IMG/VR virus record: IMGVR_UViG_3300042402_002792
Direction: 5' to 3' (one strand)
From: a virus
Lineage: Duplodnaviria; Heunggongvirae; Uroviricota; Caudoviricetes
DNA: 40,562 bases
In this document: piece after piece, positions 1-40,562 of the stretch
How the letters are laid out: each line of letters opens with the position of its first letter
Position numbering within the stretch: the first letter of the stretch is position 1
The notes under the pieces: generated by a model
The model's database searches: none
What the model saw: only the letters and a program-made list of their open reading frames with translations
Told to the model about the DNA's origin: nothing
Position numbers and translations under genes: made by a program

Positions 1-11
1 AGGGCCCTTTT

Positions 12-97
12 TGGTGCTCGGACCCGGAATCGAACCGGGACGCCATTACAGCGAGAGATTTTAAGTCTCTTGTGTCTACCTATTTCACCATCCGAGC
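12..97 (-). tRNA. tRNA-Leu (anticodon UAA) with encoded CCA
   Basis: Reverse complement reads GCTCGGA...TGGTGAAATAGGTAGACAC-AAGAGAC TTAAAA TCTCT-long variable arm-GGTTCGATTCC-...TCCGAGC-ACCA: acceptor stem, T-loop, TAA anticodon and class II variable arm. Confidence 0.95.
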
Positions 98-105
98 GAT
101 GATTT

Positions 106-134
106 ATTATACTATCATGATTCTATTCTGTCAA
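106..134 (-). promoter_or_regulatory. sigma70-type promoter for tRNA-Leu
   Basis: TTGACA-17-TATAAT ending 8 nt before the tRNA 5' end. Confidence 0.85.
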
Positions 135-303
135 CTTCTTCGTAGTCGCCATCTGCGGTTTCTAGATAAATTGTTGCGCCAGTAGCGCCTTCGTTGATTG
201 CCTTTTTAGCCAAGTGGCGTGCCTCTTTGAGGCTCTTGGTCGTATCAACAAGTTCATCTTGGCCCTCGATGGTGGCCCAGACCTCGTATTGTTCCCAGCT
301 CAT
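115..303 (-). CDS. small acidic hypothetical protein
   Basis: 62-aa ORF with ATGA overlap to the upstream ORF. Confidence 0.7.
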   Translation of the reverse strand: MSWEQYEVWATIEGQDELVDTTKSLKEARHLAKKAINEGATGATIYLETADGDYEEVDRIES

Positions 304-488
304 GATAGTTTGGTTTGTTCGTCGTTATTGAGTAGATCGCAGAGTCGTTGTGCTTCTTGCTCCGCTTCGTATCGGTCTTCTCGCACAATGATAGCAAGTA
401 CACGCCCTTTAGGTACACTAAGGAAGTCCCTAATGACCACGCACTCGCTTGTTAGATAATCTTTAGAAAGAGAGACCCCGTATCGCAT
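300..488 (-). CDS. hypothetical protein (probably late, leaderless)
   Basis: TAAATA lies 4 nt before the ATG; 13-bp inverted repeat flanks the start. Confidence 0.65.
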   Translation of the reverse strand: MRYGVSLSKDYLTSECVVIRDFLSVPKGRVLAIIVREDRYEAEQEAQRLCDLLNNDEQTKLS

Positions 489-521
489 ACAATATTTACT
501 TCAGTACACGATACGGGGTCT
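473..521 (-). promoter_or_regulatory. late promoter TAAATA (493-498) inside a 13-bp inverted repeat
   Basis: AGACCCCGTATCG (473-485) pairs with CGATACGGGGTCT (509-521). Confidence 0.65.
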
Positions 522-525
522 ATAA

Positions 526-894
526 TTAGAACGGAGCGTCTTCCAGTTCGGAAGTATCAGCAACCTTTGCAGTTGCCTTAGCCTTGGGAGCCTTCGCAGG
601 TGCCTTAGCTGTAGTAGCAACCTTTGCAGTTGCTTTAGGTACCTTAGGTGCCTTAGCATCAAGATAGTCAGCGATAGCTGATTGTTGAGCTGCACTCTGG
701 AACTCGTCACCATCTTTGATAGTGTTGACTGCATCAAGCTTAGTCATAGCCGTATCGAGCTCAACGAGAACGATGTCAGTGTGACCATGCTTCTGGAGTA
801 CTTTGGTACGCATGATATCAGTAGCGAAACGAACCTTGACTTCGCCATTGAGTTTAGAAGTACCAACCACGGTAAAAAGTTTATCAGTAGCCAT
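526..894 (-). CDS. hypothetical protein with Ala/Lys/Pro-rich (histone H1-like) C-terminal tail
   Basis: KAPKVPKATAKVATTAKAPAKAPKAKATAK tail; own sigma70 promoter at 963-991. Confidence 0.8.
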   Translation of the reverse strand: MATDKLFTVVGTSKLNGEVKVRFATDIMRTKVLQKHGHTDIVLVELDTAMTKLDAVNTIKDGDEFQSAAQQSAIADYLDAKAPKVPKATAKVATTAKAPAKAPKAKATAKVADTSELEDAPF

Positions 895-962
895 TTTGTG
901 TGCCTTTTTTTCTGTGTGTGTTAAAATTAATGCTTCGAAGCCTATCTTCTCTGCATGTCTCT

Positions 963-991
963 ATTATACAGTCTGGTTAGCCATTAGTCAA
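963..991 (-). promoter_or_regulatory. sigma70-type early promoter
   Basis: TTGACT-17-TATAAT. Confidence 0.8.
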
Positions 992-1020
992 GAACTTTTG
1001 GCTAACCAAACCATATTCGT

Positions 1021-1374
1021 TTAGTCCAAACGCGAACCTGCGTAGACCCTGTCCAATCCCAACTTGTCTTTCAACACTTGGGCGTAGGCTTCTGCACCTG
1101 CTTCCAGGATTGAGATGCTCTGTGTTGGGAAGCCGCTGGGGTTCCACAGGCTCAATGCACCCGTGTAGTCCTTACGGAAGCCTTGAGCTTGAAGGGCTTT
1201 GCCGATCTTGCTGTTTGAACGAACACCCCAAACATTAACCCAGGCAAAGCCGCAGGCATCACGATCGCCGTGTTTTTCAAAAAAGTCTCTGGCTGCCGAA
1301 CGGGCTTCTAGCCCTGCTTCTTGACATGCCGATTGAACTGCTTCTGGGGTTACCACTGTTGCGATTGCTGTCAT
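1021..1374 (-). CDS. conserved phage hypothetical protein (CGFAWV motif)
   Basis: AAGGAG RBS, own promoter, ACGFAWV motif typical of a phage-only family. Confidence 0.8.
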   Translation of the reverse strand: MTAIATVVTPEAVQSACQEAGLEARSAARDFFEKHGDRDACGFAWVNVWGVRSNSKIGKALQAQGFRKDYTGALSLWNPSGFPTQSISILEAGAEAYAQVLKDKLGLDRVYAGSRLD

Positions 1375-1402
1375 CTTGCGCTCCTTTGTTGTTTAAGTCT
1401 TA

Positions 1403-1431
1403 ATTATACTGCCAAAAGCCCAACTCGTCAA
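1403..1431 (-). promoter_or_regulatory. sigma70-type early promoter
   Basis: TTGACG-17-TATAAT; the -35 overlaps the TGA stop of the upstream gene. Confidence 0.85.
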
Positions 1432-1694
1432 CCAACTTTTTGTTGTATTTTTACAACATTTTTTGAACGAATCTTTGGATTCTTTTCAGTGCCAAACTCT
1501 TTATCCACATAGAACTGAATCAGTTCCCTTTGGATCTGTGTGATCAAATCACCGTGATCATCGTTAACTACGAAGCGGACTGGGCAACGACCCCACGCAC
1601 CCGACTTATTGAACTCAGCGAACCATTGACGATGATCTCTGTTCTTAGCATCAAATACGACCCAAGGTCTACCATATAAAGATAGTCTGCTCAT
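1428..1694 (-). CDS. hypothetical protein
   Basis: Start reassigned to ATG at 1694 (AGGAG RBS, ATGA overlap). Confidence 0.75.
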   Translation of the reverse strand: MSRLSLYGRPWVVFDAKNRDHRQWFAEFNKSGAWGRCPVRFVVNDDHGDLITQIQRELIQFYVDKEFGTEKNPKIRSKNVVKIQQKVG

Positions 1695-1813
1695 TTGAAC
1701 CAACTCCTAATGGCAGCTTCGAGCGGCCCAAAATCGTATCGTTGATCCTTAGGACGAACACGCATAAGTTCTTTACGAGCGTGCTCTGTGTTCTTTTCTT
1801 TATTCGTTTTCAT
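1691..1813 (-). CDS. small hypothetical protein, 40 aa (not in ORF track)
   Basis: MKTNKEKNTEHARKELMRVRPKDQRYDFGPLEAAIRSWFK; fills the gap, overlaps both neighbours. Confidence 0.55.
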   Translation of the reverse strand: MKTNKEKNTEHARKELMRVRPKDQRYDFGPLEAAIRSWFK

Positions 1814-2381
1814 CTTCTTCTTCCTTGTTCTCTTCTTCCCACTGTGCTACATCTTCTGAGATACCAAATGCTTCGTCCAACTCTACAGGCAGAGTCTCAG
1901 CAATCTCTGTGCTAGACATACCACCATACTCGTAGTAGTCATCATTACCGTTGTCCCAAATGCCTGCAAATGCCATACCTGGCTCAAAATACATAGCTGT
2001 GATACGGAAGCCCATAGCCTGTAACTTCTCGTAGGCTGCTGTAGGAGGAGCCCATGCACTCTCAAAGCCCAACATCAATCCACCTGGGATGTCCTGTGCA
2101 GGGTTACCATCAGCACCAATGTCCCACTTGGTTCCCCATTCGTTGACGCAGTAGTCATACCAGTTAGTGTAACCGTAGGTCATACGGTTGAACTCTTCTT
2201 TGAGCTTGTGTTCTGCTTCTTCTGCAACAGGAACTGATCCTGCTACAATGTTACGAAGGTCTTCTGGTACAGGAATAAACTCTTGTAGCAGGCCTTCGCC
2301 ATTGAACGCAGTTCGCACCCGCTCAATCATCTTAGGGTCATCGTGGTAGATCTCTACGCTGTTGTTGCACCAGTTTGGCAT
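1800..2381 (-). CDS. DUF1281/YubB-like ferredoxin-fold protein
   Basis: MPNWCNN start, WYDYCVNEWGTKWD, FESAWAPP and YFEPG motifs; start moved to 2381. Confidence 0.8.
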   Translation of the reverse strand: MPNWCNNSVEIYHDDPKMIERVRTAFNGEGLLQEFIPVPEDLRNIVAGSVPVAEEAEHKLKEEFNRMTYGYTNWYDYCVNEWGTKWDIGADGNPAQDIPGGLMLGFESAWAPPTAAYEKLQAMGFRITAMYFEPGMAFAGIWDNGNDDYYEYGGMSSTEIAETLPVELDEAFGISEDVAQWEEENKEEEDENE

Positions 2382-2382
2382 A

Positions 2383-2526
2383 TTAGTATGGTCCTTCTGA
2401 CAAGTATGATTTAAGGTTAGACTCTGGCACAAAGTGTAACAGCTCTTCAATAGCTGTGAAGTCTGCGTTCTTTACGTCTTGAGCAATCTGCTCCAAGACA
2501 AGATCAACAAGCTCTTGTCTAGACAT
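2383..2526 (-). CDS. small hypothetical protein, 47 aa (not in ORF track)
   Basis: MSRQELVDLVLEQIAQDVKNADFTAIEELLHFVPESNLKSYLSEGPY; GGAGAG RBS. Confidence 0.6.
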   Translation of the reverse strand: MSRQELVDLVLEQIAQDVKNADFTAIEELLHFVPESNLKSYLSEGPY

Positions 2527-2725
2527 CGAAGCTCTCCTCTCCAAGTTCTGTTACTTCTTCCTCTAAGACCATCAAGTCAACAATGGTAATACCATTGCCG
2601 CTAACACCTTGGAACGCAGTTCTAAACGATTGGAACTCGCCAAAGAAGTCGTAGATCTCTTCTCGTGTAGTGCCTTCGGGCACCTCCAACTCCTGACGGA
2701 GGATAGTTGTTACATAGGCTTTCAT
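2519..2725 (-). CDS. small acidic hypothetical protein
   Basis: Start MKAYV after GGAG. Confidence 0.7.
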   Translation of the reverse strand: MKAYVTTILRQELEVPEGTTREEIYDFFGEFQSFRTAFQGVSGNGITIVDLMVLEEEVTELGEESFDV

Positions 2726-2726
2726 C

Positions 2727-2993
2727 TTAGATCTCCGTCTCATATTCGTAAAACTTAACACTCGGATCCAACTTCTTCAGTTGCTTTGCGGCAGTCATCA
2801 GCTCTTTGTATCTCCGATTGACCTCTGCGCGAGGAAGTTCCCCATCGCAGGTCAAGTTCTCAGGGCTCAAAGAACTGTCGATCATATCCGCAATGCGTTG
2901 ACGACCTTTGGCAGTTTGGATCTCATACTGCTCGCCATTGAAGAAACTGTTCCAGTGATTCTTCTGTGCAATGAACTCTTGTAGTGCTCGCAT
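2727..2993 (-). CDS. hypothetical protein (LSPENLTCDGE motif)
   Basis: AAGGAGCGA RBS and own promoter. Confidence 0.8.
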   Translation of the reverse strand: MRALQEFIAQKNHWNSFFNGEQYEIQTAKGRQRIADMIDSSLSPENLTCDGELPRAEVNRRYKELMTAAKQLKKLDPSVKFYEYETEI

Positions 2994-3025
2994 CTATCGC
3001 TCCTTGTGTGTCTGTGTAAGTATGT

Positions 3026-3054
3026 ATTATAAGCTCATTTCCGCATCACGTCAA
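3026..3054 (-). promoter_or_regulatory. sigma70-type early promoter
   Basis: TTGACG-17-TATAAT. Confidence 0.85.
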
Positions 3055-3241
3055 CCAGTACCCGTTCAGCTAGATGGGTTTCTTCGACTTGATCAAAGGT
3101 AGCGGCAATCATCATGTTGTAGACTACATAAGCATCGTGGCCAAAGACCTTGAGGATTACATTGACTTCTTGTTGCGACTGTGCTACCCACAGCAGATCC
3201 GCAATCTTGTGCTGTGTAGCATTTTGCAGTTTCAGTTCCAT
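3035..3241 (-). CDS. hypothetical protein
   Basis: AAGGAG RBS, own promoter. Confidence 0.75.
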   Translation of the reverse strand: MELKLQNATQHKIADLLWVAQSQQEVNVILKVFGHDAYVVYNMMIAATFDQVEETHLAERVLVDVMRK

Positions 3242-3266
3242 TGCTTGCTCTCCTTAGTATGTGTAT

Positions 3267-3306
3267 ATTATAGCACCAAAAAGAAACCCTGTCAACCGTA
3301 GGGTTA
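3267..3306 (-). promoter_or_regulatory. sigma70 promoter with overlapping palindromic operator
   Basis: TTGACA-17-TATAAT (3267-3295); AAACCCTG-N7-TAGGGTTA (3284-3306). Confidence 0.85.
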
Positions 3307-3387
3307 AACAGGGCGTTGTTGAAAAGCCACACTAGCTAAACGAAGTGCCCAGGCGGGTTGCAGGGCCTAGTGGTCTAGCAGGCGGCA

Positions 3388-3603
3388 TTAACTGTTGACT
3401 GTGTCGTAGGGGCTGTAGAGGTCTTTGATCAGACGCTCTTGTGCAGATTCGTCCCACTCATCGAATGGCTTGCATCCTTGATCAGCAATCCAGTTGAGTA
3501 CAATCTCTTTAGGGCAGTCGAGTTCACGTGCGATCTGTCCTGCGTTGAGCCCTTCAATATAGAGTTGCTCAATGTCGTAGGCTAGTTCTGCCATCTTGCT
3601 CAT
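3388..3603 (-). CDS. small HTH-like hypothetical protein
   Basis: LYIEGLNAGQIARELDCPKEIVLNW resembles a helix-turn-helix. Confidence 0.7.
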   Translation of the reverse strand: MSKMAELAYDIEQLYIEGLNAGQIARELDCPKEIVLNWIADQGCKPFDEWDESAQERLIKDLYSPYDTVNS

Positions 3604-3749
3604 CGTAGTAATCCTTTTTCAATACAATTTTGAGTGTCCTGAATGTCTGTCAATACAGTTTCTAACAACCCTCTAGGATCACCAAGGTTTAACACCTTGA
3701 TCAATAGATCGCTATAACCTTCAACTAATTCAATTAGATCTTTACTCAT
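3600..3749 (-). CDS. small hypothetical protein, 49 aa (not in ORF track)
   Basis: MSKDLIELVEGYSDLLIKVLNLGD...; ATGA overlaps at both ends. Confidence 0.6.
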   Translation of the reverse strand: MSKDLIELVEGYSDLLIKVLNLGDPRGLLETVLTDIQDTQNCIEKGLLR

Positions 3750-4168
3750 TCCATTTCCTCCTGTGCAATACGATCTTGCTCGTCAATAAAAGCCTCCTCC
3801 AGAGGCATCCAAGTGTTTTCTGTTTCGTAGTAACGAACGAACCATGTAGCTGTGCCGTTGACGTTGCGCAGAATGTAGTCGTACTCTTCAGACTGTGAGC
3901 AGTCGAAGTACTCGTCTGCGTTTTTGTACTTGTTGATCACAAGCTCTTCGCCACGCCAGTGGTGGTAAGCGCCTTGTTTAGTTTCTTCAACAGTATTGCA
4001 CAAGCTTGAGAAAGCTCCCAGCGCCAGCAGTTCTTTAACTGTAAAGGGGTCCATGTAGTGACGAGCAAGGATCTGTCCATTGTTGCTCAAGTAACCGTCC
4101 CAGTGGCAGTAGACCTGCTCAACTGTACCGTCTGCGAATTCTAATGCAATAGTGCTTCGTGTACCCAT
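3746..4168 (-). CDS. conserved phage hypothetical protein (MGTRS...YCHWDGY family)
   Basis: Characteristic MGTRSTIA and VYCHWDGY motifs; AGGAG RBS. Confidence 0.85.
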   Translation of the reverse strand: MGTRSTIALEFADGTVEQVYCHWDGYLSNNGQILARHYMDPFTVKELLALGAFSSLCNTVEETKQGAYHHWRGEELVINKYKNADEYFDCSQSEEYDYILRNVNGTATWFVRYYETENTWMPLEEAFIDEQDRIAQEEME

Positions 4169-4198
4169 TTTACGCTCCTGTTTTGTTACTGTACCTAT

Positions 4199-4238
4199 AG
4201 TATAACATCTTTCAATACCCGTGTCAACCGTAGGGTTA
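4199..4238 (-). promoter_or_regulatory. sigma70 promoter with overlapping operator
   Basis: TTGACA-17-TATACT (4199-4227); TACCCGTG-N7-TAGGGTTA (4216-4238). Confidence 0.8.
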
Positions 4239-4472
4239 ATACTCTGCTACGGGTTCTTCGCTTTCGTTCAACGCCACAAAGACTTTGGTGTAGCAGTCCT
4301 CACCTTCGTGTTCGTCGAAGTATTTGACCTCGTAGACAAATTGTTTGCCGTTGCTAATGCCTAAGAACTTGCTGTCCTTAAACGAGTCGGCATAGCCTGA
4401 ACGGCGGATAGCTTGAGTTAGCTGTATGGCACCTAACTTGCCTAGGATGTTGATAGTGTGTGCTGGGATCAT
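4236..4472 (-). CDS. hypothetical protein
   Basis: ATGA overlap, AAGGA RBS. Confidence 0.7.
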   Translation of the reverse strand: MIPAHTINILGKLGAIQLTQAIRRSGYADSFKDSKFLGISNGKQFVYEVKYFDEHEGEDCYTKVFVALNESEEPVAEY

Positions 4473-4735
4473 GCAGTTTCCTTAAAAAATACAGCTTTGA
4501 TACGATTGCCCTCTACGACAAAGGCATATGAGTCTTCAAACTTAGTGCTGGGATTAGACAGCACCTTGCGAGCGATAATGCGTACACTACGCTCGTTGAC
4601 GCTGTCCGTTACATCGTAGCCTGGGCCGTCTTCTGCTGCCCCGTGTGCTGTGTAGCTGTACTTGCCTGCACAACCGCACATACAAGCACCGTTCTTGCCG
4701 CTGTAGGTCTTAACAATTTTACTGATATCTAACAT
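4469..4735 (-). CDS. hypothetical protein (YSGK..CMCGCAGKY motif)
   Basis: CxCGC motif; AAGGAGCGAAC RBS. Confidence 0.8.
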   Translation of the reverse strand: MLDISKIVKTYSGKNGACMCGCAGKYSYTAHGAAEDGPGYDVTDSVNERSVRIIARKVLSNPSTKFEDSYAFVVEGNRIKAVFFKETA

Positions 4736-4761
4736 GGTTCGCTCCTTGTTATTAAGTCTTA

Positions 4762-4790
4762 ATTATAACATCAATCTAAGTAGTAGTCAA
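4762..4790 (-). promoter_or_regulatory. sigma70-type early promoter
   Basis: TTGACT-17-TATAAT. Confidence 0.8.
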
Positions 4791-4929
4791 CTCTCTCTAC
4801 CAGTGCATCCATTGCAGTTTTTAGTTCCCATTGCACAGTGCCGCCTTCTTCTATAGGCTCTTTGTCGCAAGTAGCAGAGGCAAACATTTCTTCAATTTCT
4901 GCTAGCTTTGCAAGTATTTCGTCTCTCAT
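4771..4929 (-). CDS. small acidic hypothetical protein
   Basis: Start MRDEIL after AAGGAG. Confidence 0.75.
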   Translation of the reverse strand: MRDEILAKLAEIEEMFASATCDKEPIEEGGTVQWELKTAMDALVERVDYYLD

Positions 4930-4956
4930 TGTCAGCTCCTTTGTTGCTATGTGTGT

Positions 4957-4985
4957 ATTATAACGCACTTTGCCCAAACTGTCAA
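4957..4985 (-). promoter_or_regulatory. sigma70-type early promoter
   Basis: TTGACA-17-TATAAT. Confidence 0.85.
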
Positions 4986-5218
4986 CCAACAGCGTTGTAT
5001 AACCCTACAAGACCTATGGCTAATGCTACAACGTTAACCACGGCCTGCGGCACATTGCGCACTCGCACAGCCCATGCCAAAAATGCTACAGTTCCTACAG
5101 CGAACACGGCAATATTGTAGGGATAGGCAGCAGGTCCTACAGCGTTAAGCACATGCCCTGCAATAATAGCAGCCGCCCCTGTCCATTGCAGTGCGTCGTC
5201 TATGTGTCTATAGCTCAT
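4982..5218 (-). CDS. small membrane protein (about 3 TM helices)
   Basis: Three hydrophobic stretches; GAGG RBS. Confidence 0.75.
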   Translation of the reverse strand: MSYRHIDDALQWTGAAAIIAGHVLNAVGPAAYPYNIAVFAVGTVAFLAWAVRVRNVPQAVVNVVALAIGLVGLYNAVG

Positions 5219-5574
5219 TACATCGCCTCTAGTACTGTGTTAAACTTTGCTTCCCATGCTTGCAGGAACTTTGCTGTTACAATGTCGCAGCTCACATAGT
5301 TGTCTCCCTGCATGCCTTGCTCGCTGTAGCTAACGTCTTTGCCTGGCAAGCCGTGTGCATCTAAAAATGCTTTCAGCTCTTGCATAAACTGCTTGTCTGT
5401 GTAAATCAGTCCGTCTTTGTTAACGTCCCAGTCCTCTGTGTTAAAGTAAACACGCAGTTCGCCAAAGTCGCGCTCGTCGTTAATGTATGCAACACGCATG
5501 TCTACAATGCGCACTGCCTTAACAGCCCTGCTCCAGTAGCCCAGACCATTTGTGTTAAATGTTACTGCTTGCAT
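5218..5574 (-). CDS. hypothetical protein (YSEQGMQGDNYVS motif)
   Basis: Start MQAV after AGGAGCGA. Confidence 0.8.
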   Translation of the reverse strand: MQAVTFNTNGLGYWSRAVKAVRIVDMRVAYINDERDFGELRVYFNTEDWDVNKDGLIYTDKQFMQELKAFLDAHGLPGKDVSYSEQGMQGDNYVSCDIVTAKFLQAWEAKFNTVLEAM

Positions 5575-5598
5575 AGTTTCGCTCCTATTTAAAAATGT

Positions 5599-5650
5599 AT
5601 TATAGCACGTTTTGCGCACAGTGTCAATAACCCTATGCGCTGTAGTGTTA
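5599..5650 (-). promoter_or_regulatory. sigma70 promoter with adjacent operator
   Basis: TTGACA-17-TATAAT (5599-5627); TAACCCTA-N7-TAGTGTTA (5628-5650). Confidence 0.85.
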
Positions 5651-5836
5651 TTATGCGTTTAGTTCAAATTCGTCTATGCGTGTTGCTACACTAAAGCCCG
5701 CTTCGCTAAAAAAGTCGCGTGTAAAATTTTGTAGCGCATTGTCAGCATTTTGTTTGCTATTGTAAACGCCAATACTTTCGTATGCGTTCTCGTCGTCCCC
5801 TAGCCCCTGCGCTTGCAGTACATACATTGTTTGCAT
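5651..5836 (-). CDS. hypothetical protein
   Basis: AAGGA RBS, own promoter. Confidence 0.7.
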   Translation of the reverse strand: MQTMYVLQAQGLGDDENAYESIGVYNSKQNADNALQNFTRDFFSEAGFSVATRIDEFELNA

Positions 5837-5871
5837 TTTGTTCCTTTTGCTTTACTGTTTAACATGTATGT

Positions 5872-5922
5872 ATTATAGCGCACTTAGCCCAAAATGTCAA
5901 GTCCCTACTAGCTGTAGGGTTA
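5872..5922 (-). promoter_or_regulatory. sigma70 promoter with adjacent operator
   Basis: TTGACA-17-TATAAT (5872-5900); AGTCCCTA-N7-TAGGGTTA (5900-5922). Confidence 0.85.
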
Positions 5923-5929
5923 TTCTTGA

Positions 5930-6253
5930 TCAGTAGCGTTGAAGCTTACAGCGAGTCTCATAAAAAGGAACTCCGCTGAAAGGATCGCGTCCGATCTGTT
6001 GCGGCCAGCAGTGCTGTCGATACACAGGCTGACCTTCGCGTATGATCACTGGATATTGCGGATGCATAACCACAGGGCCTTGACCTACAACCACAGGTGG
6101 CTGACCGTTGGGGTACTGTTGATTGCGAGTCATTCCCTGTATAGCCAGAACGGCTGCAATACCTGTTACGATACCCTGCTCACGATCACCCCAAGCATGA
6201 GCTTGACTAATGCTAGCCAAAGCAATCATAGAACCAACAATCAGCTTTTTCAT
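5930..6253 (-). CDS. secreted/periplasmic hypothetical protein
   Basis: Sec signal peptide MKKLIVGSMIALASISQAHA; AAGGAG RBS. Confidence 0.8.
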   Translation of the reverse strand: MKKLIVGSMIALASISQAHAWGDREQGIVTGIAAVLAIQGMTRNQQYPNGQPPVVVGQGPVVMHPQYPVIIREGQPVYRQHCWPQQIGRDPFSGVPFYETRCKLQRY

Positions 6254-6276
6254 AGCGTTCTCCTTACTATGACTAT

Positions 6277-6305
6277 AGTATAGCATCAATCCTAACTCGT
6301 GTCAA
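6277..6305 (-). promoter_or_regulatory. sigma70-type early promoter
   Basis: TTGACA-17-TATACT. Confidence 0.8.
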
Positions 6306-6448
6306 CCGATCATTGATGGCCAACCTGAGCAGTTGTCTTTGCCGTATTGAGCGCAGAATATCGCATAAGCAGTTTCATGATCTCGGGCAGTGGTCTGCAC
6401 TCGTTCAAACCAGCCGTTGATCTGTACACTCATTTCAAACAGTTTCAC
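6302..6448 (-). CDS. small hypothetical protein, 48 aa (not in ORF track)
   Basis: GTG start after GAGGAG; MKLFEMSVQINGWFERVQTTARDHETAYAIFCAQYGKDNCSGWPSMIG. Confidence 0.6.
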   Translation of the reverse strand: MKLFEMSVQINGWFERVQTTARDHETAYAIFCAQYGKDNCSGWPSMIG

Positions 6449-6809
6449 GTTCTATCTCCTCGTTAATAACCTGAAGCTTACGCATCAAAGGCCAAACTTG
6501 TTTCTTAGCGTCTTCTATAGCCATTGAGATTTGGTCCTCGGCTGTCCCGTCAGTAAGGACATCGCGGGCATCTTCGTATAAGCATCCGCCCAAGTAGGCG
6601 CTACCGAGCTCGTGACCTTCAACCAGGACCCGGACACGCAGCATGAACCAATCCAGCTTGCCGTAGTCAATGTCCTTGCAGATCTGTTCAATATCGTGGC
6701 ACTCGTCGTCGAAACAATCACGGACATGGATTTCCTCATAGGTCTTGTCTACAATAACCTCAAAGCCTTCGCGCTCATAGCGAGCCAATTCATCGTACCA
6801 GCGTGTCAT
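6435..6809 (-). CDS. acidic hypothetical protein
   Basis: AAGGA RBS; 124-aa ORF. Confidence 0.8.
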   Translation of the reverse strand: MTRWYDELARYEREGFEVIVDKTYEEIHVRDCFDDECHDIEQICKDIDYGKLDWFMLRVRVLVEGHELGSAYLGGCLYEDARDVLTDGTAEDQISMAIEDAKKQVWPLMRKLQVINEEIERETV

Positions 6810-6817
6810 ATCAGTCC

Positions 6818-6964
6818 TTATCGTGTTGCAGGTTTAACAATGATGTCGCAGGGGTAGCCGTCGTGTTCGATCAGCCCTTTGCGTACATACCACAGCTCAC
6901 AGTCTGCGTCATAGAATACAGTGTCAATGACTCGTCCGTTGCGGATAACGTCCCATGCTTTCAT
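6818..6964 (-). CDS. small hypothetical protein, 48 aa (not in ORF track)
   Basis: MKAWDVIRNGRVIDTVFYDADCELWYVRKGLIEHDGYPCDIIVKPATR; AAGGAG RBS. Confidence 0.7.
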   Translation of the reverse strand: MKAWDVIRNGRVIDTVFYDADCELWYVRKGLIEHDGYPCDIIVKPATR

Positions 6965-6973
6965 AAGTGCTCC

Positions 6974-7204
6974 TTAGCAATCTGCGTCAAAAGATTCCCA
7001 TTCCTGGGCTTCGTCGGGCTGACCGTCCCAATCTGGATCTTCAACTAGATAGTCCTCGTCCTCTTCGTCCAGAATGTCGTTAGCACGGCACATGTCTTTA
7101 ACGTCATCTTCGCTCATGTAAGCCAGTGCCATCTCTGCCACAGCTTCTGCAGAGATAAGTCCTTCGTCCATCATCTCCAACAGCTTCGTAGTGTACTTAC
7201 GCAT
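6974..7204 (-). CDS. very acidic small protein
   Basis: DEEDEDYLVEDPDWDGQPDEAQEWESFDAD tail; AAGGAGCGAAC RBS. Confidence 0.8.
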   Translation of the reverse strand: MRKYTTKLLEMMDEGLISAEAVAEMALAYMSEDDVKDMCRANDILDEEDEDYLVEDPDWDGQPDEAQEWESFDADC

Positions 7205-7233
7205 AGGTTCGCTCCTTGTGTGTTACTGTAGCC

Positions 7234-7398
7234 TTAATTATAGCAGGATTTGATAACCTTGTCAACCATAGGGTCTTTACGAGCCACAGCCCGCCATGCC
7301 CGATTGGCTTTGCTATATTGCTTAGGATCTGTAGTAAAGCCCGGGAAGCGACTCTTAGCCCAGATCACAAAGTTCAAACGTTCAATCTCGTTCTTCAT
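7234..7398 (-). CDS. small basic hypothetical protein
   Basis: ATG overlaps the upstream stop; C-terminal VDKVIKSCYN encodes the next promoter. Confidence 0.6.
   Translation of the reverse strand: MKNEIERLNFVIWAKSRFPGFTTDPKQYSKANRAWRAVARKDPMVDKVIKSCYN
7237..7276 (-). promoter_or_regulatory. sigma70 promoter with overlapping operator
   Basis: TTGACA-17-TATAAT (7237-7265); TAACCTTG-N7-TAGGGTCT (7254-7276). Confidence 0.85.
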
Positions 7399-7679
7399 CA
7401 CATAGTCCAGTAGAGTTCGCTTGAAGGATCGCAAGAGCGAGGTGTGTCGTGTGCTATCTGTACGTCCTTGCCCGACATCAAGTTCTTTACAGTCTTCATT
7501 GTAGGGAAGTACTCAAAGCGCCAGCCCTTAGTTGCAGGGTACAGCCAGTAGAGTCCGTTGCACTCGTGTCGCATGCCTTCTTCTGTACGGCCTTGCCAAA
7601 CGGTAGTAGAGAACAGGCGCTCACCTGTCTTGCATCGCTTGTCTGCTTTGTAGATATACATGGTGTAGTCTTGTTTCAT
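7398..7679 (-). CDS. hypothetical protein (TPRSCDPSSELYW motif)
   Basis: AAGGAGCGAG RBS, own promoter. Confidence 0.8.
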   Translation of the reverse strand: MKQDYTMYIYKADKRCKTGERLFSTTVWQGRTEEGMRHECNGLYWLYPATKGWRFEYFPTMKTVKNLMSGKDVQIAHDTPRSCDPSSELYWTM

Positions 7680-7706
7680 CGCTCGCTCCTTTGTGTCTGT
7701 GTATGT

Positions 7707-7735
7707 ATTATAAGATAAAAAGGAACCATTGTCAA
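7707..7735 (-). promoter_or_regulatory. sigma70-type early promoter
   Basis: TTGACA-17-TATAAT. Confidence 0.85.
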
Positions 7736-7745
7736 TCTGTCTCTA

Positions 7746-7907
7746 CCTATACGAACGTCTCGTATAGGCCTTGACGGTCATTACTCCTAGATTGTCCACC
7801 GCAACTCCGGATTGCTCCTGCTTCATGCTCCTGGACTAGACCAGCGCCCGTCGGTACTGTCATCTTCCCAGTCGCCTAGTGGTCTAGGTAACCTTTTTAC
7901 TTACTAT
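7746..7907 (-). ncRNA. candidate structured small RNA
   Basis: Own consensus promoter (7914-7942), no ORF with a properly spaced RBS, stems CTAGACCA/TGGTCTAG and CCTATACGA/TCGTATAGG, six GGA motifs. Confidence 0.45.
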
Positions 7908-7913
7908 GCCTCT

Positions 7914-7953
7914 ATTATAGCACTAATCAATACCCTTGTCAACCATAGGGTCT
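7914..7953 (-). promoter_or_regulatory. sigma70 promoter with overlapping operator
   Basis: TTGACA-17-TATAAT (7914-7942); TACCCTTG-N7-TAGGGTCT (7931-7953). Confidence 0.85.
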
Positions 7954-8280
7954 TTACAAGTATTGATCATTCAACTCTGGCTCAAACAACTTGACCAGCT
8001 CACGCTCGTAAGCATAAGCCTCCTTGCGACCACGCACAATGGCAATGATCTCGTGAGTCCAGTTCATAGCCAATCCACCTGACTTCAAGTAGATGTACAA
8101 GGCCCACAGTCTGTTTTCGTTGACTGCACGGCTCTTGTGCTTGCGCCATCTCTCTGCAACAACCTTGTTGGCATTTGGCAAGCTCTTACGTGTCAAGCCA
8201 ATGTAGCTATCACCACGCTCGCTAGTCATAGCGTAGATGATGTAGTTGCAATCTGTACGTGGTGTTCTGCGTGTCTTCAT
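7954..8280 (-). CDS. GIY-YIG family nuclease (small, stand-alone)
   Basis: IIYAMTSERGDSYIGLT..ERWRKH..E..LN pattern; ATG 6 nt after the -10 box (leaderless). Confidence 0.75.
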   Translation of the reverse strand: MKTRRTPRTDCNYIIYAMTSERGDSYIGLTRKSLPNANKVVAERWRKHKSRAVNENRLWALYIYLKSGGLAMNWTHEIIAIVRGRKEAYAYERELVKLFEPELNDQYL

Positions 8281-8286
8281 GTTAGT

Positions 8287-8315
8287 ATTATACAATGATC
8301 TAGCCAAACTGTCAA
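8287..8315 (-). promoter_or_regulatory. sigma70-type early promoter
   Basis: TTGACA-17-TATAAT. Confidence 0.85.
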
Positions 8316-8368
8316 CCGGCCCCGCACTCGGCTGTGGCGTAAAAGCCACAGCACATTATTATATAATA

Positions 8369-8512
8369 TTAATCTTCTATATAATAATCAAATGCACTTG
8401 CTAATGCATTAAATGCATCCTGTATGTCGACATTATCCTCATAATCCTCCATAATAATGTCTTGCATTTGCAACATTAAACTAGTAAGTTTCTCTTTAAT
8501 ATTATCTTGCAT
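8369..8512 (-). CDS. small acidic hypothetical protein, 47 aa (not in ORF track)
   Basis: MQDNIKEKLTSLMLQMQDIIMEDYEDNVDIQDAFNALASAFDYYIED; AAGGAG RBS. Confidence 0.7.
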   Translation of the reverse strand: MQDNIKEKLTSLMLQMQDIIMEDYEDNVDIQDAFNALASAFDYYIED

Positions 8513-8527
8513 AATAGCTCCTTTTTG

Positions 8528-8800
8528 TTAAACAAATTCAATATTATCTGTACGCAATTGCTTTTTAGCTTGCGATAATACATATGCAGTATCTGCTTGT
8601 AATGTCTCGTAATTAATATCTCCGCTTACATAATTACATTGCTTTTGTGTAGGGAATATATGCACAACTTCTCCATTATCTTTTATTTTTTTATGCACAT
8701 TAAATGCGATAATGATTTTATAAGTTTCTTTATTTTTTACATAGATTAATTTTGCTTTTGCAACTTGTGCAAAAATTGCTTGTTTATATACTGTAGACAT
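8528..8800 (-). CDS. hypothetical protein (first gene of the early cluster, AT-rich)
   Basis: AAGGAGCGAAC RBS, own promoter. Confidence 0.8.
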   Translation of the reverse strand: MSTVYKQAIFAQVAKAKLIYVKNKETYKIIIAFNVHKKIKDNGEVVHIFPTQKQCNYVSGDINYETLQADTAYVLSQAKKQLRTDNIEFV

Positions 8801-8826
8801 AGTTCGCTCCTTGTTACAATAGCGTT

Positions 8827-8855
8827 ATTATAGCAGAGAGGGTCCAAAACGTCAA
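8827..8855 (-). promoter_or_regulatory. sigma70-type early promoter
   Basis: TTGACG-17-TATAAT. Confidence 0.85.
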
Positions 8856-8891
8856 CTGTGGCTAAAAGAACACACACTCTGCATAGGGTTG

Positions 8892-8920
8892 TTGACGCCC
8901 CGCCCAAAACGTGCTATAAT
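8892..8920 (+). promoter_or_regulatory. divergent sigma70 promoter pointing into the DnaA-box cluster
   Basis: TTGACG-17-TATAAT with extended -10 TG. Confidence 0.8.
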
Positions 8921-8975
8921 AATCGCATGTTCGAACATAGTGGGGGTGGACGGCGACAGCGCCTAGCGTTTCAGC

Positions 8976-9070
8976 TGTGGATAAAAGGTGTACAACCTGT
9001 GGATAACTTTTGGCCTGTGGATAAGCTGTGAATAGTCTATTTCGCTGAAGTTATCCACAGGTTATTAACA
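8976..9070. promoter_or_regulatory. cluster of DnaA boxes
   Basis: Perfect TGTGGATAA at 8976, 8998 and 9016; perfect TTATCCACA at 9051; near matches TGTGAATAG (9027) and TTATTAACA (9062). Confidence 0.85.
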
Positions 9071-9117
9071 GTGTTGTAGTATAACAACAGAGCCAAAAAA
9101 ACCGGTTGACACTAGGG

Positions 9118-9330
9118 TTATTCCGAATCTTCCTCGCCAAAATCTATATAGTATGTGATACTAGGCAGTGGTTCCAGGATCCAATCCCCTGCTGATTCTA
9201 TATTATCAAATATATCAATGTCACATCTGCCTCGATTATATTTGAAACAGTGCAGTCTATTAAGATCGTCACGACTGACACTGACTGCATGAGTACGAAA
9301 CCGTATATGTCCAAGATATTCCATATACAC
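9118..9330 (-). CDS. hypothetical protein
   Basis: 70-aa ORF with AAGG upstream; weak support. Confidence 0.5.
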   Translation of the reverse strand: MYMEYLGHIRFRTHAVSVSRDDLNRLHCFKYNRGRCDIDIFDNIESAGDWILEPLPSITYYIDFGEEDSE

Positions 9331-9486
9331 ACCTTTCTAGTATACAGTATATAGCGCATATGTATAGATCTTAATGTATATAGATCACAATGCATATACA
9401 CATGTGATTTAACTATAAGTGCAATCTAGTGTGACTAGAACTCTCAAGCCACGCTTAGATCGTCATACAGCGCAGGCAGAGTCCTT

Positions 9487-9526
9487 AAAAAGTGTCAAAA
9501 AGTGTGAAAAAGTGCAATAAAGTGTG
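9487..9526. repeat. four tandem 10-mers AAAAAGTGTN (phased A-tracts)
   Basis: AAAAAGTGTC AAAAAGTGTG AAAAAGTGCA ATAAAGTGTG. Confidence 0.85.
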
Positions 9527-9781
9527 ACCAACCCTGGATCAAGAGTCTACATAGGGGTCGCCTACAGTGATATAAGGGTAGATAAAAATCCAGAACTGTG
9601 GTGGAGACAGGCTATGCTCAAATGGTTTTTCAATATTCTTCAATCTTTCTCCACAGTTCTCTACTGTATATACTGTGAATACCAAAGTAAATTTTGTCAC
9701 AATACCAAAGTAGTTTTATCAATCTAGCTTGAGCGATCTCTGCACATACGCACGGAGAGATTGATTCTATATACAAGAGAG

Positions 9782-9848
9782 GCGCAGCGGGGCCTGTGCA
9801 TATATAGGCTTATACGCTCGTTTTACTTGCAGAAGCGCAGCGGGGCCT
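9782..9848. repeat. direct repeat GCGCAGCGGGGCCT x2
   Basis: Exact 14-mers at 9782-9795 and 9835-9848; partial CGGGGCCT near 10159. Confidence 0.8.
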
Positions 9849-9951
9849 ATATACTATAGCACTATATACGCTTGTCAGTGCTTATAGTATACAGAGTCTA
9901 GCTACCTTTGTGATCAATAGCAGTTCTCTTTATACTATTAAATAATGTACT

Positions 9952-10155
9952 ATGCGTATATGTGTTACCTGTGCTAGTAATAGTCGTGAAATTGATCGTA
10001 TATACAGTTACTGTCAACGTAACGGTATACTCATGCACACGGGTTCTTATATATACGCAGATGAAGCCTATTGGATTTGGCGCATTGACAGCGAGTTGAC
10101 TCCTGCCCTAACTTGGTTGTTATTACAGTATCCAGATCAGTTGTGTGTATACTAA
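9952..10155 (+). CDS. hypothetical protein (late, leaderless)
   Basis: TAAATA at 9939-9944, ATG 7 nt later; C-terminal TWLLLQY resembles the LRW family. Confidence 0.55.
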   Translation: MRICVTCASNSREIDRIYSYCQRNGILMHTGSYIYADEAYWIWRIDSELTPALTWLLLQYPDQLCVY

Positions 10156-10338
10156 CAACGGGGCCTTATTGATCTAGCTGTTTGGCTCGACTTTCTAGTT
10201 CTTGTACTAGGTTATAGTCATGTCTGCTTAAACGACAAAGTATGCCCATAAGCAGGCCCAGTGTATATATTGTGCCGCGGCGGGCCATGATGTAATCGAT
10301 GCTAGATTTCGCTGAGTCAAATCTGCGATCTGATTCGT

Positions 10339-10554
10339 TCATAGTCTAGTAAAAGGGCTGTTGATTTCGCTTACTTCAGCTACCCAGTCTGTAACACCCA
10401 TCATTTTACGCTTGTTTAGGCCTTCCGCAAACGCTTGCGCTTTGCGCTCCGCTAGTTTTAGGTCTGTGGTTCTGCGCCCTTTTAGCTCATCTTCATCTAG
10501 AAATCTTTGGCCTCTGTTGGCCTTTTTTGAACGTGCGTGTATAGCGTAAAACAT
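10339..10554 (-). CDS. hypothetical protein
   Basis: TATAAATA late promoter at about 10575-10582 and GGGAG RBS. Confidence 0.7.
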   Translation of the reverse strand: MFYAIHARSKKANRGQRFLDEDELKGRRTTDLKLAERKAQAFAEGLNKRKMMGVTDWVAEVSEINSPFTRL

Positions 10555-10577
10555 ATCTTGTGCTCCCTTTAGAGTAT

Positions 10578-11231
10578 TTATAGAGCTAGATGTAGATTAC
10601 CACTTACTGTTATACGCAATTGATCTGTTGAATAAAATGGGTAGACCACATGGTGCAGTTCTGAAGGAAATAGGCATATGGTCATGTTGTATGAGCTGTC
10701 AATCAGCATGTGATGACTGCGTATACTGCCCAGGGTGTCTGTAAAATGAAAGTGAAAATCACCATTGCTCTTATAGTCTGGGCCTTGTCCTGGGCCAGTG
10801 GCCTGCTCTTGTGCTCGAGTATAGGGTATCTGCAGCCAAATCACAAAGCTGAATACGCCATCATGCTGATGCACAGGGTTGAACTCGCCCTGTTGTTGAA
10901 AGTTGACCCATAGGCCCCCTAGACCCAAAGGGGTGGGTGTACCCGGGGGCAGTATGCCCAAACGGTCTATTTTGCTTTGGTAATTAAAGGCCTCAATGTA
11001 CTCACGGGCCAGGGGCTCTACCAGCTGAAAGATTTGAGTTCTTGACTGGGTCAAGTGATACTCTCGATCTATGCTGCCAACCAGTACGCTATGGGCTGTG
11101 GGCCAACCCTGACCTCCTGAGCCAGCTATGGCTGCTATTTCTTCATGCAGGGCCTCTAGTTCTTGATCTGTGGCCTGGTATAGTAGGTACCCTGGGTTAG
11201 GGTCAAATGTATGTATTTGTGCTCGTGTCAT
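10578..11231 (-). CDS. putative 2OG-Fe(II) oxygenase
   Basis: WVNFQ..GEFNPVHQH..FSFVIWL, FPSELHHVVYP and RITVSGN motifs. Confidence 0.8.
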   Translation of the reverse strand: MTRAQIHTFDPNPGYLLYQATDQELEALHEEIAAIAGSGGQGWPTAHSVLVGSIDREYHLTQSRTQIFQLVEPLAREYIEAFNYQSKIDRLGILPPGTPTPLGLGGLWVNFQQQGEFNPVHQHDGVFSFVIWLQIPYTRAQEQATGPGQGPDYKSNGDFHFHFTDTLGSIRSHHMLIDSSYNMTICLFPSELHHVVYPFYSTDQLRITVSGNLHLAL

Positions 11232-11249
11232 CTAGTACTTATCAGCCAC

Positions 11250-11271
11250 AAAAAAAGCCCCTTGCGGGGCT
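11250..11271 (-). terminator. rho-independent terminator
   Basis: AGCCCC-GCAA-GGGGCT-TTTTTT on the minus strand after the wHTH gene. Confidence 0.85.
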
Positions 11272-11290
11272 GAGCTAGGCCTAGTCTAGA

Positions 11291-11560
11291 TTAGACAAGA
11301 CCCTGTGCTAAAGCTCTGTAACCAGCGGCTACAACCTTACGGCTGGGCTTGCCCATTACATACTCAGTAACGGTAACACCGTTAGCTGCCTTACGGCTGT
11401 TGGCATAAACAGCATAACCAGCTTGGCGGATGCGGCTGGCTTCTGCTGAAATGTTCTTGATACCAAAACGCTTGGTAGCCTGTGCTGGTGTAACAGCTTC
11501 ACCAGAGTAAAGTGCTGTAAACAGCTTGAAAGTCTTTGAGTTTTCAGTAAAACGTGTCAT
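11291..11560 (-). CDS. winged helix-turn-helix DNA-binding protein
   Basis: GEAVTPAQATKRFGIKNISAEASRIRQAGY plus beta wing; promoter TTGCAA-17-TATAAT at 11616-11644; own terminator. Confidence 0.75.
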   Translation of the reverse strand: MTRFTENSKTFKLFTALYSGEAVTPAQATKRFGIKNISAEASRIRQAGYAVYANSRKAANGVTVTEYVMGKPSRKVVAAGYRALAQGLV

Positions 11561-11658
11561 GTCTGTATCTCCTTATAGTTTTTAACAGATTTAAATCTGC
11601 TTGCGCAGTGTTTGTATTATATAGAACTAGGTGTGCAATTGCAACGATTATGGCTGAA

Positions 11659-12039
11659 TTACTTGACTGTAATACCCAACTGATCAGCATGTTCTTTGCT
11701 CAATAGGCCCTGGAAATTACGGCCGGGAAAACGCTGTTCAATGCGAGCTAGGCACTCTTGTAGGCTTGCACCCTGTGCTAGAAACTCACCGTCGCTTTTG
11801 GCAAAGAGATAGATCTGATCACCATGACGCTCTACACTGAGTTCTTCTGTGCTGCCAGCGGAGTCTTGATCTTCAAGTTTGGCAATTTCTTTGCGAGCTC
11901 GTTCAACCATGCGTTCCAGTCTAGGATCACGATCTACCAGCATTTTGGTAATTTTAACTGCGGTAGCATGTTGACCCAGTTTATAACCGCAATAAAATAC
12001 GGCCAGGATTGAAATTACGGACCAAACAATATCATCCAT
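11659..12039 (-). CDS. membrane-anchored hypothetical protein
   Basis: N-terminal TM helix; GAGG RBS. Confidence 0.75.
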   Translation of the reverse strand: MDDIVWSVISILAVFYCGYKLGQHATAVKITKMLVDRDPRLERMVERARKEIAKLEDQDSAGSTEELSVERHGDQIYLFAKSDGEFLAQGASLQECLARIEQRFPGRNFQGLLSKEHADQLGITVK

Positions 12040-12493
12040 TTTTGACCTCTCTAGTCAGTTCTGCAATAAAAAGAAAACGTTCATAGGCTGCTCGCACTAT
12101 AGGATTATTTATGAGTTTATCTGCTTCGGCCTGCATGGCCTTTACAGCTTCTTCACAGGCTTCTCTAGCTGAGGGCCACTCTAGCAAACGAGCTTCTTGA
12201 CCCATTTCTTTGACTAGGTTGTCCCAGGCTTGTCGTTGGCCTTCTGTAAGCGGAGCACGTTTTGGACGCAGATCGCTGGCTCGCATCAGCACCTTTGAAA
12301 TGGCATCTTCAGCCACACGCCCGGCCGCAATCATAGCCGCATAGTTAGGATCAATATTGTACCTACGACTACTGCCTCCGGGATATACTGAAACCAAATG
12401 ATCGCCTTTTGGAAAGCTGTCCAAATATTCTGAATCATATTCACTTACAGGCACATAGCGCCTGCCCTGTTTTTTATAGTAGATGGTTTTCAT
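12032..12493 (-). CDS. conserved phage hypothetical protein
   Basis: 153-aa ORF in an overlapping operon. Confidence 0.8.
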   Translation of the reverse strand: MKTIYYKKQGRRYVPVSEYDSEYLDSFPKGDHLVSVYPGGSSRRYNIDPNYAAMIAAGRVAEDAISKVLMRASDLRPKRAPLTEGQRQAWDNLVKEMGQEARLLEWPSAREACEEAVKAMQAEADKLINNPIVRAAYERFLFIAELTREVKNG

Positions 12494-12768
12494 TGCAGTT
12501 TTCTAGTACTGGCATCAGGGTCTTCAAAGTACTGAACCAGTTTTTGCTGTGTGTCTTGAGACATTTCTTCAAACTCTTCTTCTGTGAGTTCACGACTGCG
12601 CTCATGAATAGAACCGTCAGCAAATGACCGTTTGATTTCAGCAATCAAAGCATCTAACTCTTCTTGTGTGCCTTCGAAATCGTCGAAACAGCCAGGTGCA
12701 AATTCAATTTGTACCTCTTTGAGTTCGTCAGCGGTCAGCTGATCAAGTGTTTTGTTTTGGTCAATCAT
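12490..12768 (-). CDS. acidic hypothetical protein
   Basis: FAPGCFDDFEGTQEELD motif; ATGA overlaps. Confidence 0.75.
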   Translation of the reverse strand: MIDQNKTLDQLTADELKEVQIEFAPGCFDDFEGTQEELDALIAEIKRSFADGSIHERSRELTEEEFEEMSQDTQQKLVQYFEDPDASTRKLQ

Positions 12769-12986
12769 AAAATACGTCCTAATCCTAAATAAATTAGCTG
12801 ATCCAGTTCTGCTTGATAGTCTCGGCCCAGTCTACGCTTTTCATATATGGCCTGCAAGAATTCTTTGCCATCGCCATACTCTGCGGTACCGGCACCACGA
12901 CTTTCTAATTCTTCAATTAGATCGTCTGTGTCAAAGTCTGACAAGTCTACATCAACTTCAACTTCTGTGTAAATGGTTTTATACAT
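12765..12986 (-). CDS. acidic hypothetical protein
   Basis: VEVDVDLSDFDTDDLIEEL; AAGGA RBS. Confidence 0.75.
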   Translation of the reverse strand: MYKTIYTEVEVDVDLSDFDTDDLIEELESRGAGTAEYGDGKEFLQAIYEKRRLGRDYQAELDQLIYLGLGRIL

Positions 12987-12998
12987 TATATTAGTTCC

Positions 12999-13340
12999 TT
13001 AATTGATAACAGTATCGTATCGAGGTGTACGGAATACAGATCGTCCACATTGACGTATGGCATTGGCTAGAACCTGTGGAGTTGCTTCACTGCAAATTTG
13101 CAGTTCTTTTAAAGACAGCTCACTTTCAAAGGCCCAGATTTCTGGAAAACGTTGTGGATTAGCCTGTGCTCTAAGTATGGCATACCTAGGAATAGGAAAA
13201 TCCACTTTGGTATCTCCTTTGAGCTCAGCCCAAAACTTTTTCTTTTCATAGTCTGTGATGTTGAAAATCCATTCAAATCCTAGACTATCAAAGTAGGCCA
13301 TATAGGCATTAATCTTAGCCTTTTTCTTAGCCATGATCAA
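12999..13340 (-). CDS. hypothetical protein
   Basis: ORF in operon, GGAG RBS. Confidence 0.75.
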   Translation of the reverse strand: MIMAKKKAKINAYMAYFDSLGFEWIFNITDYEKKKFWAELKGDTKVDFPIPRYAILRAQANPQRFPEIWAFESELSLKELQICSEATPQVLANAIRQCGRSVFRTPRYDTVIN

Positions 13341-13897
13341 TCACTCCATTTTTTAGCAAGAGCTTTAACACTCTCGGGATCGCGTTCAGCCTCTTTTAGA
13401 AACTCTTTTAGAGCATATTCACAGAATTCGTTAAAAGTCATATCACGCTCATGTGCAGACTTGAACAACACCATAAGTTCTTCTTCGGAAAGATCTAATG
13501 GAATACTCACACGAGTATCATAGTCCTCGCCTGCTATAATGGCCAGAGCCTTTTGGATCCAGTCATCATCGCTTTCTAAATCAACGAAGTCAACACTGTC
13601 CCAGGCTTGATCTGCATACTGTGAATTTTCTCTGCGAGCATATTTGCGATAGGCCTTTTCATAGTCGGGATTGATACGACGATAAGCACGTTCCAATCGA
13701 TAGTCACAGGCTTCTACTATATAAACTTCCTGCGTCTTAGTATCAAAGGTAATATTAAAACTCCAGCCGTCCTGCTCACCGTTCCACGCTGACAGGCTGT
13801 AAGGCCTAGCATCTTTGCCAAAACAGTGCCATGTATAATCACTACCTTCAGTGATACGACAGTCTACTACTTCCATAAATTCTTGCATGGTAATCAT
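13337..13897 (-). CDS. hypothetical protein with possible C-terminal ribbon-helix-helix domain
   Basis: VSIPLDLSEEELMVLFKSAHERDMTFNEFCEYAL resembles an RHH pattern. Confidence 0.75.
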   Translation of the reverse strand: MITMQEFMEVVDCRITEGSDYTWHCFGKDARPYSLSAWNGEQDGWSFNITFDTKTQEVYIVEACDYRLERAYRRINPDYEKAYRKYARRENSQYADQAWDSVDFVDLESDDDWIQKALAIIAGEDYDTRVSIPLDLSEEELMVLFKSAHERDMTFNEFCEYALKEFLKEAERDPESVKALAKKWSD

Positions 13898-14238
13898 TCT
13901 GATACTCCTTCTTTAATTGTCTTTAATAGTTTGCGGTTACGATAATCTTGCTCTTTGCGAGCACGTAGCTTTTCAATGTTTTTACCGATTAATGAGTTGT
14001 CATATTGACGACTCCATTCTAGTCCATTAAGCCAGTATTCTAACTGCTCTAATGAGCCAGAAAACAACTCGGCATCTCTAGCATAAATGGGCATGGAATC
14101 TTCTTTAGGGAATAGAGTTACTGTGTCGCCAAACTCTTGTCGATAGTTTCCGTGTTTGGAATTACCCATACGGAATCCTAGTTTGTCTATTCGCTCTTCT
14201 ATCCGCCGAATCCAAAGGATGGTATGATAGCCTGACAT
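13894..14238 (-). CDS. hypothetical protein
   Basis: Promoter TTGACA-17-TATAAT at 14270-14298. Confidence 0.75.
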   Translation of the reverse strand: MSGYHTILWIRRIEERIDKLGFRMGNSKHGNYRQEFGDTVTLFPKEDSMPIYARDAELFSGSLEQLEYWLNGLEWSRQYDNSLIGKNIEKLRARKEQDYRNRKLLKTIKEGVSE

Positions 14239-14275
14239 GGCTGTGACCTTTGTGTGTTACAATAGCTTTATTATA

Positions 14276-14563
14276 CTATCGGTCAGCAGATCTGTCAATG
14301 GTTCCTAGAATATATTTGGAAAATTTGAGCTCAAAGATTGTACACCATTTTGGATCTATGATACTCAAACTGGCATGCGGATCTTTGACATGACCTCGAT
14401 ATAGAGTCCAATCACGAAACTCTCTACCCAAATTGTCTTTACACCATTGTTCGATGTCTTCAATGCCGTGTCTGGGTATTTTATAGCTCTTATAAAATCG
14501 AGCCATATACTCTTTGACTAATCGATTTAGTTGTTCAGGGTCGAGCCCCACTTCATCGTCCAA
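14276..14563 (-). CDS. LRW-family-like small protein
   Basis: IEQWCKDNLG...WCTIFELKF; start uncertain. Confidence 0.65.
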   Translation of the reverse strand: MDDEVGLDPEQLNRLVKEYMARFYKSYKIPRHGIEDIEQWCKDNLGREFRDWTLYRGHVKDPHASLSIIDPKWCTIFELKFSKYILGTIDRSADR

Positions 14564-14886
14564 AATGTATAGTCCCTTCCTCGAAGTTTGGCTGTAATAG
14601 CAAACTGATGACCCCAGTTGAGTAGATCAGGCTGTTGATGCCAAATAGGTGTTTCGATAGCATGTGCTATAATCCACTGGCCTTGTTCACTTTGTTCCCA
14701 TTCGATGAAAGGCTGTGCCGCATAGAGTACGGGATCCTCAACATCACCAATTCGAAATCTGTGTACTACAACTTTGTGTATACGTTCGGCAATGCCGTTG
14801 ATAACTTGAATGTCATATTCGTGTCTGTTAGATAAAGGCGAGCCGTCTATGGTCCCGTGATTTGATTTGATATCTGCTACACTCAT
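14527..14886 (-). CDS. LRW-family-like protein
   Basis: C-terminal DYTFWTMKW. Confidence 0.7.
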   Translation of the reverse strand: MSVADIKSNHGTIDGSPLSNRHEYDIQVINGIAERIHKVVVHRFRIGDVEDPVLYAAQPFIEWEQSEQGQWIIAHAIETPIWHQQPDLLNWGHQFAITAKLRGRDYTFWTMKWGSTLNN

Positions 14887-15692
14887 GGATATACTATTAT
14901 GTCAATTTCGCTTGCAACTGCTTGTTTAAAAGGAATAAAATTAATCAACAGTTCAGATAATTTTGTACGCTCTTGTCCATTCTTTTGCCCAAGAATAACA
15001 ACCCCGTGCATAGATCCCGTTCGTTCCACTAACATAACTACACATCTACCTGCGGCATTAGTAGTACCCGTTTTGCTTAACAAAATATTATCATAGTGAA
15101 AGATAACAGGATTAGTATTTTTCAAATGTATAGTAATTGTTTTCTTGCCTTTGGGTATCTTAAGTGTGGCTTGTTGTTCTCTGCTAATATTGTTAATGAC
15201 GTCAATATTTTTAATACGTTGCATGAACAGCACTAGGTTATCTACAGTACTTTTATTTCCTGCTAACAGGCCACTGGCATCTACAATGGTAGTGTCAATA
15301 AGCCCCCAACCTCTAACCCAACTATTAGTATCTTCTAAAAAAGCTGCCATACCGCCAGGGTATGTCAAAGCCAATGTTTCGGCAGCTAGATTATCTGAGC
15401 TGATCAACATAGCTCGCATCAGGTCAATTCGTTTGATCATCGATCCTCGATTAAACCTACCCCCACTGCGACCTTGTACTTTGACTTTCTCGTCTAAGTC
15501 TAAGCCAGCTCGTAAAATAGTAGTAGCAGTAAACAGTTTGGTTATGCTGGCAATACTGCGAACTTCACTGCGATTAAAAACCTGCTGATACTCTGAACGA
15601 TCGTAGTCATAGAGACCCCAGGCGCCTTGACTAGGCTGTGTATAACCGATAGAACTTAGGCAAAGCATGCCTGTAATAAAAAGTTTTTTCAT
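14883..15692 (-). CDS. peptidase S11 (D-alanyl-D-alanine carboxy/endopeptidase, PBP7/DacA-like)
   Basis: Signal peptide; SxxK (ASITKL), SDN and KTG motifs; TAAATA 4 nt before the ATG. Confidence 0.9.
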   Translation of the reverse strand: MKKLFITGMLCLSSIGYTQPSQGAWGLYDYDRSEYQQVFNRSEVRSIASITKLFTATTILRAGLDLDEKVKVQGRSGGRFNRGSMIKRIDLMRAMLISSDNLAAETLALTYPGGMAAFLEDTNSWVRGWGLIDTTIVDASGLLAGNKSTVDNLVLFMQRIKNIDVINNISREQQATLKIPKGKKTITIHLKNTNPVIFHYDNILLSKTGTTNAAGRCVVMLVERTGSMHGVVILGQKNGQERTKLSELLINFIPFKQAVASEIDIIVYP

Positions 15693-15706
15693 GCAATATT
15701 TATGGA

Positions 15707-16090
15707 TTAGCCCGACCCAGGAAATTCGTCAAGTTCGGTGTGTTCGCCAACTATTTTATCTAAAATATCGTAGTTAGCTTCTGCACGTTGGATAGCTTCA
15801 TATGCTTTCTTGAGTGCAGGATTCTCTTGAATGCGCTTTTCTCTAAGACGTTGTCGATCACGTTCTTGACGAGCCCAGTTTAGAATACTTTCTGCCTCTG
15901 GGTCTAAAGCAACTGTGGCATAACTCATACCTAATTGTTTCCACATACTGCCGTCGTTGACTTCCATGCAGTTCATGTTTGGATTCCAGCGCATCATACC
16001 TGCGCCTGCTGAGCCTGGTGAGATATAAGGATCACTAGATGATCCTCCATTTACTATAACATACTTTCCGCCTGTTATACCTTTAATCAT
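15707..16090 (-). CDS. conserved phage hypothetical protein
   Basis: AAGGA RBS; 127 aa. Confidence 0.75.
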   Translation of the reverse strand: MIKGITGGKYVIVNGGSSSDPYISPGSAGAGMMRWNPNMNCMEVNDGSMWKQLGMSYATVALDPEAESILNWARQERDRQRLREKRIQENPALKKAYEAIQRAEANYDILDKIVGEHTELDEFPGSG

Positions 16091-16110
16091 TTTTTAATCC
16101 TTAGGTTGAC

Positions 16111-16329
16111 TTATAATGCGTGTTGATTGTAGGTAGGAGACTGTTCGCAAATATATTTGCCAGTCCATAGGTGTTTAACTATATTACAGTCAGCACCGGT
16201 CGCTAGACTAGCACCGTGATCTACAATGCTCTTACCTGTAGTAATTACACTGGCTACACTAGCTGTATTATAAGTAGCACACCCATTGAGACTTGCTAGA
16301 GTCAAACCGACTACAGCAAGTTTTAACAT
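16111..16329 (-). CDS. small lipoprotein
   Basis: Lipobox LNGC. Confidence 0.7.
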   Translation of the reverse strand: MLKLAVVGLTLASLNGCATYNTASVASVITTGKSIVDHGASLATGADCNIVKHLWTGKYICEQSPTYNQHAL

Positions 16330-16886
16330 TAATCTAACTCTTTAAGAGCCTGTGGTGCTCTGGCTGCTGCCAGTTCACGTTGACGTGCGGCTTCTTTAGC
16401 TCGACGTAGAATGTTAGCATCGCCTGTTGGCATAACAACTAACACATAGGCACGATATCGATTACCTTCAGCAATCATCTTAATACCATCTTTTGACACT
16501 TCAACACCTGTAAGGTCAACTTCTTTACAGCTAGACTTTAGTGCCATTTCGCTAAACTCAGTACTGGTTGCTTCGCTGTCAGTTCGATAGATCTTAGTTT
16601 TTTGACTAGCAGTGCCGCCAACACTCATACAGATCTTTCCGTATGCATCAGCTTTGGCTTTGTGAATAGCCATAGAGTAATCACCACTGACACTAGTACC
16701 CGAAGCATAAACAGCCGAACTACTAGTTGGCAGATCAGTCATCCATTTAGGCGCTTTGTCGATAGTACGCTCAACCTGCCGAATCTGTCGGTCACGTTCT
16801 TGTTCAGCACGTTTGGCCATAGGATCAGTTGTACCACATGCGGCAAGCAGGGCAACAATTGGCAACAGTGTTAAAATCTTTTTCAT
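16329..16886 (-). CDS. lipoprotein (LPP20-like)
   Basis: Lipobox LAAC; APKW...Y.SG...AI.KAKADA pattern. Confidence 0.8.
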   Translation of the reverse strand: MKKILTLLPIVALLAACGTTDPMAKRAEQERDRQIRQVERTIDKAPKWMTDLPTSSSAVYASGTSVSGDYSMAIHKAKADAYGKICMSVGGTASQKTKIYRTDSEATSTEFSEMALKSSCKEVDLTGVEVSKDGIKMIAEGNRYRAYVLVVMPTGDANILRRAKEAARQRELAAARAPQALKELD

Positions 16887-16887
16887 A

Positions 16888-17016
16888 TTAGTTACCTACT
16901 TTCTTGATGTATTGCCCAGCTCGACTCAAGTCTTCACCTGCGCCCGAAACTGCGCCACCGATTGTGCCACAGGCAGTAAGTGATAGTGTTGCTACAATTA
17001 CGATTAGTCTTTTCAT
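16888..17016 (-). CDS. entericidin EcnA/B-like lipopeptide, 42 aa (not in ORF track)
   Basis: MKRLIVIVATLSLTACGTIGGAVSGAGEDLSRAGQYIKKVGN; lipobox LTAC plus GxGED motif; GAGGAG RBS. Confidence 0.7.
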   Translation of the reverse strand: MKRLIVIVATLSLTACGTIGGAVSGAGEDLSRAGQYIKKVGN

Positions 17017-17141
17017 TTTGCAGTCTCCTCAATGATAGTCTTTGTGTGTGTTACAGATTTGTCGATCATTTTGGCAACGCCAGTAAGACCAACAGTTGAA
17101 ATTATAATGCCAAAAAGTATGCCTAAAATAAAGTTTCCCAT
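17013..17141 (-). CDS. small membrane protein, 42 aa (not in ORF track)
   Basis: MGNFILGILFGIIISTVGLTGVAKMIDKSVTHTKTIIEETAK. Confidence 0.65.
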   Translation of the reverse strand: MGNFILGILFGIIISTVGLTGVAKMIDKSVTHTKTIIEETAK

Positions 17142-17150
17142 AGCGTGCCT

Positions 17151-17723
17151 TTACCATTTATCTACCACACGCCAGACCTTTTGATCTCGCGCACGACAGA
17201 TAATACCTTGCTCCATATCAACTGCACCTATGCGAGGCCTTGATTCTACAAACCAACGACATAGGCTTCCTCGATAACCAAACTCTGTTTTGTTAAGAGG
17301 ATGCGGCTGTACTTCGCTTTCCCAAACCATGTCACCAACATCGACTTTAGGTCTATCTTTGGGCATGGGCTTATCTGTACAGATCATTTCTTGACTAGCG
17401 TTAATACGTGATCCGCTCACAGATTCTAATATATTGATCCTTGTAGCAGTTTGTGCTCTACGACAAGCTTGATCAATACTTTCATTATTATTAAACAACT
17501 CTTCACCCTGCGCTGTGTGCCAGCGTCCGTCTATCAAAGCTCTAAATGTTACACGACATCTACTTTGAGTTCGATTAACAGGTGTTACAGATTGCTCAAC
17601 ATCAGTTGTGCGCTCAATCTTACTAAGCAGAGTCTGAGTTGTTGCTGAACGCATATAACATTCAGCCTGAGTTTGACTTGCAAGAAAGATTAATAACCAC
17701 GGCAGTTTGTTCTTATAGACCAT
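17151..17723 (-). CDS. secreted Cys-containing hypothetical protein
   Basis: Signal-like N-terminus ending in TQA/EC; six Cys. Confidence 0.75.
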   Translation of the reverse strand: MVYKNKLPWLLIFLASQTQAECYMRSATTQTLLSKIERTTDVEQSVTPVNRTQSRCRVTFRALIDGRWHTAQGEELFNNNESIDQACRRAQTATRINILESVSGSRINASQEMICTDKPMPKDRPKVDVGDMVWESEVQPHPLNKTEFGYRGSLCRWFVESRPRIGAVDMEQGIICRARDQKVWRVVDKW

Positions 17724-17968
17724 AGTATTGTTTTAGCAGAACTGGTACGTTGTTGGGCTGTCTGATATCCAGATAGGTTAGCAAAACTAGCTCGCCATTC
17801 TGGGTAATCTACGTTTGGATAATCTATAACTCTAGCAAGATCACTGCTCATTTTACCAGCCCATGCACAGTTTACCTGTACAGGACTAATAGGCTGTTCT
17901 ACTCTAGCAACATGACTGCTAGAAGCACATCCTGTAAGTAATCCGCAAAGAATTAAAATAGTTCTCAT
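17690..17968 (-). CDS. lipoprotein
   Basis: Lipobox LTGC. Confidence 0.75.
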   Translation of the reverse strand: MRTILILCGLLTGCASSSHVARVEQPISPVQVNCAWAGKMSSDLARVIDYPNVDYPEWRASFANLSGYQTAQQRTSSAKTILWSIRTNCRGY

Positions 17969-18006
17969 ACTATTATAATACAGTCTATTCGAAATAAAAT
18001 CAACCG

Positions 18007-18237
18007 TTATGGCTGTTTTCCACTCCAGCGAAGAATAAACCAGTCTCTTTGGCTTTCTTTTCGAAAACTGAACAGTCGTCCAGTCATACGCATACCAGTA
18101 CCAAACTCACTGTTGCACCAATCTTCCATTTCTTTGAGTTCTTCATCGGACACTTTGGTCACATCCTCTCCGTCGTCATCTTCTACCAAAACACCAGGCA
18201 AACGGAACATGCCAACTTCACAAGTTTTCAATATCAT
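18007..18237 (-). CDS. LRW-family small protein
   Basis: MEDWC...FSFRKESQRDWFILRWS. Confidence 0.75.
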   Translation of the reverse strand: MILKTCEVGMFRLPGVLVEDDDGEDVTKVSDEELKEMEDWCNSEFGTGMRMTGRLFSFRKESQRDWFILRWSGKQP

Positions 18238-18570
18238 TTAAGAACTCCACCTTAATAGGAACATGGTAATATGCTTGTCTTCTTTGAACAACCACATGTC
18301 AAAACTCAATCGTTTGGCTGAAGGAATGTTAGTCCAAATCCAATTCTGTACTTCATCCATATCACCATCACGTAGCCCTCGTTCGAACCCTCGTGGCCCT
18401 ACTTCTGTGTAGGCTTTGAGTTTGCGTCCCGGCAATCGTAGCCAAGATATCTTAACCGGTACATCCATATTGCTGTTCCATATGTTCATCCACTTCTGAA
18501 GTTCGCTCTTGCCAACCCCACGCCCTGTGAGCTGAACCAAGCCTTGCCCTTTGTATTGATAGTTACTCAT
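18238..18570 (-). CDS. LRW-family small protein
   Basis: VQNWI...WLFKEDKHITMFLLRWS. Confidence 0.75.
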   Translation of the reverse strand: MSNYQYKGQGLVQLTGRGVGKSELQKWMNIWNSNMDVPVKISWLRLPGRKLKAYTEVGPRGFERGLRDGDMDEVQNWIWTNIPSAKRLSFDMWLFKEDKHITMFLLRWSS

Positions 18571-18838
18571 GGTATGTGATTAAATCAAATGCTGTTGCAT
18601 ACTGTGTTTCAGGTTCCATATGGAAGCCAGTGCCCCATACTACCCAAACTTTACGTTTATAAACCTTCTTCCACCAAATGCCTCTGCCAGTGACAGTCTT
18701 AACAGGCCACCAAGCAAACACTTCGTGCCATGGATAACAGTCTGCTCCGTTGGTTATAATAGTGTATTCCATTTTGCGTTTCTTATAGCCTTGCACGTCA
18801 ATGTTCCATCCTATACTCCGGCCCCAAACTATTTTCAT
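18563..18838 (-). CDS. FAWxPV-family small protein
   Basis: PWHEVFAWWPVKT..GR.IW.K.VY.R; ATGA overlap. Confidence 0.7.
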   Translation of the reverse strand: MKIVWGRSIGWNIDVQGYKKRKMEYTIITNGADCYPWHEVFAWWPVKTVTGRGIWWKKVYKRKVWVVWGTGFHMEPETQYATAFDLITYHE

Positions 18839-19152
18839 TTGAAACTTTCTTCTAACCAATCTTTGGCAAAGCTATAGGTCTTGTTCTCTATTATATACTC
18901 ACTGAAGGCAATTCTAAAGAGGTATGCTGCCTTTCGGCTTTCAAACTGTATCAAAGGTAACACTATTCGGCGATCTGCATCACTCTTTAGATGATTCTCT
19001 TGATAGTTATGTATAATATGGAATCGTTCAAACGGACCGTTGGCTGGATAGTTCTTGCACCATTCAATCATATCACTGTTGGTTGTCTGCATGAGAAAAC
19101 GATAGGTAAAGTCTGGACGATTGTTGCCGCCGCTGGTAAAGTAGTATTCCAT
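18835..19152 (-). CDS. LRW-family-like small protein
   Basis: MIEWC...IQFESRKAAYLFRIAF. Confidence 0.7.
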   Translation of the reverse strand: MEYYFTSGGNNRPDFTYRFLMQTTNSDMIEWCKNYPANGPFERFHIIHNYQENHLKSDADRRIVLPLIQFESRKAAYLFRIAFSEYIIENKTYSFAKDWLEESFK

Positions 19153-19153
19153 A

Positions 19154-19342
19154 TCAACTCTTTATAACATCAAAGACAGTGCCATACTCGTAATGAGACC
19201 AATCATCAAAGTCAACATAGGTGTTGATGCAACGACGGTAGACAGTCTTTAACCAAACACGACGACCGTGTATCTTTACTGGACGCCAGGCAAACCATTG
19301 CTGCCAGGGCATTGTTTCTATTTTTCTAGCAACAAGAGTCAT
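19154..19342 (-). CDS. FAWxPV-family small protein
   Basis: PWQQWFAWRPVKIHGRRVWLKTVYRR. Confidence 0.75.
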   Translation of the reverse strand: MTLVARKIETMPWQQWFAWRPVKIHGRRVWLKTVYRRCINTYVDFDDWSHYEYGTVFDVIKS

Positions 19343-19593
19343 CGTGCCCACCTCAATGCAAACCAAAATGCTTCTTTGTCATCTACAAACTCAATGAACT
19401 TTTCTTTTAAGTATCCTGGACTGTGATAATAAGGATATTTGCAGTTTTCTTCCAACCACGCATCAACTTTGTGATCTAAATAACTGCGTTGGTATTGTGC
19501 CTGTACACCGTCTACAGTGTCGGCATACTTTACCTTGTGTAACACAGGCACACGAACACCGAGATATTTGCTTTCTTTATAAGTTATGGTCAT
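19339..19593 (-). CDS. LRW-family small protein
   Basis: VDAWLEENC...IEFVDDKEAFWFALRWA. Confidence 0.8.
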   Translation of the reverse strand: MTITYKESKYLGVRVPVLHKVKYADTVDGVQAQYQRSYLDHKVDAWLEENCKYPYYHSPGYLKEKFIEFVDDKEAFWFALRWAR

Positions 19594-19775
19594 TGCGCCC
19601 ACCTTAGTGCAAACCACATAGCGTCTCGTTCATCGCTGAAAAAGTAATCAACCTGTGTAGGATCATAGGTGTTATACCCGTCACAATGCAGATCATTGGT
19701 GACGTAACTGGGACAGTTAGCCTTAGCCCATTCTAGTGGAGTCCACAAGGGATCGTAGGGTATTGTGACAGTCAT
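19590..19775 (-). CDS. LRW-family small protein
   Basis: LEWAKANC...YFFSDERDAMWFALRWA. Confidence 0.8.
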   Translation of the reverse strand: MTVTIPYDPLWTPLEWAKANCPSYVTNDLHCDGYNTYDPTQVDYFFSDERDAMWFALRWAQ

Positions 19776-20167
19776 GACGAATATTTTAGTGCTATCATCA
19801 TAGCATCTCTTTCATTGTTGGTTGCAACAAACACTTGTTCTTGATCGTATCGCATATCGCTAAGATGAAACTTACCGTCCCACGGATCTCTATAGCCACG
19901 AGCAAAGTGATAGACTGCACAGTTATCCAAATCTCTGTTAGGATGCATGTACTGCCGAAAGTCCTTGCACGGAACCCAACCAAACGGTTCATTGATATCA
20001 AACATCCGTGTAGTCACAGGAATGATGTATCTGAAGTGCATGAACATATTCTCAATGGTACCAGCACGACTAACCACCGTTCCATCATACCAGTTGCGAA
20101 AATCTCGTGTTGTCTTATCTTGTCCAGTGCTCCACGTTAGATAACGATCTTTAATCCATTCAATCAT
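19772..20167 (-). CDS. LRW-family-like protein
   Basis: C-terminal NNERDAMMIALKY. Confidence 0.75.
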   Translation of the reverse strand: MIEWIKDRYLTWSTGQDKTTRDFRNWYDGTVVSRAGTIENMFMHFRYIIPVTTRMFDINEPFGWVPCKDFRQYMHPNRDLDNCAVYHFARGYRDPWDGKFHLSDMRYDQEQVFVATNNERDAMMIALKYSS

Positions 20168-20370
20168 GCCCACCTCAATGCAAACCAGTTGGCATCACGT
20201 TGATTCTTAAAATAGAACTCTGTATAGTTGTATTGATAAACAACATGCCATCGTCCTCTGAATGTGCCAAACTGTTCACCTAGCCACAGTTCAACAGGTG
20301 TGATGTCTTTAGTGTTATCTGAGTTTACTCTAACACTACAGGGCCATAGTTCTTTCTTTAATATTCTCAT
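20164..20370 (-). CDS. LRW-family small protein
   Basis: VELWLGEQFG...FYFKNQRDANWFALRWA. Confidence 0.8.
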   Translation of the reverse strand: MRILKKELWPCSVRVNSDNTKDITPVELWLGEQFGTFRGRWHVVYQYNYTEFYFKNQRDANWFALRWA

Positions 20371-20603
20371 GACCACCTCAATACAAACATCATAAACTTT
20401 TTGTCGTCTAGGACTTCGTAGTATTCAATTTTACCACGATTCAATATTAATCTTACACCATACCTGGTTTCTAAAAAGTGTAAATGGCTATCAGTGCTGG
20501 CATGTCCGGTGACGAATCTTGCTTCGGGCGGAAGATGCATTGGTGGCTTTTCTTTACACCACTGTTTGCTAACCATTTTTGAAAACTCTTCTGTAGCTAT
20601 CAT
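20367..20603 (-). CDS. LRW-family small protein
   Basis: LDDKKFMMFVLRWS. Confidence 0.75.
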   Translation of the reverse strand: MIATEEFSKMVSKQWCKEKPPMHLPPEARFVTGHASTDSHLHFLETRYGVRLILNRGKIEYYEVLDDKKFMMFVLRWS

Positions 20604-20785
20604 GCCCACCTCAAAATAAACAGCATTTTGATTTTTTCATTGACTAATTGTATTACCATTCCGTGTCTTTCGCAACCGTGATCTTCTAGCCATTTGTCAA
20701 TTACTTGTTCGTTATCGGCATAAAACATATAATCTTCAATAAGGGCAGTAGTACTATGGAATATAAATTTATTCTTTACGACCAT
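20600..20785 (-). CDS. LRW-family small protein
   Basis: IDKWLEDHG...VNEKIKMLFILRWA. Confidence 0.75.
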   Translation of the reverse strand: MVVKNKFIFHSTTALIEDYMFYADNEQVIDKWLEDHGCERHGMVIQLVNEKIKMLFILRWA

Positions 20786-20812
20786 CTCAATACAAACCGA
20801 TCAACTGTTCGT

Positions 20813-20932
20813 TCATAAAAACCACTCCTTGATGTGCCAGCCAACAATGCAGACAATATTAAACCATAAAGCAAACAACACCGTGTAGAGATATATCATA
20901 GCCCAGCGTCCTGCTCGTTCTCCTTCGGTCAT
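20813..20932 (-). CDS. small membrane protein, 39 aa (not in ORF track)
   Basis: MTEGERAGRWAMIYLYTVLFALWFNIVCIVGWHIKEWFL; GGAGG RBS, ATGA overlap. Confidence 0.6.
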   Translation of the reverse strand: MTEGERAGRWAMIYLYTVLFALWFNIVCIVGWHIKEWFL

Positions 20933-21246
20933 TGTGCCTCCACTGTCATCGGGCATCGACCATCGACTGTGGCTCCAAAACCCAAAGGACAAGCGATCTT
21001 GGTTCTATCCGCATTGCACTTGGGGCAGACCCAACCTTTGGGTTCTTCAACTCCGAAATGTTGTTTAATCTGTTCACCAATCATTCGGCCTGACCATCCC
21101 GGATGATCCTCACAAGTCTGCAACATTTCTGCCACAATCAACTCGGCGAACTTTTCTAACGTGTCTTCCCACTTAGCACGATCTTTACCTAGACCATAGA
21201 CATCTAAATGGCTTGTTCTTGCAAACTCTCTAATTCGTTCATTCAT
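20929..21246 (-). CDS. hypothetical protein (MNERI...EKFAELIV family) with C-terminal CxxC
   Basis: MNERIREFA, LEKFAELIV, IKQHFGVEE, CPKC. Confidence 0.75.
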   Translation of the reverse strand: MNERIREFARTSHLDVYGLGKDRAKWEDTLEKFAELIVAEMLQTCEDHPGWSGRMIGEQIKQHFGVEEPKGWVCPKCNADRTKIACPLGFGATVDGRCPMTVEAQ

Positions 21247-21647
21247 CTTGCTAATTCCAATAACATTTGATATTGTTCCCAAACTTTCTTTACCGCAGGA
21301 TTTCGATGTCTAATTTTATCGTCTTCTATTTCCTGCAAATACTTTTGTTTATAATACTGTGCTTCTTGTTCCATTTTACCTAACCAACGATCACGTTCGA
21401 CTAAGTCTCTAAACTTATCCTGCGGTATATAAATCTCTATCATAGGCTCTCGTTCTATTTCTTGATGAAAGGGTATGTTAGCACCGTCCTTTAACCAATC
21501 TGTATATCTTACAGGCACAGGTCTAGCATATACTTTATGCCTACTCAGTTCTGCTTGTGCTTGATACTTCTTACAAAATAAATTAACTTCGTCTTCTGCG
21601 CTTAAAGTATTTTGTGAATAATCATATTGTTGATTATAATAATTCAT
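21243..21647 (-). CDS. hypothetical protein
   Basis: C-terminal NPAVKKVWEQYQMLLEL; ATGA overlaps. Confidence 0.75.
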   Translation of the reverse strand: MNYYNQQYDYSQNTLSAEDEVNLFCKKYQAQAELSRHKVYARPVPVRYTDWLKDGANIPFHQEIEREPMIEIYIPQDKFRDLVERDRWLGKMEQEAQYYKQKYLQEIEDDKIRHRNPAVKKVWEQYQMLLELAR

Positions 21648-21907
21648 TGTTCTACATCCTGAGCCCATAATCTTACTGCTACTATAGCATCAACCATACC
21701 TTGTTCGTAGCCTTCCCAGTAAGGTCCGTACATGGCTTCATCTTTAGCATCTCGCCATCCTCTTAGATCTTTTTCAATATCTTCTAACATTAGTCTAATG
21801 AACCGTTCTAATGCAGGACGATCCAAATGTGCTAGATACAGTCGACCCCCTGCACGAGATATAATTTCATCTAATTTGTCGTTAAAGTTTACGTTTTTAT
21901 AGTCCAT
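21644..21907 (-). CDS. hypothetical protein
   Basis: ORF in overlapping operon. Confidence 0.7.
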   Translation of the reverse strand: MDYKNVNFNDKLDEIISRAGGRLYLAHLDRPALERFIRLMLEDIEKDLRGWRDAKDEAMYGPYWEGYEQGMVDAIVAVRLWAQDVEQ

Positions 21908-22193
21908 TTAACCACCTTAACTTAAACCACATGGCATCTCGGTCTTTTTCAAACATCCACACTAGACCGTGTGTCCATATAGCTCCTTTGATATTGTCTT
22001 CTACCCATGTATCAATATGATAGCACTGTTCCCAATCCATCGGAGTTAGGATAACTTCATGCCATCCTAGTTCTTGATACATAGACCTCATAAGCTGAGC
22101 ATCTATTTCAGATGCTAGTACTTTTGATTGCTCTGCAATAATTTGTTCTTGTAGTTCACCGCTACGATCAGTTAACAAACGTTTCTTTTGCAT
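21897..22193 (-). CDS. LRW-family small protein
   Basis: IDTWVEDNI...WMFEKDRDAMWFKLRW. Confidence 0.8.
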   Translation of the reverse strand: MQKKRLLTDRSGELQEQIIAEQSKVLASEIDAQLMRSMYQELGWHEVILTPMDWEQCYHIDTWVEDNIKGAIWTHGLVWMFEKDRDAMWFKLRWLNGL

Positions 22194-22198
22194 GTTGT

Positions 22199-22420
22199 TT
22201 ACTCAGCATATTTTATAGCAAACAATGTAGCATACTTTTCTGCATAAAATGTAAAGATAGTATGCCGTTCTCTAGTTGTTCCTGCAAAGGTATCGTAAAG
22301 TTCAGGATAGTGAGCAAAGTCAAAATCTTTACCCTGCCACAACCCCTGACTACGAAGTTGATACACCATTTCCATAATTTCAACTACATGACGTTGTTTT
22401 ACAATTACTTCTACAGCCAT
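22199..22420 (-). CDS. LRW-family-like small protein
   Basis: FTFYAEKYATLFAIKY. Confidence 0.75.
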   Translation of the reverse strand: MAVEVIVKQRHVVEIMEMVYQLRSQGLWQGKDFDFAHYPELYDTFAGTTRERHTIFTFYAEKYATLFAIKYAE

Positions 22421-22731
22421 TTTAATTTAAACCAATTCGCTTCTTTTTCGGTACGCAGATAAATCTTAAAGTTATCAAAATTAGTATGCCAACACCATTT
22501 GTCATTTTTGCCAACTGCACTGTCGTCTAGCATTAACCAAAAGTCTAATTCACAACTAGGTCCGTAGGTTTCCCAACACCATTCTCTAATTTGATTAAGA
22601 TCGTTTGCTTTTTGTATTGCAGACTGCCGTCCGTAGTTGATATTAACTGCTTTTTCTATAATAACAATGTACTGCCAAAACTGATTGCCGTTATGCCGCT
22701 TGTCAGTTTTCTTAAGTGTAAATCTCATCAT
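22411..22731 (-). CDS. LRW-family small protein
   Basis: IREWCWETYG...IYLRTEKEANWFKLKW. Confidence 0.8.
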   Translation of the reverse strand: MMRFTLKKTDKRHNGNQFWQYIVIIEKAVNINYGRQSAIQKANDLNQIREWCWETYGPSCELDFWLMLDDSAVGKNDKWCWHTNFDNFKIYLRTEKEANWFKLKWL

Positions 22732-23345
22732 TGATATCCTATGTCTGCAGCCAGTACAAATCTAAACTCATCTGTAGGATTTAGTCCTGGCCTGTGCCAG
22801 ACTTCACTAGGATAGATATTCCATGTATGACTGTTTGGTTCTATATAAAATTTACCGTCAGCCTCAGGACCATTTGGTGCAATCTCTGTACCGGCCGCAC
22901 TCGCCGGAACATGTAGATACAGTATGCCGCTAAGACCTTTCATACCGTGTTTGTTGTGATGATGCCACAGTGTGTTACGGTCTGGCTGTGTCTTACGATC
23001 AGTCATATAAACCCAAGCCATCATATTTGATACCTTGTGTTCATTACCTAGGTATAAAAATACACTGGTTAAAAACGACATCCGATACTTGAGCCAAAAA
23101 GGCTCAGCTCTACTAAACACATTTTCCTGCGTTTGATAAGGCGGACTGTTTTTAAAATAATTACCAGCATCGACAATAGATTGAGCACAGGCTATTGCAT
23201 CCTTGCAGTCTTTGTCTGTGATCAAACTACTATAGTCGTAGCTTTTAACTAGATCACTCGCTGGTGTGCTTGCAACTGTGCCTAAACTGGAACCCTGGGC
23301 AGGTGCAAACCCACTTACCATTTGAGCCTGTGACAATGTATTCAT
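22728..23345 (-). CDS. putative 2OG-Fe(II) oxygenase-like protein (start uncertain)
   Basis: WHHH..LSGILYL..IYPSEVWHRP..RFVLAAD. Confidence 0.7.
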   Translation of the reverse strand: MNTLSQAQMVSGFAPAQGSSLGTVASTPASDLVKSYDYSSLITDKDCKDAIACAQSIVDAGNYFKNSPPYQTQENVFSRAEPFWLKYRMSFLTSVFLYLGNEHKVSNMMAWVYMTDRKTQPDRNTLWHHHNKHGMKGLSGILYLHVPASAAGTEIAPNGPEADGKFYIEPNSHTWNIYPSEVWHRPGLNPTDEFRFVLAADIGYQ

Positions 23346-23601
23346 TACCTTTGCTTCCTTTTATTACTTTAGTTATTACTTTGGCTTCTGCCTTTTTAAC
23401 TATTTTTCCGTCAATCTTTACAATGTTTCTACGCTGAATAACACGCACGGGCCATTCTTGAATACCTGTAGTCAAACAGAGCTCATCTGGGTTTGTGTGT
23501 TTGACTTTAACTTCTTCACCTTCATACTCAAAGAACTCAGGTTGCTCAAACATCCAAATATGTTTACGTTCAAATTCTGGATTACGGACAGTAACTTTCA
23601 T
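23254..23601 (-). CDS. SWIM zinc-finger protein
   Basis: GSKGNEYIV...WVCTCPGFQFRHSCKH. Confidence 0.85.
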   Translation of the reverse strand: MKVTVRNPEFERKHIWMFEQPEFFEYEGEEVKVKHTNPDELCLTTGIQEWPVRVIQRRNIVKIDGKIVKKAEAKVITKVIKGSKGNEYIVTGSNGKWVCTCPGFQFRHSCKHTSE

Positions 23602-23630
23602 TTGGCACTCCAAACGGTTGTTGATAGTGT

Positions 23631-23704
23631 ATTATAATACAATGTGGTTAATAAGTCAATATCTTTTGGCAGAGGTTGACAAATATGTACAATACCTATA
23701 TAAT
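23631..23704. promoter_or_regulatory. back-to-back divergent sigma70 promoters at the strand switch
   Basis: Minus: TTGACT-17-TATAAT (23631-23659); plus: TTGACA-17-TATAAT (23676-23704). Confidence 0.85.
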
Positions 23705-23737
23705 AAGATCATTGCGCTATTTTAAATTGATACTCTT

Positions 23738-26236
23738 ATGAAACAAACACCAAATATTCTTTGGGATACCAATCCGGGATTCCCCAGCTCAACTCGATTT
23801 AAAGAGTTTACTAAAGATGCTGTTGCTTATAGTGACAACGTTTGGTATGTTAATGAAGATCTTAAATTACTAGATACCACAACATTGAGTCAGCCCAAAT
23901 TGTACGCATGGGTAACCGAAACTCAGTTTGAGCGTAGAGAAGTCAAAGAAGGCCAAACCAATCAAGAAACTGCGGCTCAGCGTGTAGCTCAATATCAAAC
24001 TACAGAAAAGCGTATTATTGTTGATATTATCATTGACAACGCATTTTTAGCTTCCGGTGCTGACCAGGAGTTTGCAGGATATAGAGATCAAACTCAAACA
24101 AATACTTTAAAATGGATCCGTGACGAACGTGCGTCTGATGAGATTATTTACTATAAAGAGTGGGAAGATTTTGAAACGGCTCCTAGCCTGCGCCGAGAGG
24201 CACTGCGAGCATGGACCAACAACGAACAAGCTGGTCGTGTTAATTTAGAACAACGAGTTCCTAGCCTGTTAATGCTTTATACTTATTTTGCTAATCGAGA
24301 TATTAGCAATCCTGTGCTAGGAATGTTGTACGTCTATGAATTGTGTGCTCGTTTTGGTAAAACAATTTGGGCATTAAGTTTGTTTGAACTCAGCGGGCAC
24401 CATACTATGATATTTGGTGCTTACTACCTTAGTAGTTTTGGCAGTATTAAAAACGAACTGGCAAAATGGGCACAGTTTAGCAATATCAAATATGTAGATA
24501 CTCGTTCACTAAACTGGACTGAGACTTACCAGCAATATCAGAAACAAGGATATAAGGTTGTAGTATTATGCAGTTTACAAGCCACTGACTCAGGTTGGTC
24601 TAACATTGCACAATGGTATAACAATAATCAAGCAGGTATGGTAATACTTGACGAAGTTGACTTCGGTGTTCATACAGATCGTACCAGTAATAGATTGTTA
24701 GATATCATTGCTAATAGCGAAGTAGTAGCCATGAGTGGAACAAATGCCGACAGAATGAATAACGGCATTGTTCAAATTCATCGCTTTGAAAGTTATACAA
24801 TGGAGCAGATGTTAGAGCTTAAAGATGCTCTCAAATCAGATGCTACTATTGCACCTAAGGCTCTTAAAAATGTAAAGAAGGTAGCCCCTAGTGACTTTTG
24901 GAATAATGTTACTGCCAAAGACAACCTAGACGAAATTCCAGAATTAAGCTTTTATCAAAGGCACATCGCAGGCGATACTGACATGACCTTCGCTAAGTTG
25001 TTAGCTGACCCAACTCAATATAAAGGTATTGTTTACAAAGATAGTGTCATTCTTGCAGGCGCAGATGATGAGTTTGCACACCTTAGTTTAGATAATGTAA
25101 TTGCCAAAGCTTCTAATGAATTACGCAAATTGCGTAAAGACGCAGAGCATGAACTGTGGGATGTAATTGAATTTGTAGGTTATAGTACTAGATTAGAAAA
25201 TCTAGATACTTACGCTAACATTCGTCAACAGGCCTTTGATGCAGCCAAATTTAAATGTAAGGTTGTGGCTGTACACGGTAATCGCCAACACGTAGCAAAT
25301 AATGCTAGTGCAGGTTATAAGAAAGGTCAGGCAGTTGATATTGAAACCAGTGAACACTATGTTAGAGATGTAAAAGAACAAGCTTTAAAAGAAGGCTATG
25401 ATCGAGTTTGGATCGTTGCATCTGGCATGTGCCAACGAAGTTTTAGTGTAGGATCATTGACTGTAGTAATGTTAAGCTTTGACAAGGGAGAAGCTGGTGG
25501 AGTCAATCAAAGGTGTAGCCGACTAGGCACTCCTTATATGGGTAAGACTGCGGGACTGGTTATTAGCAATAGTTTTGCTTCAGAACGAGATGACAAGATT
25601 CAAATGCTTTTATATAAAATGGCTAAGAGTCGAGCAGCTCGCACAGGCGAAGATCTTTATAAAGCCATGCGTGATGTTAAACTTAGCAAAAGTATTTTTA
25701 AGATCGGTGACAATGGTCGTGTGATTCAATATGAAATTGACGAGTACCTAGCAGAGTTAGCTAAAAATAAAACTGGCATTAGATCTAATGTAGTGAAAAC
25801 TCTAACTAGAGTTATCTATGAACTAGATGCCGAGACAATTGACGTATTCCGTAATGGAACCAAAGGACAGGGTAAACCACAAACTAAATTGGACAGTACC
25901 TTTTACGATAAGAAATCAAATAACAAGGGTTCTAAAACTAACACAGTAACCAAAGAAGAAGTTAACGAAGTTCTTCAAACTGTTGAAAACCTAGTTAATA
26001 ACGCACATTTGATCGACGCATTAGGGCAAGAAGATGGCAATCGAGTTGGCTTTGTTCAAAGTTTGAAAAATGTTTGTCTTAACAATGAGCTTACTGAATC
26101 GTTTATTGACGAGTTTAACTTGACGCCAGAGTTGTTCTGTAGTATAATTGAACGTAGTAAAGATATCGAACTAGATATCGAAACCACTTTGAGTCTTAAC
26201 CTTAGATCCGATAGGGATATTGTTTCTTATGTCTAA
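23738..26236 (+). CDS. SF2 (DExD) helicase with N-terminal GIY-YIG/T5orf172-like nuclease domain; restriction-enzyme R-subunit-like
   Basis: Walker A ARFGKT, Walker B ILDEVD, motif III MSGT, motif VI QRCSR; N-terminal LYAW..VKEGQT..QRVAQ..EW. Confidence 0.75.
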   Translation: MKQTPNILWDTNPGFPSSTRFKEFTKDAVAYSDNVWYVNEDLKLLDTTTLSQPKLYAWVTETQFERREVKEGQTNQETAAQRVAQYQTTEKRIIVDIIIDNAFLASGADQEFAGYRDQTQTNTLKWIRDERASDEIIYYKEWEDFETAPSLRREALRAWTNNEQAGRVNLEQRVPSLLMLYTYFANRDISNPVLGMLYVYELCARFGKTIWALSLFELSGHHTMIFGAYYLSSFGSIKNELAKWAQFSNIKYVDTRSLNWTETYQQYQKQGYKVVVLCSLQATDSGWSNIAQWYNNNQAGMVILDEVDFGVHTDRTSNRLLDIIANSEVVAMSGTNADRMNNGIVQIHRFESYTMEQMLELKDALKSDATIAPKALKNVKKVAPSDFWNNVTAKDNLDEIPELSFYQRHIAGDTDMTFAKLLADPTQYKGIVYKDSVILAGADDEFAHLSLDNVIAKASNELRKLRKDAEHELWDVIEFVGYSTRLENLDTYANIRQQAFDAAKFKCKVVAVHGNRQHVANNASAGYKKGQAVDIETSEHYVRDVKEQALKEGYDRVWIVASGMCQRSFSVGSLTVVMLSFDKGEAGGVNQRCSRLGTPYMGKTAGLVISNSFASERDDKIQMLLYKMAKSRAARTGEDLYKAMRDVKLSKSIFKIGDNGRVIQYEIDEYLAELAKNKTGIRSNVVKTLTRVIYELDAETIDVFRNGTKGQGKPQTKLDSTFYDKKSNNKGSKTNTVTKEEVNEVLQTVENLVNNAHLIDALGQEDGNRVGFVQSLKNVCLNNELTESFIDEFNLTPELFCSIIERSKDIELDIETTLSLNLRSDRDIVSYV

Positions 26237-27530
26237 TAATAGCCTAACATCTAGAGCTAGATTTTTTGCCACAGAGCCTTATCGAATTATGGCAGAATCT
26301 ATCCCTGAACAGTTATTGAGCAAGACAGGCACTAGTCCTTTCTATGGATGTATTGCTCTACCCGGTGCAATTCATTCACGTAGAAAAAGTTTCAATATAG
26401 AAACAACGGAGGACAATTTGATTATATTTGAAAGCAATAAAGTGTACAATAAATATGCTGACGGTTTAATGCCCGAAGTTACTAGAAACTGCACAATGGA
26501 TACTATCAAGTATGAGGACCATGCTGTATTAAATCTTACAGCCTATGATCCAAAGTTTAGCCTAAGAAATTTACCTTACCAGAAACCAGGACAAGGTCGC
26601 GCTAATCTGTATCCCGAGTTAATTAAAAACGAACTCAAACACGGTTATGAATGGACTGCTGATATTCTGCCTACTGCATGGCTTCGTAGCGACAGCGGCG
26701 ACTTAAAACAGACAAGGAACATTTTTCTAAATAAAATGGGCCTGTACAAAATTATTGTACTACCTTTTGACACATTCAAAGACTTTGGTGCAAATTTAGA
26801 AACAGCCATTTATCTTTGCAAGAAGGGTTATACTGGCCCTATTGAAGTAGGACACTTAGGTAGTACTGAAACTTATCAGTACGACTTCAGATCAAAAGAT
26901 GTAATCATTACTCCACGGAGCGATGAAGAAGTTACTTTTATTTTTAATTGCGTTAAACAATCCCATTATGAAGTTAAAGGTGTTGGTTCTGCCTTTAAAG
27001 GTGTTAAAGCAACTCTTAGCAATACAAAAACAAAGACACATCAATTTCCTGTAATTGATAAGTTAAAAAAGACTCTCAAGGATTGCGCTATCAAATACAG
27101 TGATAGACAATATGATACAGACGCAGACAAACATAGAGTTGTTACAAGTTATTTGGCAGCTGGCTGGGGTAAAGGTGATAAGCATTATGGTAATCTTGTT
27201 TATGTCCCACCTGGCTACCAGTTAACTGGAACATACAAATATATTGTTGTCGATGACAAAGTACAAGCTGATGCTATTGTATTTTATCTAAACACTAAGT
27301 TGGTTAGATACTTGGCACATTACTGGAGAACTAGTCGTACATGCGATCAGCCGCAATGGAATAGCATTCCAAAACTGACTAAGTTTGATTTAGATACTGA
27401 AGACAAAATATTAGATCATTTTATCTCTAGTGATGTATTAAAGGAAAAAATTAAAAATGACAGGCTCCACGAAACAGGCAAAGAAGTTAAAATCAAAAAA
27501 ACAAAAGCCGACAAGAGTAAGCAGAGCTAA
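26229..27530 (+). CDS. Eco57I-like N6-adenine methyltransferase/specificity protein with degenerate SAM-binding motif
   Basis: NLPYQ (NPPY-like), NLY, ILPTAWL, F..A.LETAI; TRD-like C-terminus with YLNTKLVRY. Confidence 0.65.
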   Translation: MSNNSLTSRARFFATEPYRIMAESIPEQLLSKTGTSPFYGCIALPGAIHSRRKSFNIETTEDNLIIFESNKVYNKYADGLMPEVTRNCTMDTIKYEDHAVLNLTAYDPKFSLRNLPYQKPGQGRANLYPELIKNELKHGYEWTADILPTAWLRSDSGDLKQTRNIFLNKMGLYKIIVLPFDTFKDFGANLETAIYLCKKGYTGPIEVGHLGSTETYQYDFRSKDVIITPRSDEEVTFIFNCVKQSHYEVKGVGSAFKGVKATLSNTKTKTHQFPVIDKLKKTLKDCAIKYSDRQYDTDADKHRVVTSYLAAGWGKGDKHYGNLVYVPPGYQLTGTYKYIVVDDKVQADAIVFYLNTKLVRYLAHYWRTSRTCDQPQWNSIPKLTKFDLDTEDKILDHFISSDVLKEKIKNDRLHETGKEVKIKKTKADKSKQS

Positions 27531-27927
27531 AAAAGGCACCCAGGAGTTTTTTACTCCTGAATATATTATTGATCTAATGATTGATAATGTTCCAGAAGAT
27601 TTCTTTAAGAACAAAGAAGTGTTCCATGAAAGTTGTTGCGGCAATGGCAACATACTAGTTAAAGTATATAACAAGTATAGGCAGTTTCACGATCACGAAA
27701 CAGCACTAAATTGTATAATGGCATTTGATTATATGCCAGATAATGTTGCAGAAGCAATAACTAGATTATACGGTCCAGGCGAAGTAGTTAAGCTAGATAG
27801 TATTCCTGCTGACATGCAAACAATGGGTATTATTGCAGTTTTTACACATAACGGCAATATAGTAAAAAACATAGTTTGCGCTGATGCTTTACATTCAACC
27901 TTTAATTTTCACTTTGAATATTCTTAA
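27457..27927 (+). CDS. short N6-methyltransferase SAM-binding module
   Basis: EFFTPEYIIDLM, ESCCGNGNIL, FDYMPDN, NIVCADAL; ends before any NPPY. Confidence 0.75.
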   Translation: MTGSTKQAKKLKSKKQKPTRVSRAKKGTQEFFTPEYIIDLMIDNVPEDFFKNKEVFHESCCGNGNILVKVYNKYRQFHDHETALNCIMAFDYMPDNVAEAITRLYGPGEVVKLDSIPADMQTMGIIAVFTHNGNIVKNIVCADALHSTFNFHFEYS

Positions 27928-27957
27928 TTCATAAATACCCTGCGAGGTATTTATGAA
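27928..27957 (+). promoter_or_regulatory. late promoter CATAAATA inside a 12-bp hairpin masking the RBS and ATG
   Basis: TTCATAAATACC-CTGCGA-GGTATTTATGAA. Confidence 0.75.
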
Positions 27958-28777
27958 AGTATTAGTAACTGGCGCATCAGGCTTCATTGGCAAGAATATG
28001 ATGGCCTTCTTAAGCAAACAACCAGAGTGGCAAGTAGACGGCTGGGATTGGGATCCTAATGACTTCCCCGATGTAAGACCTTACGACTGGGTGGTACATC
28101 TAGGTGCTATTGCTGATATGACTGAAACAGATGTAGATAAAGTTCTACAACAAAATTTAGAATTCAGCCAACGCTTATTCAACGAATGTAATCGACACGG
28201 TGTACATCTACAGTATGCCAGTTCATCTAGCGTCTACGGCAATACTAAAGACACTAGTGAGTATGCCCCCTGCTATCCTCAAACAGCCTATGCATGGAGC
28301 AAGTATCTATTTGATCGTTGGGTCTTTCAACAAGAACAACACGTAATGGTACACGGATTTAGATACCATAATGTTTACGGCAAGTGGAACCATTTACGAG
28401 GCAAACGTGCTAATGCTATCTACAAATGGCGCCAACAAGCAAAGAAAGACGGCTACATTGAAGTGTGGGAAAACGCAGAACATATCTATCGAGATTGGAC
28501 TTGGGTAGGAGATATTTGTCGCCTGCACTTAGATTTTATGACTACTGTAGTAGGCAGCGGAATATGGAATGTAGGCAGTGGATTGCCGCACTCATTTTTA
28601 GATATTGCAGAAGCTATTGCAGAACAAGAAGGTGTTGAAATACGTACAATTCCTATGCCTGACAGTGAAAAGACACGTTTTAGACAAAGAACCTGTGCAG
28701 ATCTTAAACATTTAAAAGAAACTATAGGCAAGCGTAAATGGCTCAATGTATATGAATGGATTGACCTCGAAGCCTAA
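27953..28777 (+). CDS. NAD-dependent epimerase, ADP-L-glycero-D-manno-heptose 6-epimerase (HldD/RfaD)-like
   Basis: VTGASGFIG, HLGA, YASSSSVYG, YAWSK, FRYHNVYG, RD.TWV.D, NVGSG. Confidence 0.85.
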   Translation: MKVLVTGASGFIGKNMMAFLSKQPEWQVDGWDWDPNDFPDVRPYDWVVHLGAIADMTETDVDKVLQQNLEFSQRLFNECNRHGVHLQYASSSSVYGNTKDTSEYAPCYPQTAYAWSKYLFDRWVFQQEQHVMVHGFRYHNVYGKWNHLRGKRANAIYKWRQQAKKDGYIEVWENAEHIYRDWTWVGDICRLHLDFMTTVVGSGIWNVGSGLPHSFLDIAEAIAEQEGVEIRTIPMPDSEKTRFRQRTCADLKHLKETIGKRKWLNVYEWIDLEA

Positions 28778-28795
28778 CCTGCTAAATACGTTATC

Positions 28796-29053
28796 ATGCG
28801 TATTAGTGAAATTATAACCGAACAAGAAGTCAGCGAAAAAGCTAGCAGAAAACTATGCCTAAGCACTACGCCTAATAGCGAATTAGGCGCCAGCAACCTA
28901 GCCAGCTGTAAAAGCCAGGGTTTACGTGCCCGCGAAGGCAACAAAAGCCATAAGATGGGCAAAGGTCCAGAAAGCCGTATGGTCATGGGTGGTCATAAAG
29001 TTAAGGGCAAGAAATATGGCGGGAAAATTCCAGACTGGGGCACACGCAAATGA
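28796..29053 (+). CDS. small basic late protein
   Basis: TAAATA 7 nt before the ATG; MRISEIITE leader. Confidence 0.75.
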   Translation: MRISEIITEQEVSEKASRKLCLSTTPNSELGASNLASCKSQGLRAREGNKSHKMGKGPESRMVMGGHKVKGKKYGGKIPDWGTRK

Positions 29054-29691
29054 GATTTAATGAATTTAAATTATTTGAAAATGTTTTTGACCCAAAAGTT
29101 AAAAAGTTACAAAAACTATTAATAGCTAAAGGATATGATCTTGGACCAACCAAAGACGATGGTATTATGGGAAAATTTACAAAAGCAGCCCTTGATGCTT
29201 ACCGTGCAGGTATTCCCCCTAGCCAGGTAAATGTTCCTGGTAAAACCACAACTTCAAATCGTCCTTCTTCTACAGTTATTACACCTAGTCAACCAACAGA
29301 CTCAGCTGGAAGCATAATGCCAACTAAAGGGCGACTAAGTGGAAAATACGGCCGAATGGTAACTGGACCTAACGGTAATAAGATTCCTCATCCTGGAGTA
29401 GATATTGCAGCACCCACAGGAACTCCTGTAGTTGCTCCAGAAAACGGTAAAATTACATTTATAAAACTTGGAAGTCCAACAGCTGGCGACTACATTGAAA
29501 TGATGACTGCTGAAGGTGAGAAACATAGATTTTTACATTTATCAAAAATTGAAGTAAAAGTCGGCGACATTGTTAAAAAAGGCGACTTAGTTGGTCGTGT
29601 TGGTAGTACTGGATTTAGTACAGGCCCGCATTTACATTGGGAAAAATATGCAGGTGGCCGTCAAGTTGACCCTTTAGCAGATATAGGATAA
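29050..29691 (+). CDS. peptidoglycan-binding domain plus M23 metallopeptidase
   Basis: VKKLQKLL...DGIMGKFT (PG_binding_1); HPGVDIA, HLS, STGPHLH. Confidence 0.9.
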   Translation: MRFNEFKLFENVFDPKVKKLQKLLIAKGYDLGPTKDDGIMGKFTKAALDAYRAGIPPSQVNVPGKTTTSNRPSSTVITPSQPTDSAGSIMPTKGRLSGKYGRMVTGPNGNKIPHPGVDIAAPTGTPVVAPENGKITFIKLGSPTAGDYIEMMTAEGEKHRFLHLSKIEVKVGDIVKKGDLVGRVGSTGFSTGPHLHWEKYAGGRQVDPLADIG

Positions 29692-29694
29692 ATC

Positions 29695-31167
29695 ATGAGA
29701 TTTAAAGAATTTAAATTATTTGAACAATCACAACCGGCTAAATTTTATGCCATCGGTGATAGCCATGCAGACATGATAGCTAGAATGGGCGGAAAAGATT
29801 GGGTTAATTTGGCGATCGGGGGCACCAGCAGCACAGATCCTCGGATGCTAGGCAACATTTCAAAAATACCTAAAGGTGCTACAGTATTAGTCAGTCAAGG
29901 TGCTAACGATACTGCTAATGCCATGTTGAGAGCAAATCAAACTAAAAAGCCTCCAAAAGATCCTAACATCATTGCAGCCAACGTAGCCAACGTGATTGAT
30001 AAAGTTGAAGCGCAAGGTGCTAAAGTTATATTCATGTTGTTTCCTAATGGCCCAGGCCGCGGCAAATCTAAAGACGCTCAATGGTACGGCGGCAGTGATT
30101 ATCAAGATAAAGTTAGAGCTGCTATCAAAGGTTCAATAAATGTTCCTATAATTGATATCAACGGAAAACCTTTGTACGACGGTATCCATGCTGGTAATGC
30201 AACTTATAAAGAAGTAGCTGATCAAGTCAGAGCTAAAGCAGGCGCTGGCGTAACATTAGGTCCAACAACATCTTCTCCAGGCGCACCCGCAACTAAAGAT
30301 AAAGAAGCCGCCGGAACTAAACCTAGTTCTTCTACACCAGGTGTACCAACAAATGATGATACTCTAAGAGCAGGCCCTCCTTTTAGACTTCGGGACAAAG
30401 ATGCTGTTATTGCTATGCAAAAACGTATTAAAGGGTTAGGTTACAATATAGGTCCAACGGGTATAGATGGTAAGTTTGGTCCTTACACAGTAGCAGCATT
30501 AAGAGCGTTTCAAAAAGATTACGACTTAGATGGTGATGGCACTACCTTTACTAAAAAGGACTCTGATGCAATTACTATGGTTATGGCAAATAAGATTCCC
30601 CGGGTGAAACCTTCGCAACAACAATCACGCATCGGTAGAAGAGCAGCAGAAAAACCTGTTGTTTACGATGCTGTTACAACAGGTAGAATAGGAGAAGTTC
30701 TAAACTTTGTAGCTGGTCCGGAAAGTCGAGGTTATTATGACATGATGTTTGGCGGAACTCGCAAACCAGAAATACTAAAAATGACCATTGCTGATGCACA
30801 CAAGTTTCAACTTGCCTGGGGTAAAGAAGCTGGATCTACTGCAATGGGTCGATACCAAATTATGGAATTTAACACACTTGTTTATGCTCAAAGGGTAGGT
30901 TTAAATCCTCAGAGGGATAAATTTAATCCAGAGAATCAAGATAAGATGGGAATCTACTTCCTAAAAGAAAAAGGGTTAGATCAATGGCTTGCTGGTAAAA
31001 TGAGTGACAAAGATTTTCTAGAAGGATTGGCTCGAGTATGGGCTGGATTACCAGCACCATCAACAGGTGGCAATAGTTATTACGGTGGTGTTGGTCTTAA
31101 TAGAAAGAAAACATCCATAGACATGAAAACAGCATTAAATGCTTTGTCTAATATTAAAACTGCATAA
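29695..31167 (+). CDS. SGNH/GDSL esterase plus PG-binding plus lysozyme-like (GH104-like) multidomain protein
   Basis: IGDSHA, GGT, GAND, DGIH; DGKFGPYT; E-S..Y, TAMGRYQI, FNPENQDK, LARVWAGLP. Confidence 0.85.
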   Translation: MRFKEFKLFEQSQPAKFYAIGDSHADMIARMGGKDWVNLAIGGTSSTDPRMLGNISKIPKGATVLVSQGANDTANAMLRANQTKKPPKDPNIIAANVANVIDKVEAQGAKVIFMLFPNGPGRGKSKDAQWYGGSDYQDKVRAAIKGSINVPIIDINGKPLYDGIHAGNATYKEVADQVRAKAGAGVTLGPTTSSPGAPATKDKEAAGTKPSSSTPGVPTNDDTLRAGPPFRLRDKDAVIAMQKRIKGLGYNIGPTGIDGKFGPYTVAALRAFQKDYDLDGDGTTFTKKDSDAITMVMANKIPRVKPSQQQSRIGRRAAEKPVVYDAVTTGRIGEVLNFVAGPESRGYYDMMFGGTRKPEILKMTIADAHKFQLAWGKEAGSTAMGRYQIMEFNTLVYAQRVGLNPQRDKFNPENQDKMGIYFLKEKGLDQWLAGKMSDKDFLEGLARVWAGLPAPSTGGNSYYGGVGLNRKKTSIDMKTALNALSNIKTA

Positions 31168-31715
31168 TGAATTTAACGGGTAAACTTTTAGTTGCACCTC
31201 CTAGCATAAGAGGTACATTCTGGGCAAAAACTGTAATCTATGTTACAGAGAATCACGAGAGAGGTAGTATGGGACTAGTTCTCAATAAACAATCAAAGAT
31301 GCCTATAACTGAATTTTGTCAACAAGTTGGTGTTACTACCGATTTAGATGGACATTTACACATCGGCGGTCCAGTTAACATCAAAGCACTTACACTTTTA
31401 CATAGTGCAGAATGGGCTTGTTCAAATACTATGAATATTGATAATCAGTTTAGTATTAGTTCTAGTCAAGACTTATTATTTAGAATATCTACTGGAGATA
31501 GACCGCAATGGTACAGAATGATGTTAGGATTATGCGCTTGGGCACCCGATCAATTGGAAAATGAGATTAAGGGTCAAGAGCCTTATAATCATAATACAAG
31601 TTGGTTAGTGGCTACACCAAACACTGATTTTGTGTTTAATTTAGACGAGTCGGAACAATGGACACAAGGAATTGAGCAATCTGGCATGGAATTTGTCAAT
31701 TCTTTACTTGCATAA
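31167..31715 (+). CDS. algH: YqgE/AlgH (DUF179) family protein
   Basis: LTGKLLVAPP, F.KTVIY, GSMGLVLNK, GGPV, LGLCAWAPDQLENEI. Confidence 0.85.
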   Translation: MNLTGKLLVAPPSIRGTFWAKTVIYVTENHERGSMGLVLNKQSKMPITEFCQQVGVTTDLDGHLHIGGPVNIKALTLLHSAEWACSNTMNIDNQFSISSSQDLLFRISTGDRPQWYRMMLGLCAWAPDQLENEIKGQEPYNHNTSWLVATPNTDFVFNLDESEQWTQGIEQSGMEFVNSLLA

Positions 31716-31736
31716 AATTGTTTTTGAGTATATAAT
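31708..31736 (+). promoter_or_regulatory. sigma70-type promoter
   Basis: TTGCAT-17-TATAAT upstream of the HNH gene. Confidence 0.65.
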
Positions 31737-31766
31737 TGTAAATGTTTAATCAACTGAAGAACAAAA

Positions 31767-32282
31767 ATGAGCGACACACTGCTACTCAACGCCGACGGCG
31801 CACCAGTCAGCTTTTTGCCGTTGTCAACGCTTAATTGGCAAGAAGCAATCAAATATATGGTCTTAGACAAGGCCAGTGTTTTAGCATGGCATGAAGATTG
31901 GATTGTTCACTCTGCACGTTGGGAAACTCGCGTACCTAGTATCCTAATGTTACACGATTACATGAAGCCAAAAACTTCCATCAGATTCAGCAAGGGTAAT
32001 GTATTCTTACGAGACAATTATACCTGTGCCTACTGCGAAAAGATACTGGCTAAAAAAGAATGTACACTAGATCATGTTCTGCCTAGTAGTCACGGTGGTA
32101 AGACTACCTTTGAAAATACTGTAACCGCTTGTGGTAATTGTAATGCTAGCAAAGGTAACAACAAAAAGATCCGTCCTAAGTTTAAACCCTACAAGCCAGA
32201 CTTTTACGAACTTATTAATAAGCGTAAACGTTTGCCTTTTAATATTAGGCATAACGAATGGCTGGAATATATAGGTGTCTGA
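31767..32282 (+). CDS. HNH endonuclease (McrA-like HNH_5)
   Basis: LLLNA, RDNYTCAYC, TLDHVLP..GG..FENTVTACGNCN. Confidence 0.9.
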   Translation: MSDTLLLNADGAPVSFLPLSTLNWQEAIKYMVLDKASVLAWHEDWIVHSARWETRVPSILMLHDYMKPKTSIRFSKGNVFLRDNYTCAYCEKILAKKECTLDHVLPSSHGGKTTFENTVTACGNCNASKGNNKKIRPKFKPYKPDFYELINKRKRLPFNIRHNEWLEYIGV

Positions 32283-33144
32283 TCTTATCACGATTGATTG
32301 GAATCTAGGTAATAGTTGTAATTTACAATGTAGCTACTGCCACAAAGATTTATATAACGGAGAAAATCCGTTTCCTATAATAGAACGATTAGGCCCTGCA
32401 TTTGATCATTTAATTGATCAGTGTAGGGCTTTTTCACATGTACGTTTAGAGTTCTCAGGTGGCGAGCCTACACAAAGCGATGCTATACAACAGATTATTT
32501 TAAAAAATACTAACGACAAAATAAAATTCAAACTAATATCAAATGCACAAGCATCGCTTAACTGGTGGAATAATACAGCTCATCATTTATATGATTTAAC
32601 TTTAACCTATCATGCGAGTACAGATTTCAATCATTTCTTACAAGTGGTAAACCTTGTTAAACCTTATACAAATCCTAAAATTTATATTCCTACAACATCA
32701 GAGACTTGGAAGTCTCAGCGATCTGCTTATGACCAACTTAAATCGCAAGGTTATAATGCACAGTTACAATTATTATATTCAAATTTTACTAGAGGTAATA
32801 ACGATTACCTTAAATATTCACAAGATCAATGGGCTGAATACTACAAAGAAAACGGTATTGATATTAACGTTCCTAAACAAGTAGAAAGCACAGTTGAATT
32901 TAAGCGTGTTCATAATTTAAATAATTTTTATGGACATTTGTGTTGGGCTGGTGTAGATCAAATAGTTATAGATAACTTTGGAGATGTTTGGAGAGGTTGG
33001 TGTAAGAGTACTCTTTGTTTAGGTAATGTGTTTGAGCAAACTGTATGCTTAGATCAAAAACCTAGACCTTGTCCTAAACAACAATGTAGAAACGGATTTG
33101 ATTTACAAGCTCGTAAAAGTCAAGGAAGCTGGGGATTAGCATGA
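32275..33144 (+). CDS. radical SAM protein with C-terminal twitch/SPASM-like domain
   Basis: CNLQCSYC, SGGEPT, CWAG..GDVWRGWC..LGN..C..C. Confidence 0.9.
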   Translation: MSDLITIDWNLGNSCNLQCSYCHKDLYNGENPFPIIERLGPAFDHLIDQCRAFSHVRLEFSGGEPTQSDAIQQIILKNTNDKIKFKLISNAQASLNWWNNTAHHLYDLTLTYHASTDFNHFLQVVNLVKPYTNPKIYIPTTSETWKSQRSAYDQLKSQGYNAQLQLLYSNFTRGNNDYLKYSQDQWAEYYKENGIDINVPKQVESTVEFKRVHNLNNFYGHLCWAGVDQIVIDNFGDVWRGWCKSTLCLGNVFEQTVCLDQKPRPCPKQQCRNGFDLQARKSQGSWGLA

Positions 33145-33560
33145 AAAAGTTTTTATGGAAGATATTAGGATTTTTAAGTTTAGGTATGGCCTACGTTGGA
33201 GTAATTACTCCAGGCTTGCCATATAGCCCGTTTGTGGTATTTGCTGCCTATTGCTTTGCCAAAAGCAGTCCACGTATGCATGCCTGGATTATGAATCACA
33301 AGACCTTTGGACCGTTTATTACAAACTGGAATCAAAAGCGTGTGTTTCCTTTAAAGCTAAAGTTCTTTATGTTAGCTTCAATGAGTGTTAGTCTAGTTTT
33401 AATGATCATTAGTGGTGTTCCGATGCGTGGTATTATCTATACTGGCATCTTTATGGCACTGGTCGCTATATGGGCATGGCGCTTTCCTAGTTCGGTAGAG
33501 GCGTATGATAAACGTATAGCAGACGGTAAAAAGGTTGGTTGGTTTAACAACAGTTTTTAA
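33141..33560 (+). CDS. ybaN: YbaN/DUF454 inner-membrane protein
   Basis: G.LSLG..GV..PGLP.SPF..AAYCFAKSSPR.H.W...H..FGP.I.NW. Confidence 0.85.
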   Translation: MKKFLWKILGFLSLGMAYVGVITPGLPYSPFVVFAAYCFAKSSPRMHAWIMNHKTFGPFITNWNQKRVFPLKLKFFMLASMSVSLVLMIISGVPMRGIIYTGIFMALVAIWAWRFPSSVEAYDKRIADGKKVGWFNNSF

Positions 33561-33561
33561 T

Positions 33562-33596
33562 CATAAATAGTAGTAGTTTTACGAAGGACTACTATG
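33562..33596 (+). promoter_or_regulatory. late promoter CATAAATA plus RBS-masking hairpin
   Basis: TAGTAGTTTT-ACGA-AGGACTACTA stem (2 GU pairs) ending on the A of ATG. Confidence 0.6.
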
Positions 33597-34028
33597 AACA
33601 AATTTTTAGCAATCTTATTACTAGTTCCCACACTGGTATTTGCACAAAAACAACCTCAGGGTGTAACTTACGACGCACAGATCGTTCGTGTCAGTGACGG
33701 AGATACTGTTGTTATCGCAGCACCGTTTTTACCTGCACCTTTAAAGCCAGAACTGGCTATTAGAATTTATGGTGTAGACACACCAGAAAAAGGACACAGA
33801 GCACAATGTCCTTCAGAAGCACAACGCGGCGAAATGGCATCAGCTTTTACTAAACAAGCTGTAGCGTCTAGTCAAAAGCGTCAAGTAACTCTTTATGGTT
33901 GGGATAAGTTTGGAGGTCGTGTACTAGGCGATATTATACTAGACGGCAAGAGTTTACGTGCTGGATTAATTGCTAACGGGTTTGCCCGTGAGTACTTTGG
34001 CGAAGCTAAACAAAGCTGGTGCAACTAA
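33594..34028 (+). CDS. secreted thermonuclease (SNase family)
   Basis: Signal peptide; DGDT, IRIYGVDTPE, DKFGGRVLG. Confidence 0.9.
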   Translation: MNKFLAILLLVPTLVFAQKQPQGVTYDAQIVRVSDGDTVVIAAPFLPAPLKPELAIRIYGVDTPEKGHRAQCPSEAQRGEMASAFTKQAVASSQKRQVTLYGWDKFGGRVLGDIILDGKSLRAGLIANGFAREYFGEAKQSWCN

Positions 34029-34406
34029 ATGAAACGCCTACTAGCTATTACTGCTCTAATAACCTTAACAGGTTGCGCTAACATAATTGATATGATTCCT
34101 AGCAAGTGGGATGTTAATCAAGCTAAGGTTACTACCGACCTAAGACAGGCCACACACAACTTTGATTGCAAGAGTGATCAACGAGCTCAGTTAAAAACGA
34201 TTGCTGACCAAGTACAATGGTTTGCACTATATTCAGAAAGTAAAGGCACTAAGGATGTTGCCCACTTAGGCAAGACTCTACAGGCCACAGTTAAAGAGTT
34301 TCAAGATAGACCACAACCAGTGAGTCCTATCTACTGTGATATCAAACGTAAGCTAATGATTCAACAGGCTGACATCATTGCTAAAACAGTACAAGGAAGA
34401 TTCTAA
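34029..34406 (+). CDS. lipoprotein
   Basis: Lipobox LTGC. Confidence 0.75.
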   Translation: MKRLLAITALITLTGCANIIDMIPSKWDVNQAKVTTDLRQATHNFDCKSDQRAQLKTIADQVQWFALYSESKGTKDVAHLGKTLQATVKEFQDRPQPVSPIYCDIKRKLMIQQADIIAKTVQGRF

Positions 34407-35131
34407 TGAAAACAGAACTACTACTAGAGTTTGCCAAACTAGCGGCAACTACCTATGATAACCCTAAAGACTCTAAGGCTAAGTTTAAAGCACTAGGTTA
34501 TACCATTGTCCAGTTCTTTGATATTGATGGCGCACAGGCATACTTGTTGACCAACGGTACTATTACAGTACTGTCGTTTAGAGGCACAGAGGTAACACAA
34601 AAGTCAGATGTACTAGCAGACTTAAAAGCTGGTAAGAACATAGAAGCCTGTGGTGGCAAAGTACACGTAGGCTTCAAAGGTGAGATCAACAAGTTATGGC
34701 CCAGTATCTCCGCAGCACTTGCAGCTAATCCGGGTAACCTATACGTAACAGGACACAGTTTAGGTGCTGCTATGGCTACCATTGCTGCCAGCCGTATGCA
34801 GGATCGTGTAATTGCATTGATAACCTTTGGATCGCCTAGAGTTGGCAACACTGAGTTTGTTAAAAGCCTAGCTGTTGAACATTATAGAGTTCAGAACAAC
34901 TGCGATGATGTAACCAAAGTTCCATTTAGAGCCATGGGATTTGATCACCACGGCACACACAAGTATATGAACTACTACGGTGAGTTTAGAGACCTAACAC
35001 CATGGCAACGGGTAAAAGACATGGCCCGTAGTAGATTAAAAGCCAGAGCAAAAGGACAAAAGTTTATCGGAGTGTTTGATCACTTGATGGCCAACTACAT
35101 TGCTAAATTAGAAAAGTTGGGAGTAAAGTAA
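34406..35131 (+). CDS. class 3 lipase
   Basis: FRGT, VHVGF, GHSLG, TFGSPRVG, DDVTKVP, DH. Confidence 0.9.
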   Translation: MKTELLLEFAKLAATTYDNPKDSKAKFKALGYTIVQFFDIDGAQAYLLTNGTITVLSFRGTEVTQKSDVLADLKAGKNIEACGGKVHVGFKGEINKLWPSISAALAANPGNLYVTGHSLGAAMATIAASRMQDRVIALITFGSPRVGNTEFVKSLAVEHYRVQNNCDDVTKVPFRAMGFDHHGTHKYMNYYGEFRDLTPWQRVKDMARSRLKARAKGQKFIGVFDHLMANYIAKLEKLGVK

Positions 35132-35401
35132 ATGGCAGTGCAGATAGATGAGAAGACAGAAGTCACAGTTCCTTTAAAGACTTTGATCTCTGTGGTCAGT
35201 GCTATTGTTATTGCCAGTTGGTATGTGTTTACCACACAGACTAGAATTGCAGATCTAGAACACTCTATAAAGATAACAGATGAAAGATTTGCAAGTTATA
35301 TTAAACAACCAGGCCGTAACACAGCGGACCTTGAGTTATTGAGAAAAGATTTCGAGTACCTTCGTAGTGAAGTTGCCGAAATAAAGCAGAAATCCAAATA
35401 A
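35132..35401 (+). CDS. single-TM coiled-coil protein
   Basis: Hydrophobic helix followed by a heptad pattern. Confidence 0.7.
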   Translation: MAVQIDEKTEVTVPLKTLISVVSAIVIASWYVFTTQTRIADLEHSIKITDERFASYIKQPGRNTADLELLRKDFEYLRSEVAEIKQKSK

Positions 35402-35420
35402 CAAATAAAGGAGTTATATT

Positions 35421-36299
35421 ATGGGATGGAATCCGTTTAAGAAAAAGAGCTGGCAACAAGTTGGCAATGCTATTAACAATACTGTTGTTCAGCCAGTAGT
35501 TAAACCTACTACTAATGTAATTAACACTGTAATTAGAGAAACACCTAAAGCAATCAATGTAGCTGGACAACAGATTACTGACGCTGCAGGAAATATAACT
35601 TCACAAGCTGAACAGTTATCAAGAAACGCAATCAACAGTGTTAACAATATTGGAGTTAGTGCTGCTGGACAGGCAAAGATTGGTTACAATCGTCATGGTA
35701 TGTGGACTGCTAAAGTTGCAGATGCTGCCTTAAACGACATTGATGCAGGTAGTAAGTTAGCTATCAGAGCCATGGAACAAGGTGCTCGTGCTGGTGTGTA
35801 TGGTGTGGCCAGAGGCGGCGAGTTAATGGCAGAATGGGTACAAGCCAACTACTGCCAGATTGGTGTTAGCATTGCATTAGGCACAGTATTTGCCGCGCTA
35901 CTATATCGTCCAGAGCCTAGCAGTCAAGCAACTACTGTAGCCGCAACTGCCCCATTGAGCTCAACAGCTATTGTGTATCTAGCAGCTAAAGAAACTGTCG
36001 GTGCCGTAGCATTAGGCGCTGCCTGTGATCTAACAGCGGCAGCTTTCGTTGAATTGATTTGGATGGCCCCTGATGTGCGTAAAGCAATCGGCGAAGCTAA
36101 CAAGAAAATCTTAACAGACGCTATTGCATTCTCATTGGCTAAGTCATTTGATGTTGCCGCCGGTGCAATGATTGTTCCACAAAGTTGTGCGGCTGTTGTA
36201 GCTGGTATTGTTACAACTATGGTAGCACAGTTGGCCTGTGAACAAACATTACCAAACGGTGCCCGTGAGTGGGCTACCGTTGGCGCGAGCGGACTATGA
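35421..36299 (+). CDS. Ala-rich hydrophobic hypothetical protein
   Basis: AAGGAG RBS; 292 aa. Confidence 0.75.
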   Translation: MGWNPFKKKSWQQVGNAINNTVVQPVVKPTTNVINTVIRETPKAINVAGQQITDAAGNITSQAEQLSRNAINSVNNIGVSAAGQAKIGYNRHGMWTAKVADAALNDIDAGSKLAIRAMEQGARAGVYGVARGGELMAEWVQANYCQIGVSIALGTVFAALLYRPEPSSQATTVAATAPLSSTAIVYLAAKETVGAVALGAACDLTAAAFVELIWMAPDVRKAIGEANKKILTDAIAFSLAKSFDVAAGAMIVPQSCAAVVAGIVTTMVAQLACEQTLPNGAREWATVGASGL

Positions 36300-36529
36300 G
36301 CAACGTACTGCACGAAGTTATCAATTCAGGGCAACCTTGGGCAGCAGAACGTGCTCAATATGCATTGACTATTGCTGAAGCTCTGCAGAACAATCAAATT
36401 ACTCAGGACGAAGCTCGTGCTTTACTTGAAGATTTGATCAACACTGAAAAGCTAGAAGCTGCTGGTGCTGACTTGCAACTTAGGGCAGCACTAGTGTTTG
36501 GTGTGACGCAGGTACTTAGTATGTGTTAA
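36296..36529 (+). CDS. hypothetical protein
   Basis: ATGA overlap, start MSNVL. Confidence 0.7.
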
Positions 36530-37715
36530 ACACGTTGACGAGGGCTTCAACAAGGTCCTCGATCATACCGTCATCATGAAACGGAGTGGGAGCAAAACGC
36601 AACCTCTCCGTTCCCACATCTACTGTAGGATAGTTGATAGCCTGCACATAGATGCCGTAGTCATTAAGTAGTGCATCACTCATTGCCTTGCAGCGTTTAG
36701 CATCGCCGACTAGCACAGGAACAATATGCGTAGTGCTACATTCCATAACAGGTATGCCTGCTTTCTGTAGACGATACTTTAACTTACGAGCACGATCCTG
36801 ATGACGTTCTCGTATCTCAGGATGAGCCTTAAGATACTTAACAGCAGCCAGTGCTCCGGCACAGCTGACTGGACTCATAGATGTTGTAAAGATAAAACCT
36901 GCGGCTACTAAACGAATAGCATCAACAACAACATTGTCGCCTGCAATGTATCCGCCCTGTACTCCGTATGCTTTACCAAGTGTACCGTTGACTATGTCAA
37001 CACGATCTTGCAGTCCATGATGCTCTAATTTGCCTGCACCAGTTTCCCCGTAGAGTCCCACAGCATGTACTTCGTCAATGTAGGTCATAGCACCATACTT
37101 ATCAGCTAGGTCGCAGATCTCTTTGATCATGCCCACATCACCGTCCATTGAGTACACTGACTCAAATACTACACAAGGAGTCTTACCGCATAGAGTTGCA
37201 GCTTGTAGACACTCTTCTAAGTTCTGCATGTCGTTATGGCGAAATATCTGCTTGTTAGCACGGCTGTGTTGAATACCTACAATGATTGAGTTATGATTAT
37301 TACTGTCACTGATAAACTCAATGTTAGGAATGATCTTAGCCAGTGCAATCAACGTCCATTCATTAGCCACATAAGCCGAACTAAACAATAAGGCCCGTTC
37401 TTTCTTATGCAATACTGCCAACTCATGCTCTAATGCTTTGTGATAGTGACTTGACCCACCGATGTTACGGGTGCCGCCTGAACCCGAGCCTGTATGGTCT
37501 AGGGCAGTGTGCATAGCATCTAGTACAACTTTGTGCTGACCCATGCCCAAATAGTCGTTTGAGCACCAGTTTACAATGTTTTTAATATTGTACGGGCCAT
37601 ACCAAATGGCTGTAGGGAACTTGCCTGCTTCACGCACAATGTCGTTAAACACACGATACTTGCCGTTGGCTTTTAGTTCTGTAATTAGGGTTTCAAAAGG
37701 CTGTTTGTTTATCAT
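36516..37715 (-). CDS. hemA: 5-aminolevulinate synthase (Shemin pathway)
   Basis: [62 protein letters not shown]. Confidence 0.92.
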
Positions 37716-37720
37716 GTAGT

Positions 37721-37736
37721 TATTTAACGCTAAATA
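37721..37736. promoter_or_regulatory. back-to-back divergent late promoters
   Basis: TATTTA-ACGC-TAAATA between hemA and the 37755 gene. Confidence 0.65.
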
Positions 37737-37754
37737 TTAAACATTGGAAAATTT

Positions 37755-38069
37755 ATGAGAATACAAGATATTATTAGATCCATGATGGACGTTATTGATC
37801 AGATAGACGGCGAGCCTGAAACTGCCGTAGACCAACCTGACGATACACCCAGCGGATACTGTGATGACGATCTGGCACGTTTCAAGCAGATTGCTGGTAT
37901 TGTTAGTGAACCAGGCGAGATGAGTGTGTTAGCCAACAGTCCTAACGAAAAAATAGCAGATATTAGTGCTGTCACTGTAGATGCTGGCGGCGGAGTTAAC
38001 GGCCCAAAACACCCACATGATATTCGTATAAAAGATCCTAGCATGTATCCAAATCAGCAAGAGGTATAA
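37755..38069 (+). CDS. acidic late hypothetical protein
   Basis: MRIQDII leader; late promoter. Confidence 0.75.
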   Translation: MRIQDIIRSMMDVIDQIDGEPETAVDQPDDTPSGYCDDDLARFKQIAGIVSEPGEMSVLANSPNEKIADISAVTVDAGGGVNGPKHPHDIRIKDPSMYPNQQEV

Positions 38070-38070
38070 T

Positions 38071-38295
38071 ATGTCAGCAAACGGAATTAGCACCTTGGCA
38101 AATAAAAAACTAAGACAAGAAGCAAAATTAGCTCTTGCAGGACAAGACCGAGCAGATCGAAACGTTATAGAGCCTGGAAGATACTCTGATACTACAGCAG
38201 ATATTACTCAACTGCCGACAAAGTATCTAGCAGACAATACTGTAGAAGATAATCCTAATGTTGACGGGTTACTACAGGGAAGACCTTGGGCGTAA
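38071..38295 (+). CDS. small hypothetical protein (MSANGISTL...GRPW)
   Basis: GAGG RBS. Confidence 0.75.
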   Translation: MSANGISTLANKKLRQEAKLALAGQDRADRNVIEPGRYSDTTADITQLPTKYLADNTVEDNPNVDGLLQGRPWA

Positions 38296-38298
38296 ACA

Positions 38299-39645
38299 AT
38301 GACCATAGATGTTAACGGCCGTACAGTAAACACTACTAACTACGATCACAGTTCAGAACCAAATCTTAACGACCTCCATAAAACTATGGAATACAATGCG
38401 CTAGGGCAACCAGTGCTTCGTACCACACTTAAAGTAGGACAGACTGATGCGTTTGGTCGTATACGTATGAGTACACCGTTTACTCTAGGTGACTATAAAC
38501 ATTTGTACGGTCTAGACCCGATGTTTATAGATAAAATCTTTAATGGTGGTTCAGTAACATTTCAAGACAACAAAGCCTGTGCTAGACTAACAACCAGTAG
38601 CAATGCCAGCAGTCGTGTAGTACACCAGACCAAGTTCTATCATCACTATATGCCAGGCAAGAGTCAGCAGATACTTTCAAGTTTTAACTTTTATGCTGCC
38701 ACTGCCAATGTAACAAAACGCACGGGTTACTTTGATGACCTTAATGGCATTTATTTTGAACAAGCAGGCGATGGTACACTTACATGGGTTATAAGAACTT
38801 ATACATCAGGTGTTGTTGCTGAGAATCGTAAGACACAAACAGAGTGGAACATTGACTCTTGTGACGGCCAAGGCGGCAGTCAGTTTAATTTAGACATTAC
38901 AAAGACACAGTTGGCATTTATGGAATTCCAGTGGTTAGGTGTTGGTAGTGTAACAGTTGGATTTGTACACGAAGGTTCCTTTATCCCTTGTCATCAATTT
39001 CATCACTCTAATGACCTAACCACAGTCTATATGAGTAATCCAAACTTGCCAGTACGCTGTGAGATCTTAAACACAGGCACAACCGCAGGTGCGTTTATGG
39101 ATCAAATCTGCTCCACCGTTATATCAGAAGGCGGTTATGTTGAAGCAGGACAGGACTGGAGTGTGAGCAGTCCCACAGCACGAACAATGAATGACGGAAC
39201 TACGGTGCCTATCCTAGCCATTAGATTGAAGACTGCCTTTAGAGGCTATGCTAACCGTATGATTGTACGTATGGGTAACCTCAATGTGTTTGGCACACAA
39301 GAGAATATGGAGTATAAATTAATTAAATTACCTAACATCAGTCAACTAACCACAGCGGCGAACTGGATACCAGTCAACGATGGCAGTGGTGTAGAGTATA
39401 ACGTGGGTGCTACTGCTTATACAGATGGCGAAGTTATTGACGGCGGGTATGTATCTGCTACCACACAGGGTAGTCAAAAGTCTGCTGGTGCTCCTCCTAG
39501 CAACATTCCCAGTAGTGCTAAAAAGAACTACATTGTACAGAACTATGACAGCACAGACAGCGAAATCTATGTGATAGCAGTAACTAATATTGGATCAGCA
39601 GATGGTACTGCTAGAGTTAGTTTACAATGGCGGGAGATTTATTAA
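38299..39645 (+). CDS. probable virion-associated beta-rich protein (DAFGR.R.S.P family)
   Basis: TDAFGRIRMSTP, HYMPGKSQ, QWLGVG, C.TVISEGG, WREI motifs. Confidence 0.7.
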   Translation: MTIDVNGRTVNTTNYDHSSEPNLNDLHKTMEYNALGQPVLRTTLKVGQTDAFGRIRMSTPFTLGDYKHLYGLDPMFIDKIFNGGSVTFQDNKACARLTTSSNASSRVVHQTKFYHHYMPGKSQQILSSFNFYAATANVTKRTGYFDDLNGIYFEQAGDGTLTWVIRTYTSGVVAENRKTQTEWNIDSCDGQGGSQFNLDITKTQLAFMEFQWLGVGSVTVGFVHEGSFIPCHQFHHSNDLTTVYMSNPNLPVRCEILNTGTTAGAFMDQICSTVISEGGYVEAGQDWSVSSPTARTMNDGTTVPILAIRLKTAFRGYANRMIVRMGNLNVFGTQENMEYKLIKLPNISQLTTAANWIPVNDGSGVEYNVGATAYTDGEVIDGGYVSATTQGSQKSAGAPPSNIPSSAKKNYIVQNYDSTDSEIYVIAVTNIGSADGTARVSLQWREIY

Positions 39646-40067
39646 TGTATCGCAAGTATATCCGCATCGTAGAAGCAGCCAACAAGGGCTGTCCTATTGC
39701 CACCCACGACATCGACGTCAACCTAAAGAATCGTCAGAAGGCCATTGACGAGTATCACTACGGTCCAGCCAATCCTGATGAACCAGAGTCATATTGGAAA
39801 GAAGCAGCCAAGCGTTGGGATATTAGTGAGAAGACTGCTCGTACAATGAAATGCGGTAACTGTGCGGCTTTTGATGTAAGTGACAAAATGTGGGCTTGTA
39901 TCGAGGATGGTATTAAAGGCGATGAGAAAGATGCTGATGCTATGGCAACTATACACCGAGCAGATCTAGGCTATTGTAACTTCCTACATTTTAAATGTGC
40001 CGGAGATCGATCGTGTACAGCGTGGGTCACAGGTGGTGCAATAGACAACAAAGATAGAACACAGTAA
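39645..40067 (+). CDS. Cys-rich hypothetical protein
   Basis: CGNCAAF, GYC..LHFKCA..RSC.AW; start MYRKY. Confidence 0.75.
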   Translation: MYRKYIRIVEAANKGCPIATHDIDVNLKNRQKAIDEYHYGPANPDEPESYWKEAAKRWDISEKTARTMKCGNCAAFDVSDKMWACIEDGIKGDEKDADAMATIHRADLGYCNFLHFKCAGDRSCTAWVTGGAIDNKDRTQ

Positions 40068-40068
40068 A

Positions 40069-40562
40069 ATGTTTAAAAGGTTTGATGTTCATTTAATATC
40101 AAATCCTAGTTGTACTCGACCTGTTAACGAGTTAGATGAACAGGATTTTGCATATTACGATAAAGACGGATTTGAACTTTGTCGCGCTGAGCAAAAGTTT
40201 TATCGTGCTATGAGCTATCCTATAAATGATCCTATACTCAATCATACCTGCTGGCAGCAAACTTGGTTTAAACTAGAAAACAAATCTGATAACTTAATAT
40301 TAGATCATTGTATGTTTCTGTGTAGATCTAACTTTGATCAAGCAGCACTAGAACAGTTAAAGAAATTAAAGACAACACATCCTAGAGCAGACTTATTAAT
40401 TAAAACTCGTCCTAAGTGGGGGTTTGATTTTGCTTTAGATGCTGTTATTAATAGTGAAGTATTTGAAGTTTTGCACATAGAATACGATAGTAGGGACTAC
40501 GATACGTTTACTAACAATATGCTGAACTTTGACTATCGAGTTAGACATACTAACTGGCAAGA
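40069..40562 (+). CDS. hypothetical protein (truncated by window end)
   Basis: ATG at 40069; MFKRFDVHLISNPSC...YYDKDGFEL, open to the end. Confidence 0.7.
   Translation, partial: MFKRFDVHLISNPSCTRPVNELDEQDFAYYDKDGFELCRAEQKFYRAMSYPINDPILNHTCWQQTWFKLENKSDNLILDHCMFLCRSNFDQAALEQLKKLKTTHPRADLLIKTRPKWGFDFALDAVINSEVFEVLHIEYDSRDYDTFTNNMLNFDYRVRHTNWQ

What the first reader, a model, noticed from the sequence alone, without database searches (positions are those of the whole stretch)
18007..22731. Array of about 15 divergent small paralogs sharing a C-terminal (W/M)F-x-L-(R/K)-W motif: candidate undescribed effector family
Seen: C-termini WFILRW (18007), MFLLRW (18238), LFRIAF (18835), WFALRW (19339, 19590, 20164), MIALKY (19772), MFVLRW (20367), LFILRW (20600), WFKLRW (21897), LFAIKY (22199) and WFKLKW (22411), plus outliers IFELKF (14276), FWTMKW (14527) and WLLLQY (9952). 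Most also carry an upstream helix [IV]-x-x-W-[CL] and a strand F-x-F-x-x-E-[KR]-[DE]-A, while the N-terminal and middle parts are unrelated. Inference: one small alpha/beta fold with a conserved aromatic docking helix and a hypervariable face. This would suit interchangeable adaptors or inhibitors that dock on a common partner while recognising different host targets (for example anti-defence factors). I know of no characterised function for this family.
Basis: partly seen in the sequence, partly recalled or inferred. Interest (0 to 1): 0.8.

Follow-up and report, generated by a model that had tools for sequence, protein, structure and literature searches.

The report
Jumbo-phage array of small LRW-tail proteins
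A 364-kb uncultured freshwater phage carries a row of at least 11 very different small early genes built on one tiny, undescribed protein fold, and the fold's conserved Leu-Arg-Trp ending also spells the next gene's ribosome-binding site; the family is widespread in giant phages, but what it does is untested.

Summary
Eleven minus-strand genes between 18007 and 22731 form one family. 14276-14563 is a probable twelfth member and 18835-19152 is doubtful. 14527-14886 and 9952-10155 are not members.

The shared part is a C-terminal module of about 45-55 residues, not just six. AlphaFold models of two members give the same beta-alpha-beta-beta-alpha sandwich. It resembles solved structures only generically (ACT/RRM-like, Z about 6).

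No Pfam, PHROG, NCBIfam, PADLOC or PDB sequence match exists. A profile search nevertheless finds 771 cluster representatives, nearly all small proteins. Cultured jumbo phages carry copies: Phosso 37 matches, Atu_ph07 5, PA5oct 3.

The conserved aromatic residues look like the fold's core, not a proven docking helix. In 7 of 8 LRW members Arg-Trp is written AGG TGG, which places a Shine-Dalgarno site 5-8 nt before the next start codon. Lineages without this coupling do not keep the Arg.

The genes sit in a sigma-70-promoter-driven (early-type) operon and are under purifying selection (dN/dS about 0.07-0.09). A 98-99% identical strain lacks six of them.

The most likely role is a set of specialised early accessory binders (host takeover, counter-defence or competition with other phages). 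This is inferred, not shown. Earlier notes of this scan describe the same family in other phage genomes.

The parts
23631..23659 (-). Near-consensus sigma-70-type promoter (TTGACT-17-TATAAT) at the head of the minus-strand operon that holds the array
   Evidence: 11 of 12 consensus matches. It is one of 21 such sites in the window, against 1.4 expected from shuffles. A 12/12 site faces the other way at 23676-23704.
22411..22731 (-). Family member, 106 aa, tail WFKLKWL
   Evidence: HMM 52 bits (self-trained), 21.7 bits (outside HMM), 14 bits leave-one-out. The next gene's ATG lies inside its AAA TGG codons.
22199..22420 (-). Family member, 73 aa, tail LFAIKYAE (weakest of the firm members)
   Evidence: 10.0 bits leave-one-out and 16.7 bits with the outside HMM, against decoy maxima of 9.5 and 8.1.
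21897..22193 (-). Family member, 98 aa, tail WFKLRWLNGL, with a long N-terminal helix (residues 3-41) that may derive from the capsid-protein spine-helix region
   Evidence: AlphaFold pLDDT 88.9: H3-41 followed by b-a-b-b-a. hhalign of its subfamily against gp23/gp24-type capsid proteins gives probability 58.8%, E 9e-5. AGG TGG lies 7 nt before the next ATG.
20776..20796 (-). Vestigial 3' end of a lost member (...DRFVLRWS*). The ATG of the next member lies inside its AGA TGG codons.
   Evidence: Sixth copy of direct-repeat family D3; sequence read and translated.
20600..20785 (-). Family member, 61 aa, tail LFILRWA
   Evidence: 19.6 bits leave-one-out. TTG AGG TGG GCA TGA with an overlapping ATGA start for the next gene.
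20367..20603 (-). Family member, 78 aa (start corrected), tail MFVLRWS
   Evidence: 15.8 bits leave-one-out. AGG TGG TCA TGA junction. The public gene call is 78 aa.
20164..20370 (-). Family member, 68 aa (start corrected), tail WFALRWA; this is the member that was modelled
   Evidence: AlphaFold pLDDT 77.8: b1 13-18, a1 26-36, b2 43-47, b3 51-56, a2 59-69. An 82%-identical ortholog in another large phage gives dN/dS 0.09.
19772..20167 (-). Family member, 131 aa (start corrected), tail MIALKYSS, with a large insert between a1 and b2
   Evidence: 11.5 bits leave-one-out and 11.7 bits with the outside HMM. hhalign probability 93%, but over the last 17 residues only.
19590..19775 (-). Family member, 61 aa, tail WFALRWAQ
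   Evidence: 29.4 bits leave-one-out. CTA AGG TGG GCG CAA TGA junction.
19339..19593 (-). Family member, 84 aa (start corrected), tail WFALRWAR
   Evidence: 27.9 bits leave-one-out. TTG AGG TGG GCA CGA TGA junction.
18238..18570 (-). Family member, 110 aa, tail MFLLRWSS
   Evidence: 22.3 bits leave-one-out. TTA AGG TGG AGT TCT TAA ATG junction. dN/dS 0.07 against strain L005.
18007..18237 (-). Last family member, 76 aa, tail WFILRWSGKQP; the only LRW member whose Arg is CGC
   Evidence: 23.3 bits leave-one-out. No closely following gene (38 nt gap).
18001..18015 (-). Terminator-like hairpin at the stop codon of the last member
   Evidence: Consensus scan only.
14276..14563 (-). Probable divergent member outside the array (tail IFELKFSK plus 12 residues)
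   Evidence: hhalign against the family profile: probability 93%, E 2.9e-7, 49 columns. Outside HMM 15.6 bits.
18835..19152 (-). Doubtful member (IEWC helix, LFRIAF, long C-terminal extension)
   Evidence: hhalign probability 12% in a sensible register. HMM 7.1 bits, which is within decoy range.

Best explanation
The region is a tandem array of 11 (probably 12-13) small accessory genes of a 364-kb freshwater jumbo phage. They belong to a widespread, so far unnamed family.

Shown:
- Each protein ends in a module of about 45-55 residues predicted to fold as a minimal two-layer beta-alpha-beta-beta-alpha sandwich.
- The genes are real and under purifying selection.
- They are chained by overlapping stop and start codons. 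In 7 of 8 LRW members the Arg-Trp codons are AGG TGG, which places a Shine-Dalgarno-like GAGG/AAGG 5-8 nt before the next ATG.
- The Arg is not kept in phage lineages that lack this coupling.
- The genes lie behind a near-consensus sigma-70 promoter.
- A nearly identical strain lacks six of them.

Inferred:
- The invariant Trp of helix 1, the F-x-F of strand 3 and A/F/L/W of helix 2 form the hydrophobic core. The constant part is therefore a scaffold.
- Specificity lies in the unrelated N-terminal extensions (0-90 residues), in the loop between helix 1 and strand 2 (0-40 residues), and in the exposed sheet face.
- The proteins act early in the host cytoplasm as separately specialised binders of different host, defence-system or rival-phage proteins. 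They make up a fast-turnover accessory set in which genes are gained and lost as cassettes at the conserved 3' junction.
For: Family and module:
- Leave-one-out HMM 10-33 bits against a decoy maximum of 9.5. The outside HMM recovers all 11.
- 771 representatives at E<=1e-3 among 1.84 billion proteins. Median length of the best 150 is 78 aa, with the module at the very C-terminus.

Fold:
- Two models (pLDDT 77.8 and 88.9) share the same b-a-b-b-a core.
- Both have the same best structural match, ACT domain 5v0s_B: Z 6.1, rmsd 2.4 over 55 residues, and Z 6.0, rmsd 2.1 over 53.
- BFVD matches reach TM 0.6-0.77, only to uncharacterised phage proteins.
- The conservation pattern fits core positions.

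Real genes:
- dN/dS is 0.09 against a diverged ortholog, and 0.07 pooled against a sister strain.

Translational coupling:
- 7 of 8 Arg codons in the tail are AGG, against 6% AGG in 20 long genes (P=2.5e-8).
- The exception is the last gene, which has no close downstream start.
- In 61 IMG/VR loci, 139 of 189 Arg codons of members not used to seed the search are AGG.
- Phosso tails read DAMLFKL-x-[WFY] with x = R/T/A/S and mixed codons. PA5oct tails are LQF/LIH/LYF.

Early and accessory:
- Promoter at 23659-23631; there are 21 near-perfect sigma-70 sites against 1.4 expected.
- In strain L005, which is 98-99% identical in the flanks, window 18571-21133 is replaced by 1.5 kb of other small genes.
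- A vestigial LRW tail lies at 20776-20796.
- The PA5oct copies are not among the genes flagged as found in virions by mass spectrometry.

Heterogeneous surfaces:
- pI ranges from 4.1 to 9.8.
Against: - No binding partner, phenotype or expression datum exists for any member. The functional part rests on context only.
- 'Early' rests on promoter consensus alone.
- Core versus surface was judged from sequence periodicity and predicted secondary structure, not from coordinates.
- The turn before helix 2 (N/D-E-K/R-D) and the E-N at the end of helix 1 are conserved polar residues. They could form a shared functional site, which would favour a common-partner model.
- Sequence signal outside the last ~16 residues is weak.
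Confidence: 0.55

Rival explanations
1. First reader's model. The conserved C-terminal module docks on one common partner (a host or phage machine such as a protease or chaperone), and the variable parts bring different targets to it. The proteins would be interchangeable adaptors or inhibitors.
For: - Helix 2 is conserved at almost every position (61-69).
- The polar turn N/D-E-K/R-D-A and the E-N of helix 1 are conserved beyond simple capping needs.
- By topology both lie at the pole where the variable loop emerges (inference).
- Related phage contigs also encode ClpX, ClpS, HSP70 and HSP20.
Against: - The conserved hydrophobic residues fit a buried-core pattern.
- The Arg of LRW is dispensable in Phosso and PA5oct.
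- No conserved neighbour gene was seen next to the arrays in the loci examined.
- No partner has been identified.
Confidence: 0.15
2. The conserved tail is mainly a nucleic-acid-level element: a ribosome-binding site plus a short recombination junction. This lets any small ORF be plugged into the operon, and the proteins themselves have no shared or important function (a gene nursery or selfish cassettes).
For: - AGG TGG usage and ATGA overlaps.
- The 3' ends form the only DNA repeat family in the array.
- A vestigial tail lies at a junction.
- Cassette replacement between strains.
- Some members elsewhere carry captured pieces of the capsid gene.
Against: - dN/dS of 0.07-0.09 over whole genes.
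- The module is about 45-55 residues with an invariant Trp about 35 residues upstream of the tail, and it gives confident fold predictions.
- The protein motif persists in Phosso and PA5oct with other codons and without the Arg.
Confidence: 0.1
3. The module is a small ligand- or nucleic-acid-binding domain of the ACT/RRM (ferredoxin-like) kind, and the proteins are regulators that sense metabolites or bind RNA/DNA.
For: Best structural matches are ACT domains, RRMs and designed ferredoxin folds at Z 5-6.
Against: - Z of about 6 is in the range the tool reports for common arrangements only.
- There is no fourth strand.
- No Pfam ACT or RRM hit.
- The exposed sheet face is not conserved.
- pI ranges from 4.1 to 9.8.
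Confidence: 0.08
4. The proteins act on capsid assembly or on capsid-sensing host immunity as look-alikes of capsid protein segments.
For: - Relatives P0069 and P0073 carry the gp23 N-arm segment: Pfam Gp23 E 2.7e-10 and 3.1e-7, and 57-59% identity to jumbo-phage capsid proteins.
- The subfamily of member 21897 aligns to the capsid spine-helix region at hhalign probability 58.8%.
- Three of its relatives give weak Pfam Gp23 hits to the same region.
Against: - Only 4 of 323 (N-arm) and 11 of 323 (helix type) members in IMG/VR loci show such pieces.
- Ten of the eleven window members show none.
- A profile search of PDB sequences with the subfamily finds no capsid protein.
Confidence: 0.07

Closest known systems
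Lineage-specific expansions of small proteins in jumbo phages (e.g. about 35 zinc-ribbon copies in Bacillus phage G; Iyer et al. 2021, PMC7824862)
   Same: Many diverged copies of one small domain in a giant phage genome; function guessed only from context.
   Different: The domain is different: no zinc ribbon and no conserved Cys or His. That review does not mention this family. Here the copies are chained by a coding-sequence Shine-Dalgarno site.
Clusters of small non-essential immediate-early genes behind host sigma-70 promoters in T4-like phages (textbook knowledge, not tested here)
   Same: Small genes, strong consensus sigma-70 promoters, tight packing, variable content between related phages.
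   Different: T4 itself and Aeromonas phage Ah1 have no copy of this family. Here a single family supplies most of the cluster.
ACT / RRM / designed ferredoxin-like two-layer alpha/beta sandwiches
   Same: Same order and packing of b-a-b-b-a elements: 5v0s_B Z 6.1, rmsd 2.4 over 55 residues, and Z 6.0, rmsd 2.1 over 53.
   Different: It lacks the fourth strand, has no sequence relation and no family motif. The Z score is in the range of a common arrangement.
Translational coupling through a Shine-Dalgarno motif inside the upstream gene, with ATGA stop/start overlap
   Same: GAGG/AAGG lies 5-8 nt before the next ATG, inside the last codons of the upstream gene. The stop and start codons overlap.
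   Different: Here the motif is fixed in a conserved protein tail across hundreds of paralogs. It explains a rare-codon choice (AGG 74-88% against 6%) and probably the near-invariance of the Arg.

Membership tests
Unnamed 'LRW-tail' small-protein family of jumbo phages (defined here by HMMs from A2/A3) | C-terminal F-x-F-x-x-E-x-D-A-x-x-F-x-L-(R/K)-(W/Y) within 0-5 residues of the stop codon | tested here: met
   Met by 11 genes. In relatives, 102 of 150 have exactly one residue after the motif.
Unnamed 'LRW-tail' small-protein family of jumbo phages (defined here by HMMs from A2/A3) | Invariant Trp in helix 1 ([IV]-x-x-W-[CL]-x-E-N), upstream of a variable loop | tested here: met
   Trp is present in 11/11 window members and 92/92 relatives.
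Unnamed 'LRW-tail' small-protein family of jumbo phages (defined here by HMMs from A2/A3) | Profile score above decoys when the tested gene is left out of the model | tested here: met
   10.0-33.5 bits against a best score of 9.5 among 7,960 decoys. Outside HMM 11.7-59 bits against 8.1. 14527-14886 and 9952-10155 fail; 18835-19152 is inconclusive.
Unnamed 'LRW-tail' small-protein family of jumbo phages (defined here by HMMs from A2/A3) | Shared b-a-b-b-a fold | tested here: met
   Predicted for two members. The other nine were not modelled.
ACT domain (Pfam PF01842 and relatives) | Sequence match to the family model; b-a-b-b-a-b with four strands | tested here: not met
   No Pfam hit at E<=1 for 10 members or at E<=0.01 for 92 relatives. 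The models have three strands. Structural likeness is only Z about 6.
RNA recognition motif (RRM) | Match to the Pfam RRM models (which carry the RNP1/RNP2 motifs) | tested here: not met
   No Pfam RRM hit. The RNP motifs themselves were not looked for. Fold likeness of Z 4.6-5.7 is inconclusive.
gp23-type major capsid protein (Pfam PF07068), for the N-terminal helix of member 21897-22193 | Score above the Pfam gathering cut-off (24.4 bits) | tested here: not met
   The window member has no hit at E<=0.1. Relatives P0014/P0092/P0093 score 14.6-16.8 bits. hhalign of the subfamily against capsid proteins gives probability 58.8%. Other relatives (P0069 40.7 bits, P0073 30.6 bits) pass the cut-off, but for a different capsid segment.
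Known anti-defence proteins (anti-CRISPR, Ocr-like DNA mimics and others) | Homology to a characterised inhibitor, or demonstrated inhibition | not testable with these tools
   No anti-defence library was at hand. PDB sequence and fold searches gave no such match, which is inconclusive. PADLOC holds defence proteins only, and there was no consistent hit.
Translationally coupled operon junction with intragenic Shine-Dalgarno site | SD-like motif 5-10 nt upstream of the next start and inside the upstream ORF; stop/start overlap; codon choice biased towards the motif | tested here: met
   7 of 8 junctions; AGG 7/8 against a 6% background, P=2.5e-8. SD-like tetramers precede 11 of 23 other genes, against a 6% background. 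Actual coupling of translation was not tested.

The most novel reading that the evidence does not exclude
The module is a universal plug-in scaffold of giant phages that displays short peptides or loops. Some of these are copied from the phage's own essential proteins, such as the capsid protein's most conserved segments. Each copy would occupy or blind a different host sensor or rival-phage factor early in infection. Its tail would have co-evolved with the operon's translation signals, so that new cassettes are expressed as soon as they are inserted.
Probability: 0.12. Interest if true: 0.85.

Novelty: new variant of a known kind. Interest (0 to 1): 0.58.

Why it matters
The family is one of the larger unnamed protein families of giant phages. 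A profile search finds 771 clusters at 50% identity. Loci of 15 kb or less hold up to 20 copies, and a cultured Sinorhizobium phage has 37 matches. No library or paper found here names it.

It gives a compact, well-predicted scaffold of 45-55 residues with natural hypervariable parts. This is the pattern expected of a binder set in an arms race, so it is a good place to look for new inhibitors of host functions or defences.

It is also a clean natural case in which a translation signal fixes an amino acid and a rare codon in a protein tail. That matters for reading conservation in small phage proteins.

Three cultured carriers (PA5oct, Atu_ph07, Phosso) make experiments possible.

Tried and rejected
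- Megablast of 7 kb against the phage collection found no match.
- tblastn with short members (window 20164, P0008) found nothing. Short diverged queries are beyond its reach.
- No whole genome is held for the window. The 364-kb record could not be fetched, so the copy number for the window's own genome is unknown.
- Homodimer prediction (two copies, alignment A3) returned no verdict, score 0.00. This is not evidence either way.
- Foldseek against PDB gave nothing at E<=0.001 for either model.
- A PDB sequence-profile search gave nothing below E 0.1 for A3 or A4.
- I suspected that P0025 and member 18238 carry a terminase or helicase Walker-A fragment. This was not confirmed: there was no relevant Pfam hit, and tblastn gave only E 0.1-0.8 to helicases.
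- Metal binding by the C-x3-C of helix 1 was rejected, because the window members replace these Cys with L/V/I/A.
- The PA5oct paper has no gene-level data for the three family members in its text, and no supplement is held.
It was used only as a source of loci, not for counts.

Full report
**What is there.**
The window is part of a 363,992-bp contig from freshwater metagenomes. No close relative exists in the phage collection. Its genes are typical of large phages: 2OG-Fe(II) oxygenases, an M23 peptidase, a GDSL lipase, an epimerase and an aminotransferase.

From about 23.6 kb down to about 9.9 kb the minus strand is packed with small genes.

**Is it one family?**
- All-against-all BLASTP links the members over 12-67 residues.
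- In leave-one-out tests each of eleven genes scores 10.0-33.5 bits against an HMM built from the other ten. The best of 7,960 shuffled decoys scores 9.5 bits.
- An HMM built from 91 outside sequences plus one window member scores all eleven at 11.7-59 bits, against a decoy maximum of 8.1.
- Removing the last six residues leaves 8-14 bits in about half of the genes. Removing sixteen leaves little. Most of the sequence information therefore lies in F-x-F-x-x-E-x-D-A-x-x-F-x-L-R-W. The Trp of the upstream helix is nevertheless invariant in 11/11 members and 92/92 relatives.
- Among the outliers, 14276-14563 aligns to the family profile over 49 columns at 93% probability. 18835-19152 reaches 12% and 14527-14886 reaches 0.7%. 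A negative control gives 0.6%. The ORF at 9952 scores under 3 bits.
- The count is therefore 11 firm, 1 probable and 1 doubtful, not about 15.

**Gene models.**
Five ORF starts from the mechanical list are too long. The real ATGs overlap the preceding stop as ATGA, and the resulting lengths (78, 68, 131, 84 and 62 aa) are those of the public gene calls.

**Fold.**
- AlphaFold with a 92-sequence alignment models member 20164-20370 as b1-a1-b2-b3-a2 (pLDDT 77.8, pTM 0.60).
- With a 15-sequence alignment, member 21897-22193 gives a long N-terminal helix followed by the same five elements (pLDDT 88.9, pTM 0.69).
- Foldseek finds no solved structure at E<=0.001 for either model.
- The exhaustive aligner gives the same best specific match for both models, the ACT domain 5v0s_B: Z 6.1, rmsd 2.4 over 55 residues, and Z 6.0, rmsd 2.1 over 53. 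The other matches are RRMs and designed ferredoxin folds. By the tool's own calibration this means a common arrangement only.
- Among predicted viral structures, the matches (TM 0.6-0.77) are uncharacterised proteins of uncultured phages and of Agrobacterium phage Atu_ph07.
- The refutation criterion 'structures share no fold' is therefore not met.

**Known family?**
- None of 10 members matches Pfam or PHROGs.
- None of 92 relatives has a consistent match in Pfam, PHROGs, PADLOC or NCBIfam.
- PDB sequence profiles give nothing.
- The jumbo-phage comparative review does not describe the family, and a text search for the motif found no paper.

**Distribution.**
- A profile of the eleven domains finds 771 representatives (50% identity clusters) at E<=1e-3 among 1.84 billion proteins. 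The best 150 have a median length of 78 residues, and nearly all have the module at the very end.
- All those that carry a name are 'hypothetical protein'.
- Cultured jumbo phages carry the family: Sinorhizobium phage Phosso has 37 matches, Atu_ph07 has 5 and Pseudomonas phage PA5oct has 3. 121Q, T4 and Aeromonas phage Ah1 have none.
- The three PA5oct genes (EST35_0247, 0274, 0275) are annotated as hypothetical. Unlike some of their neighbours, they are not flagged as detected in virions.
- In 61 IMG/VR loci of 15 kb or less there are 323 members, up to 20 per locus. A related large phage contig (L001) has five or six in a row.

**The tail doubles as a ribosome-binding site.**
Earlier notes of this scan on other genomes gave this lead, and I tested it here.
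- In 7 of the 8 members ending in LRW, Arg-Trp is written AGG TGG. AGG makes up 6% of Arg codons in 20 long genes of the window (P=2.5e-8) and 2 of 50 Arg codons in the bodies of the family genes.
- The resulting GAGG/AAGG lies 5-8 nt before the next gene's ATG, which in six family junctions overlaps the stop as ATGA (five of them after AGG TGG).
- SD-like tetramers precede 11 of 23 other genes, against 6% of random windows, so the phage does use such sites.
- The one exception, the last member 18007-18237, uses CGC. It has no gene within 38 nt and ends at a terminator-like hairpin.
- In the IMG/VR loci, 189 of 233 members not used to seed the search have Arg at this position, and 139 of those 189 use AGG.
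- In Phosso the tail is DAMLFKL-x-[WFY], with x = R, T, A, S and others, and with mixed Arg codons. In PA5oct the tails are LQF, LIH and LYF.
- The fold therefore needs F-x-L and a final aromatic residue, but not the Arg. The near-invariance of the Arg in the freshwater lineage is best explained by the translation signal.

**Core or docking surface?**
- The strongly conserved positions are I/V28, W31 and C/L32 in helix 1. In strand 3 they are F54 and F56. Helix 2 contributes D61, A62, a hydrophobic residue at 64, F65, A/I66, L67 and W69.
- These follow the spacing of helix faces that pack on a sheet and on each other, and of inward-pointing strand positions. For a domain this small they are most simply its core.
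- This is an inference, because no coordinates were available.
- The conserved polar turn (N/D58, E59, K/R60, D61) and E34-N35 could be capping residues or a shared site. I cannot tell which, so the common-partner model stays alive at low odds.

**Real, selected, accessory, early.**
- Member 20164-20370 and its 82%-identical ortholog in L001 give dN/dS 0.09. Five members compared with strain L005 give a pooled 0.07.
- L005 is 99.1% and 98.3% identical to the window on the two sides of the array, but window 18571-21133 is replaced by 1.5 kb of other small genes. That stretch holds six family members, two genes of a second small family and others.
- A vestigial tail...DRFVLRWS*, lies at 20776-20796. 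The ATG of the next member sits in its AGA TGG codons.
- The 3' ends are the only repeated DNA in the array.
- The operon starts behind TTGACT-17-TATAAT at 23659-23631. The window holds 21 sites with at least 11 of 12 consensus matches, all with a 17-nt spacer, against 1.4 expected. This is the signature of host-polymerase early transcription in T4-like phages (textbook knowledge; not measured here).
- The members have no common charge: pI ranges from 4.1 to 9.8.

**Capsid pieces.**
- Some relatives outside the window carry the most conserved N-arm segment of the gp23-type capsid protein in front of the module. P0069 matches Pfam Gp23 at E 2.7e-10, P0073 at E 3.1e-7, and they are 57-59% identical to jumbo-phage capsid proteins.
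- Window member 21897-22193 belongs to a subfamily whose N-terminal helix aligns to the capsid spine-helix region at hhalign probability 58.8%, E 9e-5. Three relatives give weak Pfam hits to the same region. A PDB profile search does not find capsid proteins.
- Such pieces are rare: 4 and 11 of 323 members.
- I read them as evidence that the N-terminal parts are captured or swapped modules. A capsid look-alike role is possible but unproven.

**Verdict.**
The single fold and the 'uncharacterised family' claim are supported. The docking-helix and anti-defence ideas are untested, and part of the tail's conservation has a different cause, the ribosome-binding site.

The most likely reading is a fast-turnover set of early, cytoplasmic, separately specialised small binders built on one minimal scaffold. 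The structural and evolutionary statements are well supported. The functional one is inference, at roughly 40-50%.

The scan has found this family before on other DNA, and another note covers this same stretch.

Noticed in passing
window 106-8855 (minus strand), also 14270-14298 and 23631-23704: There are 21 near-perfect sigma-70 promoters (at least 11 of 12 matches to TTGACA-17-TATAAT, all with a 17-nt spacer), against 1.4 expected. Seventeen lie on the minus strand between 106 and 8855, some only about 200 bp apart. This looks like a dense early region of tiny genes.
   Followed up: partly
window 18563-18838 and 19154-19342 (minus strand): A second small paralog pair sits inside the array. 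The two share FAW-x-PVK...GR-x-(I/V)W-(W/L)-K-x-VY(K/R)R (BLASTP E 8e-11 within the window set). No Pfam hit.
   Followed up: partly
window 20929-21246 (minus strand); L005 9112-9402, 9882-10142, 10139-10387: A third small family has the motifs KFAELIV and I(K/R)-x-HFGVEE. The left breakpoint of the strain-specific cassette swap (window 21134) lies inside this gene, just after the shared FAELIV segment.
   Followed up: partly
L012 (Aeromonas phage Ah1, NC_055733.1) 2501-2671: An unannotated short ORF between rIII and the next gene encodes ...VVVNAKPRKLTASWTLDVE.... This resembles the N-terminal extension of family member P0093 and the capsid E-loop/spine motif.
   Followed up: no
window 14883-15692, 16329-16886, 16111-16329, 17690-17968 (minus strand): The phage encodes a D-Ala-D-Ala carboxypeptidase (Peptidase_S11) with a hydrophobic N-terminus that looks like a signal sequence. 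Several small proteins have lipoprotein-like N-termini (a hydrophobic stretch followed by Cys). These suggest envelope-directed functions.
   Followed up: no
L001 8119-8934 and PA5oct EST35_0248: A metallophosphoesterase gene lies directly next to family members in two unrelated large phages. This may be chance.
   Followed up: no
L001 (ENA ERZ27257036 contig, 63.9 kb): A related large phage contig encodes ribosomal protein S21, ClpX, ClpS, HSP70, HSP20, heme oxygenase, a ferredoxin-dependent bilin reductase and CsgG/CsgF near its family array.
   Followed up: no
window 12-97 (minus strand): tRNA-Leu (anticodon TAA).
   Followed up: no

Follow-up and report, generated by a model that had tools for sequence, protein, structure and literature searches.

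Integron arrays consist of promoterless single-gene cassettes that lie in one orientation behind one promoter, and their content differs between close relatives. In overlapping gene pairs of E. coli, removal of the intragenic Shine-Dalgarno (SD) sequence reduced reinitiation in four of five cases (Huber et al. 2019, PMC6728339). T4-type phages carry promoter-early stem-loops (PeSLs), which are mobile cassettes in hyperplastic regions (Arbiol et al. 2010, PMC2839356; Comeau et al. 2014, PMC4122927). Here we describe a gene array at 18007-22731 on the minus strand of a 40,562-nt viral DNA (the whole stretch is referred to as the window), which lies in an early-type, hyper-variable operon from a large, uncultured freshwater phage. 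Like the ATGA/TGATG pairs of Huber et al. (2019, PMC6728339), its genes are co-directional, meet in -4 overlaps or few-nt spacers, and have an SD near the end of the upstream coding sequence; unlike in those pairs, where genes are unrelated and the SD arises from incidental codon usage, the SD coincides with the Leu-Arg-Trp (LRW) signature peptide of a large paralogue family, and therefore the identical three codons recur at successive junctions, while an alternative spelling of LRW, xGA-TGG, provides the start codon instead. As with the T4-type PeSLs (PMC2839356, PMC4122927), the region is hyper-variable and its small non-essential ORFs are bordered by a short, recurring expression signal, and the breakpoints of indels or replacements between close relatives sit in that signal. 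However, PeSLs are intergenic and transcriptional, joining a promoter to a terminator, whereas the array repeat lies within coding sequence and would act at the translational level; no composite of a sigma-70 promoter and a stem-loop terminator was found between ORFs in 17600-23800. We consider it likely that the locus is a shuffled operon of family genes whose end codons are spelled as the start signal for the next gene.

Layout of the array

The array comprises 11 genes and one 12-codon remnant of a single small-protein family with the C-terminal signature DAxWFxLRW, which gives 12 family gene ends, including three LK(W/Y) variants. Its features, in the order of transcription, are as follows.

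~23.65 kb to ~18.0 kb, minus: operon from a promoter-like to a terminator-like site, containing the 18007-22731 array
23631..23659, minus: sigma-70-like promoter, TTGACT-17-TATAAT (11/12 match), at the head of the gene block holding the array
22411..22731, minus: family gene, 106 aa, C-terminus WFKLKWL; AAA-TGG embeds the next ATG (22420-22418)
22199..22420, minus: family gene, 73 aa, C-terminus LFAIKYAE; no SD-like tail, next ATG 5 nt past the stop
21897..22193, minus: family gene, 98 aa, C-terminus WFKLRWLNGL; TTA-AGG-TGG 4 nt before the ATG of the 87-aa gene
20813..21907, minus: four non-family genes (87 aa, 141 aa, 105 aa, and a 47-aa membrane protein)
18238..20811, minus: insertion block of ~2.57 kb with ten genes, missing from the 97-99% identical L002-L007
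20776..20811, minus: 12-codon family-gene remnant (ERTVDRFVLRWS); TTG-AGA-TGG gives the next gene's ATG (20785)
20600..20785, minus: family gene, 61 aa, C-terminus LFILRWA; TTG-AGG-TGG-GCA-TGA, ATGA overlap
20367..20603, minus: family gene, 78 aa, C-terminus MFVLRWS; TTG-AGG-TGG-TCA-TGA, ATGA overlap
20164..20370, minus: family gene, 68 aa, C-terminus WFALRWA; TTG-AGG-TGG-GCA-TGA, exact 21-mer copy at 20167-20187
19772..20167, minus: family gene, 131 aa, C-terminus MIALKYSS; ATGA overlap without SD-like sequence (duplex -0.3 kcal/mol)
19590..19775, minus: family gene, 61 aa, C-terminus WFALRWAQ; CTA-AGG-TGG-GCG-CAA-TGA
19339..19593, minus: family gene, 84 aa, C-terminus WFALRWAR; TTG-AGG-TGG-GCA-CGA-TGA, second exact 21-mer copy at 19345-19365
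18563..19342, minus: three non-family genes in the insertion (62, 105 and 91 aa)
18238..18570, minus: family gene, 110 aa, C-terminus MFLLRWSS; TTA-AGG-TGG-AGT-TCT-TAA, ATG immediately after
18007..18237, minus: last family gene, 76 aa, C-terminus WFILRWSGKQP; Arg codon CGC, no coupled gene downstream
18001..18015, minus: terminator-like hairpin with a T-run behind it; overlaps the last family gene's stop codon

Across 17600-23800 we counted 18 promoter-like sites against 17.2 expected and six terminator-like sites against 3.5 expected, so that the array has no excess of either kind. In the same interval, neither kind of site recurs at the junctions, where the genes overlap. The ORF at 20776-20874 was rejected as a gene, since it runs in another frame across part of the membrane-protein gene and resembles the family in its last 12 codons only.

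Arginine codon choice tracks the next start

The initial annotation had proposed that the LRW codons, written with a rare arginine codon, double as the initiation signal of the following gene, and the junction coordinates on which it relied all hold when read on the minus strand. AGG makes up 33 of the 626 Arg codons in the window and 26 of 617 (~4%) outside the motif, whereas it encodes the LRW arginine in seven of nine cases (binomial p = 7.9e-9). The resulting (G/A)AGGTGG lies 2-9 nt upstream of the next ATG at seven junctions, and at each the complement of the anti-SD is intragenic; the predicted duplexes range from -7.7 to -10.7 kcal/mol with the canonical anti-SD, which may not be the host's. 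For example, TTGAGGTGG is predicted to pair at -10.7 kcal/mol, versus -2.4 for its CGT synonym. Canonical AAGGAG-type SDs stand 5-8 nt upstream of ATG in other genes of the window, and for this reason the host probably uses the canonical anti-SD. As had been reported, ATGA stop/start overlaps follow AGGTGG at 19339, 19590, 20164, 20367, and 20600; a further co-directional ATGA overlap is present at 19772, and genes overlap by more than ATGA at 21897, 22411, and 20776. The 21897 junction reads AGGTGGTTAAATG, and that at 18238 is TAA-ATG with AGGTGGAG upstream.

The SD-like sequence is present at these seven junctions but not at 19772 and 22199, which are LK(W/Y) variants without an SD-like tail. 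At 22420 (AAA-TGG) and 20785 (AGA-TGG), it is the end codons that contain the next ATG, as the initial annotation noted, although the unit upstream of 20785 proved to be the 12-codon remnant rather than a gene. The AAA-TGG with its embedded start is retained in the orthologues of the 106-aa gene in L001, L010, L015, and L017. Given the two junctions and the embedded starts that lack an SD, the SD is not obligatory. In the window, AGG gives way to AGA where AG-ATG-G forms the next start, and to CGC in the final gene, ahead of the terminator-like hairpin.

We then counted unique family gene ends in 13 related metagenome loci (within L001-L024), a set in which orthologues are not statistically independent and gene calls are crude. 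AGG was found at 25 ends, with a start 2-9 nt past the Trp codon in 23 (22 ATG, and one GTG at an overlapping stop); of the other two, one had no downstream start that we could find and one, in the window, has an in-frame TAA-ATG at +9. AGA was used at five ends, four of which embed an ORF-opening ATG in AG-ATG-G. CGC, CGT, and CGA were confined to orthologues of the operon-terminal gene, and the Leu codon before the Arg varied freely. When viral contigs were searched with a pattern open to every Arg codon, 107 family gene ends were recovered. AGG was present at 54 (50%; background 10.9%), with an ATG 2-10 nt downstream in 47 of the 54; AGA or CGA was present at 41, with an embedded start in 33; and CGY was present at eight (7.5%), against a background of 42%. 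The third base of the Leu codon was G in 47/54 AGG ends versus 16/53 non-AGG ends (p = 1.4e-9). In the window, the 13 related loci, and the 107 viral-contig ends alike, the Arg codon is thus non-random and tracks where the next start lies. Non-family genes, too, show AGG enrichment over their last six codons (20% vs 8.7%), so the codon effect is general and extreme in the LRW family. The gene of the 47-aa membrane protein ends in AAG-GAG-TGG-TTT-TTA-TGA with an ATGA overlap.

These data bear on two other accounts of the spelling. AGGTGG could be selected for a reason other than initiation, such as an SD-like pause before termination or mRNA structure, which we regard as very improbable: AGG is used where a start follows 2-10 nt downstream and is replaced where the start is embedded or far, and the aligned spacing equals that of ordinary SDs in the window. 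AGG-TGG and the DNA repeat could also be leftovers of recent tandem duplication with no role in translation. The genes are indeed tandem paralogues, and one pair has an exact 21-mer in common; however, the identity of the paralogues to the first member is only 12-31% and their Leu codon is scrambled, yet the Arg codon follows the next start, while orthologues of the terminal gene drift among CGC, CGT, and CGA. Since the association between codon and start position already contradicts common descent as the sole cause, we give this account hardly any credence.

The bases that encode LRW are therefore read here, as before, as very probably the ribosome-binding site of the next gene, and the motif would act as an SD with translational coupling. 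The operon is built mainly of genes from a single, very large family of small phage proteins and, as neighbours abut or overlap, the end codons of one gene would form the translation-initiation region of the next. Selection has probably fixed the synonymous spelling that serves the neighbour's initiation in three ways: (i) (T/C)TG-AGG-TGG, giving GAGGTGG, the canonical anti-SD complement, with the next ATG 2-10 nt on and usually an ATGA overlap; (ii) AGA-TGG, CGA-TGG, or AAA-TGG where the next ATG is embedded, with putative SD-less termination-reinitiation; and (iii) ordinary CGY where nothing is coupled, or where the following codons could supply the SD (TGG-AG, TGG-GGA). With end codons that double as an initiation region, every gene would bring the start signal for its follower, and any unit could stand behind any other; related phages do differ by whole units, with breakpoints in the SD-ATG(A) junction. 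If so, the array is a clean natural case of dual coding, in which three codons of a conserved peptide are spelled for the neighbouring gene in three predictable ways, and starts in dense phage micro-gene arrays could be annotated by a simple rule.

Gene gain and loss at the junctions

A megablast search with the array region against 50,697 phage records returned zero matches, tblastn with the neighbouring 832-aa protein gave one weak cyanophage match only, and a search of viral contigs for related loci with the same protein found no relatives. Comparison of the related loci for gene gain and loss revealed, in several phage pairs, whole-gene indels that end at the repeated motif between close relatives. 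In the window, the indel is the block at 18238..20811, which is also carried by L145-L149. In the comparison with L003, both of its breakpoints fall at SD+ATGA junctions, the remnant at 20776..20811 being the left scar and the gene at 18238..18570 the right end; the sequence shared by the two ends is only ATGA plus an imperfect SD (AAGGAGTGG vs AAGGTGGAG). One-gene (L015 vs L017) and three-gene (L001 vs window) differences also break in a junction, as does a one-gene difference between L060 and L095, whose ends share ATGA only. L077 and L079 differ by one cassette of two genes and another of three; perfect junction repeats of 25 and 17 nt flank them, with a single copy remaining in the shorter genome. 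Gene order is shuffled as well: no two of eight related phages have the same gene downstream of the 98-aa orthologue. Indels also occur off the motif in the same loci: the 141-aa gene of L002 carries an 8-nt TATTATAA deletion, the core of the 105-aa gene varies, and there are six further events.

Such breakpoints might reflect survivor bias only, whereby illegitimate recombination strikes anywhere and joints at gene boundaries are kept, the LRW-SD-ATGA repeat not being a preferred crossover site. The cassette events that share only 4-8 nt (L060 vs L095; window vs L003) fit this explanation, as do indels, microhomology deletions among them, that lie elsewhere in these loci at unrelated sites, and we consider it unlikely without dismissing it. 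Against it, the perfect 25- and 17-nt repeats of L077 vs L079, with one copy left, are the footprint of direct-repeat recombination. We infer that the junction repeat is a recombination substrate, beyond being merely the place where recombinants survive.

An exact 21-nt repeat at 19345-19365 and 20167-20187, with degenerate copies, had been pointed out in the initial annotation, and our repeat search recovered it as families D1/D2 with six to seven copies. Most of the repeat is accounted for by the conserved peptide and SD-driven codons. The exact 21-mer goes only marginally beyond what the shared heptapeptide gives, and the Leu codon varies. By our own rough estimate, if a shared WFALRWA is taken as given and AGG and a G-ending Leu codon are already under selection, one of three such pairs would be spelled identically with a chance of a few percent; as an independent DNA element it was therefore rejected as unproven.

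The gene-by-gene pattern resembles integron arrays, with same-orientation cassettes behind a single promoter-like site and content that varies between close relatives, and a dedicated mobility system, either an integron-like integrase with attC or a homing endonuclease, might be thought to move the cassettes. This seems to us most implausible: among the ten array proteins scanned, there were no Pfam matches above cut-off and no PHROGs matches below E = 0.017, and hence neither a tyrosine-recombinase integrase nor a nuclease domain was found among them. Unlike the attC-like structured sites of integrons, the junctions are 10-25 nt of coding sequence, joined at microhomologies. Taken together, the codon statistics, the association with start position, and the breakpoints support the earlier proposal that each gene end is a coupling unit and a cassette boundary, with an SD function and a mechanism that are probable on sequence grounds. 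Neither of the two refuting outcomes that we checked, random Arg codons and relatives lacking indel breakpoints at the motif, was seen. The proposal also gives a testable account of how phage accessory-gene arrays may be reshuffled without loss of expression.

The LRW protein family

A profile search recovered at least 1857 clusters (50% identity) with the LRW domain, flagging a very large family of small phage proteins that carries no name; a literature search on the LRW motif in phage proteins found nothing. Among the 150 matches listed, the domain reaches the C-terminus or stops a few residues short of it, except in a handful of forms that are duplicated, fused, or extended. The window paralogues share 12-31% protein identity with the first member in alignments. 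An AF2 model of the 98-aa member (21897..22193; pLDDT 87) predicts a beta-alpha-beta-beta-alpha domain; in the family this domain closes with the DAxWFxLRW helix, after which 0-6 residues follow. Foldseek with this model gave nothing at E <= 0.001, and VIA-align placed it closest to generic ferredoxin-like, ACT, and RRM domains (best Z 5.7). As the fold matches only generic small alpha/beta domains (Z <= 5.7), we propose no function from it; the rapid turnover of the family suggests a role in phage-host interaction.

More tentatively, and with somewhat less than even confidence, we suggest that the LRW tail could be a family-wide portable module of coding sequence, at once translational coupler and recombination joint, and so a translational counterpart of the T4 PeSLs. 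If true, this dual use would explain the near-constant C-terminal position of the domain and the long, fast-reshuffled tandem arrays in large freshwater phages, and a nucleotide-level role would help to keep the LRW peptide motif in place. The 61-aa protein encoded at 19590..19775 occurs as an identical copy on 13 contigs.

Organization of the small-gene array and its protein family

The region from 22731 to 18007 contains 11 small genes (61–131 aa) and one 12-codon remnant that encode a shared C-terminal tail, E-K/R-D-A-x-W-F-x-L-R-W followed by 0–6 residues; three family members carry LK(W/Y) variant tails. Seven unrelated small genes are scattered among the family genes, and every gene of this array lies on the minus strand. 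Two expression signals frame the array region:

23659-23631, minus strand: strong sigma-70-like promoter, upstream of the small-gene block
18015-18001, minus strand: terminator-like hairpin, overlapping the last gene's stop codon

Promoter-like sites within the block were not more numerous than expected by chance. Collectively, these results indicate that the array region reads as one operon. The upstream promoter belongs to a back-to-back pair of near-consensus sigma-70 promoters (23631-23704; plus strand 12/12, minus strand 11/12), which separates the minus-strand block from a plus-strand 832-aa gene.

Pfam and PHROGs searches with ten of the array proteins gave no significant matches. A profile built from 47 tails and run against 1.84 billion representatives matched 1857 clusters (E <= 1e-3), and among the matches listed nearly all are 58–160 aa long with the domain at the extreme C-terminus. 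A few members are internally duplicated or fused, with a tandem tail duplication in protein P0078 and two full domains in P0086 and P0199; such forms would be the expected product of slippage or stop loss between adjacent cassettes. The AF2 model of the 98-aa member (21897..22193; pLDDT 87) starts at the N-terminus with a long helix and continues as beta-alpha-beta-beta-alpha, in which the motif forms the last helix; fold searches with this model returned generic small alpha/beta matches only (Z <= 5.7).

A contig of 363,992 bp (JGI and NCBI) carries an array whose genes are arranged as in the window, so the window's phage is probably a jumbo phage. Since its relatives originate from lake metagenomes, the source is taken to be an uncultured large freshwater phage; deposited phage records contained no close relatives.

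The LRW arginine codon and the next gene's start

The initial annotation proposed that the Leu-Arg-Trp (LRW) codons also serve as the Shine-Dalgarno (SD) signal of the following gene and as a DNA repeat. All the junctions that it named were confirmed on the window sequence, as were the exact 21-mer and the degenerate copies. The junctions are as follows:

19339, 19590, 20164, 20367 and 20600, minus strand: TTG/CTA/TTA-AGG-TGG, 1–2 codons, then an ATGA overlap
18238, minus strand: AGG-TGG-AGT-TCT-TAA-ATG
21897, minus strand: AGG-TGG-TTA-AAT-G
22420, minus strand: start codon made by AAA-TGG
20785, minus strand: start codon made by AGA-TGG

As had been claimed, AGG is rare elsewhere and favoured at the motif, accounting for 4.2% of Arg codons outside versus 7/9 at the motif (p = 7.9e-9). 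The two exceptions are telling: AGA in the remnant at 20776 forms the next ATG, and the operon's last gene, which has no coupled follower, has CGC.

GAGGTG is exactly complementary to the canonical anti-SD, which we infer for the host because other window genes have ordinary AAGGAG-type sites 5–8 nt upstream of ATG. Pairing with this anti-SD has a predicted energy of −10.7 kcal/mol for TTGAGGTGG, compared with −2.4 kcal/mol for its CGT synonym. Genes outside the family likewise show an excess of AGG over their last six codons (20% vs 8.7%), indicating that the effect is general and that the family is its extreme, repeated form.

Starting from homologues of the 98-aa member, 24 metagenome loci were collected, which yielded 58 unique family gene ends. 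Of these, 25 have AGG, and in 23 of the 25 a start lies 2–9 nt past the Trp codon; one of the remaining two has no start found, and the other is a window end that was missed, its start (TAA-ATG, +9) being in frame. In four of the five ends with AGA, the ORF-opening ATG is embedded in AG-ATG-G. CGC, CGT, and CGA are confined to the terminal gene's orthologues, among which they interchange freely, and one CGG-TGG-AGT-CATG end relies on the following TGGAG. The preceding Leu position takes TTA, TTG, CTA, CTG, CTT, ATG, or ATA, showing that synonymous sites are otherwise scrambled.

As an unbiased test, viral contigs were scanned for D-A-x-W-F-x-L-R-W with any Arg codon allowed, and 107 unique ends having a stop within 8 codons were kept. 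AGG is used in 54 of the 107 (background 10.9%), with an ORF-opening ATG 2–10 nt on in 47 of the 54; AGA or CGA is used in 41, with the ATG embedded in 33; and CGC or CGT is used in only 8, versus a background of 42%. These counts indicate that the motif's spelling is set by where the next gene begins, rather than by random Arg codon choice. In the same scan, the third base of the Leu codon is G in 47/54 ends with AGG versus 16/53 others (p = 1.4e-9), and a G-ending Leu codon plus AGG lengthens the site to GAGGTGG.

Gain and loss of cassettes at family junctions

Indel breakpoints at the motif, which the initial annotation had expected among relatives, were found on several numbered contigs. 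A single family gene, set between two AGGTGG-N-ATGA junctions, distinguishes L015 from L017; L060 and L095 likewise differ by exactly one, with ATGA microhomology; and L001 carries a three-gene insertion at the 98-aa gene's LRW junction. L077 and L079 (~98% identical) are distinguished by two cassettes, of two and three genes, which are bordered by perfect copies (25 nt and 17 nt, respectively) of ...TATTGAGGTGGTCATGA..., one copy being retained in the shorter genome. Their array is purer than the window's, with at least seven consecutive family genes (L077:700-2260 and L079:10400-12600, minus strand), nearly all joined by TTGAGGTGGTCATGA. In gene-order maps drawn for 13 representative loci, the order of the family genes varies widely, with eight different genes next downstream of the 98-aa orthologue. 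This rapid turnover suggests a possible accessory role for the family.

The ten genes of window 18238-20811 are missing from six contigs that match the window at 97–99% identity. In one of them, L003, the end of the 47-aa membrane-protein gene, ...AAG-GAG-TGG-TTT-TTA-TGA, leads straight into the last, 76-aa gene. After this ATGA, the window instead has the remnant tail, nine more genes, and ...AAGGTGGAGTTCTTAA-ATGA. The insert-bearing form is found on 13 other contigs, so both forms circulate. At the scar (20789-20818, minus strand), the membrane-protein gene's terminal ATGA opens a 9-codon mini-ORF (MNEQLIGLY), whose TGA stop is 1 nt upstream of the ATG of the 61-aa gene (20600..20785), leaving the stop/start hand-over chain unbroken at this point.

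Known systems and indels away from family junctions

Intragenic SDs at ATGA overlaps are established contributors to termination-reinitiation (PMC6728339), and PeSLs are repeated expression signals by which modules are shuffled in the hyperplastic regions of phages (PMC2839356; PMC4122927). The array combines intragenic-SD coupling and PeSL-like shuffling in a different form: in contrast to a PeSL, its repeated signal would act in translation, is located within coding sequence, and coincides with the family's signature peptide. The array itself was rejected as a PeSL, having no promoter-terminator composite, and as an integron, since neither an integrase among the ten array proteins scanned nor an attC site was seen.

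Several further indel events fall outside family junctions. The 141-aa gene of L002 has a 267-nt in-frame deletion between two copies of TATTATAA (window 21357-21623 vs L002:6553-6570), indicating that microhomology-mediated deletion also happens away from the LRW motif. The 105-aa gene (window 20929-21246; L002, L004, and L006 ~6663-7154) is mosaic among 99% identical phages: its ends are kept (..KFAELIV, EHFGVEE), its core exists in three unrelated versions, and a 36-aa zinc-ribbon-like tail (window ~20934-21042) is limited to the window and L003. We conclude that these phages generally recombine at microhomologies. Family junctions provide a recurrent, sometimes long homology, and joints formed there are predicted to stay expressible; the motif may guide exchange, survive it, or both.

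In a further pair of contigs (L074:11380-11640 vs L039:3170-3310), two TTGAT(T)GG copies bound a 120-nt deletion that removes both the C-terminal domain of a family gene and its SD, so that no SD precedes the downstream ATG; the product is a putative natural SD-less variant.
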